This document shows positions 1 through 41,624 of a stretch of DNA of 41,624 nt, piece by piece (the first letter of the stretch is position 1; every line of letters starts with the position of its first letter). The notes beneath the pieces are model-generated. The model had not been told where the DNA came from. It saw only the letters and a program-made list of their open reading frames with translations, and did not search any database. The position numbers and the translations under genes are program-made. Location of the stretch: the NCBI GenBank assembly GCA_039933435.1, contig JBDTOB010000001.1, forward strand, positions 1 through 41,624. Reading direction: 5' to 3'. This DNA comes from Acidobacteriota bacterium. Lineage in GTDB: Bacteria; Acidobacteriota; Vicinamibacteria; Vicinamibacterales; 2-12-FULL-66-21.

Positions 1-2
1 TG

Positions 3-1676
3 GGGGCGGTCGTGCCGCCGCGGCCCGATCGCTGGCATCGCCATCCCACCCCCACCTTCGGCGGCATCGGCATCATCGCCGGCATTGCCGTGGGTGCGGC
101 CGCGGGCGGCGGGATGACGACCGCCGCGGCGCCGATCCTCGCGGCCGTCGCGGCGCTGTTCGTGATCGGGTACTACGACGACCTGGCGCCACTCTCGGCG
201 CTGGCGAAGATGGTCAATTCGCTGGCGGTGGCCGCCTTCTTCGTCCTCGCGCTGACGACGGTTCGGAGCACACCCGCCCAGGCGGCGCTGGCGATCGCCG
301 CCATCGTCTGGTTCGGAGGTCTCGACAATGCCGTGAACCTGCTCGACAACATGGACGGCCTCGCCGCTGGGGTGACCGCGATGGCCGCGGCGGCGCTCGC
401 GCTGACGTTCTTCTCCGAGCTTGGACCCCACGTCGTCGGGGTGCCGATTGCGCTCGCCGGCGCGCTGGTGGGGTTCCTCGGCTGGAACCGCCATCCGGCG
501 AAGCTGTTCATGGGCAACTGCGGCAGTCTGGCGATCGGCGGACTGGTGGCCGCGACCGGGCTCACCGCGGTGGCGCGCGTCGGCACCGTGACCTCGGCGG
601 TCGCCGTGGCGCTCATCTTCATCGTCCCGCTGGTGGATACGACCTTCGTCGTGCTGCTGCGCCGCCTCGCCGGGCGCAGCACCACGCGCGGCAATGTCGA
701 CCATCTGTCGCACCGGCTGGTCGCCGCCGGCTTCTCCGAGCCTGGGGCGGTCGGCCTGCTCTACGCGATCGGCGCGCTCGGCGCCGGCGCCGGCTACAGC
801 ATCCACGTCTACGGCGTCTCGGCCTGGCCGCTGGCGGCGGCGGTGGCGATCGGCGTGCTGATGATGGCGCTCTATCTGGCGCGCCTTCCGGCCTACGCCG
901 GGCAGGACTTCCAGGCGCTGCAGGCGGCGCCGTTCGCGCCGATGCTCGCGGACCTGACGTTCCGGTGGCACGCCGGCGAGGTGCTGCTGGATCTGGTACT
1001 GATCGCCACTTCCTACTACGCCGCCTACCGGCTGCGGTTCGAGGGAGAAGCGCTCGCCACCTTCCTCCCGGGGTTCGCGATGTCGCTGCCGGCCATCCTC
1101 GGGTGCCAGATGGCGGCGCTCTACGTGTCGGGGCTCTACTCGCGGATGTGGACGACGTTCGGCCTGCACGATGTCTCGACGGTGCTGCGCGGCGTCGCCG
1201 CCGGCTCGGTGCTCTCCGTCCTCTCGGTGACCTACCTCTTCAAGTTCGAGCGGTTCTCGCGCGGGGTCTTTGTCATCGACGCGGTGCTGCTGACCGCCGC
1301 CATCCTCGCGACCCGCTCGTCGTTCCGGATCTTCGGACGGATTGCGGCCCGCAGCAGCCCGCACCAGGCGCGGGTGGCGATCTACGGCGCCGGCGCGCGC
1401 GGACAGCTGCTGGTCCGCGAGATGATGGCCAACGGCGCCTGGGGCCGCAATCCCGTGGTGTTCATCGACGACGACGCCGCGAAGCGGGCGCAGCGCATCA
1501 TGGGCATTCCGGTGAAGGGATCGATCGAAGAGCTGGCGGCGGTGATGGCGCAGCTGCGGATCGAGGAAGTGGTGCTGAGCTCGCCGGCGATCGGCGACGA
1601 CGTCGAGGCACGGGTGCGGGCGCTGTGCGCTCCGCGCGAAGTGGCGGTGCGCCGGCTGCGGCTGGATATCGAGTGA
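3..1676 (+). CDS. Polyprenyl-phosphate HexNAc-1-phosphate transferase (GT4, MraY/WecA family), 5'-partial, fused to a C-terminal 4-TM plus Rossmann-like region of WbaP/CapD N-terminal type
   Basis: The frame is open to the window edge, with no stop from nt 3. The first motif, HPTPTFGG, normally lies ~50 aa into WecA-like proteins, so the true start is upstream. Family motifs: GYYDDL, NLLDNMDGLAAG, FMGNCGSLAIGG, VPLVDTTFVVLLRR..VDHLSHRL. After ~aa 300 come hydrophobic helices, then IYGAGARGQLLVREM..VVFIDDD..GIPVKG. Confidence 0.85.
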   Translation, partial: GAVVPPRPDRWHRHPTPTFGGIGIIAGIAVGAAAGGGMTTAAAPILAAVAALFVIGYYDDLAPLSALAKMVNSLAVAAFFVLALTTVRSTPAQAALAIAAIVWFGGLDNAVNLLDNMDGLAAGVTAMAAAALALTFFSELGPHVVGVPIALAGALVGFLGWNRHPAKLFMGNCGSLAIGGLVAATGLTAVARVGTVTSAVAVALIFIVPLVDTTFVVLLRRLAGRSTTRGNVDHLSHRLVAAGFSEPGAVGLLYAIGALGAGAGYSIHVYGVSAWPLAAAVAIGVLMMALYLARLPAYAGQDFQALQAAPFAPMLADLTFRWHAGEVLLDLVLIATSYYAAYRLRFEGEALATFLPGFAMSLPAILGCQMAALYVSGLYSRMWTTFGLHDVSTVLRGVAAGSVLSVLSVTYLFKFERFSRGVFVIDAVLLTAAILATRSSFRIFGRIAARSSPHQARVAIYGAGARGQLLVREMMANGAWGRNPVVFIDDDAAKRAQRIMGIPVKGSIEELAAVMAQLRIEEVVLSSPAIGDDVEARVRALCAPREVAVRRLRLDIE

Positions 1677-2809
1677 ACGGACAGCCGCTGCGCATCGGGG
1701 TGGACGGCCGGGCGTTCGTGTCCCCGGCGGGCGGCGTCCGCCGCTACGTGCACGAGTTGTACGGCGCCATCGCCCGCGTCCATCCCGAAGTGCAGGTGAT
1801 CGCCCTCGGCGCGCCGGCAGGGAGCGGTCTACCGGCAGGCGTGCGGCGGCGCGGCGCCCTCCCCTTCCCGACCAATCTCGGGTGGATGGCGGCGTCGATG
1901 CCGCTGGCCGCGCGCGGCGCGGGCCTCGATGTCTACCATGCGCCCGCCTACACGGCGCCGCTCTGGGGCGTGCATCCCCAGGTGCTGACCATCCACGACG
2001 TCAGCTACGAGCGGCGGCCGGAGTGGAACGCCTACCGCAACGATCCGCTGCGGCGCTTCTTCTACCGCACGTCCGCACACGTCGCCGATCGGATCGTCAC
2101 CGACTCCGGGTTCAGCCGCGACGAGATCACCGCCGCCTACGGCATCCCCGCCACGCGCATCGACGTCGTCCCGCTCGCCGCGGGTGCGGGGTTCGCGCCA
2201 GGCGCCTTCGACGCCGGCGCCGTTCCGGCCGGCGTCACCCGTCCATATGCGTTGCACGTCGGCGATCTGCACGTGCGCCGCAACGTCGCGACGGCGCTGG
2301 CGGGCGTGCTGGCCGCGAGACGAAGCCTTGCCGCGCCGAAGCTGTCGCTCGTCTGCGCGGGCGTGGATCGGGGCACTGGAGAGGCGCTCGTCCGCCAGGC
2401 CGGCGATGCCGGCGATCCTGGGGCGGTTGCGCTCCTCGGACCCGTCTCCGAGCCGCTGCTGCTGAACCTCTATCGCGGGGCGATGCTCCTCGTCTATCCC
2501 TCACGCTACGAAGGGTTCGGCCTGCCGGTGCTCGAGGCCATGCAGTGCGGCGTGCCGGTGGCCGCGGCGCGCGCCGCGTCTCTGCCGGAGGTCGTCGGCG
2601 ACGCCGGCATCCTGCTCGGCGAGCAGGACGAGGACGCCTGGACGCGAACGCTGCTGGATATCGTTTCCACACCGGAGGTCCGCGCGACGCTGTCGGCGCA
2701 GTCGCTCGCCCGCGCCGCCGCGTTTTCCTGGGAGCGGACGGCGCGGGAAACGGTCCAGTCGTTCCGCAGGGCGGTAAACGATCACGCGGCGCAACGGAGC
2801 CGGCGGTGA
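1673..2809 (+). CDS. Glycosyltransferase, GT-B fold (GT4/GT1-type)
   Basis: GTG at 1673 overlaps the upstream stop (GTGA). The part of tracked ORF 965..2809 before 1673 is an Arg/Gly-rich alternative-frame shadow of the previous gene. Real product starts VNGQPLRIGVDGRAF. GT-B nucleotide-sugar motif: YEGFGLPVLEAMQCGVPVAAARAASLPEVVGDAG. Confidence 0.9.
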   Translation: MNGQPLRIGVDGRAFVSPAGGVRRYVHELYGAIARVHPEVQVIALGAPAGSGLPAGVRRRGALPFPTNLGWMAASMPLAARGAGLDVYHAPAYTAPLWGVHPQVLTIHDVSYERRPEWNAYRNDPLRRFFYRTSAHVADRIVTDSGFSRDEITAAYGIPATRIDVVPLAAGAGFAPGAFDAGAVPAGVTRPYALHVGDLHVRRNVATALAGVLAARRSLAAPKLSLVCAGVDRGTGEALVRQAGDAGDPGAVALLGPVSEPLLLNLYRGAMLLVYPSRYEGFGLPVLEAMQCGVPVAAARAASLPEVVGDAGILLGEQDEDAWTRTLLDIVSTPEVRATLSAQSLARAAAFSWERTARETVQSFRRAVNDHAAQRSRR

Positions 2810-3666
2810 GCCTCGAGGTCGCCGTCGTCATCGTCAACTTCAACGCCGGGGCACATCTGCGCGCCTGCGTGGACTCGGTCAGCGCCGATCTCGCCGGCAT
2901 GGCGTCGGCCATCCTCGTCGTCGACAACGCCTCCACCGACGGTAGCGCCGAGACCCTGGCGTCCGTTGCCGGCGTGGCGCTCCTTCGCAACGATTCCAAC
3001 CGCGGCTTCGGCGCGGCGGTCAACCAGGCGGCCGCGCAGACCGACGCCCGCTACCTCTGGCTGCTCAATCCTGACTGCCGCGTCGGGCCTGGCACCTTTG
3101 CACGCCTGTCCGAGACGATCGCGAAGCACCAGTCCTGCGCGATTGCCGCCGCCCGACTGCTCAATGCCGACGGCAGCGTGCAGGCCAGCGCGCGCGGCGA
3201 GCCAAGCGCCTGGACAGGCCTCTTCGGCCGGCACGGGCTGCTCACCAGACTGCTGCCGCGATCCGCGGCGGCACGGAGAAACCTGCCCGCGGCCGATCTC
3301 GTCGATGCCGGGGTCGAAAGCGCCGTCGTCGACTGGGTCATGGGCGCGTGCATGCTCGTCCGCCGCGACCGTTTCGACGAGGTCGGAGGCTTCGACGAGG
3401 GCTATTTCCTCTACTGGGAGGATGCCGACCTCTGCCGGAGGCTGCGCCTATGCGGCTACGAGACGCGCTTCGTCCCAGGCGCCCACGTGGCGCACGTCGG
3501 CGCCGTCAGCGCCGGCACACGCTCGCGGCTGGCGACCCGGGAATTCCACCGCAGCGCCTACCGCTACTACGCGACCCATGTCGTGACGGCGCCGTGGCAT
3601 CCAGCGCGGGGGCTCGCGCGGGTGGCGCTAACGCTGCGGTCGTGGTGGCGCGGCGGCTGGCGCTGA
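2806..3666 (+). CDS. Glycosyltransferase family 2 (WbbL-like rhamnosyltransferase-type GT-A)
   Basis: GTG at 2806 overlaps the upstream stop (GTGA). Motifs: VVIVNFNAG, VVDNASTDGS, NRGFGAAVN, LLNPD, GACMLVRR, YWEDADLCRRL. Confidence 0.9.
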   Translation: MSLEVAVVIVNFNAGAHLRACVDSVSADLAGMASAILVVDNASTDGSAETLASVAGVALLRNDSNRGFGAAVNQAAAQTDARYLWLLNPDCRVGPGTFARLSETIAKHQSCAIAAARLLNADGSVQASARGEPSAWTGLFGRHGLLTRLLPRSAAARRNLPAADLVDAGVESAVVDWVMGACMLVRRDRFDEVGGFDEGYFLYWEDADLCRRLRLCGYETRFVPGAHVAHVGAVSAGTRSRLATREFHRSAYRYYATHVVTAPWHPARGLARVALTLRSWWRGGWR

Positions 3667-4007
3667 ACACTTGAGCGGCTCTAACCAGACCATTACCAAC
3701 ACAAACAGCGTAGCCGTAGCGCCGTCGCACGCGGTTCGGATACACTCAGGGGACATGCTGCGGCCGCTCCGATGCTGAGGCTGCTTCCGCCGATGGGTGG
3801 AAAGGCGTTCGTCATTCCCGCGCACGGCGGTAGGTGCGGTCTCGCAGGCTCCGCCAGCAGGACTTGCCGTGCTCCCGATCATCCGCACAAACAACTACGA
3901 TCGCCTGGGGCCACTGCTCCGGGCTTGCGCCACTCTTCGGAGTTCGGTTCGCGGCCGACCCATCCACGCTTAGAGGCGATGTCCGTCTTTCCAATCTCCT
4001 TACGACC

Positions 4008-4868
4008 ATGACCAGCACACCTGACAGGACGTTTAGACCGAGAGGAGGGCCCGATACGCTTGTCGACTCCAACGCCGACACCGCCGGCGTCGTCGGTACC
4101 GTGCGGGCGGTCTTTCGATACCGCGAGTTGCTCAAGCACCTGGTATTGAAGGATCTGAAGCTGAAGTATCGGGGCTCGTGGCTTGGCTTCATCTGGTCGC
4201 TGGTCAACCCCCTGATGATGCTCGTGGTCTACCTCGTGGCGTTCAAGTACATCCTCCGCGTGCGCGGGGAAGGATTCGTCTTCCTGCTGCTGCTGGCCAT
4301 TCTCGCCTGGACGTTCTTCTCGAACTCGCTGAGCATGTCCGCTGGCGGCATTGTCGACAACGGTGCGCTGATCAAGACCGTCGCCTTTCCGAGAGCGGTG
4401 CTGCCCATCTCCTCGGTACTTTTCAACCTCGCTCAATATCTGCTGACGGCTGCGGTGTTCATTCCGCTGATGCTCCTGCTGCACCGGACCCCCCCAGCCG
4501 CTCCGATGCTCTTGTTTCCCGTCTTCCTGTTGCTGCAACTGGCGTTCACGGTCGGTATCGGGCTGGCGCTGGCCACCGGCACGACGTTCTTTCGAGACAT
4601 CCGCCATTTCCTCGAGATCGCACTGTCGGTGATGTTCTGGACGACTCCAATCGTCTACGACTTCCGCACCATTCCCGCGGCTTGGCAATGGCTGGTGCTG
4701 CTGAGCCCGCTGTCGAGCTTTGTCCTGGCCTATCAGCAAATCTTTTATTACCGGGAGTGGCCTGGGGCGGCGGTCAGCGCCATCGCGTTCTCCTATGCCG
4801 TGATCGCGCTGTCCGCCGGGGTGGTGCTGTTCTCGCGGTACGACCGGGAGTTCTCGGAGCAGCTCTGA
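4008..4868 (+). CDS. wzm: ABC-2 type polysaccharide exporter permease (Wzm/TagG/KpsM-like)
   Basis: ATG at 4008 is the first start after a non-coding-looking leader. N-terminal amphipathic LKDLKLKYRGSWLGFIWSLVNPL is followed by about six hydrophobic segments. The stop lies 2 nt before the ATPase start. Confidence 0.85.
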   Translation: MTSTPDRTFRPRGGPDTLVDSNADTAGVVGTVRAVFRYRELLKHLVLKDLKLKYRGSWLGFIWSLVNPLMMLVVYLVAFKYILRVRGEGFVFLLLLAILAWTFFSNSLSMSAGGIVDNGALIKTVAFPRAVLPISSVLFNLAQYLLTAAVFIPLMLLLHRTPPAAPMLLFPVFLLLQLAFTVGIGLALATGTTFFRDIRHFLEIALSVMFWTTPIVYDFRTIPAAWQWLVLLSPLSSFVLAYQQIFYYREWPGAAVSAIAFSYAVIALSAGVVLFSRYDREFSEQL

Positions 4869-4870
4869 CC

Positions 4871-6334
4871 ATGGCCACGTTCATCGATATTCAGAACATC
4901 TCGAAGCGGTTTTTGCTGCGGCGGAACCGCTCGGGCGACCTGAAGTCGCGCTTCCTGGGAATCTTCTTCCGGGAGCGTCGGGAGATCGTCGACGATCTGT
5001 GGGCACTGAAAGATGTGTCGCTGGACGTCGGCCAGGGGGAGTCCATCGGACTCGTCGGCCGCAATGGCTCAGGGAAGAGCACGCTGCTGCGCGTCGCTGC
5101 CGGCATGCATCGACCGACGTCGGGAAAGGTCCTGACCCGGCCTGGCGTGCGAATAACGACGCTCATCGAGTTGGGGGTGGGATTTCACCCGGAGCTGAGC
5201 GGGCAGGAGAATATCTACCTGAATGCCGCCATTCATGGCCTCTCACGGCGGCACATCGACGAGATCTACCGGGACGTGGTCGATTACGCCGAACTGAGTG
5301 ACTTCATGGATGTGCCCCTGAAGAACTATTCCTCCGGTATGCAGATGCGGCTGGGATTCGCGGTGGCGGCCCATCTCGACCCGGACGTGCTTCTGCTTGA
5401 CGAGATCTTCGCCGTGGGGGACGAGGACTTCCAGAAACGGTGCCTGAAGACCGTGCATCGGTTCCTGAACGCCGGCAAGACGATCCTCTTCGTGTCGCAT
5501 GCGGCCGCCTCCGTTCGTTCGATCTGCCGGCGGGTCTGTCTGCTCGACCACGGCCACCTCCTGTTCGACGGCGACGTCGATGCGGGCCTCGGGGCCTATC
5601 ACCGGCTGCTGGAGACGACGGCGGCCCCGGCCGCGGCGCCAGAGCCGGTGCCGGGTCTCACCGCAGCGGCGGTCGAGGAGAGCGGCCTGCGCGACTCGGC
5701 CGAACTGGACCGAGCCTGGCACCGGATGGCAGCGGGCGGTTTGTGGGACGAGGTCGGCACCTTGTATTTCGACTTCCTGCGGGCACAGGGCCTGCAGCCC
5801 CATCACTACCTGCTCGATGTCGGATGCGGCAGTTTTCGCCTCGGCGTTCATCTCGTGCCCTATCTGCAGCCGGGACGTTACATCGGTCTCGAGAGCAACG
5901 AGGATCTCGTCCGGGCGGGAGCCGAACTGGAACTGCCCCGTGTCGGCATCGAGCCGCGGGGCGTGCGTGTGGTGATCAGCAATTGCTTCGATCTGGCAGG
6001 CCTGCCGCTGATGGACTTCGCCATCGCCCAGTCAGCCTTCACACAGATGTCGTTGAATGGCATCGCGCAGGGCGTGGCGATGGTAGTCCGTAAACTGGCG
6101 CCTGGCGGACGCTTCTTCGCGGCCTACTACGAGAATCCGGACCCGGCCGCCGGCGACGCCATCCTGCATCCCGGGGGGATCAAGAGCCATCCCGATGCCG
6201 ATCCGTACCACGCGACCTTTGCCGTCCTGGCCGGCGTCTGCGCCGGCGTCGGTGCCCGCGCGGAGCGGGTCACCGGCTGGCAGCATCCGCAGGGTCAGCA
6301 GATGATGGTGATCACGCGCCGCTTGCAAGACTGA
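4871..6334 (+). CDS. wzt: Polysaccharide ABC exporter ATP-binding protein (Wzt-like) with C-terminal class I SAM-methyltransferase domain
   Basis: ATG at 4871 (MATFIDIQNISKRF). ABC motifs: Walker A GRNGSGKST, signature YSSGMQMRLGFA, Walker B VLLLDE, H-loop FVSHA. A Pro/Ala linker (AAPAAAPEPVPG) follows. MTase motifs: LLDVGCGSFRLG, IGLESNEDLV, DFAIAQSAF, LAPGGRFF. Confidence 0.85.
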   Translation: MATFIDIQNISKRFLLRRNRSGDLKSRFLGIFFRERREIVDDLWALKDVSLDVGQGESIGLVGRNGSGKSTLLRVAAGMHRPTSGKVLTRPGVRITTLIELGVGFHPELSGQENIYLNAAIHGLSRRHIDEIYRDVVDYAELSDFMDVPLKNYSSGMQMRLGFAVAAHLDPDVLLLDEIFAVGDEDFQKRCLKTVHRFLNAGKTILFVSHAAASVRSICRRVCLLDHGHLLFDGDVDAGLGAYHRLLETTAAPAAAPEPVPGLTAAAVEESGLRDSAELDRAWHRMAAGGLWDEVGTLYFDFLRAQGLQPHHYLLDVGCGSFRLGVHLVPYLQPGRYIGLESNEDLVRAGAELELPRVGIEPRGVRVVISNCFDLAGLPLMDFAIAQSAFTQMSLNGIAQGVAMVVRKLAPGGRFFAAYYENPDPAAGDAILHPGGIKSHPDADPYHATFAVLAGVCAGVGARAERVTGWQHPQGQQMMVITRRLQD

Positions 6335-6492
6335 GCGGCGATTTTCCCGCCCGTTTTCATCCCACATTTTTTGCCGCCGCTGCACCATTTCGGCGCATCG
6401 ACGACGCAGATCCCCGTAAAGCCGCGCTTTTCCGGGGGTCCGGCTCTTGCAAGGTTTGGCACCGTCCCCGGCCGAAGATAGGAAAACAGTTG

Positions 6493-9333
6493 ATGACGCC
6501 TTCTATCCGCTCTACCAGCCGCGTAGCCCTGCTCGCCTTCACGGTGGCCGTACCCGGGCTGGCAGAGGCGCAGGTGACCATCTCGTCCCCGGCCTCCAGC
6601 GCCGTACTTTCCGCAGGGCCTGACTTCGCCACCGACGTGCTCGGCGATCCGTGGGACATGTCGAACGCGGCCGACATCGCCGTCGATCCGGCCCAGAAAA
6701 AAGGCTGGGTGAGTCTGGCGTTCGCGGGGGGTCGGGTCGGTGGCACGCTCGCGGCGGTGAACGGTGCCGTCAACGGCAGCCACATCAATTTTCTCGAGCG
6801 CGCTTACTGGGGCATCATCAATCCGGGCCGGACCGGGGCGCGTTTTCCGATCGCGAGCGGCGTCTACACCAAGCTCACCTTTAAAATGAGCTCCACTGGC
6901 GACAACACCCAGCAGGCGCGTGTGTATTGGTTTCACAATGATCTGGGGGATCCGGCCGGGGACGCGTCAGGGGTCCGATATGTGAATGCCACGCCCAGCG
7001 CAGCCGTCCCCAACGGCGACAACATCTTCGAGGTCGATTTGACATCGTCTCTCCTTGCCGGCCAGCCATGGACCGCAGGGAACGTACGCGGATTCGCCAT
7101 CTATCCCAACAGCAGTGCGGTCGGCTACGACGTGCAGTTCGACTGGGTGAGGCTGACGACCGGCAACGGGCACCCGGCCAGTCCAATGCAGACGATTGCC
7201 TGGTCGGGCGGTACCGGCACGTCGAACCTCGACGTGATCGACAGCGGCGGCGCGGTCCTGCGCATCGCGACGGGCGTCACCTCTCCCTTCGCCTGGAATT
7301 ACGGCGGCCTGCCACCCGGCGCCTACACGCTGCGAATCACCCCGGCCGGAGGCGCCAGCGGGACGGTCGCTTTCCGCATCAATACGCCGCCGGTGCTGAG
7401 CGTCCTCGACCCGGACGCCTCCGGCGGTGAAGACTTCGCGACCACAGTGCTCGGCAACCCGTGGGACATGAACGACACTGCGGACTTCCGCTTCGACAAC
7501 GGCGCCACCATCGTCGACCACCTCACCTCGCGAGGCGTGAGCGGCGGCTTCTTCAACGGCATCAGCGACGGCGTCGCCACCGCGACCAGCCAGGACGGCA
7601 TCCCGGTCGGGGACCCCCAGGTATATCTGCTGTCCAACAACGGCGTCATCAACACCTCGCGCTACCGCTACCTGACGTTCGGGCTCCAGGTCGACGGCCC
7701 CTTCGACCTGCTGCGGGGGTCGGTCGCCCGAGTCTTCTGGGGATCCGCCACCGGCCCAGGCGCTCCCTATAATCTGACCGTCTCGAAGGACATCATCACC
7801 TGGGCGGGCCAGAATACCTACACGATCGATCTCGCCTCGCTCTCCGCGGCGCCGAACGGCGGACTCGAGGACGTCGGCTCGGCGGCGCCGTGGACCAGCG
7901 CCGCCGTCCGCCACTTCCGCATCGATCCGCACGAGTTTGCCGAGAACCATGGTTTTCACCTCGATTTCGTCAAGCTCGCGGCGATGGATGAAACCGCGGC
8001 GGGCAGCTTCACGATCCGGTTCGCGGCGTCCGATCCGGACAGCGATCCCCTGTCGCTGTCGCTCTACTACGACACCGACACCAATGCCGCGAATGGACGC
8101 ACGCTGATTGCCTCCGGGGTGGCGGCGGTCAGCGGCCAGTATTCCTGGAACACGGCAGGGGTCGCGCCCGGGGTCTACTACGTCTACGCCGAGGCGTCGG
8201 ACGGACGCAATGCCGTCGGCGTCTATTCGACCGGGCCGGTGCGAGTCACCGCTTACACCCCGCCGTCGGACCCGCTGATGAGTCTCGACTCGCCGCAGCC
8301 AAACGCGACGGTCGGCGGGTCGTTCCCGGTGGCGGGATGGGCCTTCGATCGGGCCGCCGTCTCGGGGACCGGCGTCGACTACGTACACGTCTACGCCTAT
8401 CCCAATCCGGGATCGGGACAGGCCCCGGTGTTCCTCGGCGCCGCGGCCTACGGGCAGGCGCGCGGCGACGTCGGGAACGCGTTCGGTTCGCGGTTTACCA
8501 ACACCGGATACAGCCTCCAAGTCAGCGGCCTCGCCCAAGGTCCCTACTACCTGGCGGTCTACGCGCACAGTACCGTCTCGGGCAACTACCAACTGCGAAC
8601 CGCCTCGCTGACGGTCGTCGGGCCGCTGATGTCAATCGACTACCCGGCGGCCGGAACGGCGAGCGCCCAGCCGCTGACGATCTCCGGTTGGGCACTCGAT
8701 GCCGCCGCGCCGTCTGGAACCGGCGTCGATACACTTCACGTGTGGGCCTACCCGAACCCGGGATCCGGCCAGGCCGCGATCTTTCTCGGCGTCGCCCAGT
8801 ACGGACAGAGCCGTCCGGACGTCGGCGCGGCGTACGGATCGCGCTTCACCAACTCCGGCTACTCCTTGCAGGTTCGGGGGCTGGCGCCGCAGACCTACCA
8901 GTTCGTGGTCTTCTCCCATAGCACCGCGACGGGAACCTTCAACACCGCCCGCACTGTCACGCTGGGGGTGCAGAACGCTCCCGCGATGGCGCTGGATGCC
9001 CCTGGACCCGGAACCGGTCCGCCGTCGTTCACGATCAGCGGCTGGGCCTTGGACCTTGCCGCCTCGACCGGTACCGGCGTCGATGCCGTACACGTCTACG
9101 CCTACAACAATCCCGGATCCGGGACGGCTCCGCAGTTTCTCGGCGTGGCGCAGTACGGCGGCGCCCGCGGAGACGTCGCCGCCGCCTTCGGAAGCTCGCA
9201 GTTCAACAACTCCGGCTACAACTTGCCGGTGACCGGGCTGTCGTCGGGCACCTACGACATCGTCGTCTACTCGCACAGCCGCGTTTCCAACGCCTTCGAC
9301 AACTGGCGGATGGTGCGGATCACCGTGCCCTAG
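6493..9333 (+). CDS. Secreted multidomain protein: two ~200-aa paralogous N-terminal domains, an Ig-like segment, three C-terminal ~117-aa 'GWA' modules
   Basis: ATG at 6493 lies 9 nt after AGGA; TTG 6490 is also in frame. Signal peptide: RVALLAFTVAVPGLAEA|QV. Internal repeats are described under repeat features and findings. The stop TAG (9331-9333) lies in the CTAG target of the IS630 element. Confidence 0.85.
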   Translation: MTPSIRSTSRVALLAFTVAVPGLAEAQVTISSPASSAVLSAGPDFATDVLGDPWDMSNAADIAVDPAQKKGWVSLAFAGGRVGGTLAAVNGAVNGSHINFLERAYWGIINPGRTGARFPIASGVYTKLTFKMSSTGDNTQQARVYWFHNDLGDPAGDASGVRYVNATPSAAVPNGDNIFEVDLTSSLLAGQPWTAGNVRGFAIYPNSSAVGYDVQFDWVRLTTGNGHPASPMQTIAWSGGTGTSNLDVIDSGGAVLRIATGVTSPFAWNYGGLPPGAYTLRITPAGGASGTVAFRINTPPVLSVLDPDASGGEDFATTVLGNPWDMNDTADFRFDNGATIVDHLTSRGVSGGFFNGISDGVATATSQDGIPVGDPQVYLLSNNGVINTSRYRYLTFGLQVDGPFDLLRGSVARVFWGSATGPGAPYNLTVSKDIITWAGQNTYTIDLASLSAAPNGGLEDVGSAAPWTSAAVRHFRIDPHEFAENHGFHLDFVKLAAMDETAAGSFTIRFAASDPDSDPLSLSLYYDTDTNAANGRTLIASGVAAVSGQYSWNTAGVAPGVYYVYAEASDGRNAVGVYSTGPVRVTAYTPPSDPLMSLDSPQPNATVGGSFPVAGWAFDRAAVSGTGVDYVHVYAYPNPGSGQAPVFLGAAAYGQARGDVGNAFGSRFTNTGYSLQVSGLAQGPYYLAVYAHSTVSGNYQLRTASLTVVGPLMSIDYPAAGTASAQPLTISGWALDAAAPSGTGVDTLHVWAYPNPGSGQAAIFLGVAQYGQSRPDVGAAYGSRFTNSGYSLQVRGLAPQTYQFVVFSHSTATGTFNTARTVTLGVQNAPAMALDAPGPGTGPPSFTISGWALDLAASTGTGVDAVHVYAYNNPGSGTAPQFLGVAQYGGARGDVAAAFGSSQFNNSGYNLPVTGLSSGTYDIVVYSHSRVSNAFDNWRMVRITVP
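8272..9330 (+). repeat. Three tandem coding repeats (~351-354 nt, ~117 aa each) forming the C-terminus of the 947-aa protein
   Basis: Units start near 8272, 8623 and 8977. Shared pattern: (I/V)(S/A)GWA(L/F)D..A.SGTGVD.(V/L)HV(Y/W)AYPNPGSG.A..FLG.A.YG..R.DV..A(F/Y)GS.F.NSGY.L.V.GL..G.Y..VV(Y/F)SHS. Confidence 0.9.
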
Positions 9334-10382
9334 TGGACCGTACTCGCTGAAGTACTACCGATTCGGTGCGCCGGGTTGCGATACGCCCAGCGGATCGGCT
9401 TCGGGGCTTTGTTGTAGCGATGGATGTGGCGACGGATCTTACGAGCCAAGTCGGCGACGGAGGTAAAGATGCCGCGCGCCAAGAGGTCTCGCTCGATCTT
9501 CGAAAACCAGAGTTCAATCTGGTTGAGCCAGGACGAATAGGTCGGCGTGAAATGCAGGTGCACGTTGGGATGCGCGATCAAGAAGGTGCGAACGGCTTGC
9601 GTCTTATGGGTCGAGAGGTTGTCCGCAATCACGTGAATCTCGCGCCGCTTCGGCTGGCTGGCGACGATGTCCCCCAGAAAGTCGACAAAGGCGGCACTGG
9701 TGTGCCGCGGCACTGTCTGGCCGAGCACTTCACCCGATTGTGTGTTGAGGCCGGCGAACAACGAGAGCGTGCCATGCCGGTAGTATTCGAACCCGTGCCG
9801 TTCGGCCCGACCCGGCGACAACGGCAACACCGGATCGAGTCGGTCGAGCGCCTGAATGGCGGTTTTCTCATCCACGGCGAAGACCGCCGCGTGGTCGGGC
9901 GGATTGACGTACAGCCCGATCACGTCGGCCGCCTTGGCTTCGAAGTCCGGATCATCCGACTGCATGTAGCGTGCGAAGCGGTGAGGCTGGAGTCCCGCGC
10001 GCTGCCACGTCTTCGCGACGAGGTTGTGATGAATCCCCAGCACGCGTCCCAGCTTCCGGGCACTCCAATGCGTGCTGCCGTCAGGAGGCGGTTGCTGCGT
10101 CTTGGCCAACACGCGGGCTTCCATCTTCGGGGTCAGCACCGTCGGCGGCTGGCCGCGATAGCGCGCCTGCAGCCCGTCGAGCCCGTCCGCCACGAAGCGT
10201 CGTCGCCACCGATTGATGTAATCGCGGTAGCACGGCACCGTGGCCTCGATGGTCGCGTACGTATCCCCATTCGCCAGCATCAGCACCACACGAGCCCGTC
10301 GCGCGTCTTCCGCCCGAATCTTGAGACTTCGCCCGCGGCGCTCCAGTTCCGTTCGTTCATCGATCGTCAATGTCAGGGCCAT
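9330..10382 (-). CDS. IS630-family (Tc1/mariner-like) DDE transposase
   Basis: 350 aa. N-terminal HTH region (ARRARVVLMLANGDTYATIEA). Catalytic residues in FAVDEKTAIQAL, HVIADNLSTHK and SSWLNQIELWFSKIERD. The stop codon TAG is the reverse complement of CTA at 9330-9332, so the ORF reads through the IR into the target site. Confidence 0.9.
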   Translation of the reverse strand: MALTLTIDERTELERRGRSLKIRAEDARRARVVLMLANGDTYATIEATVPCYRDYINRWRRRFVADGLDGLQARYRGQPPTVLTPKMEARVLAKTQQPPPDGSTHWSARKLGRVLGIHHNLVAKTWQRAGLQPHRFARYMQSDDPDFEAKAADVIGLYVNPPDHAAVFAVDEKTAIQALDRLDPVLPLSPGRAERHGFEYYRHGTLSLFAGLNTQSGEVLGQTVPRHTSAAFVDFLGDIVASQPKRREIHVIADNLSTHKTQAVRTFLIAHPNVHLHFTPTYSSWLNQIELWFSKIERDLLARGIFTSVADLARKIRRHIHRYNKAPKPIRWAYRNPAHRIGSTSASTVH

Positions 10383-10426
10383 TGGGCGCCAGAGTACAGT
10401 ACTGCTTCAGTCAGTACAAGCCACTA
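9331..10426 (-). mobile_element. IS630-family insertion sequence (element ~9333-10424) flanked by a TA duplication within a CTAG target
   Basis: Ends read CTA|GTGGACCGTACTCGCTGAAG.. on the left. The reverse complement of the right end reads CTA|GTGGCTTGTACTGACTGAAG.., with 15 of the first 20 IR positions identical by hand alignment. TA is present at 9331-9332 and 10425-10426. Size is ~1.09 kb with a single DDE transposase. IS630 is known to target CTAG and duplicate TA. Confidence 0.85.
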
Positions 10427-10443
10427 GTCTCTCTAGAGTGGCG

Positions 10444-10468
10444 GGGCCGCGCCTCCCCGGCGCGGCCC
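10444..10468 (+). terminator. GC-rich hairpin, probably the original terminator of the 947-aa gene, now displaced by the IS630 insertion
   Basis: GGGCCGCGCC-tcccc-GGCGCGGCCC gives a perfect 10-bp stem and 5-nt loop, followed by tctgtctc. It begins 17 nt after the right-hand CTAG. Confidence 0.5.
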
Positions 10469-10558
10469 TCTGTCTCGCCAGCTCGACAGGCCATTCCCGC
10501 CCGGGCGGACTAGCCGCGCCGGCACATCCGTTCCCCCCACGACGGCTGATCGGCCTCT

Positions 10559-10587
10559 TTCACACCGGTGAGCGAACAGGATAGAAT
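10559..10587 (+). promoter_or_regulatory. Candidate sigma-70-type promoter for the methyltransferase and giant-gene unit
   Basis: TTCACA-N17-TAGAAT in an intergenic stretch; the -10 element ends 45 nt upstream of ATG 10633. This is a sequence match only. Confidence 0.35.
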
Positions 10588-10632
10588 CCGCCTGTCACGC
10601 GCGCAGAGCCCGGCGTTTGCTCGGAGACCCTC

Positions 10633-11358
10633 ATGTCCAAACTCACCCTTGGTGACGCCTATCGTCGATTCGTCAAGTCGCTCGAGCAGACTCATGAACA
10701 CGAGAAGGCGATGCAGGTCGCCATCGGCGGCGAGTTCGACGCCGTCGGCGTGATTGAGCGCGAAATCCTCATCCATTACGGCCTGCCCCCCGAGGGGTTC
10801 GTAATCGACGTCGGCTGCGGCTCTGGACGACTGAGCAAGCCGCTCTCGGCCTACCTCACCGGTCCGTATCTCGGGATTGACGTCGTCCCGGAACTGGTCG
10901 CGCACGCCAGGGCTCTGGCCAGCCGCCCCGACTGGACGTTCGCAGTCGCGGCCGGACTGGAGATTCCCGCCGCCGCCGACTCTGCGGACATGGTCTGCTT
11001 CTTCTCGGTCTTCACCCACCTGCTTCACGAACAGTCCTACGTCTATCTGCGTGAAGCGAAGCGCGTGCTCAAGCCGGGCGGCAGGGCGGTGTTCTCGTTT
11101 CTCGAGTTCGCACAACCCTCGCACTGGAACATTTTCGAAAGTACGGTCGCCGACCGCGGCGCCGAGCATCTCAATGTATTCATCGGCCGTGACGCCATCC
11201 AGGCGTGGGCGGCCCACCTGCAGCTGGAAGTGGTGTCGATCGTCGGCGGCGACCAGCCTCAGACTCCGCTGCGGGAACCGCTGACGATGGAGGACGGGAC
11301 CGTGCAGACGGGATCCGCAACCCTCGGGCAGTCGCTATGTGTGCTCGGGAAACCGTAG
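10633..11358 (+). CDS. Class I SAM-dependent methyltransferase
   Basis: Motif I VIDVGCGSGRLSKPL, post-I LGIDVVPELV, DMVCFFSVFTHL, LKPGGRAVFSF. Motif spacing matches the Wzt C-terminal domain. Confidence 0.85.
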   Translation: MSKLTLGDAYRRFVKSLEQTHEHEKAMQVAIGGEFDAVGVIEREILIHYGLPPEGFVIDVGCGSGRLSKPLSAYLTGPYLGIDVVPELVAHARALASRPDWTFAVAAGLEIPAAADSADMVCFFSVFTHLLHEQSYVYLREAKRVLKPGGRAVFSFLEFAQPSHWNIFESTVADRGAEHLNVFIGRDAIQAWAAHLQLEVVSIVGGDQPQTPLREPLTMEDGTVQTGSATLGQSLCVLGKP

Positions 11359-11417
11359 CCGCCCCCTCGAGCCAGTCCCCGCGACTCCTTCAGACTGGAC
11401 GTTCAGCGTAAGCAGAC

Positions 11418-14400
11418 ATGAAGACTGAGGCTTTTCAGCAGGACATCTATCAACGCTACAGCGTGCTCACGCGTCTGCTGGTCGCGGCCTTCCCGCCGCC
11501 GGCGGATGGCACTGTCGTCGACATCCTCGATATCGGCGCCGGGCCAGAGCGTCTGGCCGAACGGTTCCTGCCGCCCTATTTCCACATCACGCGGGCTGAC
11601 GTCGACACCGCGGGAGACACGGCGATCGTCCGCCTCGACCCCGGTCAACCGCTGCCCTTCGAACGCGACGCTTTTCCGGTAGTGATCGCGCTGGAGGTGC
11701 TCGAGCACGTCCCTGCCGCCGGACGGACCGCGCTCATCCACGAGTGTGCCCGGGTGGCTTCGAGCGTCGTCGTCCTCAGCTGTCCGGTGGCCTCACCGCT
11801 GACCAGCCGCGCCGAGGAAATCTTCCAGGCGCTCGCGACCCGCATCAGCGGCACCACACTGGCGTTTCTCGACGAACACAAGGCCGAGGGCCTCCCCGAC
11901 GCGGAGGCGATCCGCGCGGCACTCGAACAGCGGATGCCGCAGGTGTTCGACATCGCCAACTCCTCGTTGCCGGAGTGGCTGATTTACAACGCCATCGACC
12001 TGGCCTACGCCTGTGACTTCGGTGACGGCGAGGAGAAAGGCCGGTTCAACAGCGGCGTCAACGCCGCCGCGCCGCTGAGCGGGCGCGGGCCGCATTACCG
12101 GCGGTTTTTCGCCGGATGCGCCGACCAGTCGATGGGCGAGCGGCTGTCCGGCGCGCTGCGCGCGATTCCCTCGGACGGCGATCCCTTGGCCACCGCGGTC
12201 ACCATCGCCGAATCGCTGACCCTGTTTCGGGAGGACCTGCTCCGCAAGCATGCCGAGGGTCTGCGGCTCGCCGTCAAGGCCAAGGACCGGCACATCGACG
12301 CGCTGGACCAGGTGATCGTTCAGCTTCAGCGCGAAGGCCGGCACGATGCGAACGGGGATATCGGAGGGGACGTCGGTGGGGTTGCCGAACCCGCCGTTCC
12401 GGTGCCTCAGGCTCCCGATCGCACGTCCGTGCCGGCCAAAATGACGACGAAGCTGCGGGTGGCCAGGTCGCGCCTGCGAACGCTTCGGCTGGGCATCAGG
12501 CTGTCGAGCGACATCAAGGCGCTCGTCGCCCGCAGCCGCCTGTTCGACGCGGGGTACTACACCAACCGCTACCCGGACGTGGCCGCCAGCGGCATCGATC
12601 CGCTGGTGCACTATCTCGTGGTCGGGGGCGCGGAAGGACGCGGTCCCAACGCGATTTTCGACGACGTTTATTACGCGAGCCGCTCTCCGGACCTTCAGCC
12701 GTCTGGTCTGAACCCGCTCGTCCACTACCTGACCATCGGAGCGGCCGAGGGACGCGACCCGCATGCGCTTTTCGACTCGGCGTATTACGTCGCCTCCCAT
12801 CCGGAAGTGACGGCATCCGGGCTCACCCCGCTGGCGCACTATGTGATGCACGGCGCGGATCTTCGCTGGGATCCGAATCCGCTGTTCTGGACCGGCTTCT
12901 ATTTCGACACCTATCCGGATGTCGTCGGCTTGGGGATGAATCCGCTCGCGCATTACCTGCAGACCGGCGCTGGTGAGGGGCGGCAGCCAAGCCCCCTGTT
13001 CGACGTGCCGTTCTATCGGGCTCGAAATCCGGGGGTCGCGGCACAGGCCGATCCGTTACAGCACTACCTGGCGGCAGGCGGCGCCGAAGAACGCGACCCA
13101 CATCCGCTCTTTGACACGGCCTACTACCTCGCCCGCCATCCGGAAGTGAGGCAATCGGGTCACACCCCGCTGGCGCACTATGTGCTGCACGGCGCGCGGC
13201 TGCGATGGGACCCGACGCCGCTTTTCTGGACAGGGTTCTACGCCGACGCCTACCCGGACGTCTCTTCCTCAGGGATGAATCCGCTCGCGCACTACGTCCT
13301 CTCCGGGGCCGTGGAGGGACGTAATCCCAATCCCTTGTTCGAGGCCGCCTTTTATCGGAGCCGCAACGCCGACGTGGTTCCCCCGCACGTCGATCCGCTG
13401 CTCCATTACCTGGCGGAGGGTGCGGCGCTTGGGCGCGATCCACATCCGTTGTTCTCGACGCGCTACTACCTGTCGGCCAATCCTGACGTCGAGGCCGCGA
13501 ATCTCAACCCACTGGTTCACTATCTGCTGCACGGCGCAGGCGAAGGACGCCGCCCGAATCCGCTGTTCGATGCCGCCTATTACGGCCGCGGGCTCGACCT
13601 GCCGCCAGGTGCAAATCCGCTCGTCCACTATCTCGGCGAGGGGGCGAGGTCGGGACGGAACCCGCACCCGCTGTTCGACGCGGCTTTTTACCTGGCCAGC
13701 CACCCGGAGGCTGCGGTGGACCCGTCGGGAGCGCTGGCGCATTACCTCTCGACTGGCGCGGAGACGAAGTGGGATCCGCATCCGCTGTTTTCCAGCGAGT
13801 ACTACCTGTCGCGGAACCCGGACGTCGCCGCGGCGGGCGTCAACCCGCTAGTCCATTACGTACTGCACGGCGCCGCCGAGGGCCGCAGCCCGCACCCGTA
13901 TTTCGACGGGGCGTACTACCTGGCCTGCAATCCCGACGTCGCCCGCGACGGCGTCAACCCGTTGGTGCACTACCTGCAGACCGGCGCCGAGGAAGGCCGG
14001 AAGCCCTCCGCGCTGTTTGACACCCGCCACTACCTCGCCGAAAACCCGGACGTCGCCGCGGCGTCCGTCAATCCTCTCGCGCACTATGTCCTGCACGGAC
14101 GAGCCGAGGGGCGGACGCCGAACCGGCTCTTCGATCCGGCGTACTATCTCTCGACGAGCCGCGCCGGTGAGCCGGCCGCCTCGGACCCTCTCCGGCATTT
14201 CATCGATCATGGCGCCGCGGAAGGGCGCAACCCCTCTGCCGCTTTCGACACCTCCTTTTATCTTCGCCAGAATCCCGACGTCGCGGCCGCCGGCCTGAAT
14301 GCACTGGCGCATTACCTGGACCACGGCGAGGAGGAAGGGCGCCGGGCGGCGCCGTCGGCGGCCGGCGTGGCGGCCGAGCTTTCCGGGCGCTTCGTGCCGC

Positions 14401-17400
14401 CAGTGGGGCTGCTGCCCTGGTTCAACCCGCTGACCCTGGGGCTGGACCCCGGACTGGACCAGACACCGGCCCTCAATGTCCTGGTGCCCGGCCTCGCCAT
14501 GCAGCACATGTCAGGCGGCCCCAACACCGCGCTGCACATTGCCTATCGCCTCGCCGCCCTCGGCGTCCGCGTGCGGCTGATCTCCACAGACGCGCCGATG
14601 TCGGACCCCGAGCTGCTCTGGGGGCATCTCCTGCAGCTCATCGGCACTGACCGGCGGCTGCCCAACATCGAGTTCGCCGACGCGCACGACCGCAATCAGG
14701 TACTGGCCATCGGCCGCAACGATCTCTTCTTCGCGACCGCCTGGTGGACGGCGCAGATGGCCAAGTTCGCCATCGAGTTCACCCGCCACAAGCAGTTCGT
14801 GTACCTGGTCCAGGATTACGAGCCGCTCTTGCACGCCGCGTCGACTTCGCAGGCTCTCGCCGAGGAAACCTACTCGCTCGATTTCATCCCGATCGTCAAT
14901 TCACGCCTGCTCTTCGATTTCCTGACGGTCAACGGCATCGGACGCTTCGCCGAGCAGGAGTTCGCGGACACGGCTCTCGTGTTCGAGCCGGCAGTCGACC
15001 GTTCGCGCTTTTTCGTGGAGCCGGCCTCACCGGACCGGCCGCGCCGGTTGCTCTTCTACGCGCGTCCGACCACGGCGCTGCGCAATCTCTTCGAGTTGGG
15101 CGCGGCGGCGCTCATGGACGCTGCCGCGCGCGGGGTGTTCGACGCCGGGCCGTGGGAGCTGCTGGCCATGGGCGAGCCGATAGCGCCGGTGGCGGTTGGA
15201 CACGGCCTGGTGTTGACGCCGGCGCCGTGGCTGGATTTCGAGGGGTACGCGGCGCAGATGCGCCAGGCGGATGTCCTGCTCTCGCTGATGCTGTCACCGC
15301 ACCCCAGCTATCCACCGCTGGAGATGGCGTCCTGCGGCGGGGTCACCGTCACCACCAGTTTCGGATCCAAGACCGCCGCGCGGCTGGCTGTCATCTCCCC
15401 GAACATCCTCGGGGCGCCCCCGACTGTCGAAGGTGTCGCCGACGCCCTCATCGAGGCGATCGTCCGCAGCCGCACGGCGCGCGCGGATCCGCGCGCCGGA
15501 GCGCTCGACCTGCCGTCGACCTGGGACGAGAGCCTCGCCCCGATTCTGCCGGGCCTGCTGGCGGCGCTGCTCGAAGCCGCCGGGGCGCCCCGCGCCGGCC
15601 GCGTCTGGAACGCGCCGGCGCTGGGAACCAGTGACATCGCGTGTGGCTTCCAAACGTGGCCCGTCACCGCCTACGAACACTTTCGCATCGATCGCATGAG
15701 CCGCCGGCGGAGCGCCGCGCCGTCGGTTCGACCGGATCCGGGGCTGCTCTCGCTGATCACGACGGCCTGGAACACCGAGCCGCGGTTTCTGGAATATCTC
15801 GCCGCCAGCGTGTTTCAGCAGGACGGCGATCCGCCGTTCGAGTGGGTGATTATCGACAACGGCAGCGATCGTGACGACACCCGGCGGTGCCTGAGCGAGA
15901 TCGCGTCCCACCCGGCGGTCCGGTTGCACCGCATCGAGAGCAACGCCGGGATCGCCGGCGGCATGCGGCTGGCCCTGGAACGCGCGAGCGGCCGCTACGT
16001 GCTTCCAGTCGATTCCGACGACTATCTCTACCCCGACTGTTTGCGCCTGGTGGCGGCGGGCTTGGTCTCGGCTGGATTCCCGACGCTGCTCTACACAGAC
16101 GAGGACAAGCTCAGCGACGACGGCTGGCGCGATCCCTACTTCAAGCCCGACTGGGATCCCGTCCTCTTCGCCAATTCGTGTTACATCGCGCACCTCTGCG
16201 CGATCGATCGTGCGACGGCGCTGCACCTCGACTGCTACGCCGATGCCATCGCGGATGGCAGCCATGACTGGGACACGTTCACCCGCTTCACCGTCGCGGG
16301 CCACGCCCCTGTCCATCTGCCGGAAGTCCTCTACGGCTGGCGGATGCATGCCGGATCGACCGCTGCCAACATCGAGGCCAAGTCCTACATCGTCGCCTCG
16401 CAGCGGGGAGTGTTGACGAGGTTCCTGGACTCGCGGCGGGAGGCGGCGCGGTTCACCATCGAGCGCAGCCCGCTGTTTTCCGGCACCCCGGACTGGTGGA
16501 TCCGCAGGCTGCCGGTGGAGCCTCGCCCGATCACGACCGTAATCCTCCAGAAAACAGAGGAGACGGCGGCGGCCGGTGTCGAGATCGACGCCAGGATTCC
16601 ACACGATGTGAGAACGGTCACGGGTGAGGCGGCGCTCGACGAACTGCGAGCCATCGCGCTGGACTGCGCGGCGCGAGCGGGCCTGGTGCATCTGCTCGCC
16701 GATGATGTCGAGAGCGACAACCCGGAGTGGCCGTGGGAAGCCATGGGCATGATCGAGCTGTTCGAGGATACGGTCATGGTGGGCGGACGGATCCACGACG
16801 GCCGGCGGCTACTTTCGAGCGGCTTGCTGTTCGGGTTCGGGTCCGGCTGCGATGCCCCGGACCGTGGCCGCGACCTCAGGGATCCAGGGTATTTCGCGCA
16901 GGCCTTCAAGCCGCATTCGGTCAGCGCGGTGCCCGCCGATCATGCGATCGTCGAGCCCGGCTTCCTGGCTGCCGCGCTCTTCGAACTTCGCGATCTGCCG
17001 ATCTCGATCGCGGCTCTCGGTCCGTGGCTTGGCGCCGCGGCCCGGCGCGCCGGCAGCAGGGTTGCCTACTCGCCCTTCATCAGCGGCCGGGTTCCACGGG
17101 GACGTACGGATGGGTGGGACGAGCGCGAACTCTCCCTGTTTCGATCCGTCAATCATGACCTCATGCCCGAACGGCGGCTGCTCTCTCCGCACTTGGGGCT
17201 CACCCGCGAGACGGCGTTTCTGCCCGTCACGGAAGAACAGCGACGCGACGAGGAGGCGAACGCCGGCGCCTTGCGTCCGGAGTACCGGGAGGGGCTGGCC
17301 GGAACGCTGTGGGCGCGGCGTCGGACCTATGCGCTACCGGCGCGCGTGCCGTCTTTGTCGATCCTGACCACCCTCTACAGCGGAACCGACGCCCCGCTCT

Positions 17401-18836
17401 TCGCTGAAACCGCGGCGTCGCTGCTCAGGCAGACCCTGCCGTTCGGGGAGTGGATTGTGCTCGCCCATGGTCCGGTGTCCGCCGCGCTGGCGGCGGCGCT
17501 CGAGCGTCTGGAAGGGACACCCCGCGTCCGGGTCCTCAGGCTCCCGGAGAATCTCGGCATCATGGGAGGAATGCGCACCTGCCTGCTGGCGGCGGCGGGT
17601 GACTATGTGATTCCAGTCGATGGCGACGACCTGCTAATGGACGATGCGCTGCAGATCGTGGCGAGCGTGGCGGGCAACAGCGATTCCGCGCCGATGCTGA
17701 TCTATTCCGACGAAGACGTCCTGGACAACGGCGGCCCCCGATCTCCTTACATCCGTCCGGACTTCGATCCCGTGCTCAACTTCGATTCGTCCTACATCTG
17801 GCATCTCTGCGCCATCCGCCGCGATGCGGCCCTCGCCGAGGGGCTGTATTCGGATGCGGCGATGGAGTTCTGCCATGACTGGGACAGCGTGACCCGGATT
17901 GCAGCCATCGAACCGCCGTCTCACGTCCCCGAGGTGCTGTATCACTGGCGCCATCACGAGGCCTCGCATACCAATCGCGCGACCCAGCACGTGGGATCGA
18001 TCGATTCCACCCGGCGGCTGCTCGAGCGGCGGGCGTCACAGCTGCCCCATCCATCCCTGTTCGAGGTCGCCGAGTTCCCCGTATTTCGCGGTGCCCGGGA
18101 ATGGTATCTGCGCCGCAAGCCGATCGAGCCGCCGCCGATCGCGGTGATCGTGACCGCCGCACGAGAGCCGGGCCCGGAGCCGATGCACGCGTGGCTGGAG
18201 AGGAGTGCATACCCGTTTGCGGCTGTCTTGTCTGCGGCGAACGCCGCCGAGGAAGCGGCCATCCTGCGGGAGCTCGCCTCAGCCGGCGGGGTCCAATACG
18301 TCGCGGTGGTCGCCGCGGAGATCGAGCCTGGCGGCGACGAGTGGATTTGGGAAGCCATCCGTCTCTTCGAGTGCCATCCCGAAGTGGCGATGTGCGGAGG
18401 GCGCCTGGTCGATCGCACACAGACGGTGGTGCGCAGCTGTGGAGTCCTGGACGAACGCGGCGCACTGATTGAGCCGTTCGCCGGTCTCGCGGCGCTCGAC
18501 CCCGGCCCGTTCGCCCTGGCGCTCAAGCCGCACCTCGTGGCCGCGGTGCCGGAGCCGTTGTATGTGGTCGCAACAGCCAATCTGCCGCTGCCGCTCCCGG
18601 ACGGCCGCCACCCGGATCGGCGCGCCCTGCGGCTGGCGGCAGACGCCTGGTCGAGTGGACGCACGGTGGCTTATACTCCACTCATAGAGGCCCGGATCGG
18701 CGACGCCGCCCGGCTGGCGCCGTCGGGGTCGAGCACGCCGGGCGACCGGATGGCCCTGGCGAGACTGTCGGAGGCGCTTGCGGGCCGGCGTCTGGGCGCC
18801 AGTGGCCTGGTGAGCGTGCAACGGCGGTATCGCTGA
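11418..18836 (+). CDS. Giant (2,472 aa) multidomain glycan assembly protein: SAM-methyltransferase, helical linker, 16 tandem 38-aa repeats, GT-B glycosyltransferase region, two GT2 A-B cassettes
   Basis: One uninterrupted ORF. Domains by aa position:
- ~30-150: MTase (VDILDIGAGPERL, VVIALEVLEHVP)
- 376-977: repeats
- ~1018-1350: GT-B region (NVLVPGLAMQHMSGGPNT.., QDYEPLL, PPLEMASCGGVTVTT)
- ~1443-1960: GT2 cassette (ITTAWNTEPRF, VIIDNGSD, LPVDSDDYL, LYTDEDK..FKPDWDP)
- ~1978-2472: GT2 cassette (ILTTLYSG, IPVDGDDLL, IYSDEDV..IRPDFDP). Confidence 0.85.
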   Translation: MKTEAFQQDIYQRYSVLTRLLVAAFPPPADGTVVDILDIGAGPERLAERFLPPYFHITRADVDTAGDTAIVRLDPGQPLPFERDAFPVVIALEVLEHVPAAGRTALIHECARVASSVVVLSCPVASPLTSRAEEIFQALATRISGTTLAFLDEHKAEGLPDAEAIRAALEQRMPQVFDIANSSLPEWLIYNAIDLAYACDFGDGEEKGRFNSGVNAAAPLSGRGPHYRRFFAGCADQSMGERLSGALRAIPSDGDPLATAVTIAESLTLFREDLLRKHAEGLRLAVKAKDRHIDALDQVIVQLQREGRHDANGDIGGDVGGVAEPAVPVPQAPDRTSVPAKMTTKLRVARSRLRTLRLGIRLSSDIKALVARSRLFDAGYYTNRYPDVAASGIDPLVHYLVVGGAEGRGPNAIFDDVYYASRSPDLQPSGLNPLVHYLTIGAAEGRDPHALFDSAYYVASHPEVTASGLTPLAHYVMHGADLRWDPNPLFWTGFYFDTYPDVVGLGMNPLAHYLQTGAGEGRQPSPLFDVPFYRARNPGVAAQADPLQHYLAAGGAEERDPHPLFDTAYYLARHPEVRQSGHTPLAHYVLHGARLRWDPTPLFWTGFYADAYPDVSSSGMNPLAHYVLSGAVEGRNPNPLFEAAFYRSRNADVVPPHVDPLLHYLAEGAALGRDPHPLFSTRYYLSANPDVEAANLNPLVHYLLHGAGEGRRPNPLFDAAYYGRGLDLPPGANPLVHYLGEGARSGRNPHPLFDAAFYLASHPEAAVDPSGALAHYLSTGAETKWDPHPLFSSEYYLSRNPDVAAAGVNPLVHYVLHGAAEGRSPHPYFDGAYYLACNPDVARDGVNPLVHYLQTGAEEGRKPSALFDTRHYLAENPDVAAASVNPLAHYVLHGRAEGRTPNRLFDPAYYLSTSRAGEPAASDPLRHFIDHGAAEGRNPSAAFDTSFYLRQNPDVAAAGLNALAHYLDHGEEEGRRAAPSAAGVAAELSGRFVPPVGLLPWFNPLTLGLDPGLDQTPALNVLVPGLAMQHMSGGPNTALHIAYRLAALGVRVRLISTDAPMSDPELLWGHLLQLIGTDRRLPNIEFADAHDRNQVLAIGRNDLFFATAWWTAQMAKFAIEFTRHKQFVYLVQDYEPLLHAASTSQALAEETYSLDFIPIVNSRLLFDFLTVNGIGRFAEQEFADTALVFEPAVDRSRFFVEPASPDRPRRLLFYARPTTALRNLFELGAAALMDAAARGVFDAGPWELLAMGEPIAPVAVGHGLVLTPAPWLDFEGYAAQMRQADVLLSLMLSPHPSYPPLEMASCGGVTVTTSFGSKTAARLAVISPNILGAPPTVEGVADALIEAIVRSRTARADPRAGALDLPSTWDESLAPILPGLLAALLEAAGAPRAGRVWNAPALGTSDIACGFQTWPVTAYEHFRIDRMSRRRSAAPSVRPDPGLLSLITTAWNTEPRFLEYLAASVFQQDGDPPFEWVIIDNGSDRDDTRRCLSEIASHPAVRLHRIESNAGIAGGMRLALERASGRYVLPVDSDDYLYPDCLRLVAAGLVSAGFPTLLYTDEDKLSDDGWRDPYFKPDWDPVLFANSCYIAHLCAIDRATALHLDCYADAIADGSHDWDTFTRFTVAGHAPVHLPEVLYGWRMHAGSTAANIEAKSYIVASQRGVLTRFLDSRREAARFTIERSPLFSGTPDWWIRRLPVEPRPITTVILQKTEETAAAGVEIDARIPHDVRTVTGEAALDELRAIALDCAARAGLVHLLADDVESDNPEWPWEAMGMIELFEDTVMVGGRIHDGRRLLSSGLLFGFGSGCDAPDRGRDLRDPGYFAQAFKPHSVSAVPADHAIVEPGFLAAALFELRDLPISIAALGPWLGAAARRAGSRVAYSPFISGRVPRGRTDGWDERELSLFRSVNHDLMPERRLLSPHLGLTRETAFLPVTEEQRRDEEANAGALRPEYREGLAGTLWARRRTYALPARVPSLSILTTLYSGTDAPLFAETAASLLRQTLPFGEWIVLAHGPVSAALAAALERLEGTPRVRVLRLPENLGIMGGMRTCLLAAAGDYVIPVDGDDLLMDDALQIVASVAGNSDSAPMLIYSDEDVLDNGGPRSPYIRPDFDPVLNFDSSYIWHLCAIRRDAALAEGLYSDAAMEFCHDWDSVTRIAAIEPPSHVPEVLYHWRHHEASHTNRATQHVGSIDSTRRLLERRASQLPHPSLFEVAEFPVFRGAREWYLRRKPIEPPPIAVIVTAAREPGPEPMHAWLERSAYPFAAVLSAANAAEEAAILRELASAGGVQYVAVVAAEIEPGGDEWIWEAIRLFECHPEVAMCGGRLVDRTQTVVRSCGVLDERGALIEPFAGLAALDPGPFALALKPHLVAAVPEPLYVVATANLPLPLPDGRHPDRRALRLAADAWSSGRTVAYTPLIEARIGDAARLAPSGSSTPGDRMALARLSEALAGRRLGASGLVSVQRRYR
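12543..14346 (+). repeat. Array of 16 tandem coding repeats (111-114 nt, 37-38 aa) inside the giant gene
   Basis: Consensus: F-D-x-x-(Y/F)-Y-x-x-x-N-P-D-V-A-A-A-G-x-N-P-L-(V/A)-H-Y-(L/V)-x-x-G-A-x-E-G-R-x-P-(H/N)-P-L. Units were counted by hand from FDAGYYTNRYPDV.. to FDTSFYLRQNPDV..HGEEEGRR. Confidence 0.95.
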
Positions 18837-18970
18837 TAGCCGAAGGGGGCCCTTCAGACCTGCCAGCACGAAGCACTCCGACTGAACTGATCCCTGCGGC
18901 CGCTGGACACCACTCAACCCACCGTGTCGAACAGATAGAACCGCTTGCCGGTGCGCCTTCTGCGGCATTC

Positions 18971-19222
18971 TTGATCGGCAGATCAGTGACCGCGAGCGAT
19001 CCCTGGGTCGGCAGCGTGAGGATGAGACCTATTAGGAAGGGAGTTTCAAATCGCGTTGCGGACTTTCTCCCTTACCCCAACGCGCAGCTGATCCGCGGGC
19101 CGGTTTCGGACACTCTGACCAGCGTGCCGATCGAACGGGTCTGCCACCTCTCACTCGACATGAATGTCGTGGCGCCGGAGATTGCGGCGATCCGCTACTT
19201 CCGGGACAAGCTCAGTCCGGTG
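18971..19222 (+). pseudogene. TylF/macrocin-O-methyltransferase-like gene remnant, left part (5'-truncated, interrupted by IS256)
   Basis: The translation ..NAQLIRGPVSDTLTSVPIERVCHLSLDMNVVAPEIAAIRYFRDKLSP| matches the family pattern (v.G.f.dTLp....i..l.lD.dlYe.t...L.y.y.kLspGG). About 120 aa of N-terminal SAM-binding region has no room between 18836 and 18971. Confidence 0.55.
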
Positions 19223-20622
19223 TTAGAGTCCCGGGACGTGGTGGAAATTCGGTAGGGCTCCTTCGCTAGACAAGCGAAGCGGCCATCGCGCATCTTTCCG
19301 TGAGTTCTCTCTGGCGGGGGACGAAACACACGGAGGTGTTGAGACGATGGCCAAACCAAGGATGGATCTGTCGGCGTTCGTTGGCAAGCTCCTCGAGGAG
19401 CAAGACGGGGATGTGCTGCGGGAGGGGATTCGGGTCCTGTCGCAAGCCCTGATGGAAAGCGAGGTGGCCGGGTTGATTGGCGCCGAGCGTCACGAACGGA
19501 CCGGCGACCGGACGGCGTACCGCAACGGGAGCCGGACACGGACGTGGGACACGCGCGTGGGCACGATCGAGTTGGCGATCCCGAAAGTCCGCCCGGGCAC
19601 GTATTTTCCTTCGCTGCTTCAGCCGCGACGCCGCGCGGAACACGCGTTGCTGGCGGTCGTGCAGGAAGCCTACGTGCATGGCGTCTCGACGCGGAAGGTC
19701 GACGATCTCGTGAAAGCGCTCGGTCTCGACGGCATCTCGAAGTCTGATGTCTCACGGATTTGCGGCGACCTCGATCCGATCGTCGCGGCCTTCCGGACCC
19801 GGGCGCTGACGGGCGAGCATCGGTATCTGTGGGTCGACGCGACCTACCACAAGGTTTGCGTCGATGGCCGGGTCATCAGCCAGGCCACCGTCGTGGCGAT
19901 CGGCATCACCAGCGAGGGCGACCGGCAGGTGCTCGGCATCGACGTCGGGCCGTCCGAGGACCGCGCCTTCTGGACGGCGTTCCTGCGCAGCCTGGTGAAG
20001 CGCGCCTGAAGGGTGTCCGCCTGGTGATCTCCGACGCCCATGAGGGACTGAAGGCCGCCATCAGCACCGTGCTGTCAGGGACGACATGGCAGCGCTGTCG
20101 CGTGCATTTCATGCGGAACCTCCTGGCCACGGTCCCCCACGGGGCCCGCGAGGCCATCGTCCGCACCATCTTCGCGCAGCCCGATCATGCCTCGCCGCTT
20201 GTGCAGCTCCGCAAGGTCGCAGACGGGCTCCGCAGCCGATTTGCGCGCGCCGCGGCACTCCTCGAAGAGGCCGCGGAAGACATTCTGGCTTGTCGTCATT
20301 TGCCGTTGGAGCATCAGCGCCAATTACACAGTACGAATCCACTGGAGCGTCTCAACAAGGAAATCAAGCGCCGATCCAACGTCATCGGCATCTTTCCGAA
20401 CTCGGCGGCGGTGATCCGGCTGGTCGGGGCGATCTTGCTCGAGCAGGACGATCAATGGGCCGTCGCTGAACGACGGTACTTCAGCGCGGAGTCGATGAAG
20501 CAGCTTACGACGCCGACGCTGTCCACGACGGCGCAGGAGATTCTAGCGGCGACTGCGTAGGCGAGCCGAACTCACGAATGCGTCTGCCGACTTTCCACCA
20601 CTTGACGGGACACTACCCCCCC
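19219..20622 (+). mobile_element. IS256-family insertion sequence (~1.4 kb)
   Basis: Imperfect terminal inverted repeats. Left (19224-19258): TAGAGTCCCGGGACGTGGTGGAAATTCGGTAGGGC. Reverse complement of 20581-20615: TAGTGTCCCGTCAAGTGGTGGAAAGTCGGCAGACG. 26 of the first 32 positions are identical by hand alignment. Outer boundaries are uncertain by a few nt. The element encloses an IS256-type transposase. Confidence 0.8.
19347..20560 (+). pseudogene. IS256-family transposase, disrupted by a 1-nt frameshift near 20003-20006
   Basis: ORF 19347..20009 ends ..FWTAFLRSLVKRA*. The protein continues in the -1 frame as LKGVRLVISDAHEGLKAAI..WQRCRVHFMRN..TNPLERLNKEIKRR. Intact family members read ..LVKRGLKGV.. 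The sequence cgcgcctgaagg, versus expected cgcggcctgaagg, implies loss of one G. DDE residues lie in WVDATY, VISDAH and NPLERLN. Confidence 0.8.
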
Positions 20623-20624
20623 GG

Positions 20625-20783
20625 GTCGCCCCGATCATCCTCGACGACTACCGCTGGCTCGGCTACGCGCCGCAGAAGGAAGCGATGGACGTCTTCGTCG
20701 CCAGCGTCGGCTGCGAGATCCTGACCCTGCCTAGCGGCCAGGGACTGCTGCTGAAGCCGCCGGGAGGGAAAGCGCTCCTTTAG
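20625..20783 (+). pseudogene. TylF-like methyltransferase remnant, right (C-terminal) part
   Basis: VAPIILDDYRWLGYAPQKEAMDVFVASVGCEILTLPSGQGLLLKPPGGKALL* begins directly after the IS256 right end. The (I/V)(I/L)-DDY motif and C-terminal beta-strands are typical of the TylF/Methyltransf_24 family. Confidence 0.5.
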
Positions 20784-20929
20784 AGGCGACTCGTTGACCG
20801 ACGCGCCATCAACCGCCCCAACCCTGGCACATGAGAAGCCGACGTGTTGAATGCCCGAAGGCTCGCGATGATGTCGCGAGGCGATCGAGATGGGCGCGGA
20901 CGACAATCAGTCTTCGACCGCCGCTCCGC

Positions 20930-21964
20930 CTACTTGCGGACCCACAGCGCCTCGAAAAATTGATCCTGCACGGCGTCAGGACGATTGAAGCGCGGCTGCC
21001 ACGCCGGCCCCATCCGGTAGGCGTCGCGAGCGATGGTGATCTGGTCCAGGGTGTTGGTCGACACCTGCCACTGCTTCAGATAAATCGCCCGCGTCGTCGC
21101 CGTGCCCATCAGCTCGAGGTAATGAGCGATCTGTTCCTGGCGCATCTCCCCCAGGGAACTGATCGACACGAACACCTCGACCAGCTGCGGCGGCAGCAGC
21201 GCCAGCTGGTTCGGGGTGAAGAAGCAGACGTCGGCGGCCGCGATCTCGGCTTCGACGTCCTCAAACCGATCGATATGGCGGAACCGGAACACCCTGCGCC
21301 CGGGCAGCACCGCCGGCAGGTAGTGCTGCGCCACGTGCAGCGCCGGGGGGATGTCGAAGATGAGATACCGGCACGGCAGGGTCTGCAGGAGCACGTACGC
21401 CAGCCGACCATAGCCGGCGCCGAGCTCGGCAATTACCGGGTTGGGCCCCATCCCAGCTTCAGCGACGAGGGTGTTGCGCTCGCGCACCGAGTTGGCCAAA
21501 TCCTGCGAAACGGCGCGGCCGTCGAGAGTGATGCGAATCGGATTCCCCTCCGCCGGTTCCGCGAGCCTGTCGAAGACGCCCTCTGGATCGCGCCGTTTGG
21601 TGAAGGAACAGAGCAGCGCTACGAACAGCGCATAGGTGTCGCGCGTGTCGCGCTCCAGCAGCGGATTGGCGGCGAAGAACCCCTCGAGAAACGGCTCGGG
21701 CTCCATGTCGACACGCAGCGGCGACAGGTCCGGGGCGGCGGCCCAGTCGGCGAGGACGTTGCGGAACTGGTTGTCTGAAAAATCGGTCGGCAGCCAGTTG
21801 AAATAGTTCTGGTTGACCGTTCGCTTGAAGTGCTCGAGCCCGTGCCGCCCGATCTGGTCGAGATTGAGGCGGTTGAAATGCTCCCAGAATGCAGAGGGAC
21901 GATAGACGGCCGGAGCCCGGTCCATCTCGTCGAACATCTCGGCCATGGAATAATCCTGTGGCAC
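20930..21964 (-). CDS. Putative sugar O-methyltransferase-like SAM-dependent methyltransferase
   Basis: GTG at 21964 lies 9 nt after GGGGGAG. 344 aa. N-terminal YRPSAFWEHFN..NYFNWLP region, then glycine-rich SAM motif IAELGAGYGRLAYVL, and IFDIPPAL. The family assignment is from memory of 'putative sugar O-methyltransferase' proteins and is tentative. Confidence 0.6.
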   Translation of the reverse strand: MPQDYSMAEMFDEMDRAPAVYRPSAFWEHFNRLNLDQIGRHGLEHFKRTVNQNYFNWLPTDFSDNQFRNVLADWAAAPDLSPLRVDMEPEPFLEGFFAANPLLERDTRDTYALFVALLCSFTKRRDPEGVFDRLAEPAEGNPIRITLDGRAVSQDLANSVRERNTLVAEAGMGPNPVIAELGAGYGRLAYVLLQTLPCRYLIFDIPPALHVAQHYLPAVLPGRRVFRFRHIDRFEDVEAEIAAADVCFFTPNQLALLPPQLVEVFVSISSLGEMRQEQIAHYLELMGTATTRAIYLKQWQVSTNTLDQITIARDAYRMGPAWQPRFNRPDAVQDQFFEALWVRK

Positions 21965-22041
21965 TTTGTGTCACTCCCCCGAACCAAGAATCACGGCGGG
22001 GTGTGGCGGCGAAACGGCTCCGGCATCGAGTAGCCCAACGC

Positions 22042-23271
22042 TCATCGAGGAAACCAATCGCGCGCCTTGACCCACGCAAGCCGTGTTTTCCAGAACAGGC
22101 TGCGCTCCATGTTCGCCGTTGTGTCAAGCGCCGCGGAGAGGCGCGATGCGAGATGCTCCATCTCCGCCCGGCTGCTCAACAGCTGCCCGCAAAGCTGTTC
22201 CTTTTCGGCTTCGAGGCCGGCGAGCTTGGTGCGGGCGGCCTCCCGCTCGCTGACACTTCCCTTCAGGGCCGGGCTCAGCGAACGCAGGTATTCGGCGACG
22301 GCGCGCCCGTCGGACCGAAGATCCTGACCCGGCCGGTAGCGCCAGTCAGCGATGACCGTCCGATAGAGCGAAAGCAGTTCATCGACGGCCGCGTCGCGCC
22401 CTGCGGTCGCCCGGATTCCGCCGGACACCGCCGCCGCATCGGCAGGATCGTAGCGATGGATCTCGGCCATGAGCCTGGCAGGCGTCAAACCGCTGCCCAG
22501 GGCGCGGATCCCGAAGTTCAGTCGGCGCAGCCTGTCGACATTCGACGTCGTCACCATCGGGCCCATGCCATTCGCGCCGACGAGGACGACGGCCGCGCCG
22601 ACCGCAAGAGCTTCGAGCGCAGAACGTGCCTTCGCGAACACGATGTCATACCCGCCCAGCACGGTTTCCGACACCACCGACGACCCATGCCCAAGCCCCG
22701 CTCCATCGAGGGAAACGCCGGCCTGGGCACACGCCTCCCTTACGACCGCTCCGTGGGGTCCGTTCTCATTGCAGAACAACAAGCCCCGCACCGGCCGTGG
22801 CGGAAGCGGCGAACGCTGCGGAAACCTCGCCAGATCGACGAAGTTCAGAAGCACCCGTACCCGTTCGTCCGGGATGCCGCCTTCACACACCAGCCGATCG
22901 CGACAGGTGTCGTCGACGGCGACGTATTGCAGAATGCTCGGGAATCGCGGCGCGGCTTCTTCCCAGGGCAGCCAGCCATGGCACACGTAGATGGCCGGAG
23001 TTCCGGCAAAGTGCAACACCGCCGTCATCGTCTCGAGGTGATGGTGGCCGTGAATGACGTCCGGGCTCGCGGCGAGCCTGTCGAGATCGTCGATCACCGG
23101 AATTGATGCCGCCCGGATCTCGGCCGCAACACGCCCGAGCGCTGGGCTGTACACGATTGGCCTATGGCCCCGCGCGAGGAGCGCGGTGGCGAGATCGCGG
23201 ACGTACAACTCCGAACCGGCGCGCGCCGACAGGTTGTGGTTGGTAATCAGTATGGTCAGGGCGTCTGTCAA
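22042..23271 (-). CDS. Glycosyltransferase, GT-B fold (GT4-type) with ~80-aa C-terminal coiled-coil tail
   Basis: TTG start at 23271 overlaps the upstream stop (TTGA). N-terminus ILITNHNLSARAGSELYVRDLATALLARGH. C-terminal heptad-like stretch EREAARTKLAGLEAEKEQLCGQLLSSRAEMEHLASRLSAAL. Confidence 0.75.
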   Translation of the reverse strand: MTDALTILITNHNLSARAGSELYVRDLATALLARGHRPIVYSPALGRVAAEIRAASIPVIDDLDRLAASPDVIHGHHHLETMTAVLHFAGTPAIYVCHGWLPWEEAAPRFPSILQYVAVDDTCRDRLVCEGGIPDERVRVLLNFVDLARFPQRSPLPPRPVRGLLFCNENGPHGAVVREACAQAGVSLDGAGLGHGSSVVSETVLGGYDIVFAKARSALEALAVGAAVVLVGANGMGPMVTTSNVDRLRRLNFGIRALGSGLTPARLMAEIHRYDPADAAAVSGGIRATAGRDAAVDELLSLYRTVIADWRYRPGQDLRSDGRAVAEYLRSLSPALKGSVSEREAARTKLAGLEAEKEQLCGQLLSSRAEMEHLASRLSAALDTTANMERSLFWKTRLAWVKARDWFPR

Positions 23272-24131
23272 CGCGAGCCGTCCCCCGTGCGCTGCAGAAC
23301 CTCCGAGAGCGGCAGAACGTGCTCGTGGTATCTGATCACGTGCGTGTAGGTCCCGGCGTCGACACGCTTTTCACCGTACTGCTCGTACTGGGGCGGAACC
23401 TTCGGGTCCCGCACCTGCGCGAAGTCACCAACACGCTGAAAGTATTCCTTCCCGAATGCATCGACGCCCCATGCATTCAGTGCAGCCGTGACTTCGCCGG
23501 CCATCTCGGCGTACCGGCGCGCGACCCGCAGTTTGCGCGCGAGCGCTGCCTCGTCCAGCGAGAGAGAAACGGCATCGCTCACGTCGCCGCCCGGCTGATC
23601 CGGTCGGCCGACAAGATTGAACGCGAAGTTTTCGACCGGCTTCTTGTCAATCCAGGTGGCCATCCGTACAGCGGCATCGATCACGAGCCTGCACACATCG
23701 TGGGTCGGGTTGTATCCCTCGGCGGCATCTCCGACTACGCAGTGGATGTCATCGTCGACGAGGGCACGCGCAAGCTCGCCGGCCAATCCCGTGAACACTG
23801 AATACCTATGATTCAGTATCGCGCGATAGAAAGCTGCGTCGCTGAACCGCCCGAAGATCGGGCCGCAAGTAGCACCCGCGCCCCGAACGACGGTGGCGGT
23901 CGAGGGCAGCCTGGACGCGGTGGTGCGGCCGGAGCCGTCGGTGAGAACGAAGACACGGGGACGCGCCCGCTCCAGCCACCCGTGCACGCGCAGCTCATGC
24001 CCGGGATGTGCGACGACGAGAGCGGCTGGCCCGACGGGGAGGGCCTGCCGGAGAGTTGACGCGCTCGTCGCGTTCATCGGTCGCGCGTGCGCAATGCCTC
24101 GAAACCGTTTTTCCGATACGTTCATGTCCAT
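23268..24131 (-). CDS. LmbE/PIG-L-like (de-N-acetylase fold) protein
   Basis: Start chosen at ATG 24131 (MDMNVSEK), 4 nt after GGTGGGGG; in-frame alternatives run up to GTG 24335. LVVAHPGHE occupies the place of the family motif AHPDDE. Other matches: VFVLTDGSG and EGYNPTHDVC (HxxH-like metal site). Confidence 0.5.
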   Translation of the reverse strand: MDMNVSEKRFRGIAHARPMNATSASTLRQALPVGPAALVVAHPGHELRVHGWLERARPRVFVLTDGSGRTTASRLPSTATVVRGAGATCGPIFGRFSDAAFYRAILNHRYSVFTGLAGELARALVDDDIHCVVGDAAEGYNPTHDVCRLVIDAAVRMATWIDKKPVENFAFNLVGRPDQPGGDVSDAVSLSLDEAALARKLRVARRYAEMAGEVTAALNAWGVDAFGKEYFQRVGDFAQVRDPKVPPQYEQYGEKRVDAGTYTHVIRYHEHVLPLSEVLQRTGDGSR

Positions 24132-24341
24132 TTCGCCCCCACCGCCCATCACGTCTGTCCCAGGTGTCACTCCCGATCGCGCGTCGCTCAGATCGAAACT
24201 CCGGAGCGGTAGTTCTTCGCAGAATCGGTTGCGCGGCACATCTGCAGGGACAGGTTCCGGAATGGTGGTCGTAAGATAGACCGCGGGCCGGTGAATCGCA
24301 ACCAGGAACCTGACGCGAATGGCCCGCCGGATCACCGTCGA

Positions 24342-25253
24342 TCAGGCTTCACGGCCTCGCTCGGTGCGCCACCACTCAATCGTTTCCGCGAGCCCACGGT
24401 CGAGCGACACCGCCGGGTGCCAGCCGACTTCGTCGCGGATCCTGGTAACGTCCGCGGTCAGCCGCGGCGGATCGTGCGGCGGCGGCGGGCGGGCGCCCAG
24501 CCGGATCAACGATTCGGCCTGCAGCAACTGTCCGATGCGGCGCACCACGTCGGCCACAGCGGCCGGGCTGCCGGAGGCGATGTTGACCGGCCCTTCCACA
24601 TCGCTTGCAAGGATGGCGGCGAAGGCGTCGGCGACGTCCTGGACATGCAGGAAATCCCGCACCTGGGTGCCCGCCGAGCACTGCGCCTCGCGCCCCGCCA
24701 GCAGCGCCAGAATCACCGACGGCACCAGACGGTCCGGATGCTCCAAGGGGCCGTAGAGATGGAAGACCCGACCCCACGACGCCGACAGACGGCCGCGCGC
24801 AAATCCCTCGAGCACCGCGTGAAAAGCGTGCTTGGCGCTGCCGTAGAGCGTCCCCGGGCGAAGCCGGGTCGTCCGCTCATCGCAATCATCCGCTGCCACC
24901 GCATACTCGGCGCACGAGCCGGCGCCGACGAAGCGCTCACCGCCCTGGTCGGCAAACGCCCGCAGCAGCTCGATGCTCACCTGCACCCAGGAGAGGTTCT
25001 GCGGTGACGTCCAGAACTCCCCCGGCGTCGCGCACCACGCCAGGTGCAGGAGATGCGTCGGCCGGACGGTCTCGATCAGCCGGGCGCCAGCTCCCGGCAC
25101 CAGCAGATCGGCCTGGTGCCACTCGGCCACGCCGGCCGCCGCCGGCCGCGCCCGGGAGCTGACCGCATGCACCTCGAACGGCAGGGCGCCGAGCGGCCGC
25201 AGGCAATGGCGTCCGATGAAGCCGCTCGCGCCCGTCAGCAGCACCCGCGTCAT
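24342..25253 (-). CDS. NAD(P)-dependent extended SDR (NDP-sugar epimerase/reductase); probable NDP-4-ketohexose reductase
   Basis: ATG overlaps the upstream stop (ATGA). Motifs: VLLTGASGFIGRH and catalytic YGSAK. The operon position after the epimerase suggests the reductase role. Confidence 0.8.
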   Translation of the reverse strand: MTRVLLTGASGFIGRHCLRPLGALPFEVHAVSSRARPAAAGVAEWHQADLLVPGAGARLIETVRPTHLLHLAWCATPGEFWTSPQNLSWVQVSIELLRAFADQGGERFVGAGSCAEYAVAADDCDERTTRLRPGTLYGSAKHAFHAVLEGFARGRLSASWGRVFHLYGPLEHPDRLVPSVILALLAGREAQCSAGTQVRDFLHVQDVADAFAAILASDVEGPVNIASGSPAAVADVVRRIGQLLQAESLIRLGARPPPPHDPPRLTADVTRIRDEVGWHPAVSLDRGLAETIEWWRTERGREA

Positions 25254-25780
25254 CGCTGGAAATCCGGGTAGGTTCGGTCGCGCTCGTTGATGGTGCGGGT
25301 GTCGTCCGGCCAGGCGATGCCAAAAGCGGGATCGTTCCAGCGCACGCCGCGGCCATGCTGGGGGCTGTACGCCTGGCTGATGGCGTAGAGCACCTCGCTA
25401 TCGCCGCGGAGAGTCTGGAACCCGTGGGCCAGGCCCTCCGGGATGTAGAGCATGCGGTGGTTGTCGGCGCTCAGCTCGCAGGCGACCGATTGCAGGAAGG
25501 TCGGCGAGTCGCGCCGCAGATCCAGGGCGACGTCGTAGATCGCCCCCTGGGTGCAGCGCACGATCTTGACTTCGGCCATCGGCGCCGCCTGGTAGTGCAT
25601 GCCGCGAAGCGTGCCGCGGCGCCGGTTGAACGACGCGCTCATGTGCGCCAGGCGCGGATCCAGTCCCCTGGCACGGAGCTCGTCGGGGTTCCAGAGGCGC
25701 GCAAAGAAGCCGCGCTCATCCTCCACCCGCTCCGGCTCGATGATGCAAACCCCGGCAATCTCCGTGTCGTGGAAAATCAT
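25250..25780 (-). CDS. NDP-4-keto-6-deoxyhexose 3,5-epimerase (RmlC-like cupin)
   Basis: 176 aa. Motifs: EDERGFFARLW, GTLRGMHYQ, KIVRCTQGAIYDVALDLR, YIPEGLAHGF. Nucleotide specificity (CDP or dTDP) cannot be read from the sequence. Confidence 0.85.
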   Translation of the reverse strand: MIFHDTEIAGVCIIEPERVEDERGFFARLWNPDELRARGLDPRLAHMSASFNRRRGTLRGMHYQAAPMAEVKIVRCTQGAIYDVALDLRRDSPTFLQSVACELSADNHRMLYIPEGLAHGFQTLRGDSEVLYAISQAYSPQHGRGVRWNDPAFGIAWPDDTRTINERDRTYPDFQR

Positions 25781-25788
25781 GCCCCGGC

Positions 25789-27015
25789 CTAGACGACGCG
25801 AACCTCCGGGACCGGGATGATGAAGCGCCCGCCGGTGCGCCGGAATTCCTCCTGCTGTTCGAGGATCTCCTCTGCGAAATTCCAGGTGAGGAGCAGCACC
25901 AGATCCGGGCGCTCCTGCAGCAGGCGCGCCGTCTCGTAGATCGGCAGGTGCACGCCCGGCATGTAGCGGCCCTGCTTGTGAGGGCTGCGATCGACGACAT
26001 AGTCGAGGACGTCCCGGCCGATGCCGAAATAGTTGAGCAGCGTGCTGCCCTTCGCCGCGGCGCCATAGGCGGCGATCCGCTTGCCTTCGGCCTTGAGCCC
26101 GGTCAGCAGCGACACCAGCGACGATTTCAACTCGTTGACGGCGCCGGCGAAGCCCTCGTAGAACTTGAGGTTGGTCACTCCCCAGGCCGCTTCCTCGGCC
26201 AGCAGGCGGCCGACCGACGGCGACGCGGCAGGCCCCGTCGTGAGCCCGACCGTCACCCGCAGCGAGCCGCCATGAATCGCAATCCGTTCGACGTCCAGCA
26301 CTCGCAGCCCCCAGGTCGTGAAGAGCCGGTCGAGCGCGGTCAGCGAGAAATAGCTCAGGTGTTCGTGATAGATGGTGTCGAACTCGCGGTGATCGATGAG
26401 GTCCTTGACGTACGGCACCTCGATGATCGCCACACCGTCGTCTTTCAGCAGCGCCGCCAGCCCCCGTGCAAAGCCGGGGAGGTCCGGCACGTGCGCCATC
26501 ACGTTGTTGGCGTGGACCACGTCCGCCGCGTGGCCGTCGGCGCGCAGCGACCGCGCCAGCGACTCGCCGAAGAAGTCCACCACGGTGCGGATGCCGTTGG
26601 CCTCGGCGACCCTGGCGATGTTGGCCGCCGGCTCGATGCCCAGCACCGGCACGCCGGCGCGGCGGTAGTACTGCAGCAGGTAGCCGTCGTTGCTGGCAAC
26701 CTCGACGACGAGGCTGTCGCCGCCGAGCCCGCGGCTGCGAATCACCTGGCCGGCTAGGGTTTCGGCGTGCCGCAGCATGGTGTCGCTGAACGACGAAAAA
26801 TACGCGTAATCCGAGAACAGCCTGGCGGGCGGCACCGTCTCGGTGATCTGCACGAGAGTGCAGTCCTCGCAGAAGACCAGGTCGAGCGGATACCTGGCTT
26901 CGTCGGCCTCGAGATCATTCGGCCCGAGCAATGCGTTGGCCAGCGGTGTCTGGCCGAGCGACAGCACCAACGGCACCCGGGTCCCGCCGCACGCCCGGCA
27001 GCAAAACCGGGTCAT
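25789..27015 (-). CDS. NDP-hexose C-methyltransferase (TylCIII/KijD1-type: Cys4 zinc motif, SAM domain, C-terminal domain)
   Basis: ATG 27015 overlaps the rfbG-like stop (ATGA). CCRACGG..(x)..FCEDCTLVQ gives four Cys. SAM-binding region: [14 protein letters not shown]. The C-terminal domain ends [12 protein letters not shown]. The tracked ORF upstream of 27015 is out-of-frame shadow. Confidence 0.8.
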
Positions 27016-28004
27016 CGGCTCCCCCCGAGGAACGTCCGGTACCAGTCGATGGTACGGGCCAGACCGTCGCCGAGGTCGTAGAGCGGATGCCAGCCGAGCA
27101 GCCGGCGCGCCTTCTCGGCGCTGAGATACTGATGGCGGATTTCGTGCGTCGCCAGATTGTGAACGTCCGGCTCGAGGGGCGAGTCCATCAGTTGCAGAAT
27201 GCGGCGCGTCAGATCGAGCACGGTGACCTGGAGCTCGTTGGAAAAGTTGAACGCATGCCCTCGCAGCTCTGGCGACGCGGCCAGCCGCTCGGCGAGCAGG
27301 GTGTACACGGCGGCACCATCCTCGACGTAGAAGTAATCGCGGATGTAATTGCCGTCGGATCGAATCACCGGCCGCTCGCCGCGGATGGCCGACCGTATGG
27401 TACCCGGGACGATGCGATTCCAGTTGAGATCGCCGCCGCCATAGAAATTGCCGCAGCGCGTGATCACAACCGGAGTGCCATAGGTATTGGCATAGGTCTG
27501 GGCGATCAAGTCCGCGCACGACTTGCTGACGTCGTAGGGATGGGTGCCCTTGAGCGCCGTTTGCTCGTCGTAGGGCAGCACCTTGGACTCGCCATACGCC
27601 TTGTCGGACGAGGCCAAGACGATTTGTTTGACGGACGGGCTGCGGCGGCAGGCCTCCAGCAGCGCCCACGTGCCCCTGATGTTCGAATCAAAGGTCGAGA
27701 CCGGATTGCGATTGGCGATGCCGACGATGGTCTGGGCGGCAAGATGGATCACCGTGTCCACCTCGTGCTCGCCCAGCAGACGCTCGAGCGCCGCCTGCTG
27801 CCGCACATCGCCGCGGACCACGGTCACACCGCCGATGGCGCCGCTGCGCACCAGTTCGCTCTGCGGCACCCAGTCGCGCACAAGGGTGATGACGTTGGCT
27901 TCGAGCGCCTGGAGGCGCTTCACCAGCCAGCCGCCGACCAGCCCCGTGGCTCCGGTGACCAGGGTCGGGCGATCGCGCCAGAACGCCCGGGACGCCGCGG
28001 TCAT
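27012..28004 (-). CDS. rfbG: CDP-glucose 4,6-dehydratase-like SDR
   Basis: ATG 28004 lies 4 nt after GGAG. Motifs: [56 protein letters not shown]. It lies in an operon with rfbF. Confidence 0.75.
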
Positions 28005-28012
28005 CGGCTCCG

Positions 28013-28462
28013 TCACCGCGCCACCGTGACCGTGATCGACCCGAGATCGCGGGTGGCGCCCGCGCCGTCGACGGCCTGCGCGAGCAGCGTGTGCGCGCCA
28101 GGCTCCAGCCTCAGCTGCGCCGTCCAGCCGTGGCGGTCCGACTGCCGCGAAAACGCCGGCACCGCGGCGGAGACGTCCGGGCGGTCCACCGTCAGCTCGG
28201 TCGATTGCACGAAATGACTGTCGACATAGAGGCGAACGGCGGCCACGCCGACGTCGTCCATGGCCCATCCCGACGCCGTCAGCTCGCGCGCCACGGACGC
28301 CTTGTCGGCTGGAGCGTCGAGGACCCCGAAGGGCAGCTGATTGGTGGCCTCCGGAGGAGGACAGCCGGCGATGCCGGACGGCGCATTGCGGCTCCCGCAG
28401 CCGCCGACCACCATCATCAGCGCGGCGAACACCATGCCGAAGCGACTTACCACTTTTTCCAT
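28013..28462 (-). CDS. Small lipoprotein carrying one 'GWA...RPDV' beta-sandwich module
   Basis: ATG 28462 follows GGGGGAGCGGA and overlaps the rfbF 3' end by 16 nt. Signal and lipobox: [21 protein letters not shown]|C. The body ([46 protein letters not shown]) resembles the C-terminal modules of the 947- and 907-aa proteins. Confidence 0.75.
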
Positions 28463-29241
28463 TCCGCTCCCCCTGCGTCCCACAGCTGGTTCAGCTGCTG
28501 GTAATCCCGGTATGTGTCCATGCACTGCCAGAAGCCACTGTGCTGATACACCGACAGCTGCCCTTCCGCCGCCAGGCGCTCCAACGGCTCGCGCTCCAAG
28601 ATGCATCCGGCGTCGTCGCTGAGGTAGTCCAGCATCCGGCGGTCGCAGACGAAGAAGCCGCCATTGATCAGCCCGTCGTGGGTCTGGGGTTTCTCGCTAA
28701 ACTGCTGAACCCGGCCGCCGCTGACGAGCAGCTCGCCGAAGCGCGAGCTCGGATGCACGCCGGTGACGGTGGCGATGGTGTCGGCCTGCGCGTGATGATC
28801 GAGCAGCCGGCTGAGATCGACGTCGCTGACCCCGTCGCCATAGGTCAGCATGAACGGGTTGCTGGTGATGTAGCGGCTGGCCCGCTTGACGCGGCCGCCG
28901 GTCATGGTCTGCAGACCGGTGTCGATCAGCGTCACGCGCCAGCCGTTCTCCTCGTGCCCGTCGTGAATCGTAATCGACTCGCGCTTCCCCAACTCGACCG
29001 TGAAATCGTTGTTCATCGCCTCGTAGTTGAGGAAGTAATCCTTGATGATCTCCCCCTTGTAGCCGAGGCAGACAATGAAGTCGGTGAATCCGTGCGCAGC
29101 GTAGCTTTTCATGATGTGCCAGAGGATCGGCCGGCCGCCGATCTCGACCATTGGCTTAGGACGGTATTCCGTCTCCTCGCGCATCCGTGTCCCCATGCCG
29201 CCGCAGAGGATCACTGTCTGGACGTTGTTCTTTTTCAACAC
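28447..29241 (-). CDS. rfbF: Glucose-1-phosphate cytidylyltransferase
   Basis: GTG 29241 lies 1 nt after the upstream TGA. Motifs: [70 protein letters not shown]. Confidence 0.9.
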
Positions 29242-29242
29242 A

Positions 29243-31444
29243 TCACCTGTCGTTGCCGGGGTCGGCGACGCGACAATCCGCGAAGTCGCGGCTCTGATTG
29301 GGGTTGTAGTAGGGATCGCGATCGAGGTCTCCCTGCCAGAGCTCGCGCATCGCCGCGATCTCGTCTTCGCGCTGGGCGCGCATCCCGAAGCTGGCGGACT
29401 CATGATGATACAGCCGCGCGTAGGGCGTGAACACGATCCGATACCCGGCACGGCGCACCCGCAGACAGAAGTCGACGTCGTTGAAATCCACTCGGAGGCG
29501 CGGGTTGAAGCCGCCGACCTCGGCATAAATGGTCCGTCGCGTCAGCAGGCAGGCACCGGTCACCGCCGAGCAGTTTCGTATGGCATGCGCGATCCCGTCG
29601 CACCCCCGGGTTCCGCCGGGCTGCTGGTGGAGCAGGTGGGCGGCGACGCCGGACACCCCGATCGCCACCCCGGCGTGCTGCAAGCGACCGTCAGGATAGA
29701 ACAACTTCGCTCCAACCGCCCCCACCTCTTTCAGTTGCGCGTATTCTACCATCGCCGACAGCCAGTCCCGATTGATTGGCTCGACGTCGTCATTCAACAA
29801 CAGGACATACGGCGACGCGGCTCTGACGACCGCGAAATTGATTTTTTCCGAGAAGTTGAACGGCGGCTGATACGAGTAGCTGACGCGCGTGTGAGGCAGG
29901 TGATCGAGGAGCCTTCGGGCCTGCTCGGGCAGGTAGCCGTTGTCCGCCACCAGCACCTCATAGTCCTCGTAAGACGTGCGCTCGAGGAGCCCCCGAAGGC
30001 AACGCACGAGCAGCGGTTCGCTTTCGCCGGGAGCCGAACGCCCGTCGGTGGGAATGACGATGGTGACGCGGGCGCCGGGCAGGATGCGGTGACGCGTCCG
30101 CCGGACGCCCGCCACCGCCCCGTCGCTGACCTCGACGTCGGCGCCCTGCTCCCGCCAGTAGTCCGCGAGCGCCCGCGCCGCGTCGGGATGGGTGGAGGCG
30201 CTGAGGTCCTCGTTGCCGGAGGCCCGGTGGTAGAGCACGCGCGGGACGTGGCCGACGCGGTGGCGCGAAGCGACGCGCAGGGCCAGATCGTAATCGAGCG
30301 CCCCGGCGAACGCCTCCCGGTAGCCTCCGGTCGAGCGGACGACAGTACGCCGCACGACCGTCAGCCGGCCGAAGTACATCCGCGACTGCAGGTATTCCGG
30401 CGACCAGCCGGGCTTGAAATGGGGACTCTGATGCGCGCCGGACTCGGTCTGCTCGTCTTCGTCCGAATAGAGCAGGTCGAGATCGGGTTCGTCGTTCAGC
30501 CGCGCCGCGATTTCGTGCAGCGCCTGCGGGGCCAGCCCATCGCCGGCCGCCAGCGTCCCGACAAAGTCCGCGGCAGTGGCGTCGAGCGCGGCGTTCAAGG
30601 CAGCCACCGGCGTGGCTGCGTCGGGCAGCCTCCGGCGATGGCGCGGCGGCAGGACGTCCTCGGTCAACGCCGACCATGCCGCAGCCGATAGCCAGACTTC
30701 CCAGTCCTGATAAATCTGGCTCAGCAGCGAGTGGACCGTCCGGGTCAGCTGTTCGTCCGCACCGTCGCCGAGAAAGAGCGCGATCCTGGGCCGGACGGCC
30801 AGCCCCGCCGCGCGCAGGCTGACCAGCTCCGCGGCGCCGGGGGCGCTCCTGGCGAACCAGCGCGCGTAGGCGGCCGGCCCCGCGGCTGCGTCGTGCTGCC
30901 GCAACCGCTGGAGTGTGCCGCGCACACCGTAGGCTCGCAGCGCGAACGCGACCGTCCGGCGCAGCTCGCGCGGGACCTTTCGCCAAAGAAGCGTCGGCTC
31001 TCCCCACCAGACGTTCAGCGCTGGAGCGCCTGATTCGGCGCGCGCCTGGAGGGTGATCGCCTGAGGTCCGGCGGGTATTGGCAGGCGCAGCCGCTGCCAG
31101 CGTCCGGGCCCGGTTTCGACGACGCTGTCCGTTGCCTGAGCCGAGCGGCCGTCAGCGGCGACCGCCGCCGCGAAGCGGACCGTCGCGGAGGGATCGCCGA
31201 CCACCGCACAATGGACGACGAGGACGGCGCGCCGCGGCATCCTGGTGCGAAACACCAGCTCCGAGGGCAGCGCCGCGTGCAATGCCTCACGGGAAACGCC
31301 CCCGAGGGTGACGAGCTCGGGCGCGACGGCCGAGGCGTCCGACGCTCCTTCGATGAGCAGCTCGAGGGGTCGCCGTTGGAAAAACAGGGTGCGGAGCGTC
31401 GACCTGCCGCGATGAAACAAATGATGGAGCAACGCGCCGGCCAT
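29243..31444 (-). CDS. Multidomain glycosyltransferase: N-terminal beta-rich domain plus GT2 A-B didomain (A-type domain lacks DxD)
   Basis: ATG 31444 is preferred over TTG 31480 because it leaves a divergent intergenic gap. A domain: IALFLGDG..LAAGDGL..LLYSDEDE..HFKPGWSPE. B domain: VTIVIPTDG..VLVADNG..FNFSEKINF..LLLNDDVE..GAVGAKLFYPDGRLQHAG..NDVDFCLR. Confidence 0.8.
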   Translation of the reverse strand: MAGALLHHLFHRGRSTLRTLFFQRRPLELLIEGASDASAVAPELVTLGGVSREALHAALPSELVFRTRMPRRAVLVVHCAVVGDPSATVRFAAAVAADGRSAQATDSVVETGPGRWQRLRLPIPAGPQAITLQARAESGAPALNVWWGEPTLLWRKVPRELRRTVAFALRAYGVRGTLQRLRQHDAAAGPAAYARWFARSAPGAAELVSLRAAGLAVRPRIALFLGDGADEQLTRTVHSLLSQIYQDWEVWLSAAAWSALTEDVLPPRHRRRLPDAATPVAALNAALDATAADFVGTLAAGDGLAPQALHEIAARLNDEPDLDLLYSDEDEQTESGAHQSPHFKPGWSPEYLQSRMYFGRLTVVRRTVVRSTGGYREAFAGALDYDLALRVASRHRVGHVPRVLYHRASGNEDLSASTHPDAARALADYWREQGADVEVSDGAVAGVRRTRHRILPGARVTIVIPTDGRSAPGESEPLLVRCLRGLLERTSYEDYEVLVADNGYLPEQARRLLDHLPHTRVSYSYQPPFNFSEKINFAVVRAASPYVLLLNDDVEPINRDWLSAMVEYAQLKEVGAVGAKLFYPDGRLQHAGVAIGVSGVAAHLLHQQPGGTRGCDGIAHAIRNCSAVTGACLLTRRTIYAEVGGFNPRLRVDFNDVDFCLRVRRAGYRIVFTPYARLYHHESASFGMRAQREDEIAAMRELWQGDLDRDPYYNPNQSRDFADCRVADPGNDR

Positions 31445-31491
31445 TCTAGCACCCGCCTGCTTCCGACATTTCGACGGCAACCAAGCTTCCA

Positions 31492-34400
31492 GTGGACCAC
31501 CATGCTATGCTTGTCCCCCGCTTGGGACTGCCTTCAATTGATCTCAGACGCGCCCGCCGGCTGATCGCGCCGGACGGCACCCGCCGTCATCGTGCGCTCG
31601 GCCGGATCCTTCGCTCCGCTGGTGCGAGGACGTCGTCGCGGCAGGCGGCTAGGCCGCCGCTCGTCAGCCTGCTGCTGACAGGGGCCCGCACGACGGCGGC
31701 TGATCTGCTCGGCACCATCCTTTCCGTTCAGGCGCAGACCGAACCTCGCTGGGAATTGTGGCTGACAGGTTTGGCCGGGGACACACCCGCAGAGGTGGCG
31801 GCTGACCCCCGGGTAAAGGTCGCGCCGCCCGCCACCGGAGAAACGGCGGCCGCTCTCAATGCCGCGCTGGCGGCTGCGCGTGGCACCTGGGTCGGCTGCC
31901 TCAGCGGTGGTGATCGGCTCGCGCCAGACGCCCTCAGGCTCCTCACCGCCGCGGCGGCGCGCCCGCAGGCTGACGCGGTATACAGCGACGAGGAGACGCT
32001 CCAGGATGTCGGCCCCCCGGGCGGCACCTACTCGAAGCCGGACTGGTCTCCGGAGCTGCTGCTTTCGTTCCCTTACATCAGCCGGTTGTCGCTGCTCCGC
32101 CGCGACCGCGTCGTCGCGCTAGGGGGATGGCGGCAGGCCACCGTCGCGGCGGAAGAGTACGAGCTCCATCTCGGCATCGCGCGCGCCGGCGGCGCGATTC
32201 GGCGCGTCGATCAGATCCTTTACTTCCGCCAGGGACGGCATGCGGCGGAGGTCTACAGTACGCCCGCCGCAGTCGACGCCCGGCGGACGGCGGTAGAGGC
32301 GCATCTCGCCGCGACCAGCACCGCCGCCGCGATCGAGCCTCGACCCGACGCGGGCCGGCTGCGCGTCCGGCCGGTGATCGCCGGGCAGCCGCTGGTCAGC
32401 ATCGTGATTGCGACCCGCGACCGCGTTCAGCTGCTCAGACAGTGCGTCGAGAGCATCCGCGCCACGACCGACGCGTCGGTGGCCTACGAGATCATCGTCG
32501 CCGACAACGACAGCGCCGAAGCCGAGACGCTCGAATACTTCGAAGTCTCGGGGCTGCGGATCGTCCACGTCCCCGGCCCCTTCAACTTTTCGGCGATCAA
32601 CAACGCCGCGGCACGCGTCGCGCGTGGCTCGTTGCTGCTCTTTCTCAATAACGACACCGAAGTCATCGACCCGCGATGGCTGGCCGCCATGGCGGAGTGG
32701 GCGCTGCAACCGGCGATCGGATGCGTCGGTGCGAAGCTGCTCTTCGGCGACGGGAGGATTCAGCACGTCGGCGTGACGCTCCATGACGGATCCGCCCACC
32801 ACCCGTTCTACGGAGAGCGGCCGTCGGCGCGGAACTGGCTCGACACCGAGCTGGTCCGCAACTACAGTGCCGTGACCGCCGCGTGCGTTATGGTCCGGCG
32901 CGCCGTCTTCGAGGAGGTCGGCGGCTTCGCGGAGACCCTTCCGATCGCCTACAACGATGTGGACCTCTGCGTCCGGGTGCTGCGCGCCGGGTATCGCAAC
33001 CTCTACACGCCGTACGCCGTGCTCTACCATCACGAGTCGTCCAGCCGCGCGCCTGGCGTGACTATCGAAGACAATCAACGCCTGCGTGCGGCCGTCGGAG
33101 AGCTCGTCTGGTCGGACCCGCTCTGCCCGGCGCTGCAGCGCATGGCGGCCCCGCGAACCGGCGCCGCCGCGAACGTCGTCTCGCGTCAGCTGCAGCGGGC
33201 GGCGCGAGTCCTGCGGCGGGGTACCGAGGTGCTGGCAGCTGTGGCCTGGCGCCGCACCTCGCTGCGAAGTATCGCGGAGACCGCGACCCACCCCCCGGAC
33301 TCGGAGATGGTGCGATGGCTGGACGGCGTGGAGATCGGCGGCCAGACCCGCATTGCCCTCTTCATGCATCCCGCCAGCAGCCGCACCTACCGCACTACAC
33401 CAGGGCCCGGAGGACGCTTCGACGCCCGGATCTGCCTGCTGCCGGAGGTCTGGAAGAAGAACGAGGGAGGCGTGGTTTTTACGGCGGCGGTCACCGCTGG
33501 CGTCCAGACCAGCCAGCGAGAGTGGGTGCTGAACCCCGGTGCCAGACCGGCAGATCGCCGCTGGGTTCACGTCCGCCTGCCGTTGTCCGCTTACGCCGGC
33601 CGGGACGTCGAGATTACGCTCTCAACCGGACTGGCCGCCGGCGCCGGCCCCGGCCACGCATGGGCGGCGTGGGGCGATCCTGTGCTGCTCGAGCGCAAGC
33701 GAGCCGCGGACGTCGTGCGGCGACAGGCACAGGTGGTCAAGGCGCTCGGCCTCCGAGGCGCCGCCCGTCGATACGCCCGGCTGCTGCGGTCCGGCGCCCA
33801 CGGCCAGGCAGCTCCCTTCGTCTACGACGCCTGGTTCAAGCAGCAGGCGCTCGCCAGCCCTGAGGAGCTGATGCGGCGCCTGGCCGCCTGCGCCTACCGG
33901 CCCCGCATCAGCGTTGTGACGCCGGTCTTCAACACCGATCCGAAATGGCTGCGGCACTGCGTTGACTCGGTGCGCGCCCAGCGATACACCGATTGGGAGC
34001 TGTGCCTTGGAGACGATGGGTCCACGAATCCGCGTACCCGCGAGGCGCTCGCCGGTCTCGAAGCCGTCGATCCGCGCATCAAGGTGACGACGCTGGAACG
34101 GAACGGCGGCATTTCCGCCGCGTCGAATGCCGCCCTGGCGCTGGCCACGGGGGAATTCATCGCCCTGCTCGACCATGACGACGAGCTCGCACCCGACGCC
34201 CTGGCTGAGGTCGTCATCGCGCTGAATGCGCATCCCGAAGCCGACTTCATCTACACCGACGAAGACAAGCTCGAATTCGACGGCGCCCACGTGGAGCCGT
34301 TCTTCAAGCCTGATTGGTCACCCGAGTATCTGCGCTCTACCATGTACGTCGGGCATCTTGGCGTGCACCGGCGTTCGCTGGTCGAACGGATCGGCGGGTT

Positions 34401-35496
34401 CCGCTCGGCGTTCGACGGCGCGCAGGATTACGACCTGGCCCTCCGGGCCAGCGAGCACTCCTCGCACATTCTCCACATTCCGAAGATCCTTTATCACTGG
34501 CGGAAGATCCCGGGATCGGCGGCGGGAGACCGCGCCGCCAAACCATGGGGCTTCGACGCCGCCCACCGGGCCTTGGAAGATCAAATCACCCGCCTGAGCC
34601 TGCCGGCGACCGTGGACGCGACGCCGGGCCATGGTTTCTACCGGGTCCGCTATGCGATCGCCGGCGATCCCCTGGTCAGCATCCTGATCCCGACGGACGG
34701 GCGGATTGCCAGCGGGCCGAGTGGCTCGCGCGACCTGCTGCTCGAATGCGTGCGCAGCATTGTCGAGCACACGACCCGCGTTCGCTACGAGCTCATCATT
34801 GTCGACAACGGCCGTCTCTCGCCGCAGGTGCTGGCCTATCTGCGGGACGTGCCGCACCGGCGCGAGACGTATCGCAGCGAGGGCCCGTTCAACTTCGCCG
34901 CCAAGGTGAACTTCGCGGCGCGGCTGGCCGCGGGGGACCACCTCCTGCTCCTCAATGACGATACCGAGGTGCGTTCACCCGAATGGGCCCGGGCGATGCT
35001 GGAGTTCTCGCAGCAGCCGGGCGTCGGCGCGGTCGGCGCCAAGCTCCTTTACCCCGATGGCAGGCTGCAGCACTCGGGGGTCGTGCTGGGCATCGGCGGC
35101 GGCGCCTGTCACGTCTTCTGCGGACAACAGGGGGAAACGCCGGGCTACTTCGGCAGTGCCCTGGTCATCCGCAACTACTCCGCCGTGACCGGCGCCTGCT
35201 GCATGACGCCGCGCGCGGTCTTCGACGAGGTCGGGGGCTTCGACGAACTGTTCGCGCGCGACTTCAACGATGTCGACTACTGCCTGCGGCTGGGCGCGCG
35301 CGGCTACCGAATCGTGTGCACCCCCTTCGCGCGGCTGTATCACTATGAAGGCGCGACGTTCGGCAGCCGCGAGCACATCGTCGATCCCGCCGAGATTGCC
35401 GCCCTCAGCGAGCGGTGGGGGGCGGTTATCGCGGCCGACCCCTTCTACAATCCCAATCTCACCCGGTCGGCTCTGGACTACAGCCTGCGCCTGTAA
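31492..35496 (+). CDS. Giant (about 1,330 aa) glycosyltransferase with four GT2 domains: A-B, beta-rich domain, A-B
   Basis: GTG at 31492 or ATG at 31507. Domain motifs:
- A1: VSLLLTG..LSGGDRL..VYSDEE..YSKPDWSPE
- B1: VSIVIATRD..IIVADNDS..FNFSAINN..LFLNNDTE..GCVGAKLLFGDGRIQHVG..NDVDLCVR
- A2: ISVVTPVFN..LGDDGS..LLDHDDEL..IYTDEDK..FFKPDWSPE
- B2: VSILIPTDG..IIVDNG..FNFAAKVNF..LLLNDDTE..GAVGAKLLYPDGRLQHSG..NDVDYCLR. Confidence 0.85.
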   Translation: MDHHAMLVPRLGLPSIDLRRARRLIAPDGTRRHRALGRILRSAGARTSSRQAARPPLVSLLLTGARTTAADLLGTILSVQAQTEPRWELWLTGLAGDTPAEVAADPRVKVAPPATGETAAALNAALAAARGTWVGCLSGGDRLAPDALRLLTAAAARPQADAVYSDEETLQDVGPPGGTYSKPDWSPELLLSFPYISRLSLLRRDRVVALGGWRQATVAAEEYELHLGIARAGGAIRRVDQILYFRQGRHAAEVYSTPAAVDARRTAVEAHLAATSTAAAIEPRPDAGRLRVRPVIAGQPLVSIVIATRDRVQLLRQCVESIRATTDASVAYEIIVADNDSAEAETLEYFEVSGLRIVHVPGPFNFSAINNAAARVARGSLLLFLNNDTEVIDPRWLAAMAEWALQPAIGCVGAKLLFGDGRIQHVGVTLHDGSAHHPFYGERPSARNWLDTELVRNYSAVTAACVMVRRAVFEEVGGFAETLPIAYNDVDLCVRVLRAGYRNLYTPYAVLYHHESSSRAPGVTIEDNQRLRAAVGELVWSDPLCPALQRMAAPRTGAAANVVSRQLQRAARVLRRGTEVLAAVAWRRTSLRSIAETATHPPDSEMVRWLDGVEIGGQTRIALFMHPASSRTYRTTPGPGGRFDARICLLPEVWKKNEGGVVFTAAVTAGVQTSQREWVLNPGARPADRRWVHVRLPLSAYAGRDVEITLSTGLAAGAGPGHAWAAWGDPVLLERKRAADVVRRQAQVVKALGLRGAARRYARLLRSGAHGQAAPFVYDAWFKQQALASPEELMRRLAACAYRPRISVVTPVFNTDPKWLRHCVDSVRAQRYTDWELCLGDDGSTNPRTREALAGLEAVDPRIKVTTLERNGGISAASNAALALATGEFIALLDHDDELAPDALAEVVIALNAHPEADFIYTDEDKLEFDGAHVEPFFKPDWSPEYLRSTMYVGHLGVHRRSLVERIGGFRSAFDGAQDYDLALRASEHSSHILHIPKILYHWRKIPGSAAGDRAAKPWGFDAAHRALEDQITRLSLPATVDATPGHGFYRVRYAIAGDPLVSILIPTDGRIASGPSGSRDLLLECVRSIVEHTTRVRYELIIVDNGRLSPQVLAYLRDVPHRRETYRSEGPFNFAAKVNFAARLAAGDHLLLLNDDTEVRSPEWARAMLEFSQQPGVGAVGAKLLYPDGRLQHSGVVLGIGGGACHVFCGQQGETPGYFGSALVIRNYSAVTGACCMTPRAVFDEVGGFDELFARDFNDVDYCLRLGARGYRIVCTPFARLYHYEGATFGSREHIVDPAEIAALSERWGAVIAADPFYNPNLTRSALDYSLRL

Positions 35497-35502
35497 TTTT
35501 CG

Positions 35503-37665
35503 ATGGCCCGCACCCAGTCGCCCCAGCTGCAGCCGCTGCACGATCTGCGGCAAACCGGCCAGAACCGGTGGGTGGCGGAGGGGCACGACCCCCAGTTTCT
35601 CCTCGCCGGTCCGTTCCGGCGGGGGCTCTGGGAGCTTCGGATCCGCGGCACGGCCCCTCGTGCCTCGGCGCACGCGTCGATGCAGCTTTACCACGCAGCG
35701 CATGGCGCTTTCTCGGAGGCCGCGAGCGTCAGCGGACGCGGGCTGTGCGGCGAGGAAGCCGAGCGCCGGCTGCGCTTTTGGCTGCCGGCGACGGCGGACT
35801 CGTTCAGGTTCGATCCCGCCAACGAGCCGGGCCCTCTCGCGTTCGAATCCCTCCAGCTGCGGCGGCTGAATCTCGCCGCGGCCGTCCTGCGGCAGTGGAT
35901 CAATCTCGCGCGCGCCGATCTCCGGCGCGCCCTGCGGTGGCTGTGGCGGATCGTCTCGGAGCCGAGGCGCGCCAAACCGATGATCCTCCAGCTCGCGGCC
36001 TCCACAGCGGTGCACGATCGGTATCCGGAGTGGCTGGCGAAGCGGTGCGCCGTCCGCACGGCTCAGTACGCGCCGCCCACCCCGGATGACAACCTCTTCT
36101 CGCTGCTCACGACCGTCTACGACACGGCGCCCGAATACGTGGACGCACTGGCCGCCAGCGTCGCTTCCCAGACCTTCACCGGCTTCGAGTGGATCGTGCT
36201 GGATAACGGCAGCCGCAACCCACGGACCCTTTCCGCCATCGCCAGCCTGGCCGCCCTTGCGCAGGTGCGGTTGTTTCGCGTCGATCGCAACCTCGGCATC
36301 ATCGGCGGCATGCGCTACGTGCTGGAACGCGCCGGCGGCCGCTATATTCTGCCGGTTGATTCCGATGACGTCCTGTTTCCCGACACGCTCGCCGTGGTGG
36401 CGTCGCAGGCACAGCAGCACGGGTATCCGGCTTTGCTGTACACGGACGAGGACAAGCTGCGCGACGGAGTGCACACCGACCCCTTTCTCAAGCCCGACTG
36501 GGATCCCGTCCTGCTGCGCAACTGCTGCTATATCGCGCACTTGACGGCCATCGACCGCGCCGGAGCGCTTCGCCTGGGCGCCTATACCGATGCGAGCGCG
36601 GAAGGTTGCCACGACTGGGATTCCTTCCTGCGCTTCGCCAGGGCCGGCAAGCATGCTAAGCACGTCCCGGACATTCTCTACAGCTGGCGCATGCATGCGG
36701 GATCGACCGCCGCGGACGTGGCCGCGAAGGACTTCATCGTCGCCTCGCAGCGGCACGTGCTCGTGAATCACCTTGCCAGGCTGGGTCTGGACGACCGCCT
36801 CGAGGTGGTGCGAAGCCCGCATTTTCCAGCCTCCCCTGACTGGTGGATCCGCCGGCGCCGATGCGCGGCCCCGCCCGCGTCGCTGCTCATCGACGCCCGC
36901 GCTGCCAGCCCAGCTGCGGCCACAGCGATTCTCGCGCGCACCGGTGGCTATCCGATCGCGCGGATCTGGCTCATCTCCACGGCGGAAGACGCCGCGGCCA
37001 TGACGTCAGCGGTGCGGCAGGCCGCGCCGGATGTGGATCTGCGATCCTCGAGCGCGGGGCTGCCAGCCGCGTTAAGTGATGCAGTCGCTGCCGACGCCCT
37101 GCTGCTAGCCCTCGCAGACGCGTCACTCTTCCCCGTCACCGACGAGTGGCTGTGGGAGATGGTCGGCCTGAAAGAGAGCTATCCGGACACGGTCGCGGTG
37201 GGAGGCCGGATACTGGATGCTTCCGGCCGGGTCGTGAGCGGACCGTTGGTTTTCGGTTACGACGGTCCGGTGGGTTCGCCCGATCGGGGACGTGCGACGG
37301 CTGATGCGGGTTATTTCGGATCGGCCTTGAAACAGCAGTCGACGAGCGCGGTCGACGGCCGGCTATGCGGGGTGGACCCTGGTTTCCTGGGTGCGCTCGC
37401 GGCGGCTGGGAAGCCATTCCCCGACAGCCTGGTGACCTTGGGCCCCTGGCTCGGGCTCCAGGCCCTCGACCAGGGCCGCCGCGTCGTCTTCTCCCCCTTC
37501 ATCGAGGCTTCTGGCGAGGCGCCCCCTGCCCCCCTGCTCGACGATTACCTGCAGGACACCCGGTACTATCACCGGCTGCTCTCCAAGTCGATTCCGTTCG
37601 AACCCGACTTCACGCTCCTTCCGTCCAGGGGACAGGCTGCCAGGTTTGGCACCCAGGGCGGCTGA
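35503..37665 (+). CDS. Glycosyltransferase (720 aa): N-terminal 'RFDP' domain plus GT2 A-B cassette paralogous to those in the giant protein
   Basis: ATG lies 6 nt after the upstream TAA. Motifs: LLTTVYDTAPEYV, IVLDNGS, LPVDSDDVL, LLYTDEDK..FLKPDWDP, LYSWRMHAGSTAA. The C-terminal region (TDEWLWEMVGL..VAVGGRILDASGR..DAGYFGSALKQQSTSAV) aligns with a B-type GT2 domain but has ADAS in place of NDD. Confidence 0.85.
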   Translation: MARTQSPQLQPLHDLRQTGQNRWVAEGHDPQFLLAGPFRRGLWELRIRGTAPRASAHASMQLYHAAHGAFSEAASVSGRGLCGEEAERRLRFWLPATADSFRFDPANEPGPLAFESLQLRRLNLAAAVLRQWINLARADLRRALRWLWRIVSEPRRAKPMILQLAASTAVHDRYPEWLAKRCAVRTAQYAPPTPDDNLFSLLTTVYDTAPEYVDALAASVASQTFTGFEWIVLDNGSRNPRTLSAIASLAALAQVRLFRVDRNLGIIGGMRYVLERAGGRYILPVDSDDVLFPDTLAVVASQAQQHGYPALLYTDEDKLRDGVHTDPFLKPDWDPVLLRNCCYIAHLTAIDRAGALRLGAYTDASAEGCHDWDSFLRFARAGKHAKHVPDILYSWRMHAGSTAADVAAKDFIVASQRHVLVNHLARLGLDDRLEVVRSPHFPASPDWWIRRRRCAAPPASLLIDARAASPAAATAILARTGGYPIARIWLISTAEDAAAMTSAVRQAAPDVDLRSSSAGLPAALSDAVAADALLLALADASLFPVTDEWLWEMVGLKESYPDTVAVGGRILDASGRVVSGPLVFGYDGPVGSPDRGRATADAGYFGSALKQQSTSAVDGRLCGVDPGFLGALAAAGKPFPDSLVTLGPWLGLQALDQGRRVVFSPFIEASGEAPPAPLLDDYLQDTRYYHRLLSKSIPFEPDFTLLPSRGQAARFGTQGG

Positions 37666-37806
37666 GTCGGGAGACGGCCATCCAAAATAGGGCTGGCGGT
37701 TGCCTATCTGATCCGCCGGGTGTGGTTCCTGTTTCCCACTTTTACTCTCCCAAGGCCTTCTTTTAGCTGAACCGTCGGGCACCGAGATTGCTGTTGTGCT
37801 CGCGGA

Positions 37807-40530
37807 ATGGGAGGCCTTGTGACTTTTATGCGTACTTATCTGCACCACCTGCTCAGGCTGGGGACGGCGGCGCTACTACTGAGCCCCCTCCCTGCGATGG
37901 GTCAAACGACGACAACATTGACGGGTTCCAATGCGGATCAGACCTGGAGCGGTCCGGTCGCCAACGCGAACGCCGGGGTCTGGCTCGACCAGGGAGCGGT
38001 GAGCAACGATTCGCGGCGCGACTTGATCGTCGGCGCCCCGGGCAATGCCTCCGTCCTCGGAAAGGTCTACGTGATTTTTGGCGGGCCAGTGCGTTTCGGC
38101 GATGTCAGCCTGGCCACGGCAGACACCACCATCGCCGGCGGCGCCGCCGGTGATCTCTTCGGTTACGCGACCGCTGCCGGCAACATTCTCAACATCGAAA
38201 ATACGGTGCCCCGGAACCTCGTCGTTGGGGCCCCGGGGGCGATGGGCAACCGCGGCGCGGTCTACCTTTTCGCAGGAGGCTTCACGGAGGGAAACTCCCT
38301 CAACACCTCGAACGCCGTCTTTACCATCATCGGAGCCACCGGCGACCGGCTGGGCAGCGCGCTCGCCACGGCCGATCTGAACAACGACGGACGACGCGAG
38401 ATCATCATCGGTGCTCCGGGGACCGGGCGCATTTACGTCATCAACGGCAGTGCGGCCCTGACCGGCACCCTGGACCTCTCCAACCCGGCAACTCCAGCCA
38501 ACCTGACGATTGGCGGTACCGGCCTCGGCAACGTCCTCGCCGCGGGTGACGTTACCGGCGACTGTATCTCCGACCTGCTCGTCGGCTCCAGCACGCAGAA
38601 CGTTGTCTACCTCTACAAGGGCAAGGCGAGCGGCGGCCTGCCGACCACCCCGGATGCCGGATTCGTCGGCGAGCGCGCCGGGGACATCATCATCGGCGCG
38701 CCGGGGTCGAAGGGCCCCGCCGGCGACCGCGTCGACGGCGGCGCGGTGTACGTGTTGTGGGGGGCTCCGACCCTCGTTTCCCGGAATCTCGCGGACGCTG
38801 ACGTCAAGTTCTATGGCAAGGCGGGGGATCGCGCCGGCGCCGCCGTGACCTCTGGCGATATCAATCGTGACACGCCGGACGATCTCGTCATCCTGTCGCC
38901 AGGGGCGGCGGGCGGGGCCGGCGAACTCAACGTCTATTACGGCCGCACCCGCGGCAGCTACGGCACGCTGATCGATTTCGGGTCGAGCCCGGCGCTGATG
39001 GACCGGACCATCGTCGGCAGCGACAGCTCGAACCCAATTGGTTCGGTCCAGGTCTTCGAGGTCACTGGTGAAGGCGCGCGCGATCTGATCGTCGGCGTCC
39101 CCACCGTGGCGTCGAATGCGGGGCTCATCTACTTCACGATCTCCCCCCGGATGATTCCCGGCAGCCGCACCATCAACATGATCGTCAACGAGAACGGGGC
39201 GGTGTCGGCGAGCGACACCGTCGTCAACGCCAGCAACGTGCCGATCACCTGGACGCTGTCGAGCAACCGCTCCTGGCTGACCACGGGCTCCAGCACCGGC
39301 AGTTCGGTGAGGGGCTCGGATGGTAGCTTCAACATCCTCGGATCGTCCGCCGGGCTGGCACCGGGTGTTTACACCGGCACGGTGACGATCACCTCCACCA
39401 GCAATCACCTGCTGATGTCGGTGCCGATCACCGTCAACCTGACCATCACCTCGACCCGAATCTTCATCGATTCGCCGACGTCTGGCAGCACGGTGGTGCA
39501 GCCGTACACGCTCAAGGGCTGGGCGATCGAGAGCACCTCGCCCGCCAGTTCCGGGGTCACCGGTGTCGATGCCGTGCACGTCTACGCCTATCCGAACCCG
39601 GGCTCCGGAACCGCACCGGTGTTCCTCGGCGCGGCCACATACGGCTACGCACGCGACGATGTTGCGGCCGCCTACGGGGCGCACTTCAGGAACTCCGGCT
39701 TCCAGCTGCCGATTCTCGGCCTGGCGCCCGGCCTCTACCGGCTCGTGGTCTACGCGCATCACACGGCTTCGGGGGTGTTCACGCACTACAACTTCGTCGA
39801 CGTCAACGTGATGAACAACCCGGCGATGGGCGTCTACACGCCGACCAACAATTCGACGGTGTCCTCGGCGTTCGAGATCACCGGGTGGGCCATCGACCGC
39901 GCCGCGGCCGTCGGGCCGGGCGTGGACACGGTCCACATCTACGTCTTCCCCAACGTTGGATCAGGTCAGGCCCCGGTGTTCATCGGGGTGGCGAGCATGG
40001 GCTGGTCGCATCCGGACGTCGGCGCGATGTTCGGCTCGCAGTTCACCAACTCCGGGTTCCACTTCACCATCACCGGCCTGGGACCGGGTGTCCACGACCT
40101 GGCAATGTATGCCCACAGCACCGTCTCCGGGCGCTTCGACAAGGTCACGGTCAACCGCATCACCGTGAACAACAACTTGTTGATGGGTATCGGCCTGCCT
40201 GGGGCGGAAAGCCGGGTCAGCACGAACTTCTGGGCGGCTGGCTGGGCGATCGATCGGTCGGCCGCGAGCGGTACCGGGGTCGACACGATTCACATCTACG
40301 CCTACAAGAACCCGGGTTCGGGGACGCCGCCGGTGTTCCTCGGGGTGGCGGACTATGGACAGCCGCACAGCGGCGTCGCCCAGCTTTACGGAACCCGTTA
40401 CCTCAACTCAGCCTTCGCACTGCAGGTGACAACGCTGACGCCAGGGGTCTACGACATCGTAATGTTCGCCCACAGTACGGCGACCAATACGTTTAACAAC
40501 TGGGCTGTAGTGCGAACTACGGTGCAATAA
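37807..40530 (+). CDS. Secreted FG-GAP (integrin-alpha-like beta-propeller) repeat protein with Ig-like segment and three C-terminal 'GWA' modules
   Basis: ATG 37807; GTG 37819 and ATG 37828 are alternative in-frame starts. Signal peptide: MRTYLHHLLRLGTAALLLSPLPAMG|Q. About seven FG-GAP-like blades (e.g. DLIVGAPG..GKVYVIFG, NLVVGAPG..GAVYLFAG, ADLNNDGRREIIIGAPGTGRIYVI, GDVTGDCISDLLVGS). The C-terminal triple module is paralogous to 8272-9330. Confidence 0.85.
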   Translation: MGGLVTFMRTYLHHLLRLGTAALLLSPLPAMGQTTTTLTGSNADQTWSGPVANANAGVWLDQGAVSNDSRRDLIVGAPGNASVLGKVYVIFGGPVRFGDVSLATADTTIAGGAAGDLFGYATAAGNILNIENTVPRNLVVGAPGAMGNRGAVYLFAGGFTEGNSLNTSNAVFTIIGATGDRLGSALATADLNNDGRREIIIGAPGTGRIYVINGSAALTGTLDLSNPATPANLTIGGTGLGNVLAAGDVTGDCISDLLVGSSTQNVVYLYKGKASGGLPTTPDAGFVGERAGDIIIGAPGSKGPAGDRVDGGAVYVLWGAPTLVSRNLADADVKFYGKAGDRAGAAVTSGDINRDTPDDLVILSPGAAGGAGELNVYYGRTRGSYGTLIDFGSSPALMDRTIVGSDSSNPIGSVQVFEVTGEGARDLIVGVPTVASNAGLIYFTISPRMIPGSRTINMIVNENGAVSASDTVVNASNVPITWTLSSNRSWLTTGSSTGSSVRGSDGSFNILGSSAGLAPGVYTGTVTITSTSNHLLMSVPITVNLTITSTRIFIDSPTSGSTVVQPYTLKGWAIESTSPASSGVTGVDAVHVYAYPNPGSGTAPVFLGAATYGYARDDVAAAYGAHFRNSGFQLPILGLAPGLYRLVVYAHHTASGVFTHYNFVDVNVMNNPAMGVYTPTNNSTVSSAFEITGWAIDRAAAVGPGVDTVHIYVFPNVGSGQAPVFIGVASMGWSHPDVGAMFGSQFTNSGFHFTITGLGPGVHDLAMYAHSTVSGRFDKVTVNRITVNNNLLMGIGLPGAESRVSTNFWAAGWAIDRSAASGTGVDTIHIYAYKNPGSGTPPVFLGVADYGQPHSGVAQLYGTRYLNSAFALQVTTLTPGVYDIVMFAHSTATNTFNNWAVVRTTVQ
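39457..40527 (+). repeat. Three tandem coding repeats (~117-120 aa) at the C-terminus of the FG-GAP protein, paralogous to 8272-9330
   Basis: Units start near 39457, 39817 and 40174. Pattern: GWAI(D/E)..A..G.GVD.VH(V/I)Y.(Y/F)PN.GSG.APVF(L/I)G.A..G....DV....G..F.NSGF......L.PG......YAHS. DNA-level similarity to the other gene: gtcgatgccgt(a/g)cacgtctacgccta. Confidence 0.9.
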
Positions 40531-40541
40531 GGACGGGGTCG

Positions 40542-40574
40542 ACGGCCGGCACGGCATCGCGCCGTGCCGGCCGT
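40542..40574. terminator. Strong hairpin between convergent genes (candidate bidirectional terminator)
   Basis: ACGGCCGGCACGGC-atcgc-GCCGTGCCGGCCGT gives a perfect 14-bp stem and 5-nt loop. It starts 12 nt after the TAA of the FG-GAP gene. There is no clear U-tract. Confidence 0.55.
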
Positions 40575-40655
40575 TGATCCGCTCGCGCAGGGGGGGGCCA
40601 CGGAAGCGCTGGTCCAGCCGCCCACTTCCACGGCGTGCGGTTCACGCCTCAAACA

Positions 40656-41534
40656 TCAGGCGTCGTCGTCGAGAAGTCCCCGCAGGTAGTGCCCGTACGG
40701 GCTGCCCTTCATCGCGCCAGAGAGGCGCTCGACATCCGCGGCAGTGATGTAGCGAAGCCGGTAGGCAATCTCCTCCGGACAGCCGATCATCTGGCCCTGC
40801 CGCTCCTCCACGGCCTGCACGAAGTTGGTCGCCTGGACGAGCGACTCGTGCGTCCCCGTATCCAGCCAGGCGACTCCTCTGGGCAGACGCTCGACGCACA
40901 ACCGCTGCCGCGTCAGGTAGACCCGATTGACGTCGGTGATCTCCAGCTCTCCGCGTGGGGACGGCCGGAGTCCTTCGGCGATGCTGACCACGTCGTTGTC
41001 GAAGAAATAAAGCCCGGTCACGGCGAAGGTGGATTTGGGATGGGACGGCTTCTCCTCCAGGCCGACCACGCGTCCCTCGGCGTCGAACTCGACCACACCG
41101 TAGCGCTCGGGGTCCCGCACCCGGTATCCGAAGACCGTTGCTCCGGTTTCGTGCGCGGCCGCTGCCCGAAGGTTGTCGGACAGGTGAGCCCCGTAGAAGA
41201 TGTTGTCGCCAAGCGCCAGCGAGACGCGGTCCGTGCCGATGAAGTCGCGGCCGATGAGGAAGGCCTGGGCGAGGCCGTCGGGCGACGGTTGCACGGCGTA
41301 GCGGATGCTCAATCCGAGATCGAGGCCATCGCCTAGCAGGCGCTTGAAGCCGTCCTGTTCATGCGGCGTGGTGATCACCAGAATTTCGCGGATCCCGGCC
41401 AGCATCAGCGTCGAGAGCGGATAATAAATGAGGGGTTTGTTGTAGATCGGAATCAGCTGCTTGCTGATCCCGCGAGTCACCGGATGGAGCCGCGAACCGG
41501 ATCCACCCGCCAGAATGATGCCTTTAAGGGACAC
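40656..41534 (-). CDS. rfbA: Glucose-1-phosphate thymidylyltransferase
   Basis: GTG 41534 is preceded by GGAGGA. Motifs: [98 protein letters not shown]. Confidence 0.95.
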
Positions 41535-41624
41535 GTCAGTCTCATTCCTCCGGGCGCACCTGCGAAGACTAGCGGGATTCGACGCCGGCAGGGGTGCTCG
41601 GCGCGCGCGAGAGGCGTTCCATGT

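Follow-up and report, generated by a model that had tools for sequence, protein, structure and literature searches.

A Wzt-type ABC transporter ATPase fused to a predicted SAM-dependent methyltransferase in Acidobacteriota

Genetic organisation of the locus

The window (the whole 41,624-nucleotide stretch of DNA analysed here) begins with a run of genes predicted to act in the assembly and export of a glycan, all on the forward strand. The first (12-1676) encodes a WecA-like polyprenyl-phosphate HexNAc-1-P transferase with a CoA_binding_3 domain (Glycos_transf_4, E 1e-26; CoA_binding_3, E 3e-14), its 5' end being cut off by the end of the contig. It is followed by genes for a GT4-type glycosyltransferase (1673-2809) and a GT2 glycosyltransferase (2806-3666; Pfam Glycos_transf_2, E 1.5e-18). 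Both have counterparts on L085, an independent contig from another sample that is 92% identical at the nucleotide level: its GT4 product is 92% identical at 1673-2794 (tblastn), and its gene calls support the GT2 gene. The putative permease partner Wzm, of the ABC-2 type (Pfam ABC2_membrane, E 2.2e-17), most likely spans 4008-4868. Its probable start is M59 of the ORF 3834-4868, to which the orthologous 286-amino acid gene call of L085 maps. The gene under study, wzt-MTase (4871-6334, forward strand), starts 3 nt past the stop of the permease gene.

From the ATG at 4871 to the TGA at 6332-6334, wzt-MTase is a single open frame of 487 codons plus the stop, and reading it end to end revealed neither a stop nor a frameshift. 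The equivalent ORF of L085 encodes P0270, which is 96% identical to the Wzt-MTase protein. The initial annotation had described one ORF coding for a complete Wzt-type ATPase, a Pro/Ala linker and a methyltransferase (MTase), with the proviso that a hidden stop or frameshift around 5600-5700 might divide it into two genes; the frame is intact both here and in L085, and all three parts of the description hold.

The first part of the protein (aa 1-245; 4871-5605, forward strand) is the Wzt nucleotide-binding domain (NBD). It matches Pfam ABC_tran with an E value of 1.5e-21 (77.9 bits against a cut-off of 25), and the Walker A (GRNGSGKST), signature (YSSGMQMRL) and Walker B (LLLDE) motifs can be read in the translation. 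Its top PDB sequence matches are to Wzt of A. aeolicus (6amx, 8dku, 6m96 and 7k2t, E ~1e-57), followed by TagH/TarH and mycobacterial RfbE. The NCBIfam models for TagH and galactan Wzt match it at E 1e-54 to 1e-46, with scores of 185, 170 and 158 bits that lie below the equivalog cut-offs of 538, 320 and 400 (TagH PRK13545/13546; galactan Wzt/RfbE). By sequence, the NBD is a member of the broad Wzt/TagH family and no equivalog of those named transporters; that it is of the glycan-exporter type is predicted from its relatives, the Wzm neighbour and the glycan-assembly cluster.

A flexible linker rich in Pro and Ala (aa 246-280; 5606-5710, forward strand; TTAAPAAAPEPVPGLTAAAVEESGLRDSAEL) joins the NBD to the C-terminal domain, and its length among orthologues ranges from 14 to 35 aa. 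With pLDDT values of 47-58, and below 50 for residues 252-259, it is the sole low-confidence stretch in the full-length AlphaFold model, in which the NBD is mostly above 90. The mean pLDDT of that model is 90, yet its pTM is only 0.58, and it contains no defined interface by which the MTase would dock on the NBD.

Other methyltransferase genes lie further along the window. A stand-alone class I MTase (10633-11358, forward strand; Pfam Methyltransf_11, E 2.9e-18) shares 29% identity with the Wzt C-terminal domain over 156 aa (E 1e-10): the likeness pointed out in the initial annotation is one of true homology, but a distant one. Next to it, a giant multidomain protein of 2472 aa (11418-18836, forward strand; Pfam WsaF_N, WsaF_C and Glycos_transf_2) is made up of N-terminal MTase-like motifs, 38-aa repeats, a WsaF-like glycosyltransferase and two GT2 modules; its residues 37-114 give a weak match to Methyltransf_11 (E 5e-4, at the model cut-off). 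The giant protein is a probable polymerase and a possible terminator. A C-methyltransferase gene is found at 25789-27669, and extra MTase genes are also present in most related loci. The idea that the Wzt domain could be the only MTase of its cluster was rejected, the window and most related loci holding others, and a capping role therefore cannot be assigned to it by elimination.

Fold and identity of the C-terminal domain

The C-terminal domain (aa 281-487; 5711-6331, forward strand) was modelled with AlphaFold2 (pLDDT 90.4, pTM 0.84) as alternating beta and alpha elements forming a seven-stranded alpha/beta Rossmann fold, that of a class I SAM-dependent methyltransferase. A Foldseek search of the PDB returned 1603 matches at E up to 0.001; the best 50 are almost all class I SAM-MTases, with CypM, CcbJ, TylM1, CalS10 and DesVI at the top (E ~1e-12). 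At E <1e-25, more than 110 homologues were retrieved. They are mostly stand-alone proteins of 208-250 aa, most of them match Pfam MTase models, and some sources name them SAM-dependent methyltransferase. Both the modelled fold and these homologues bear out the earlier reading of a class I MTase C-terminal to the ATPase, whose downfall would have been a model lacking the SAM-MTase fold. The four motifs on which that reading was based are all present: LLDVGCGSFRLG (aa 314-325), IGLESNEDLV, DFAIAQSAF and LAPGGRFF. Only the start of the domain, placed at 5690, needed correction, as the folded part begins around nt 5711 with an AWHR motif.

The domain itself falls below the gathering scores of the Pfam MTase models (E 0.002-0.007; 17-20 bits against cut-offs of 21-30). 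Homologues at 40-47% identity match the same models with E values down to 9e-27, so this shortfall reflects divergence of the sequence and not absence of the domain. No named or characterised homologue was found in NCBIfam, where the only match is to MpqE at 13.5 bits, and sequence and profile searches of the PDB with the MTase domain gave only generic methyltransferases (NovO, YcgJ, MitM and Rv0560c). The nearest solved structures to the MTase family are only generic small-molecule or NDP-sugar MTases. A possible resemblance to the rhizobial protein NoeI gained no support: a tblastn search of the PLSDB plasmids produced seven weak matches with no NoeI among them, of which five carry no annotation beyond methyltransferase and two none at all.

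As first proposed, the MTase occupies the position where a glycan-cap-binding module is usually found in Wzt proteins, and no Pfam match to Wzt_C was obtained in the Wzt-MTase protein at E up to 0.1. The Wzt_C model does work where the module is present, as in the relative P0137 described below.

Conservation of the SAM site

Motif I, LLDVGCG (aa 314-320; 5810-5830, forward strand), corresponds to the SAM-binding glycine-rich loop and aligns with its counterparts in NovO and YcgJ. Its residues D/E316, G318 and G320 are kept in 38-39 of the 39 fused sequences compared and in 183-187 of the 187 stand-alone ones. The acidic residue of motif II, at the end of strand beta-2 (G339-L340-E341; 5885-5893, forward strand), is E or D in all 39 fused and all 187 stand-alone sequences. 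Together with the motif III acidic residue D374, D316/G318/G320 and E341 align to the matching motifs in NovO and YcgJ and are conserved in 36-39 of the 39 fused sequences, the range being 34-39 when the SAM motifs are taken with the family-specific H284, R285, E354 and G413. The rate of conservation of all these residues in the fused copies matches that in the 187 stand-alone homologues.

Comparison with L085 gave dN/dS values of 0.157 for the MTase domain and 0.114 for the NBD; by this measure the MTase domain is under purifying selection. The residues of motifs I, II and III, whose inspection the initial annotation had advised, are thus all present and conserved, and the C-terminal domain is apparently a working enzyme, predicted to perform SAM-dependent catalysis. 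It had also been suggested that a catalytically dead MTase could have been reused as a cap reader. With SAM motifs as conserved as in stand-alone homologues and a dN/dS of ~0.16, this suggestion is unsupported for the present protein.

Distribution and divergence of the fusion

At 90% identity, full-length Wzt-MTase fusions make up no fewer than 120 protein clusters, and about 30 species-level genomes carry one, all of them Acidobacteriota and many labelled Vicinamibacteria; an intact, same-frame fusion ORF was seen in 22 of these genomes. To the question of taxonomic spread raised at the outset, the answer is a lineage-wide feature and no peculiarity of the window. The loci share a conserved module of WecA-like, Wzm, Wzt-MTase and glycosyltransferase genes, the WecA-like gene being syntenic with those of Wzm and Wzt-MTase in most of them. 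In Acidobacteriota of the Vicinamibacteria type, the fusion marks out a conserved module for surface glycans. Members of this group are abundant soil bacteria, rarely cultured, whose envelope glycans are to our knowledge essentially unstudied. No paper describing a Wzt-methyltransferase fusion was found in the full-text literature, where a mention in a published census is possible.

In relatives whose flanking genes are 76-89% identical, wzt-MTase is only ~59% (NBD) and 45% (MTase) identical. The WHR motif at the N-terminus has been lost from three relatives that are close as judged by flanking genes (L018, L023 and L031). Among 30 long representatives of the MTase family, the fusion partners are sulfotransferases in six cases, GT2 glycosyltransferases in four and a Wzt_C-bearing Wzt in one, and five or six stand-alone members of the family adjoin wzm/wzt. 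Such partners and neighbours point to a glycan as the acceptor of the methyl group.

Two kinds of relatives are informative about the role of the domain. In P0137 (locus L082), a protein of 674 aa, ABC_tran is followed by Wzt_C and then by the MTase (E 5.5e-47); this predicted domain order makes plain that an MTase may come in addition to the carbohydrate-binding module (CBM) and need not take its place. On the other side are relatives with a degenerate motif I and a deletion of ~29 aa in which the domain is still kept, and there is a degenerate subclade (P0116/118/119/120). The C-terminal domains of this subclade share 47-78% identity, against 86-96% for the ABC domain. Divergence so much faster than that of the NBD fits decay and not a conserved binding role; we accordingly rejected the subclade as evidence for a pseudo-enzyme acting as reader. 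The decay of the domain next to so well preserved an NBD also argues that transport can proceed without a strict need for the MTase.

Proposed function of the fused domain

The reading we prefer, with a probability of roughly 0.6, is that of a two-domain Wzt in which an O-antigen/teichoic-acid-type ATPase carries, on a flexible tether of ~35 residues, a catalytically competent MTase that acts on a lipid-linked glycan. The WecA-like initiator and the neighbouring glycosyltransferases would build this glycan on undecaprenyl-diphosphate at the cytoplasmic face of the membrane. Each Wzm2Wzt2 exporter would then hold two MTase domains at the entrance of the channel, and these would move methyl groups from SAM onto the lipid-linked glycan. 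That the acceptor is a glycan seems likely from the partners of the family. The terminal cap is a possible target; the most economical one would be the non-reducing terminal sugar, whose methylation would bring elongation to an end and label the chain right where export takes place. Within the same model, internal residues might instead be methylated as the chain feeds into the channel. A functional coupling of the MTase with export is suggested by the physical link, and it is from the fusion alone that we infer methylation at the transporter itself.

A bolder version of this model, which we put forward tentatively, makes the tethered MTase a 'catalytic CBM', which would both terminate the chain and recognise the substrate for the exporter. 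Its acceptor pocket would capture the non-reducing end, cap it with a methyl group and hand the chain over to Wzm/Wzt. If so, chain-length control and export licensing would be achieved in one step at the transporter, replacing a separate coiled-coil terminator and a lectin domain. Glycan assembly that depends on an ABC transporter would then have a third way of coupling these processes, and a widespread one in soil Acidobacteriota.

The fusion could alternatively be one of convenience, an ordinary MTase, working on an NDP-sugar precursor or on the glycan at any site of the membrane, having been joined to the adjacent wzt only for co-expression or stoichiometry and remaining uncoupled from export and termination. 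Most members of the MTase family do stand alone, the best structural matches include the NDP-sugar N-methyltransferases TylM1, DesVI, CalS10 and KedS8, the flexible linker comes with no predicted fixed interface, and the MTase domain can decay while the NBD is retained. This explanation nevertheless appears doubtful given the stability of the fusion, with a short linker and the same domain order, across a class-level lineage and at least 120 clusters, and given that the family has repeatedly fused to enzymes acting on polymers and also to a Wzt with a CBM. Moreover, the marked divergence of wzt-MTase (~59% and 45%) amid flanks of 76-89% identity is as would be seen for a serotype-specific component.

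Somewhat less probable again is a role as substrate reader, in which the MTase fold would be mainly a glycan-recognition module that has replaced the Wzt_C CBM in function and binds the (methylated) terminus by way of its acceptor pocket, with little or no turnover. The position of the MTase, in the place of the CBM and with Wzt_C absent, would suit such a role, as would a second candidate for terminator in the cluster (the giant glycosyltransferase protein with its MTase-like N-terminus) and the retention of the domain in relatives with a degenerate motif I and the ~29-aa deletion. Yet the SAM-site residues are all kept here and in 34-39 of the 39 fused sequences, the dN/dS of the domain is 0.157, and the uneven divergence of the degenerate subclade fits decay. 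P0137, in addition, has a genuine Wzt_C beside its MTase, which implies that the two modules are not equivalent. Finally, a merging of adjacent wzt and methyltransferase genes by an assembly or sequencing error within 5600-5700 is highly improbable and was rejected: frameshifts in the wzt-MTase gene of some long-read MAG relatives indicate that such errors do occur, but they break up the gene and do not join genes, whereas the frame is open throughout 4871-6334 and the same architecture recurs in the independent sample, in 22 genome loci and among the 120 or more protein clusters.

Under the preferred reading of a tethered, active MTase, the Wzt-MTase fusion would offer a direct handle on the spatial coordination of termination, modification and export. 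Should the coupling be real, glycoengineers could employ the NBD-MTase pair to produce defined methyl caps. Even a fusion of convenience would be of use in annotating hundreds of metagenomic proteins that are labelled only as ABC ATPases.

Comparison with known systems

The C-terminal domain has close counterparts in the stand-alone proteins annotated as class I SAM-dependent methyltransferase (~210-250 aa), such as P0014, P0022 (Burkholderiales) and P0106 (Solicola gregarius). Identity along the full length of the domain is 35-47% (E 1e-30 to 1e-62), and the motifs HR..GG.W, LDVGCG, Y.G.D/E, EL, FD, PGGRF, DPYH and HPRG are common to both; the stand-alone proteins differ in having no ABC ATPase fused to them. 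P0137, the one representative seen of the tri-domain architecture (ABC + Wzt_C + MTase), likewise bears an MTase of this family at the C-terminus of a Wzt, within a glycan cluster that contains Wzm, glycosyltransferases and further MTases. Unlike the present protein, it keeps a CBM between the NBD and the MTase, and its cluster includes an STT3/PglB-type oligosaccharyltransferase.

With WbdD of E. coli (an MTase in O8, a kinase-MTase in O9a), the Wzt domain shares the class I MTase fold and, as proposed here, its chemistry: in a pathway that depends on an ABC transporter, a glycan linked to Und-PP would be methylated at its non-reducing end with SAM as donor. It differs in having no coiled-coil ruler, kinase module or membrane-anchoring helix: the protein ends at aa 487, directly past the MTase core, and no Pfam kinase model matches it. 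WbdD is also absent among the PDB sequence matches to the MTase domain. The covalent link of the enzyme is to the exporter here and to the polymerase there. In K. pneumoniae O7, ORF6 consists of an N-terminal MTase-kinase, a coiled coil and glycosyltransferase modules; what comes closest to WbdD and ORF6 in the window is not Wzt but the N-terminal part of the giant ORF 11418-18836.

In the systems of E. coli O8/O9a, Klebsiella O12 and A. aeolicus, a methyl, methyl-phosphate or Kdo cap stops elongation and is then read by the CBM (PMC9445017, PMC11231755). In E. coli O8 and A. aeolicus it is established that a methyl cap both ends the chain and clears it for export (PMC9445017, PMC3482155). The extended Wzt proteins (E. 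coli O8/O9a, K. pneumoniae O12 and A. aeolicus WzmWzt; PF14524) resemble the one described here in the family of the NBD, in the Wzm partner and in having an extra domain on a linker, C-terminal to the NBD hinge helix; their clusters also combine a polyprenyl-P HexNAc-1-P transferase with multidomain glycosyltransferases. The extra domain is, in contrast, a Rossmann-fold SAM-MTase and not a jelly-roll CBM, and a predicted enzyme in place of a lectin. Two prototypes of export are recognised: either an uncapped chain passes through a plain Wzt, or a separate terminator caps the chain and the CBM of Wzt reads the cap. An exporter carrying its own modifying enzyme would represent a third arrangement beside them.

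Molecular structure of the Wzt-MTase gene

The gene coding for Wzt-MTase runs from an ATG at 4871 to a TGA at 6334 of the window. Its 487 codons form a single unbroken frame, in agreement with the initial annotation, which had placed an ABC ATPase, a linker and a methyltransferase (MTase) in the same ORF. An ABC-2 permease gene (wzm; Pfam ABC2_membrane, E 2.2e-17) ends 3 nt upstream of it; judging from an orthologous gene call, the permease start is most likely at 4008. Amino acids 1-245 correspond to the ABC ATPase (NBD; Pfam ABC_tran, E 1.5e-21). By sequence, the closest solved structure to this domain is the Aquifex aeolicus O-antigen transporter Wzt (E ~1e-57), followed by TagH/TarH and mycobacterial RfbE; in NCBIfam it lies nearest to TagH and galactan Wzt/RfbE, under their equivalog cut-offs. 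A linker rich in Pro/Ala follows (aa 246-280). A Pfam search admitting matches up to E 0.1 did not find the carbohydrate-binding module Wzt_C in the protein. The full-length model, built from a 123-sequence alignment, has a mean pLDDT of 90.1 and a pTM of only 0.58, with residues 252-259 below pLDDT 50; as modelled, the protein would consist of two rigid domains joined by a flexible tether, and a fixed interface is not predicted.

The fusion is real. An uninterrupted protein 96% identical to Wzt-MTase (P0270) is encoded on the contig L085, which stems from an unrelated sequencing run and is collinear with the window at ~92% nucleotide identity; with this intact counterpart and the open frame, a hidden frameshift or stop separating two genes, envisaged in the initial annotation, was not found, and an artefactual fused gene is practically out of the question. 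With the full-length protein as query, at least 120 clusters came up, and those listed are all full-length fusions of 468-506 aa (coverage 97-100%, E <=1e-159). Many of them carry the automatic JGI label 'ABC-type polysaccharide/polyol phosphate transport system ATPase subunit/SAM-dependent methyltransferase'. A GTDB scan (one genome per species) using an MTase-domain profile gave 80 loci, about 30 of which have an ABC domain directly upstream. Both domains share one frame without a stop in 22 of these, with a linker of 14-35 aa; the others are cut by contig ends or split by frameshifts, mainly on contigs from the MFD MAG series. Every fused locus lies on a MAG of the Acidobacteriota, in many cases one labelled Vicinamibacteria or Vicinamibacterales. 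The architecture is common in soil metagenomes and visible in automated annotation, so the window is not unique.

The C-terminal domain is a class I methyltransferase

All motifs quoted in the initial annotation fall within aa 281-487. Matches to Pfam Methyltransf_12/25/11 are weak (E 0.002-0.007, under gathering scores). Searched with aa 241-487, a collection of 5.8 billion protein clusters yielded 121 proteins at E <=0.001, 114 of them at E <=1e-25. The majority are stand-alone proteins of 208-250 aa, 35-47% identical, with Pfam MTase matches; where the source supplies a name, it is SAM-dependent methyltransferase. An AlphaFold2 model computed from 73 of these homologues (mean pLDDT 90.4, pTM 0.84) shows beta and alpha elements alternating as in a Rossmann fold. 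Foldseek yielded ~1600 PDB matches at E <=0.001, and the best 50 are nearly all class I SAM-MTases (E ~1e-12, TM ~0.55), including CypM, CcbJ, TylM1, CalS10, DesVI, DnrK and ToxA. Despite the weak Pfam scores, the agreement of homologues, model and Foldseek settles the identity of the domain, and the proposed fold withstood modelling. It resembles the superfamily and no characterised enzyme in particular; a named close relative was not found in the PDB (profile and sequence), NCBIfam or the plasmid collection. The stand-alone MTase (10633-11358) is distantly homologous to the domain, with 29% identity across 156 aa (E 1e-10).

Residues at key positions were tabulated from an alignment of 39 fused, 187 stand-alone and 4 degenerate fusion sequences. 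The motif I acid (D/E), G318, the motif II acid and G413 are present in all 39 fused sequences, G320 and E354 in 38, the motif III acid (D/E) in 36 and D382 in 34, while the N-terminal H284 and R285 occur in 34 and 35. Conservation is on par with that of stand-alone enzymes, and the 123 aligned full-length fusions give the same picture. Comparing the window with L085 gives dN/dS values of 0.114 (NBD), 0.131 (linker) and 0.157 (MTase domain); though counts are small, purifying selection is clearly indicated. Since key residues are conserved and selection is purifying, the domain appears to behave like a working enzyme.

A small subclade (P0116, P0118, P0119 and P0120, from loci L083 and L084) has degenerated: a ~29-residue deletion takes out a helix together with strand beta-3, and motif I, its glycine loop lost, has degraded to EIGMGGG, EVSCGCG or EVSSGAS. 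Its NBDs are 86-96% identical and its C-domains only 47-78%, a pattern that apparently marks an appendage in decay and not a conserved reader. These proteins also show that the MTase domain is dispensable for the exporter. The initial annotation had offered as an alternative a catalytically dead MTase fold reused to read the cap. Set against this decay, and against SAM motifs maintained under selection as in stand-alone enzymes, a non-catalytic reader is distinctly improbable.

The surface-glycan locus

The window is an ABC-transporter-dependent surface-glycan locus, with a methylated glycan as its predicted product. The core order WecA-like, Wzm, Wzt-MTase and GT1/GT2 multidomain glycosyltransferases is conserved across related genomes. 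The WecA-like initiator (12-1676, plus strand; also L010 2527-4320), a polyprenyl-phosphate HexNAc-1-P transferase, combines Glycos_transf_4 (WecA/MraY-type) with CoA_binding_3, and related loci keep this combination. CoA_binding_3 is usually at home in WbaP/PglC-type phosphoglycosyl transferases.

After the core module come an Ig-like protein, an IS630 element, the stand-alone MTase, a 2472-aa protein, further GT2 proteins and an NDP-sugar pathway. The 947-aa Ig-like repeat protein (6490-9333, plus strand) has only faint Pfam matches (Kre9_KNH, Big_7); it may belong to the same system, because its homologues adjoin the WecA/Wzm/Wzt-MTase module in many Vicinamibacteria loci. The IS630-family element (9334-10432; transposase ORF 9330-10382, minus strand, with DDE_3 and HTH domains) sits between the genes for the Ig-like protein and the stand-alone MTase. 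L085, 92% identical, does not carry this 1.1-kb segment, and the insertion is therefore recent. The locus contains another mobile-element remnant, a truncated IS256-type transposase (19227-20009, plus strand) that covers positions 20-221 of the 379 in the Transposase_mut profile.

In the 2472-aa protein (11418-18836, plus strand), N-terminal MTase-like motifs are followed by 38-aa repeats, a WsaF-like GT (WsaF_N/WsaF_C) and a pair of GT2 modules. The repeat, NPLxHYxxxGxxEGRxPxPLF, matches no Pfam family; pattern matching located at least 10 copies between aa 394 and 960, and it could act as a ruler or spacer. The protein's N-terminus recalls the MTase-plus-GT layout of WbdD-like terminators and of K. 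pneumoniae O7 ORF6 (PMC11231755). Together with a protein of 1334 aa that has four GT2 stretches (31492-35496, plus strand) and a 720-aa GT2 protein (35503-37665, plus strand), the 2472-aa protein makes up an unusual density of multi-GT polypeptides. The NDP-sugar block (24342-29526, minus strand) encodes an NTP transferase, two 4,6-dehydratase/epimerase-type enzymes and a 626-aa TylC3-like C-methyltransferase (Methyltransf_13/14); this gene content suggests that the glycan contains a C-methyl branched or deoxy sugar. The listed ORFs 25789-27669 and 27012-28268 overlap, which means that the start of one or both is mis-assigned.

Four relatives (L017, L018, L023 and L031) share 76-89% identity with the window in their WecA-like and GT2 genes, but only ~59% (NBD) and ~45% (MTase) in Wzt-MTase. 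From its flanking genes, the window very probably belongs to the same Acidobacteriota group. The Wzm gene lies upstream of WecA in L017, L023 and L031 and directly upstream of wzt in the window (L018 is too short to tell); the N-terminal WHR motif is lost in L018, L023 and L031. These differences look like a cassette-like exchange of the transporter genes, of the serotype kind.

Possible role of the tethered methyltransferase

A domain scan of 30 long (>380 aa) representatives of the MTase family revealed fusions to sulfotransferases (6), ABC_tran (5) and GT2 (4), and five or six stand-alone members adjoin wzm/wzt genes. Partners and neighbours point to a glycan acceptor. One ABC_tran fusion, the 674-aa P0137 (L082 7433-9457), has the order ABC_tran, Wzt_C, MTase, showing that the MTase can accompany the cap-binding module rather than substitute for it. 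The initial view of an MTase in place of that module suits the window protein, which has no Wzt_C. The cluster of P0137 also encodes Wzm, GTs, further MTases, an STT3/PglB-type oligosaccharyltransferase and a radical-SAM/B12 enzyme, and its product may be an ABC-exported, methyl-capped glycan for protein glycosylation.

The best-supported reading is an active SAM-MTase tethered at the cytoplasmic entrance to the exporter, where it would methylate the lipid-linked glycan. Architecture, fold, conservation and context are established; we infer the acceptor, the methylated position and the coupling to export: the most economical target would be the terminal sugar, which would place capping at the start site of export, and the acceptor site could recruit the chain too. 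Since other MTases are encoded in the window and in most related loci, elimination does not assign the cap role to this domain. A fusion of convenience, with no mechanistic coupling to export, seems unlikely.

In the full-text literature, one relevant census not covered, no description of the Wzt-MTase fusion was found, and it appears to be an uncharacterised type of exporter. The tethered enzyme could conceivably be terminator and recognition module in one. In known systems the glycan cap is bound by the CBM of Wzt, which is required for export (PMC9445017, PMC11231755, PMC3482155). Wzt-MTase stands outside this cap-reading family, whose defining Wzt_C it lacks, nor is it a WbdD-type terminator; it belongs to the Wzt/TagH NBD family and the class I SAM-MTase superfamily.

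What the first reader, a model, noticed from the sequence alone, without database searches (positions are those of the whole stretch)
11418..18836. 2,472-aa polypeptide joining a methyltransferase, a long repeat spacer and three glycosyltransferase regions: candidate terminator-ruler-polymerase
Seen:
- One uninterrupted 7.4-kb ORF.
- N-terminal class I SAM-MTase motifs (aa ~30-150).
- A short heptad-like helix (aa ~270-330).
- Sixteen 38-aa repeats (aa 376-977).
- A GT-B region (aa ~1018-1350).
- Two GT2 A-B cassettes running to the C-terminus.
- wzm and wzt lie 5 kb upstream, and no Wzy or Wzx-like gene is visible.

Established (from memory): in ABC-transporter-dependent O-antigen systems, chain length is set by a terminator coupled to a molecular ruler. 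In E. coli O9a this is WbdD (kinase/methyltransferase plus coiled coil) working with the polymerase WbdA. WbbB of Raoultella terrigena/Klebsiella O12 unites terminator, coiled-coil ruler and polymerising GT domains in one protein.

Inference: this protein has the same logic (capping MTase, spacer, polymerising GTs). It differs in using a non-coiled-coil tandem-repeat spacer and in being about twice the size. I know of no characterised equivalent.
Basis: partly seen in the sequence, partly recalled or inferred. Interest (0 to 1): 0.85.

Follow-up and report, generated by a model that had tools for sequence, protein, structure and literature searches.

The report
Giant glycan polymerase-terminator with solenoid spacer
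One 2,472-residue enzyme joins a capping methyltransferase to three sugar-adding modules, a known design for making surface sugar chains of set length, but separates them with sixteen copies of a common, unannotated 38-residue repeat of unknown function.

Summary
ORF 11418-18836 is intact and coding-like, and two independent metagenome orthologues share its full architecture.

The domains in order:
- a class I SAM-methyltransferase (confident model)
- a 56-residue heptad helix
- a disordered linker
- a cationic amphipathic helix
- sixteen 38-aa repeats
- a WsaF-type GT-B domain
- two duplicated GT2 + 'B' cassettes

wzm and wzt lie upstream, and no Wzy/Wzx-like membrane protein is present.

The methyltransferase-spacer-polymerase logic is real but not unprecedented:
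- Geobacillus WsaE plus WsaF have the same enzyme set.
- Klebsiella O7 ORF6 (2024) is methyltransferase-kinase, coiled coil, then two GT2 modules.

The new element is the repeat array:
- It is modelled confidently as one continuous helical solenoid.
- It has no PDB or Pfam match.
- It occurs in about 24,500 protein clusters, nearly always with glycosyltransferases.

A ruler role is plausible:
- The array sits between the terminator and the polymerase.
- Copy number changes in whole units.
- Three lineages keep 16 units.

It is unproven and cannot be the repeat's general role:
- Orthologues have 0-17 units.
- Methyltransferase-less polymerases carry equally long N-terminal arrays.

Verdict: new variant of a known kind, moderate-to-good interest.

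The parts
11418..18836 (+). Whole gene: 2,472-aa methyltransferase, spacer and triple glycosyltransferase protein. It has no predicted TM segment.
   Evidence: full-length orthologues P0002 and P0003
11418..12167 (+). aa 1-250: class I SAM-dependent methyltransferase domain, the candidate chain-capping terminator.
   Evidence: AF2 pLDDT ~95. Foldseek finds 295 PDB matches at E<=1e-3; the listed ones are almost all methyltransferases and include the sugar O-methyltransferases RebM and AtmM. D38/G40/G42/D61 are invariant in 21 orthologues.
12183..12350 (+). aa 256-311: a single long helix with heptad pattern, i.e. a short coiled-coil candidate. L274, I293 and L296 are nearly invariant.
12351..12437 (+). 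aa 312-340: Pro/Gly-rich disordered linker.
   Evidence: pLDDT <50 for aa 314-343; 17% Pro
12438..12545 (+). aa 341-376: Arg-rich amphipathic helices ending in the '...SRLF-D' lead-in. Net charge is +10. This is a candidate membrane-surface contact. An equivalent basic segment precedes most of the repeat arrays examined.
12546..14360 (+). aa 377-981: sixteen 36-38-aa repeats with consensus DxxYYLxxxPDVxxxGxNPLxHYLxxGAxEGRxPxPLF. They are predicted to form one continuous solenoid, with three short helices and a beta-bridge per unit. Net charge is -27.
   Evidence: AF2 pLDDT 89.4 and pTM 0.80; no PDB fold or sequence match and no Pfam match
14361..14468 (+). aa 982-1017: low-confidence linker leading to the conserved 'VPPxGLLPWFNPL' entry into the GT-B domain.
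14469..15467 (+). aa 1018-1350: WsaF-type GT-B glycosyltransferase (rhamnosyltransferase family).
   Evidence: Pfam WsaF_N and WsaF_C; PDB 2x0d/2x0e E 1e-34
15738..16517 (+). aa 1441-1700: GT2 catalytic domain 'A1', with 'VDSDD' and 'YTDEDK' motifs.
   Evidence: sequence
16518..17312 (+). aa 1701-1965: conserved 'B1' domain of unknown fold, always found after this type of GT2 domain.
   Evidence: hhalign Ba~Bb E 3e-59; not significantly related to GT2; no PDB or Pfam match
17313..18122 (+). aa 1966-2235: GT2 catalytic domain 'A2', with 'VDGDD' and 'YSDEDV' motifs.
   Evidence: sequence
18123..18833 (+). aa 2236-2472: 'B2' domain, a paralogue of B1.
3834..4868 (+). wzm: the ABC-2 permease. The real start is probably near 4008.
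4871..6334 (+). wzt: ABC ATPase (aa 1-~250) fused to a C-terminal class-I-methyltransferase-like domain (aa ~300-420, motif 'LLDVGCGSFRLG'). The canonical Wzt_C carbohydrate-binding domain is absent.
10633..11358 (+). Stand-alone 241-aa class I methyltransferase immediately upstream of the giant gene. It is conserved at this position in the syntenic locus L001.
12..1676 (+). Polytopic GT4-family (MraY/WecA-like) initiating phosphosugar transferase carrying a CoA_binding_3 domain.

Best explanation
The gene encodes a cytoplasmic, peripheral-membrane 'chain-extension plus termination' enzyme. It belongs to an ABC-transporter-dependent (Wzm/Wzt) pathway for a 6-deoxyhexose-rich, methylated surface glycan.

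Proposed mechanism:
1. Initiation. The glycan is started on undecaprenyl phosphate by the polytopic GT4-family transferase (12-1676). It is probably primed by the single-domain GT1 and GT2 genes at ~1673-3666.
2. Polymerisation. The C-terminal 1,450 residues polymerise the repeat. They comprise one WsaF-type GT-B module and two GT2 + B cassettes, most simply one linkage per module.
3. Termination. The N-terminal class I methyltransferase methylates the non-reducing terminal sugar and so stops extension. WsaE does this in Geobacillus, and WbdD and K. pneumoniae O7 ORF6 do so in Enterobacteria.
4. Spacing. Terminator and polymerase are held apart by a composite spacer:
   - a short coiled-coil-type helix (aa 256-311)
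   - a flexible linker
   - a strongly cationic amphipathic helix (aa 341-376) that probably touches the membrane
   - a rigid, acidic 16-unit solenoid (aa 377-981)

The solenoid is one instance of a very large, unannotated repeat family that travels with glycosyltransferases. Here it most likely acts as a length-adjustable rigid arm or scaffold. That arm adds to the terminator-polymerase separation and may thereby influence modal chain length.

Shown here: ORF integrity, domain folds and homologies, repeat structure prediction, distribution, and locus context.

Inferred: all catalytic activities, capping as the methyltransferase's role, membrane contact, and any ruler effect of the repeats.
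For: Architecture and folds.

Pathway context:
- wzm, wzt, an initiating transferase and NDP-6-deoxyhexose genes are present.
- No Wzy/Wzx-like membrane protein was found.

Characterised precedents for methyltransferase + 2 GT and for methyltransferase + coil + 2 GT2: PMC2943079 and PMC11231755.

Evidence that the methyltransferase is a terminator:
- All 21 methyltransferase-bearing orthologues have a spacer between the methyltransferase and the repeats that scores as partly coiled-coil-like (29-138 residues).
- Methyltransferase-bearing giants in L002, L006, L017 and L024 lie beside a Wzt with a CBD-like C-domain.
- Stand-alone homologues are methyltransferase + coil, and P0122 adds a basic tail.

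Evidence that the array is rigid and length-relevant:
- pTM is 0.80 for 677 residues.
- Copy number changes only in whole units: 16 versus 13 in a 69%-identical relative, and 16/14/13 among 86-97%-identical proteins.
- P0001, P0002 and P0003 all have 16 units, although P0002 reached that number through recent 3-unit block duplications.
- The lineage with the longest array has the shortest spacer between methyltransferase and repeats (116-129 aa against 146-297 aa in the others).

The cationic helix has net charge +10 and a hydrophobic moment in the top 1% of the protein. The array has net charge -27.
Against: - No activity has been measured for any domain.
- Besides the sugar C-methyltransferase gene, the locus holds four candidate O-methyltransferase-type domains: the 241-aa protein, the Wzt C-domain, the 344-aa ORF and the giant's N-terminal domain. 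The N-terminal domain could therefore decorate internal residues rather than cap the chain.
- This window's Wzt lacks the cap-binding Wzt_C domain.
- The repeats are not tied to terminators:
  - Methyltransferase-less orthologues carry 6-17 units at the N-terminus.
  - Their loci contain only small stand-alone methyltransferases.
  - No wzt lies within 10 kb.
  - Orthologues with a methyltransferase and no repeats exist (L024, L008).
- Disordered linkers flank the array, which weakens a strict rigid-ruler geometry.
- The inverse relation between spacer length and repeat number is not significant (Spearman -0.34, p 0.13, n 21).
Confidence: 0.65

Rival explanations
1. The repeats are not a ruler but a general accessory module of polymerising glycosyltransferases. 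Possible roles are a track or clamp that binds the nascent glycan (processivity), or a platform for oligomerisation and multi-enzyme assembly at the membrane. Under this view, chain length is set only by the methyltransferase + coiled-coil part, or by kinetics.
For: - About 24,556 protein clusters carry the repeat.
- In 53 sampled proteins the partners are GT2 (19), GT1/GT4 (~15), RgpF, WsaF, GT61 and WbsX. Methyltransferases or sulfotransferases appear in only 1-2.
- Arrays sit directly N-terminal to a GT in methyltransferase-less proteins.
- About 20 of the 38 positions are conserved, including aromatic and charged residues.
- Orthologues with 0 repeats still have methyltransferase + coil + polymerase.
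Against: - There is no evidence of glycan binding.
- The conserved residues may all be structural.
- A repeat sequence shared across partners that must make very different glycans argues against glycan-specific recognition.
- The window has only one repeat protein, so hetero-assembly through repeats is not needed here.
- Whole-unit copy-number variation and the retention of 16 units fit a length-dependent role equally well.
Confidence: 0.4
2. The N-terminal methyltransferase is a decorating enzyme that O-methylates internal sugars, not a terminator. Capping, if it happens at all, is done by the 241-aa methyltransferase or by the methyltransferase-like domain fused to Wzt.
For: - Besides the C-methyltransferase gene, four candidate O-methyltransferase-type domains are present in the locus.
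- The Wzt C-domain has intact SAM motifs and is related to the 241-aa methyltransferase.
- Methyltransferase-less relatives rely on small separate methyltransferases.
Against: - A catalytic domain placed at the distal end of a coiled-coil-type helix is described as the characteristic marker of terminators in these pathways (PMC11231755).
- Orthologous methyltransferase-bearing giants pair with CBD-type Wzt.
- WsaE's N-terminal methyltransferase is the characterised cap-forming enzyme in the closest enzyme set.
Confidence: 0.2
3. The long ORF is an assembly artefact or a decaying gene in an IS-ridden locus.
For: - An IS630-family transposase (9330-10382, minus strand) and Mutator-family transposase fragments (19347-20560) flank the gene pair.
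- The contig equals the window (41.6 kb), so it comes from a metagenome.
Against: - The reading frame is uninterrupted and GC3 is high throughout.
- The array DNA is diverged: the best direct repeat is 297 nt at 75%.
- Two independent assemblies give collinear 2,469-aa and 2,484-aa orthologues.
- Catalytic motifs are conserved.
Confidence: 0.03

Closest known systems
WsaE + WsaF of Geobacillus stearothermophilus NRS 2004/3a (S-layer poly-rhamnan, Wzm/Wzt-dependent)
   Same: - The enzyme set is the same: an N-terminal capping O-methyltransferase, two rhamnosyl-GT domains (WsaE) and a WsaF-type GT-B.
- Export is through an ABC transporter.
- The GT-B region here matches WsaF structures at E 1e-34.
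   Different: - Here all four activities sit in one polypeptide.
- A helix, a cationic helix and a 16-unit solenoid are inserted between the methyltransferase and the GTs.
- The GT order differs: the WsaF-type module comes first.
- Each GT2 carries an extra ~250-aa B domain.
K. pneumoniae O7 ORF6 (methyltransferase-kinase, coiled coil, two GT2 rhamnosyl modules; PMC11231755)
   Same: - It is a single protein with an N-terminal methyltransferase terminator, a central spacer and C-terminal GT2 polymerase modules.
- It lies in a wzm/wzt locus with rml genes.
   Different: - ORF6 is 1,414 aa. It has a kinase domain and an Ig-like domain, makes a methyl-phosphate cap, and uses a long coiled coil as spacer.
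- The window protein has no kinase domain and only a 56-aa helix.
- It adds the repeat solenoid and a third (GT-B) module.
WbbB (K. pneumoniae O12 / Raoultella terrigena) and WbdD/WbdA (E. coli O9a)
   Same: The logic is the same: the terminator is separated from the polymerase by a spacer, and export is cap-dependent (summarised).
   Different: - WbbB's terminator is a beta-Kdo transferase. WbdD's is a kinase-methyltransferase, and its polymerase is a separate protein.
- In both, the spacer is an extended coiled coil shown experimentally to be the ruler.
- WbdD did not appear among the sequence hits or the top 50 fold hits for the N-terminal domain.
Alpha-solenoid repeat families (ARM/HEAT, TPR/Sel1, MTERF, ankyrin)
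   Same: These are short helical units stacked into an elongated superhelix. The best but insignificant PDB fold hit is MTERF1.
   Different: - There is no significant fold or sequence match to any of them: Foldseek best E 2.3, and no Pfam or PDB profile match.
- The unit has three very short helices (7, 5 and 9 residues) plus a beta-bridge.

Membership tests
Terminator / coiled-coil ruler / polymerase systems of ABC-transporter-dependent glycan assembly (WbdD-WbdA, WbbB, O7 ORF6) | Wzm/Wzt ABC transporter in the locus, with no Wzy/Wzx | tested here: met
   wzm 3834-4868 and wzt 4871-6334. The only polytopic membrane proteins are the initiating GT and Wzm.
Terminator / coiled-coil ruler / polymerase systems of ABC-transporter-dependent glycan assembly (WbdD-WbdA, WbbB, O7 ORF6) | Chain-terminating catalytic domain at the end of the spacer distal from the polymerase | tested here: inconclusive
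   The position and the methyltransferase fold are confirmed. Capping activity cannot be tested with these tools, and other methyltransferases are present in the locus.
Terminator / coiled-coil ruler / polymerase systems of ABC-transporter-dependent glycan assembly (WbdD-WbdA, WbbB, O7 ORF6) | Extended coiled coil between the terminator and the polymerase or membrane end | tested here: inconclusive
   Only one 56-residue helix with heptad character is present. Orthologues with 8-9 repeats have ~106-138 coil-like residues. The oligomeric state was not modelled.
Terminator / coiled-coil ruler / polymerase systems of ABC-transporter-dependent glycan assembly (WbdD-WbdA, WbbB, O7 ORF6) | Wzt with a C-terminal carbohydrate-binding domain that recognises the cap | tested here: not met
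   The window's Wzt C-domain is class-I-methyltransferase-like, with no Wzt_C hit. The feature is met in orthologous loci L002, L006, L017 and L024.
Terminator / coiled-coil ruler / polymerase systems of ABC-transporter-dependent glycan assembly (WbdD-WbdA, WbbB, O7 ORF6) | Spacer length determines modal glycan chain length | not testable with these tools
   This needs genetics and LPS or glycan sizing. Only indirect comparative data are available.
WsaF-type rhamnosyltransferase (GT-B) | WsaF_N and WsaF_C domains, with sequence similarity to the solved WsaF structure | tested here: met
   Pfam 4e-23 and 4e-41, both above the cut-offs. PDB 2x0d/2x0e E 1e-34 over aa 1018-1349.
WsaE-type trifunctional methyl-rhamnosyltransferase | N-terminal O-methyltransferase followed by two GT domains in one chain; homology to WsaE itself | not tested
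   The architecture is analogous. The WsaE sequence was not retrievable, so homology was not measured.
GT2 (GT-A fold, inverting) glycosyltransferases | Pfam Glycos_transf_2 match and a DXD motif | tested here: met
   Two stretches match, E 3e-28. The motifs are VDSDD and VDGDD, and the corresponding D columns are at least 90% conserved in the 21-sequence orthologue alignment.
Class I SAM-dependent methyltransferases | Rossmann-like seven-strand fold with motif I (D/ExGxGxG) and an acidic residue at the end of beta-2 | tested here: met
   Fold. D38-x-G40-x-G42 and D61 are invariant. The Pfam score alone is below the gathering cut-off.
Known helical repeat families (TPR, Sel1, ARM/HEAT, ankyrin, MTERF) | Significant profile or fold match | tested here: not met
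   There is no Pfam hit at E<=1 other than one spurious hit at 0.18. There is no PDB profile hit. The best Foldseek PDB match has E 2.3.

The most novel reading that the evidence does not exclude
The 38-residue repeat would be a previously undescribed alpha-solenoid fold that serves as a modular, copy-number-tunable rigid arm in glycan-assembly machines. In methyltransferase-bearing enzymes like this one, it would supplement or replace the coiled coil as the molecular ruler that sets polysaccharide chain length. Adding or deleting 38-aa units (or the 3-unit blocks seen here) would then retune glycan length. The module would be used in this way across roughly 24,000 protein clusters in bacteria and in giant-virus glycosyltransferases.
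Probability: 0.25. Interest if true: 0.8.

Novelty: new variant of a known kind. Interest (0 to 1): 0.58.

Why it matters
How bacteria fix the length of ABC-transporter-exported glycans (O antigens, S-layer glycans, some capsules) is understood only for coiled-coil rulers in a few Enterobacteria.

- This protein family shows the same terminator-polymerase logic in Gemmatimonadota, Acidobacteriota and Alphaproteobacteria. It includes culturable Azospirillum, Caulobacter and Methylobacterium.
- It adds a second, structurally distinct spacer whose unit number varies naturally from 0 to 17.
- That gives a direct experiment: change the unit number and read the chain-length ladder.
- It also flags a repeat family of about 24,500 clusters that current domain databases do not describe and that has no match to any solved structure.
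- Even if the repeat proves to be a scaffold or a glycan track rather than a ruler, defining it would improve annotation of thousands of large glycosyltransferases.

Tried and rejected
- **Tandem Repeats Finder on the DNA** found no 114-nt array. The units are too diverged (mean 56% DNA identity), so the array was defined at protein level instead.
- **Pfam and NCBIfam** gave nothing for the repeats or the B domains.
- **PDB sequence and profile searches** gave nothing for the repeats or B.
- **The idea that B is a degenerate GT-A domain** was tested by hhalign against the GT2 profiles. It was not significant (probability 0.7-3.8%), so B is left as 'unknown fold'.
- **A word-indexed homologue search with the methyltransferase domain alone** returned only 3 proteins and missed the known orthologues. 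It says little about distribution.
- **WbdD-like identity of the methyltransferase.** There was no WbdD hit by sequence or among the top 50 fold hits, so no specific relationship is claimed.
- **Compensation between spacer length and repeat number.** The trend is negative but not significant, so it is not used as evidence of a constant total ruler length.
- **Physical length of the array.** Model coordinates are not exposed, so it could not be measured. Any figure (for example ~1 nm per unit) would be a guess and is not relied on.
- **Assembly collapse or expansion of repeats** is rejected because there are no long near-identical DNA repeats and independent assemblies agree.
- **Literature searches** found no paper describing this repeat as a ruler or describing giant WsaF-fusion enzymes.
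Full report
**1. The observation**

The window is ~67% GC. ORF 11418-18836 (+) is the longest ORF. It encodes 2,472 aa without a stop and has the GC3-rich signature of real genes here (GC1/2/3 = 0.71/0.50/0.82).

- **aa 1-250, methyltransferase.** Pfam alone detects it only weakly (Methyltransf_11, E 6e-4 to 6e-3, below the gathering score).
  - An AF2 model built on 21 orthologues is confident (mean pLDDT 86.9, about 95 over aa 1-250).
  - Foldseek finds 295 PDB matches at E<=1e-3. The 50 listed are almost all annotated methyltransferases, including the sugar O-methyltransferases RebM and AtmM.
  - Motif I (D38-x-G40-x-G42) and D61 are invariant in all 21 orthologues.
- **aa 256-311.** One long helix with heptad character.
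- **aa 314-343.** Disordered.
- **aa 341-373.** Arg-rich helices.
- **aa 377-981, sixteen 36-38-aa units.** Each scores 42-68 bits against an HMM built from them. No other ORF of the window contains the repeat.
- **aa 1018-1350, WsaF-type GT-B domain.** WsaF_N 4e-23, WsaF_C 4e-41, PDB 2x0d/2x0e 1e-34.
- **The remainder, a duplicated cassette.** It consists of GT2a-Ba (1441-1965) and GT2b-Bb (1966-2472). hhalign gives E 7e-121 for the two GT2 domains and 3e-59 for the two B domains.

The array DNA is diverged: the best direct repeat is 297 nt at 75%. Orthologues from two independent assemblies are collinear and have the same 16 units (P0002 2,484 aa, P0003 2,469 aa; 61-62% identity). An assembly artefact is therefore very unlikely.

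**2. Context**

Upstream on the same strand:
- a polytopic MraY/WecA-like initiating transferase (12-1676)
- a GT1-type gene and a GT2-type gene (~1673-3666)
- wzm (3834-4868) and wzt (4871-6334)
- a 947-aa Ig-domain protein
- an IS630-family transposase on the opposite strand
- a 241-aa methyltransferase

Downstream:
- Mutator-transposase fragments
- a GT4 gene
- a five-gene NDP-3-C-methyl-6-deoxyhexose pathway
- more multi-GT2 proteins
- rmlA

No Wzy/Wzx/Wzz-like polytopic protein is present, and the giant has no TM segment. Locus L001, which encodes P0002, is syntenic but lacks the IS elements.

**3. What it is**

The enzyme set matches the Geobacillus stearothermophilus S-layer poly-rhamnan system.
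- WsaE has an N-terminal methyltransferase that forms the 2-O-methyl cap, plus two rhamnosyl-GT domains.
- WsaE works with WsaF, and the glycan is exported by Wzm/Wzt (PMC2943079).

The one-polypeptide layout 'methyltransferase, spacer, two GT2 modules' has been characterised in K. pneumoniae O7 ORF6. That paper describes the coiled coil as the characteristic marker and ruler of terminator proteins (PMC11231755).

Three comparative findings support a terminator role for the N-terminal domain in this family:
- All 21 methyltransferase-bearing orthologues have a spacer after the methyltransferase that a simple heptad filter scores as partly coiled-coil-like (29-138 residues flagged).
- In four loci where wzt is visible next to a methyltransferase-bearing giant (L002, L006, L017, L024), Wzt carries a CBD-like C-domain. 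This domain type recognises terminal caps. Pfam Wzt_C is on record for L002. The other three were matched to the L002 domain by phmmer.
- Stand-alone homologues of the N-terminal part (P0122, P0123; 41% identity) are methyltransferase + coil, and P0122 ends in a basic tail. This is the WbdD layout.

I therefore read the protein as a fused terminator-polymerase of an ABC-transporter-dependent pathway. The claim that nothing equivalent has been characterised is not.

**4. The repeats**

This is the part without precedent.
- **Predicted structure.** An AF2 model of aa 341-1017 is confident (pLDDT 89.4, pTM 0.80). Every unit has three short helices (about 7, 5 and 9 residues) and a beta-bridge. 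The high pTM implies one continuous solenoid rather than beads on a string.
- **No known relative.** Foldseek finds nothing significant in the PDB (best E 2.3). Profile searches of PDB sequences and of Pfam find nothing either.
- **Distribution.** A profile of the 16 units recovers 24,556 of 1.84 billion cluster representatives at E<=1e-3. Of these, 15,959 reach 1e-10 and 4,239 reach 1e-30. The top-scoring proteins listed carry up to 24 units.
- **Partner domains.** In 53 sampled proteins the partners are GT2 (19), GT1/GT4 (~15), RgpF, WsaF, GT61 and WbsX. Methyltransferases or sulfotransferases appear only rarely.
- **Viral relatives.** In BFVD the best matches are giant-virus glycosyltransferases (Fadolivirus E 2e-7, Hyperionvirus GT2 E 1e-3).
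- **Lead-in.** Most of the arrays examined are preceded by an Arg-rich segment ending in '...(S)GLF-D'. Here that segment has net charge +10 and a hydrophobic moment in the top 1% of the protein. The array itself has net charge -27.

**5. Is the array a ruler?**

For:
- It lies between the putative terminator and the polymerase.
- It is predicted to be rigid.
- Its length changes only in whole units.
  - A 69%-identical Gemmatimonadota relative lacks three units.
  - A family of 86-97%-identical methyltransferase proteins has 16, 14 or 13 units.
- P0001, P0002 and P0003 all have 16 units. P0002 has a different internal history of recent 3-unit block duplications: units 8~11 are 97% identical and 9~12 are 95% identical.
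- The 16-unit lineage has the shortest spacer between methyltransferase and repeats.

Against:
- Orthologues range from 0 to 17 units.
  - L024 has methyltransferase + coil + polymerase and no repeat.
  - L008 splits the terminator and the polymerase into two ORFs, with no repeat.
- Methyltransferase-less orthologues carry 6-17 units at the very N-terminus. These include Methylobacterium, Caulobacter and Paraburkholderia.
  - In the two such loci examined in detail, L003 and L004, the only methyltransferase beside the giant is a small stand-alone one.
  - No wzt lies within 10 kb in L003, L004, L010, L012 or L013.
- The array is flanked by disordered linkers.
- The inverse relation between spacer length and repeat number is not significant (p 0.13).

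The fair conclusion has three parts. The repeat is a GT-associated structural module. In this protein it necessarily adds to the terminator-polymerase separation and may tune chain length. Its general function (rigid arm, assembly scaffold or glycan track) is open.

**6. Caveats on the terminator assignment**

The locus has an unusual number of methyltransferases:
- the 241-aa protein
- the 344-aa ORF at 20930-21964, which has a 'ELGAGYG' motif
- the sugar C-methyltransferase
- a class-I-methyltransferase-like domain fused to the C-terminus of Wzt in place of the CBD

The Wzt-methyltransferase fusion recurs in L001, L027, L040, L046, L056 and L064. Five of these six are annotated as Acidobacteriota-lineage MAGs; L001 is an unclassified metagenome contig. 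Which methyltransferase caps the chain in this organism is therefore not settled.

**7. Verdict**

- Observation: confirmed.
- Interpretation: partly supported.
- Novelty: a new variant of the known terminator-spacer-polymerase kind. It contains an uncharacterised but very widespread solenoid repeat.
- Interest: 0.58. The fusion logic itself is known. The repeat module, its natural copy-number variation, and the availability of culturable hosts make a concrete question about chain-length control directly testable.

Noticed in passing
window 4871-6334 (+); also L001, L027, L040, L046, L056, L064: Wzt (the ABC ATPase) carries a ~200-aa C-terminal class-I-methyltransferase-like domain with intact SAM motifs ('LLDVGCGSFRLG'). 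It is related to the adjacent 241-aa methyltransferase and replaces the usual Wzt_C carbohydrate-binding domain. The fusion recurs in six other loci; five are annotated as Acidobacteriota-lineage MAGs. It could be a transport-coupled methylase or a new cap-recognition domain.
   Followed up: partly
window 9330-10382 (-) and 19347-20560 (+): An IS630-family (DDE_3) transposase sits between the 947-aa gene and the 241-aa methyltransferase gene. Mutator-family transposase fragments lie just downstream of the giant gene. Both are absent from the syntenic locus L001, so they are recent insertions that may be polar on the operon.
   Followed up: partly
window 24342-29526 (-); L001 21631-26515; L003 3257-7833: A five-gene NDP-3-C-methyl-6-deoxyhexose pathway (nucleotidyltransferase, 4,6-dehydratase, C-methyltransferase, 3,5-epimerase, reductase) accompanies the giant gene in three unrelated loci. 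The polymer probably contains a branched-chain 6-deoxy sugar.
   Followed up: no
window 6490-9333 (+); L001 6212-9052: A 947-aa protein with Ig-like domain hits (Kre9_KNH, Big_7) and a weak hit to a secretion-sorting tail (Por_Secre_tail) is conserved between wzt and the methyltransferase gene in both syntenic loci. Its function in the glycan locus is unknown.
   Followed up: no
window 29243-31480 (-), 31492-35496 (+), 35503-37665 (+): There is a second block of large multi-GT2 proteins: 745 aa, 1,334 aa with four GT2 stretches, and 720 aa. The 720-aa protein is a single stand-alone GT2 + B cassette of the same type as in the giant, which shows that the A-B cassette is a mobile unit.
   Followed up: partly
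window 12546-14360, units 3-5 versus 6-8; P0002 units 3-13: The array has a higher-order period of three units (types 'RWDP', 'W-start' and 'DPHPLF'). Duplication occurs in 3-unit blocks. The window DNA has a 297-nt repeat at 75% identity, and P0002 has much more recent copies (up to 97% protein identity).
   Followed up: yes
BFVD hits A0A7D3UW82 (Fadolivirus), A0A3G5AB74 and A0A3G5A8D1 (Hyperionvirus): The only significant fold matches to the repeat solenoid (E<=1e-3) are two giant-virus glycosyltransferases. A Hyperionvirus FkbM methyltransferase matches more weakly (E 0.07). The module is therefore shared with Klosneuvirus-like viruses.
   Followed up: no
proteins P0064, P0065, P0067, P0083, P0084, P0092: Methyltransf_24-domain proteins that are 86-97% identical differ only by whole repeat units: 16, 14 or 13 units, giving 1,739, 1,663 or 1,625 aa. 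This is natural copy-number polymorphism of the array.
   Followed up: partly
window 12-1676 (+): The initiating MraY/WecA-like GT4-family transferase is fused to a CoA_binding_3 domain, which is usually seen in WbaP-type sugar transferases. The same fusion is present in L001.
   Followed up: no
window 20930-21964 (-): A 344-aa ORF with no significant Pfam hit carries a methyltransferase motif I ('VIAELGAGYGRL'). It would be another candidate methyltransferase in the locus.
   Followed up: no

What the first reader, a model, noticed from the sequence alone, without database searches (positions are those of the whole stretch)
12543..14346. Sixteen tandem 38-aa 'NPL-x-HY...EGR-x-P' repeats with an internal 3-unit block duplication
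Seen: 16 head-to-tail units with consensus FDxx(Y/F)YxxxNPDVAAAGxNPL(V/A)HY(L/V)xxGAxEGRxP(H/N)PL.

Units 3-5 (12771-13109) and 6-8 (13110-13451) form a duplicated three-unit block. Each block contains the variant pair ..LRWDP(N/T)PL FWTGFY... The two blocks share identical DNA runs, such as caccccgctggcgcactatgtg and gggatgaatccgctcgcgca.

From memory only: one to a few copies of a similar motif occur in other polysaccharide-associated transferases. I cannot name a characterised family or function, and an expansion to 16 copies looks exceptional.

Inference: the array could be an extended solenoid or rod acting as a spacer or ruler, a glycan- or membrane-binding array, or an oligomerisation scaffold. 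Recombination between units could change spacer length.
Basis: partly seen in the sequence, partly recalled or inferred. Interest (0 to 1): 0.75.

Follow-up and report, generated by a model that had tools for sequence, protein, structure and literature searches.

The report
Unannotated 38-residue helical repeat array
A giant bacterial sugar-polymer-building enzyme carries sixteen copies of a 38-residue helical repeat that is very common in polysaccharide enzymes yet missing from domain and structure databases; it is most likely a rigid arm whose length can change, not a catalytic part.

Summary
Nucleotides 12543-14357 encode 16 head-to-tail units of 38 aa (one of 37, one of 36) inside a 2472-aa ORF (11418-18836). 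The ORF reads: methyltransferase-like domain, short coiled coil, Pro-rich linker, basic amphipathic helix, array, WsaF-like GT, then two GT2 modules. It lies in a gene cluster for ABC-transporter-dependent (Wzm/Wzt) polysaccharide assembly.

The 3-unit block duplication is real and old (72.5% nt identity). One ortholog shares it; another has the block only once (13 units).

Sixteen copies is the far upper tail, not unique. A single-unit profile finds 26,153 protein clusters, with arrays up to 24 units. Most arrays sit at the N-terminus of glycosyltransferases.

The repeat has no Pfam or NCBIfam model and no PDB relative by sequence or Foldseek. AlphaFold2 predicts a regular unit of three short helices with high confidence (5-unit model: pLDDT 96.5, pTM 0.90). 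Most conserved polar positions look like helix caps, which points to a conserved framework with variable surfaces.

Best reading: a non-catalytic, acidic solenoid arm that positions the catalytic modules and changes length by unit or block duplication. A strict chain-length ruler and glycan binding remain open. The model coordinates could not be read, so rod geometry was not measured.

The parts
11418..18836 (+). 2472-aa multidomain ORF that contains the array
   Evidence: GC3 is 0.82 in this frame. Full-length orthologs P0237 (2484 aa) and P0238 (2469 aa) exist. No transmembrane segment: the highest Kyte-Doolittle 19-residue window is 1.57.
11418..12182 (+). N-terminal SAM-methyltransferase-like domain (aa 1-255), a putative chain-capping enzyme
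   Evidence: Methyltransf_11 matches aa 37-114 with E 5.6e-4 and 20.9 bits, just under the 21.2-bit cut-off. The same domain in ortholog P0237 scores 27.4 bits, above the cut-off.
12201..12317 (+). Short coiled-coil-like helix (about aa 262-300) with one KDxHIxxLD motif
   Evidence: Read from the sequence. A crude coiled-coil heuristic marks 38 residues. The same motif is repeated many times in A. argentinense P0239 and its A. brasilense counterpart L003.
12318..12422 (+). Gly/Pro/Ala-rich linker (aa 301-335), probably flexible
   Evidence: Composition read from the sequence. This stretch was not modelled.
12423..12542 (+). Arg-rich amphipathic helix that caps the array (aa 336-375)
   Evidence: Net charge of aa 341-375 is +10, pI 12. 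Hydrophobic moment is 0.5-0.59. It is helical in the AF2 model. In the family, the 35 aa before the first unit average +3.8, against -0.8 for background windows.
12543..14357 (+). Array of 16 units of 38 aa (aa 376-980), acidic (net -27, pI 5.6)
12771..13109 (+). Block A: units 3-5
13110..13451 (+). Block B: units 6-8, an old duplicate of block A (72.5% nt identity)
   Evidence: The duplication is shared by P0238. The block is single in L001/P0310.
14469..15464 (+). WsaF-like GT-B glycosyltransferase domain (aa 1018-1349)
   Evidence: Pfam WsaF_N (E 4e-23) and WsaF_C (E 4e-41). PDB 2x0d WsaF matches with E 1.6e-34.
15738..16367 (+). First GT2 module (from aa 1441)
   Evidence: Pfam Glycos_transf_2, best stretch aa 1445-1546. 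PDB GT2 hits cover aa 1443-1649.
17382..17834 (+). Second GT2 module (about aa 1989-2139)
   Evidence: Pfam Glycos_transf_2, E 7.6e-12, on aa 1895-2472. NCBIfam hit at aa 1978-2078.
3834..4868 (+). ABC-2 permease (Wzm-like) of the same cluster
   Evidence: PF01061, E 2e-17.
4871..6334 (+). ABC ATPase (Wzt-like) with a C-terminal methyltransferase-like extension
   Evidence: PF00005, E 2e-21. The C-terminal 298 aa give weak methyltransferase hits (E 0.002-0.006) and no Wzt_C hit.
10633..11358 (+). Stand-alone SAM methyltransferase immediately upstream
   Evidence: Methyltransf_11, E 3e-18.

Best explanation
The array is a non-catalytic alpha-helical solenoid built from a previously unannotated 38-residue unit. 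Each unit has three short helices and an extended EGRxPxPL connector.

The conserved positions form the framework: an aromatic and Leu core, N/D-Pro helix caps and Gly C-caps. The exposed positions vary.

The array is acidic and follows a strongly basic amphipathic helix. I infer that this helix tethers one end to the membrane or to a partner, and that the array projects as a stiff arm carrying the glycosyltransferase modules.

In this protein the arm lies between the N-terminal methyltransferase-like (probable chain-capping) domain with its short coiled coil and the three polymerising GT modules. It would therefore set the geometry of a single-polypeptide polymerisation-termination machine in an ABC-transporter-dependent pathway. 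It may also offer a surface for oligomerisation or docking, as TPR domains do in capsule polymerases.

Its length evolves in steps of whole units or 3-unit blocks.

Shown: the repeat, its predicted secondary structure and confidence, its distribution, the domain order, the charge pattern and the copy-number changes.
Inferred: rigidity as a rod, tethering by the basic helix, and the spacing or docking role.
For: Structure:
- For aa 335-1010, AF2 gives mean pLDDT 84.9 and pTM 0.80. Units 1-9 and 11-14 are above 90.
- For 5 units, pLDDT is 96.5 and pTM 0.90, with the same H-H-H-bridge pattern in each unit.

Family-wide regularity:
- The 38-aa spacing holds in 1837 of about 2300 successive unit pairs in 236 proteins.
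- In a logo of 2651 units, the conserved positions are F1, Y6, L21, H23, Y/F24, G28, P35, P37, L38, D2, N10-P11, N19-P20 and G32. Positions 3-4, 8-9, 14-16, 22, 26-27, 29-30 and 34 are variable.

Domain order and context:
- Methyltransferase, coiled coil, array, then three GT modules.
- Wzm/Wzt genes lie in the cluster.
- Four of five unrelated array proteins have ABC2_membrane plus ABC_tran genes within 10 kb.
- In the eleven other internal-array giants scanned, the N-terminal region is a methyltransferase (6), a sulfotransferase (2) or a pyruvyl transferase (1); two had no Pfam hit. In 52 of 60 internal-array proteins a coiled-coil-like stretch precedes the array.

Charge:
- The pre-array segment is basic (family mean +3.8, ours +10). 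Arrays are acidic (-1.6 per unit; 97% have pI below 7).

Optional, variable module:
- The same tri-GT core (41-76% identity) carries 0 to 16 units.
- Length changes by blocks.

Precedent:
- TPR domains of about 400 aa at the N- or C-terminus of ABC-dependent TagF-like capsule polymerases mediate oligomerisation and are not needed for catalysis (PMC5974469).
- Coiled-coil spacers separate terminator from polymerase in WbdD and WbbB (PMC11231755).
Against: - The model coordinates could not be read, so a straight rod, a superhelix and a closed shape are not distinguished.
- Unit 10 and units 15-16 have low confidence.
- A roughly 35-aa Pro/Gly-rich linker lies between the coiled coil and the array. 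This argues against a rigid connection to the methyltransferase.
- In 155 of 236 proteins nothing but the short basic helix precedes the array, so spacing two domains cannot be the general role.
- Unit number is unrelated to coiled-coil length (rho 0.09) and to pre-array length (rho about 0).
- The repeat also occurs at the C-terminus of secreted RTX/M10 proteins and in a phage tail-like protein. A membrane-tethered cytoplasmic stalk makes no sense there.
- There is no experimental evidence for any member.
Confidence: 0.45

Rival explanations
1. The array is a dedicated chain-length ruler. It adds to, or in this protein largely replaces, the coiled coil. The number of 38-aa units would then set the distance between the capping methyltransferase and the polymerase, and so the modal length of the polysaccharide, quantised in units.
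For: - The array lies between the putative terminator and the polymerase.
- This protein and its closest orthologs have only about 38-44 coiled-coil-like residues but 13-16 units. Relatives with 2-9 units have pre-array regions about 40-170 aa longer.
- Three close relatives all have 16 units, one of them through a different duplication history.
- The period is strictly conserved.
- The WbdD/WbbB precedent applies.
Against: - Across 35 orthologs with a methyltransferase, unit number and pre-array length are uncorrelated. Total extension length simply grows with the number of units.
- Most arrays have no terminator domain upstream.
- The same core works with 0 units in 50 of 120 homologs.
- A flexible linker lies between the coiled coil and the array.
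- If the basic helix between the coiled coil and the array is the membrane anchor, the array does not lie between the membrane and the terminator as the WbdD coiled coil does.
- The Wzt lacks the cap-recognising CBM.
Confidence: 0.2
2. The array is a glycan-binding (or lipid-linked-glycan-binding) repeat. It would hold the nascent polymer on cytoplasmic transferases, giving processivity, and would anchor secreted proteins or phage tails to surface polysaccharide.
For: - It is the one reading that covers every context seen: many unrelated transferase families (GT2, GT4, RgpF, GT61, WbsX, pyruvyl-, sulfo- and methyltransferases), secreted M10/RTX proteins and a phage minor-tail-like protein.
- The units are rich in aromatic residues and His (Y 7.3%, H 5.8%, F 4.0%).
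Against: - The conserved aromatic and polar positions are those expected of a hydrophobic core and helix caps, not an obvious common binding site.
- The glycans made by the partner enzymes must differ widely, while the conserved positions are the same everywhere.
- The array is acidic, which does not favour binding anionic lipid-linked intermediates.
- No similarity to any known CBM was found.
Confidence: 0.2
3. The array is a selectively near-neutral, expansion-prone repeat with no specific role in this protein.
For: Copy number ranges from 0 to 16 on the same catalytic core. P0237 shows very recent block amplification.
Against: - The array of P0238 (about 60% core identity) keeps all 16 units in one-to-one register: 70% identity on the diagonal against 49% off it.
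- The frame is intact over 1.8 kb.
- The framework residues are conserved at 87-100% across 2651 units.
- The family has 26,153 clusters.
Confidence: 0.05

Closest known systems
WbdD (E. coli O9a / K. pneumoniae O3) and WbbB (K. pneumoniae O12): terminator, coiled-coil molecular ruler and polymerase in ABC-transporter-dependent O-antigen assembly
   Same: - A Wzm/Wzt cluster.
- An N-terminal modifying-enzyme domain, a long non-catalytic helical region, then C-terminal polymerising GT modules in one polypeptide, as in WbbB.
- Relatives of this protein carry long coiled coils upstream of the array.
   Different: - The long non-catalytic element here is a 38-aa three-helix tandem repeat, not a coiled coil. 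Only about 38 residues look coiled-coil-like.
- The repeat mostly occurs without any terminator domain.
- The Wzt has no recognisable Wzt_C CBM.
- No functional data exist.
TPR domains of TagF-like group 2 capsule polymerases such as Cps1B (PMC5974469)
   Same: - A large helical-repeat domain (about 400-600 aa) at the N- or C-terminus of polymerases in ABC-transporter-dependent pathways.
- It is non-catalytic, with a proposed oligomerisation or docking role.
   Different: - No TPR, Sel1 or other repeat model matches the array at E up to 1.
- The unit is 38 aa with three helices, not a 34-aa helix pair.
- Foldseek finds no PDB match at all.
WsaF / WsaE of the Geobacillus stearothermophilus S-layer glycan pathway (WsaF structure: PDB 2x0d)
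   Same: - The GT domain right after the array is WsaF-like (E 1.6e-34).
- From my own knowledge, not tested here: that pathway also combines rhamnosyltransferase modules with a methyltransferase that caps the chain.
   Different: The solved WsaF chain is 413 aa and matched only through its GT domain; no PDB chain matched the array. WsaE was not examined here.
Octatricopeptide repeats (OPR), the 38-aa helical repeats of organellar RNA-binding proteins
   Same: A 38-residue period (PMC12691811, listed).
   Different: From my own knowledge, OPRs are two-helix hairpins in eukaryotic organellar RNA-binding proteins. Here the unit has three helices, the consensus is different, and the context is bacterial glycan enzymes. 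Homology was not tested directly.

Membership tests
WbdD/WbbB-type terminator / ruler / polymerase system | Cluster encodes the Wzm/Wzt ABC transporter of the ABC-transporter-dependent pathway | tested here: met
   ABC2_membrane at 3834-4865 and ABC_tran within 4178-6331.
WbdD/WbbB-type terminator / ruler / polymerase system | A chain-terminating modifying enzyme at the far end of the spacer | tested here: inconclusive
   A methyltransferase-like domain at aa 37-114 scores 20.9 bits against a 21.2-bit cut-off. Ortholog P0237 scores 27.4 bits. Capping activity is unknown.
WbdD/WbbB-type terminator / ruler / polymerase system | An extended coiled coil between terminator and polymerase | tested here: not met
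   A crude heuristic marks only about 38 coiled-coil-like residues (aa ~262-300). The 605-aa interval is the three-helix repeat instead.
WbdD/WbbB-type terminator / ruler / polymerase system | Polymerising GT modules in the same protein or recruited to it | tested here: met
   A WsaF-like domain plus two GT2 modules lie C-terminal to the array.
WbdD/WbbB-type terminator / ruler / polymerase system | Wzt carries a C-terminal carbohydrate-binding module that recognises the capped chain | tested here: not met
   The C-terminal 298 aa of the Wzt-like protein give only weak methyltransferase hits and no Wzt_C hit at E up to 1.
WbdD/WbbB-type terminator / ruler / polymerase system | Spacer length determines the modal glycan chain length | not testable with these tools
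   This needs in vivo array-length variants and LPS gels.
TPR / Sel1-like helical repeats | Match to TPR or Sel1 profile models | tested here: not met
   No Pfam or NCBIfam family matches aa 376-980 at E up to 1.
TPR / Sel1-like helical repeats | A two-helix (helix-turn-helix) unit of 34-44 aa with structural similarity to solved TPR/SLR proteins | tested here: not met
   The unit has three helices. Foldseek against the PDB gives 0 matches at E up to 10, for both the 676-aa and the 189-aa model.
WsaF-family rhamnosyltransferase (applies to the domain after the array) | WsaF_N and WsaF_C domains above the Pfam cut-offs, and sequence similarity to the solved WsaF | tested here: met
   82.6 and 140.5 bits against a 27-bit cut-off. 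PDB 2x0d matches with E 1.6e-34. Sugar specificity was not tested.
Octatricopeptide repeat (OPR) | 38-residue period | tested here: met
   this array; family.
Octatricopeptide repeat (OPR) | Sequence homology to OPR proteins or an RNA-binding hairpin unit | not tested
   No OPR profile was at hand. The three-helix unit and the bacterial GT context argue against membership.

The most novel reading that the evidence does not exclude
The 38-residue unit defines a helical-repeat fold with no experimental representative. In ABC-transporter-dependent glycan assembly it acts as a second, unit-quantised molecular ruler or stalk. The number of units, changed by 1- to 3-unit duplications and deletions, would set how far the polymerase sits from the membrane anchor or terminator, and so the polysaccharide chain length.
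Probability: 0.15. Interest if true: 0.8.

Novelty: new variant of a known kind. Interest (0 to 1): 0.55.

Why it matters
Chain-length control and the spatial organisation of cytoplasmic polysaccharide assembly are understood for only a few enterobacterial prototypes, which use coiled coils.

This repeat is present in about 26,000 protein clusters across many phyla, usually fused to O-antigen, EPS or capsule transferases. Yet it has no domain model, no solved structure and, as far as the searchable literature shows, no description.

Defining it would improve annotation of thousands of 'hypothetical' N-terminal regions. It would give structural biology a confident target with no PDB analogue. 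It would also offer a directly testable handle, unit number, on how these machines are built and possibly on how polymer length is set.

Tried and rejected
- **Tandem Repeats Finder on the DNA:** nothing over the array, because the units are only 62% identical.
- **Pfam and NCBIfam on the whole protein:** no model covers aa 376-980.
- **PDB by sequence:** the array and the unit profile gave only noise.
- **Foldseek against the PDB:** two confident models gave 0 matches at E up to 10.
- **Foldseek against BFVD:** only weak hits to giant-virus proteins (E 0.01-0.5), not followed up.
- **Literature searches:** searches for motif strings, '38-residue repeat', and helical or N-terminal repeats in glycosyltransferases found nothing on this repeat.
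- **Source organism:** megablast of the gene against plasmids found no match. An exact look-up of the protein found it not on record. The source organism stays unidentified.
- **Longer arrays in terminator-bearing proteins?** Not significant (Mann-Whitney p = 0.35).
- **Array length compensating for coiled-coil or pre-array length?** No correlation. The coiled-coil heuristic is crude; for example it marks only 39 residues of the visibly long coiled coil of L003.
- **TPR repeats replacing the array in six orthologous cores?** Rejected for the one protein checked. In P0271 the TPRs cover only aa 57-133, next to one unit and an extra GT2.
- **Identical 20-22-nt runs as evidence of recent gene conversion?** Rejected, because they are expected at this identity.
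- **Alignment-based scan of viral contigs:** failed, as no stretch was conserved enough.
- **Model coordinates:** not available to scripts, so no rise per repeat could be computed.
Full report
**1. The observation**

The window holds one 2472-aa ORF on the + strand, 11418-18836. Splitting its product at the recurring F-D/W-x-x-Y/F-Y motif gives 16 contiguous units. They start at aa 376, 414, 452, 490, 528, 565, 603, 641, 679, 717, 753, 791, 829, 867, 905 and 943, which is nt 12543-14357. Fourteen units are 38 aa; unit 5 is 37 and unit 10 is 36.

- F1, Y6, L21, H23 and G28 are invariant. Y24 and P35 are nearly invariant.
- A profile of the units matches exactly these 16 places in one reading frame and nothing else in the six-frame translation of the 41.6-kb window.
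- In a leave-one-out test each unit scores 38-76 bits against the other 15. The best of 2000 shuffles scores 15 bits or less.
- Units are on average 48% (aa) and 62% (nt) identical, so a DNA tandem-repeat finder sees nothing.

The proposed 3-unit block duplication is real. Unit identities are 76% (3 v 6), 71% (4 v 7) and 58% (5 v 8). The blocks 12771-13109 and 13110-13451 are 72.5% identical in DNA. The two quoted identical DNA runs each occur exactly twice, 339 nt apart. Runs of that length are expected at this identity and lie on the conserved PLAHY motif, so they do not show recent conversion.

**2. The protein and its neighbourhood**

The domain order is as follows.

| Region (aa) | Feature | Evidence |
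|---|---|---|
| 1-255 | Methyltransferase-like domain; Methyltransf_11 at 20.9 bits, just under the 21.2-bit cut-off (27.4 bits in ortholog P0237) | |
| ~262-300 | Short coiled-coil-like helix | |
| 301-335 | Gly/Pro-rich linker | |
| 336-375 | Arg-rich amphipathic helix; net +10 over aa 341-375; hydrophobic moment 0.5-0.59 | |
| 376-980 | The 16-unit array | |
| 1018-1349 | WsaF-like GT-B domain; PDB 2x0d, E 1.6e-34 | |
| from 1441, and ~1989-2139 | Two GT2 modules | |

The protein has no transmembrane segment.

The surrounding genes are those of ABC-transporter-dependent glycan assembly:
- a PF00953 initiating transferase;
- a Wzm-like permease and a Wzt-like ATPase;
- several further GT2 and GT4 proteins;
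- NDP-sugar genes, including a C-methyltransferase.

**3. How common the repeat is**

Their arrays are fused to GT2, GT4, RgpF, GT61, WbsX, pyruvyl-transferase and methyltransferase domains. None carries a precomputed Pfam domain over the repeat.

The single-unit profile was searched against 1.84 billion representatives. It found 26,153 clusters at E up to 1e-3, 16,937 at E up to 1e-10 and 4,590 at E up to 1e-30. The longest arrays have 20-24 units.

Sixteen units is therefore in roughly the top 0.1% but is not unique. Among the best 150 clusters, 23 (my recount) to 32 (the tool's count) have 16 or more units.

Further family features:
- The 38-residue spacing holds in 1837 of about 2300 successive unit pairs.
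- Of 236 multi-copy proteins, the array is N-terminal in 155, internal in 57, and at the C-terminal end of the sequence as recovered in 27 (three counted in two classes); some of these proteins may be cut by contig ends.
- Four of five unrelated members examined lie within 10 kb of ABC2_membrane and ABC_tran genes. An enterobacterial plasmid locus resembles a transporter-dependent capsule cluster.
- The repeat is not confined to cytoplasmic transferases. Two M10/RTX metallopeptidases on a Pseudoroseomonas plasmid end in 6 units each. An RTX-like protein and a phage minor-tail-like protein on IMG/VR contigs carry 3 and 2 units.

**4. Structure**

AF2 with 98 homologs models aa 335-1010 with mean pLDDT 84.9 and pTM 0.80. 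Units 1-9 and 11-14 are above 90. The degenerate unit 10 and units 15-16 are poorly predicted. A 5-unit fragment reaches pLDDT 96.5 and pTM 0.90.

Every unit shows the same pattern: helices at about positions 3-9, 11-16 and 20-28, then an extended EGRxPxPL segment bridged to F1 of the next unit.

Foldseek against the PDB returns no match at E up to 10 for either model. PDB sequence and profile searches give only noise. I could not read the coordinates, so the overall shape (rod, superhelix or ring) and the length per unit remain unmeasured.

In a logo of 2651 units, the conserved positions fall into three groups:
- hydrophobic or aromatic residues: F1, Y6, L7, V13, L21, Y24, L25, L38;
- N/D-Pro pairs placed where the three helices begin: D2, N10-P11, N19-P20;
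- Gly or Pro in turns: G17, G28, G32, P35, P37.

I read this as a conserved framework with variable exposed positions, as in TPR, ankyrin or HEAT scaffolds. That reading is inference.

**5. Clues to function**

*Domain order.* Of the eleven other internal-array giants I scanned, the N-terminal region is a methyltransferase in six (P0121, P0126, P0144, P0133, P0142, P0132), a pyruvyl transferase in one (P0122) and a sulfotransferase in two (P0125, P0129). P0136 and P0158 gave no Pfam hit in that region, and P0124 none outside its GT modules. The arrays are followed by GT modules in the four scanned full-length. In 52 of 60 internal-array proteins a coiled-coil-like stretch precedes the array. 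This is the order of the WbdD/WbbB paradigm. There, the terminating enzyme sits at the far end of a coiled-coil ruler, and the membrane-binding helix and polymerase sit at the near end (PMC11231755).

*Charge.* The 35 residues before the first unit average +3.8 net charge, against -0.8 for control windows. The arrays themselves are acidic: -1.6 per unit, and 97% have pI below 7. A basic amphipathic tether followed by an acidic arm that would not lie on an anionic membrane is a plausible stalk.

*Optional and variable.* A search with only the tri-GT core (aa 981-2472) gives an unbiased sample. The best 120 homologs (41-76% identity) are distributed as follows.

| Units | 0 | 1 | 2 | 3 | 4 | 5 | 6 | 7 | 8 | 9 | 10 | 13 | 15 | 16 |
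|---|---|---|---|---|---|---|---|---|---|---|---|---|---|---|
| Proteins | 50 | 6 | 12 | 5 | 9 | 3 | 16 | 4 | 2 | 5 | 1 | 2 | 2 | 3 |

*Closest relatives*:
- P0238 (about 60% core identity) keeps all 16 units in one-to-one register (70% identity on the diagonal, 49% off it). It shares the 3-unit duplication.
- L001/P0310 (74% identity in the WsaF-like domain) has 13 units, with that block present once.
- P0237 (66%) also has 16 units but reached that number through different, nearly identical and therefore recent block copies.

The recurrence of 16 hints weakly at a preferred length.

*Against a simple ruler.* Unit number does not differ significantly between internal and N-terminal arrays (p = 0.35). 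It does not correlate with coiled-coil length (rho 0.09) or with pre-array length among 35 methyltransferase-bearing orthologs (rho about 0). The total extension simply grows with the number of units.

**6. Interpretation**

The best-supported reading (0.45) is a non-catalytic solenoid arm. It is tethered at one end by the basic helix and carries the GT modules at the other. It organises the polymerisation-termination machine and may provide an oligomerisation or docking surface.

The nearest functional precedents are two:
- TPR domains of about 400 aa at either end of TagF-like capsule polymerases. These mediate oligomerisation and are dispensable for catalysis (PMC5974469).
- The coiled-coil spacers of WbdD and WbbB.

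The rivals are:
- a strict unit-quantised chain-length ruler (0.2);
- a glycan-binding repeat (0.2), which best explains the secreted RTX and phage contexts but lacks a conserved candidate binding site;
- a near-neutral expansion (0.05).

**7. Known or new**

The array fails the membership tests for TPR/Sel1 (no profile match, three helices, no structural match). In this protein it also fails for a coiled-coil ruler. The catalytic domain after it is a member of the WsaF family.

I found no domain model, solved structure or paper describing the repeat. This is absence within the libraries at hand, not proof.

I rate it a new variant of a known kind: a helical-repeat accessory domain of glycan-assembly enzymes. 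It is of moderate to good interest for its abundance, the missing annotation and the testable link to machine geometry.

Noticed in passing
window 4871-6334 (+): The Wzt-like ABC ATPase has a C-terminal extension of about 250 aa. It gives weak SAM-methyltransferase hits (E 0.002-0.006), not the Wzt_C carbohydrate-binding module known from the O9a and O12 systems.
   Followed up: partly
window 9330-10382 (-) and 19347-20009 (+): A DDE_3 transposase and a truncated Mutator-family transposase (only profile positions 20-221 of 379) bracket the stand-alone methyltransferase gene and the giant ORF. This suggests a mobile or rearranged segment inside the polysaccharide cluster.
   Followed up: no
window 31492-35496 (+): A 1334-aa protein with four GT2 matches, a second multi-module transferase in the cluster. 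It carries no 38-aa repeat.
   Followed up: no
window 24342-29526 (-): NDP-sugar pathway genes: nucleotidyltransferase, 4,6-dehydratase-like, 3,5-epimerase, reductase-like, and a C-methyltransferase (PF08484/PF08421). They imply a C-methylated deoxysugar in the product.
   Followed up: no
window 6490-9333 (+) and 37807-40530 (+): Two large, probably surface or secreted proteins lie within the cluster: a 947-aa protein with Ig-like domain hits and a 907-aa FG-GAP repeat protein.
   Followed up: no
L020 2720-4630 and 4879-6801 (Pseudoroseomonas cervicalis plasmid NZ_CP115852.1): Two adjacent M10-family (serralysin/RTX-type) metallopeptidases each end in 6 clear copies of the same 38-aa repeat. 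The repeat is therefore also used in presumably secreted proteins.
   Followed up: partly
L021 4344-5336 and L022 4353-5387 (IMG/VR contigs): An RTX-like protein with 3 C-terminal units, and a phage minor-tail-like protein with 2 degenerate units. Whether these contigs are truly viral was not checked.
   Followed up: partly
P0237 (ortholog, 2484 aa), units 6-12: Nearly identical neighbouring blocks (1-5 differences per 38 aa) show very recent block amplification. The total is again 16 units, but with a different internal history from the window's array.
   Followed up: partly
Foldseek BFVD hits (Hyperionvirus, Harvfovirus, Indivirus proteins): Weak structural matches (E 0.01-0.5, 20-27% identity over 100-200 columns) to giant-virus proteins annotated as DUF5672, FkbM methyltransferase and AlgX/AlgJ-like. 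These proteins may carry a few copies of the repeat.
   Followed up: no
L013 4777-5265 (-), 9404-9943 (+), 17525-17632 (-); L014 185-850 and 10082-11653: Some clusters carry arrays at two or three separate places (different strands in L013; two different genes in L014). This would fit array-mediated assembly of separate enzymes. The window itself has only one array.
   Followed up: no

Follow-up and report, generated by a model that had tools for sequence, protein, structure and literature searches.

A widespread cassette, probably for synthesis of a CDP-linked, C-methyl-branched 6-deoxyhexose, in an Acidobacteriota surface-polysaccharide locus

In the late steps of dTDP-L-mycarose biosynthesis, C3 methylation by TylC3 is followed by 5-epimerization through TylK and 4-ketoreduction through TylC2, and the noviose pathway, also built on a dTDP carrier, proceeds by methylation at C5. 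To our knowledge, all characterized members of this methyltransferase family outside the aminocoumarin NovU/CloU/CouU clade are C3-methylating, and among them AviG1 performs C3 methylation on a 2,3-dihydroxy substrate. CDP-sugars offer two further points of reference: CDP-6-deoxy-D-gulose synthesis in Yersinia enterocolitica O:8 involves an RmlC-like enzyme acting on a CDP-sugar, and 1960s chemistry on Azotobacter vinelandii identified CDP-vinelose (6-deoxy-3-C-methyl-2-O-methyl-L-talose), which we know as the sole chemically described CDP-linked branched sugar and for which we know of no assigned gene. A. vinelandii is reported to carry an rfbF-rfbG-rfbC cluster (Hausman 1998, as cited in PMC3769361). 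In Synechocystis, slr0983-85 and slr1610 are annotated as rfbF, rfbG, rfbC and a 'putative C-3 methyltransferase' (PMC3769361), and deletion of slr0985 leaves rhamnose unaffected (PMC12285223), which fits a separate CDP pathway. The Sinorhizobium meliloti pSymB genes SMb21416-18 are likewise annotated as ddhA, ddhB and 'NDP-hexose 3-C-methyltransferase' (PMC4053727), and the virenose of Coxiella burnetii LPS, 6-deoxy-3-C-methylgulose, has been ascribed to a predicted NDP-hexose 3-C-methyltransferase with an NDP-4-keto-6-deoxyhexose as its substrate (PMC3539893). Our literature search found no paper defining the product of such a cassette, and a search on the SMb locus tags retrieved the comparative-genomics study PMC4053727 alone.

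We analyzed a 41,624-nucleotide window from an Acidobacteriota bacterium (assembly GCA_039933435.1, contig JBDTOB010000001.1, positions 1-41,624, forward strand), in which six consecutive minus-strand genes, read from 29241 to 24342, encode a glucose-1-phosphate cytidylyltransferase (rfbF), a lipoprotein, a 4,6-dehydratase, a C-methyltransferase, an RmlC-type epimerase and a short-chain dehydrogenase/reductase (SDR). Domain, family and PDB matches bear out the gene identities given for this interval in the original prediction, and the operon structure is likewise as stated there. The rfbF gene starts with GTG 2 nt past the stop of an upstream glycosyltransferase gene, and at least three of the five internal junctions overlap: the lipoprotein ATG lies within a 16-nt overlap with the rfbF stop, the dehydratase start shares a GTGA with the lipoprotein stop, and ATGA overlaps join the methyltransferase start to the dehydratase stop and the SDR start to the epimerase stop, while 8 nt separate the methyltransferase and epimerase genes. 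The operon is an unexceptional example of a common and already annotated cassette, and it most likely converts CDP-glucose to a 6-deoxy sugar with a methyl branch, destined for a surface polysaccharide.

Entry into a CDP pathway is indicated by the first enzyme of the series, RfbF (28447..29241, minus strand), which scores 352.9 bits against the TIGR02623 equivalog (cut-off 300.25) and aligns over its full length with Salmonella RfbF (PDB 1tzf; 3.8e-81, residues 9-264 on 5-258). It is by family an RfbF/DdhA cytidylyltransferase, for which the use of CTP and glucose-1-phosphate for CDP-glucose synthesis is predicted. The NDP-glucose 4,6-dehydratase (27012..28016, minus strand) belongs to a distinct clade nearest RfbG/DdhB; its 198.8 bits against TIGR02622 lie below the curated equivalog threshold of 278.45, but this is still its top-scoring family, with the dTDP-glucose dehydratase family second at 168.5 bits, and its top PDB matches are the two CDP-glucose 4,6-dehydratases 1rkx (4e-45) and 1wvg (4e-37). 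The dehydratase SSDKAY segment aligns with TSDKCY of both structures, as do Y161 and K165 of the YxxxK motif, and none of these residues varies among the 66 aligned clade sequences, comprising the window protein and its relatives. The Asp-Lys pair of SDK(A/C)Y is thus shared with the solved CDP enzymes, in place of which dTDP and GDP dehydratases carry Asp-Glu. Furthermore, the dehydratase gene adjoins rfbF in the window, in the two closest relatives (loci L198 and L199) and in most loci with this dehydratase clade. A 3,6-dideoxyhexose route was also considered and rejected, since no DegT/RfbH-type gene is found among the scanned ORFs.

The branching enzyme itself (25789..27015, minus strand) is a SAM-dependent NDP-hexose C-methyltransferase of the TylC3/KijD1/TcaB9 family, with the zinc-binding PF08421 (78 bits), class I methyltransferase PF13489 (69 bits) and C-terminal PF08484 (202 bits) domains in succession. 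It matches TylC3 (4rv9; 5e-95, 42% identity), KijD1 (5t64; 1e-93, 41%) and TcaB9 (3ndi; 6e-87, 38%), all three of which are C3 enzymes. Cys6/9/49/52, Tyr70, His175, Tyr216, Glu218 and His219 are identical to the aligned TcaB9 residues, and 79-80 of the 80 sequences aligned, the window protein included, retain the Cys4 site and the Tyr/His/Tyr-x-Glu-His set; following the TcaB9 literature, we take the equivalents of Tyr70, His175, Tyr216, Glu218 and His219 to be catalytic. The Asn-Asp pair at 109-110, common to TcaB9, KijD1 and relatives, is also present. In addition, the window enzyme shares an identical EFDTIYHEH segment with TylC3, which acts on a 3-hydroxy substrate, whereas the KijD1 and TcaB9 enzymes of 3-amino sugars have FDQIYDEH. 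The carbon methylated would most likely be C3.

Downstream, the RmlC-type 4-keto-6-deoxyhexose epimerase (25250..25780, minus strand; C5 or C3/C5) matches PF00908 (208 bits) and TIGR01221 (168.6 bits; cut-off 155.75), with RmlC 3ryk (7e-42), the Yersinia putative epimerase 5buv (1e-26) and NovW 2c0z (7e-25) among its PDB matches, and its His62, Lys72, Tyr132 and Asp168 do not vary across the 94 sequences aligned, again counting the window protein with its relatives. From its genomic context, its substrate would be a CDP- rather than a dTDP-sugar. The extended SDR (24342..25253, minus strand) matches PF01370 at 1e-40 and conserves TGxxGxxG, Ser113 and Y137xxxK141 in 52 aligned sequences; its PDB matches are distant (3vps, 5e-22, and the GDP-4-keto-6-deoxymannose reductases 2pk3, 4e-14, and 6x3b) and include no close characterized relative, and pathway logic would make it the 4-ketoreductase of the last step. 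The remaining gene encodes a predicted 149-aa lipoprotein with an Ig-like domain (28013..28462, minus strand), a signal peptide, a VGGC lipobox and a weak Big_7 match (22.7 bits; cut-off 24.1). Its homologue in the two closest relatives (63% identical, lipobox MAGC) occupies the equivalent position and retains the lipobox cysteine, but the other ~195 cassette loci have no counterpart; the lipoprotein gene is an insertion between rfbF and the dehydratase gene, outside the core cassette.

That the methyltransferase belongs to a CDP pathway and not to a dTDP one, as originally predicted, holds across genomes. Flanks of 3 kb or more were available for 55 related loci; in 45 of these rfbF is no more than 3 kb from the methyltransferase gene, and rmlA is that near in none of them. 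Moreover, at 24 loci with the methyltransferase a canonical RfbG takes the place of the window-type dehydratase, exemplified by the copy at locus L011, which exceeds the TIGR02622 cut-off with 374 bits. A CDP-linked C-methyl 6-deoxyhexose pathway is thereby well supported, its CDP link resting on comparative genomics. The order F-G-MT-C-(SDR), that is, cytidylyltransferase, dehydratase, methyltransferase, epimerase and variably SDR, is seen again in Acidobacteriota, Planctomycetota, Chloroflexota, Cyanobacteriota, Myxococcota and Verrucomicrobiota as well as in one archaeon, and the operon is therefore conserved far beyond chance. An RmlC-type gene is within 3 kb at only 38 of the 55 related loci and an orthologous SDR is present at 21, so different genomes may make different end products. 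The expectation that such a locus would be unusual did not survive this survey: relatives occur in 590 or more GTDB species genomes, the best 120 of the 8000 scored homologues of the methyltransferase are all at least 66% identical, and the genes are already annotated in S. meliloti and Synechocystis.

The flanking genes, all on the minus strand, are consistent with polysaccharide assembly. The transcription unit opens with a GT2-family glycosyltransferase (29243..31444; PF00535/PF13641), a candidate transferase for the branched sugar, whose orthologue in the two closest relatives (62% identical) is equivalently placed. On the other side lie a conserved ORF (23268..24149, with an ambiguous start at 24149, 24131, 24125 or 24077) that matches no Pfam domain even at E<5, followed by a GT4-family glycosyltransferase (22042..23271; PF13439) overlapping it by 4 nt; both have counterparts in the same two relatives, at 64% (in the equivalent position) and 70% identity, respectively. 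Wzm/Wzt ABC transporter genes are also present within the window. The product of 20930..21964 had been proposed as a possible O-methylating enzyme, and it indeed falls in the TIGR04371/NanM-type family of putative sugar O-methyltransferases (114.5 bits, cut-off 44). This accessory decoration gene is absent from L198 and L199, but homologues adjoin the cassette in four of ~200 other loci (L010, L011, L064 and L104), those of L011 and L104 being confirmed as TIGR04371. The window copy adjoins a frameshifted IS256 transposase gene.

We place moderate confidence in a five-enzyme route that, judging from the encoded families, would lead from glucose-1-phosphate and CTP to a CDP-6-deoxy-3-C-methyl-L-hexose; its substrates, step order, methylated carbon and stereochemistry, the L configuration included, are those we infer for the pathway. 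RfbF would form CDP-D-glucose, which the RfbG-like dehydratase would convert to CDP-4-keto-6-deoxy-D-glucose. The TylC3-type enzyme would then transfer a methyl group from SAM to a carbon beside the 4-keto group, most likely C3, creating a tertiary alcohol, so that C3 would already be quaternary when the RmlC-type epimerase inverts C5. Reduction of the 4-keto group by the SDR would yield the final CDP-6-deoxy-3-C-methyl-L-hexose in talo or manno configuration. The GT2 and GT4 enzymes could incorporate this sugar into a polysaccharide for export through the Wzm/Wzt transporter, and the TIGR04371 enzyme may contribute an O-methyl group.

The same CDP pathway could alternatively be completed by NovU-like methylation at C5 after epimerization, giving a CDP-5-C-methyl (gem-dimethyl) 6-deoxyhexose. 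Such a reading draws on a gene content equal to the noviose set NovT/NovW/NovU/NovS and on the NovW match of the epimerase, but we consider it unlikely given the C3 specificity of the three solved methyltransferase relatives and the motif shared with TylC3. Moreover, we know of 5-C-methyl hexoses from aminocoumarin antibiotics only, whereas the 3-C-methyl-6-deoxyhexoses include constituents of several LPS types and the sugar of CDP-vinelose.

It is also conceivable that the methyltransferase acts on a dTDP- or GDP-4-keto sugar made elsewhere, while the rfbF, rfbG, rfbC and SDR products supply a plain CDP-6-deoxyhexose (6-deoxygulose or 6-deoxytalose). RfbF, RfbG, an RmlC-like enzyme and a reductase suffice for CDP-6-deoxy-D-gulose in Y. 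enterocolitica O:8, whose genus also provides the 5buv match; the biochemically studied members of the methyltransferase family all use dTDP-sugars, and the window does contain an RmlA-like gene (40656-41534). This gene, however, lies 11 kb from the operon beyond five other genes, the methyltransferase gene is embedded between those for the dehydratase and the epimerase and overlaps the former, and the neighborhood counts for rfbF and rmlA given above point the same way, making a non-CDP substrate very unlikely. We regard O- or N-methylation by the protein, or a function other than methyl transfer, as least probable, indeed hardly credible: our analysis found no evidence for either, the protein's three domains occur together specifically in sugar C-methyltransferases, its PF13489 domain is intact with Asn-Asp 109-110 and the proposed base residues kept, and O-methylation has a separate candidate gene nearby. 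We retain C3 methylation of a CDP-4-keto-6-deoxy sugar as the preferred reading.

As the enzymes all come from known families and the chemistry is textbook deoxysugar chemistry, the window locus would on its own hold no surprise for a specialist. It points, rather, to a CDP-linked C-methyltransferase cassette of very wide distribution that has stood annotated in both S. meliloti and Synechocystis for more than ten years, is harbored by tractable hosts and bears on the surface sugars of many environmental bacteria. Tentatively, and with more doubt than confidence, we suggest that the cassette supplies the long-missing genes for CDP-vinelose-type sugars (CDP-6-deoxy-3-C-methyl-L-talose, with an O-methyl group wherever a TIGR04371 enzyme is encoded). 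If so, C-methyl-branched 6-deoxyhexoses would be common but overlooked in environmental bacterial surface glycans, given a cassette found in hundreds of species from more than ten phyla and in one archaeon.

Compared with the described systems, the locus shares with the late dTDP-L-mycarose steps, TcaB9 and KijD1 the methyltransferase family (38-42% identity) and its conserved catalytic residues, and with mycarose the proposed succession of methylation beside a 4-keto group, epimerization and reduction. Those systems use dTDP carriers and 2,6-dideoxy or 3-amino substrates within actinomycete antibiotic clusters, whereas the window operon is linked to rfbF and to a surface-polysaccharide cluster, and its substrate would retain both the 2-OH and the 3-OH. 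The dTDP-noviose pathway draws on the same four enzyme families. The first two steps, catalyzed by RfbF and a CDP-glucose 4,6-dehydratase, are those of the CDP-6-deoxy-D-gulose and CDP-3,6-dideoxyhexose pathways, but the RfbH and RfbI of the latter have no counterpart in the window, which has a C-methyltransferase instead. Coxiella virenose is similarly a 3-C-methyl-6-deoxyhexose of LPS, for which an in silico model proposes TDP or GDP rather than CDP carriers (PMC3539893). By published annotation, the Synechocystis operon also includes rfbC and lies in an ABC-transporter polysaccharide cluster, but follows the order F-G-C-MT and lacks the lipoprotein (PMC3769361). S. meliloti pSymB has rfbF, dehydratase and TylC3-family methyltransferase genes adjacent (PMC4053727). 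Its methyltransferase, with rfbF immediately upstream, is 54% identical to the window protein, but the locus has two extra methyltransferase-like paralogues, no RmlC-type gene nearby and no lipoprotein. Finally, the proposed product would resemble CDP-vinelose, a CDP-linked 3-C-methyl-6-deoxy-L-hexose in which C2 retains its configuration from glucose, and the cassette together with an O-methyltransferase could yield just such a sugar.

The six adjacent genes of the minus-strand run at 24342-29241 are tightly packed, and their order and junctions, together with the gene assignments, match the original prediction's description on every item. A GT2 gene (29243-31444, minus strand) precedes rfbF (28447-29241), whose GTG start falls 2 nt past the GT2 stop codon, and the rfbF stop is overlapped by 16 nt by the gene for a 149-aa lipoprotein with an ATG start (28013-28462). 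The dehydratase gene (27012-28016) overlaps the latter through a GTGA junction, the C-methyltransferase gene (25789-27015) follows with an ATGA overlap, the epimerase gene (25250-25780) comes after an 8-nt gap, and the SDR gene (24342-25253) again overlaps its predecessor by ATGA. Three further genes continue downstream in the same direction, namely a conserved ORF of unknown function (23268-24149), a GT4 glycosyltransferase gene (22042-23271) and a TIGR04371 sugar O-methyltransferase gene (20930-21964). A scan of 20400-31800 returned no promoter-like sites, and 5 terminator-like sites versus 5.9 expected.

RfbF scores 352.9 bits against the equivalog TIGR02623 (cut-off 300.25) and matches Salmonella RfbF (PDB 1tzf) end to end (E 3.8e-81). 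The top family of the dehydratase is TIGR02622 (CDP-glucose 4,6-dehydratase), at 198.8 bits under a cut-off of 278.45; its nearest solved relatives are the CDP-glucose 4,6-dehydratases of Yersinia and Salmonella (1rkx, 4e-45, and 1wvg, 4e-37), which share with it, by alignment, an S-D-K-x-Y motif and YxxxK, residues that show no variation among the 66 sequences aligned from the clade. Because of this sub-cut-off score, these relatives and these shared residues, we treat the protein as a putative member of a distinct 4,6-dehydratase clade with a CDP-type signature, and not as a certified RfbG. The C-methyltransferase carries the three domains that make up the sugar C-methyltransferase set (PF08421, PF13489 and PF08484) and shares 42% identity with TylC3, 41% with KijD1 and 38% with TcaB9. 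It has the same four zinc cysteines, Tyr, His and Tyr-x-Glu-His as TcaB9, the last three being positions that we take to form the TcaB9 active site, and all of these are retained in 79-80 of 80 aligned sequences. The epimerase exceeds the RmlC equivalog cut-off (168.6 versus 155.75 bits), with its His/Lys/Tyr/Asp set conserved in 94 of 94 aligned sequences. Finally, the SDR displays the Rossmann motif and Ser/Tyr/Lys, and we infer that it acts as the 4-ketoreductase of the pathway; its characterised relatives are all distant and include GDP-4-keto-6-deoxymannose reductases.

The key step of the argument, namely that the methyltransferase belongs to a CDP pathway, is supported by comparative genomics. 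Among the 80 most similar GTDB loci, 55 have flanks of 3 kb or more to either side of the methyltransferase gene, and within 3 kb of that gene rfbF is found in 45 of the 55, an RmlC-type gene in 38, the window-type dehydratase in 32, an orthologous SDR in 21 and rmlA in none, the commonest order being rfbF, dehydratase, methyltransferase, epimerase and SDR. Besides the window, 65 related loci have the window-type dehydratase, which shows 52-87% identity across phyla and falls under the TIGR02622 cut-off; canonical RfbG replaces it in 24 of about 197 loci, as in the related cassette locus L011, whose RfbG (1207-2244) reaches 374 bits, above that cut-off. The two dehydratase types, which look unrelated at about 30% identity, both accompany a methyltransferase of the same family. 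Enzyme families and conserved synteny therefore lend good support to the predicted operon for a CDP-linked C-methyl-6-deoxyhexose.

The best-supported route has five steps, in which CDP-glucose would be made and 4,6-dehydrated, SAM-dependent C-methylation would take place at a carbon neighbouring the 4-keto group, and epimerisation at C5 and reduction of the 4-keto group would then give a CDP-6-deoxy-C-methyl-hexose to be consumed by the neighbouring glycosyltransferases. An L configuration of the product is a reasonable proposal, and the stereochemical case for it is sound: an L-talo or L-manno product would retain the C2 configuration of glucose, with changes at C3, C4 and C5 only. A route of the 3,6-dideoxyhexose or yersiniose type was rejected because no RfbH/DegT-type gene is present among the ORFs scanned.

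Methylation at C3 is a reasonable assignment, with three arguments in its favour. The noviose pathway employs the same four enzyme families and methylates C5, and the window's CDP pathway could in principle follow the same course, as NovU does in dTDP-noviose synthesis. The solved relatives of the methyltransferase are all C3 enzymes, and its EFDTIYHEH peptide is identical to the motif of TylC3, whose substrate bears a 3-hydroxy group, whereas 3-amino-sugar enzymes carry FDQIYDEH. Moreover, 3-C-methyl-6-deoxyhexoses are known in nature from LPS and from CDP-vinelose, while 5-C-methyl sugars are, to our knowledge, limited to the aminocoumarins. We regard C5 methylation as unlikely and retain C3 as the probable position.

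The operon is embedded in a large polysaccharide locus that includes a WecA/MraY-family initiating transferase, Wzm and Wzt ABC-transporter genes (~3834-6334), several GT2 and GT4 genes, two methyltransferases and two insertion-sequence transposases, one of which, an apparently intact IS630-type enzyme with DDE_3 and HTH domains (9330-10382, minus strand), lies within the polysaccharide cluster. Two giant glycosyltransferases are encoded on the plus strand: a 2472-aa protein (11418-18836) with WsaF_N/WsaF_C (rhamnosyltransferase-like) and two GT2 domains, in which about 1000 N-terminal residues are without domain assignment, and a 1334-aa protein with four GT2 domains (31492-35496). Combined with Wzm/Wzt, these look like the machinery of an ABC-transporter-dependent polymer. 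An RmlA-like nucleotidyltransferase gene at the window edge (40656-41534, minus strand; best GTDB match 72%, in a Vicinamibacteraceae MAG) points to a supply of dTDP-rhamnose for the cluster as well. That match is the sole clue to taxonomy; with the best GTDB match of the methyltransferase at 66%, the DNA probably comes from an uncultured soil bacterium, possibly of the Acidobacteriota, that has no near relative among sequenced genomes.

The operon recurs in the closest relatives, two metagenome contigs (L198 and L199), whose versions of the five enzymes are 76-90% identical to those of the window and whose lipoprotein is 63% identical. Particular to the window are the non-canonical type of its dehydratase and this lipoprotein, whose gene lies between those of RfbF and the dehydratase and is coupled to them in translation. 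The lipoprotein has an Ig-like domain with a weak Big_7 match and is kept, along with its lipobox Cys, only in L198/L199 (L198 8545-9003); some 195 other cassette loci lack it. The conserved ORF between the SDR and GT4 genes is 64% identical in these contigs and has no Pfam match even at E<5; by eye, its AHPGHE, TDGSG and GYNPTHD motifs resemble those of PIG-L/LmbE deacetylases. The O-methyltransferase gene adjoins an IS256-family (Transposase_mut) gene that is frameshifted into two ORFs (19347-20560, plus strand). In L198/L199 both of these genes are missing, and a sulfotransferase gene (L198 13367-14635) stands between the SDR gene and the conserved ORF, which suggests that O-methyltransferase and sulfotransferase are swapped glycan decoration modules. 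TIGR04371-type homologues adjoin the cassette in 4 of about 200 other loci, including L011, where family membership was confirmed and the gene directly follows the SDR. Given its absence from the closest relatives and its rarity beside the cassette, O-methylation is therefore an optional decoration rather than a core step.

The rarity originally claimed for the locus proved wrong, as at least 590 GTDB species genomes carry a methyltransferase relative, the family counts 8000 scored homologues and the pattern had already been annotated. The best 120 of the 8000 are all at least 66% identical, the best GTDB match of the window protein stands at 66%, and the family forms 5048 clusters at 50% identity (E up to 1e-30). 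Cassette hosts span Acidobacteriota, Planctomycetota, Chloroflexota, Cyanobacteriota, Myxococcota, Verrucomicrobiota, Proteobacteria and Actinomycetota as well as one Methanomassiliicoccales archaeon. Some family members (P0148, P0152, P0176, P0199 and P0218) are fused into proteins of 700-930 aa, with the methyltransferase at either end.

Azotobacter vinelandii is the source of CDP-vinelose. A degenerate pattern built on the invariant EFDTIYHEH peptide gave no Azotobacter among the matches listed (at least 119 stretches). An A. vinelandii rfbF-rfbG-rfbC cluster is credited to Hausman 1998 where that work is cited in PMC3769361, and the tables accompanying a proteomics study of A. vinelandii feature rfbBDAC alone (Avin_15920-15950). 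The vinelose connection remains a reasonable but tentative lead. Literature on vinelose, CDP C-methyltransferases, 6-deoxy-3-C-methyl sugars and SMb2141x yielded no functional study of the cassette and no paper defining its product.

Two tractable hosts offer the nearest comparisons. SMb21416-18 on pSymB of S. meliloti 1021 are annotated as ddhA, ddhB and "NDP-hexose 3-C-methyltransferase" (PMC4053727); by tblastn, a methyltransferase 54% identical to the window's lies there with rfbF immediately upstream, and the ORF following rfbF does not register as RfbG in NCBIfam, so we do not endorse its published ddhB name. The surrounding stretch (L200; NC_003078.1 685568-704788) holds three TylC3-like paralogues near rfbF (9001-10221, 10246-11445 and 15564-16877; identity to the window protein 54%, 26% and 29%) and lacks an RmlC-type gene nearby. 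The Synechocystis PCC 6803 operon of slr0983 (rfbF), slr0984 (rfbG), slr0985 (rfbC) and slr1610 ("putative C-3 methyltransferase") sits within an ABC-transporter polysaccharide cluster, and deletion of slr1610 changes the exopolysaccharide (PMC3769361). According to work published in 2025, rhamnose synthesis is unimpaired by slr0985 deletion and slr0983 belongs to "an alternative sugar pathway" (PMC12285223). The cassette is thus not new as a genomic pattern: it is widespread, already known and biochemically uncharacterised, and the window locus is a further example of it, alongside those of S. meliloti and Synechocystis.
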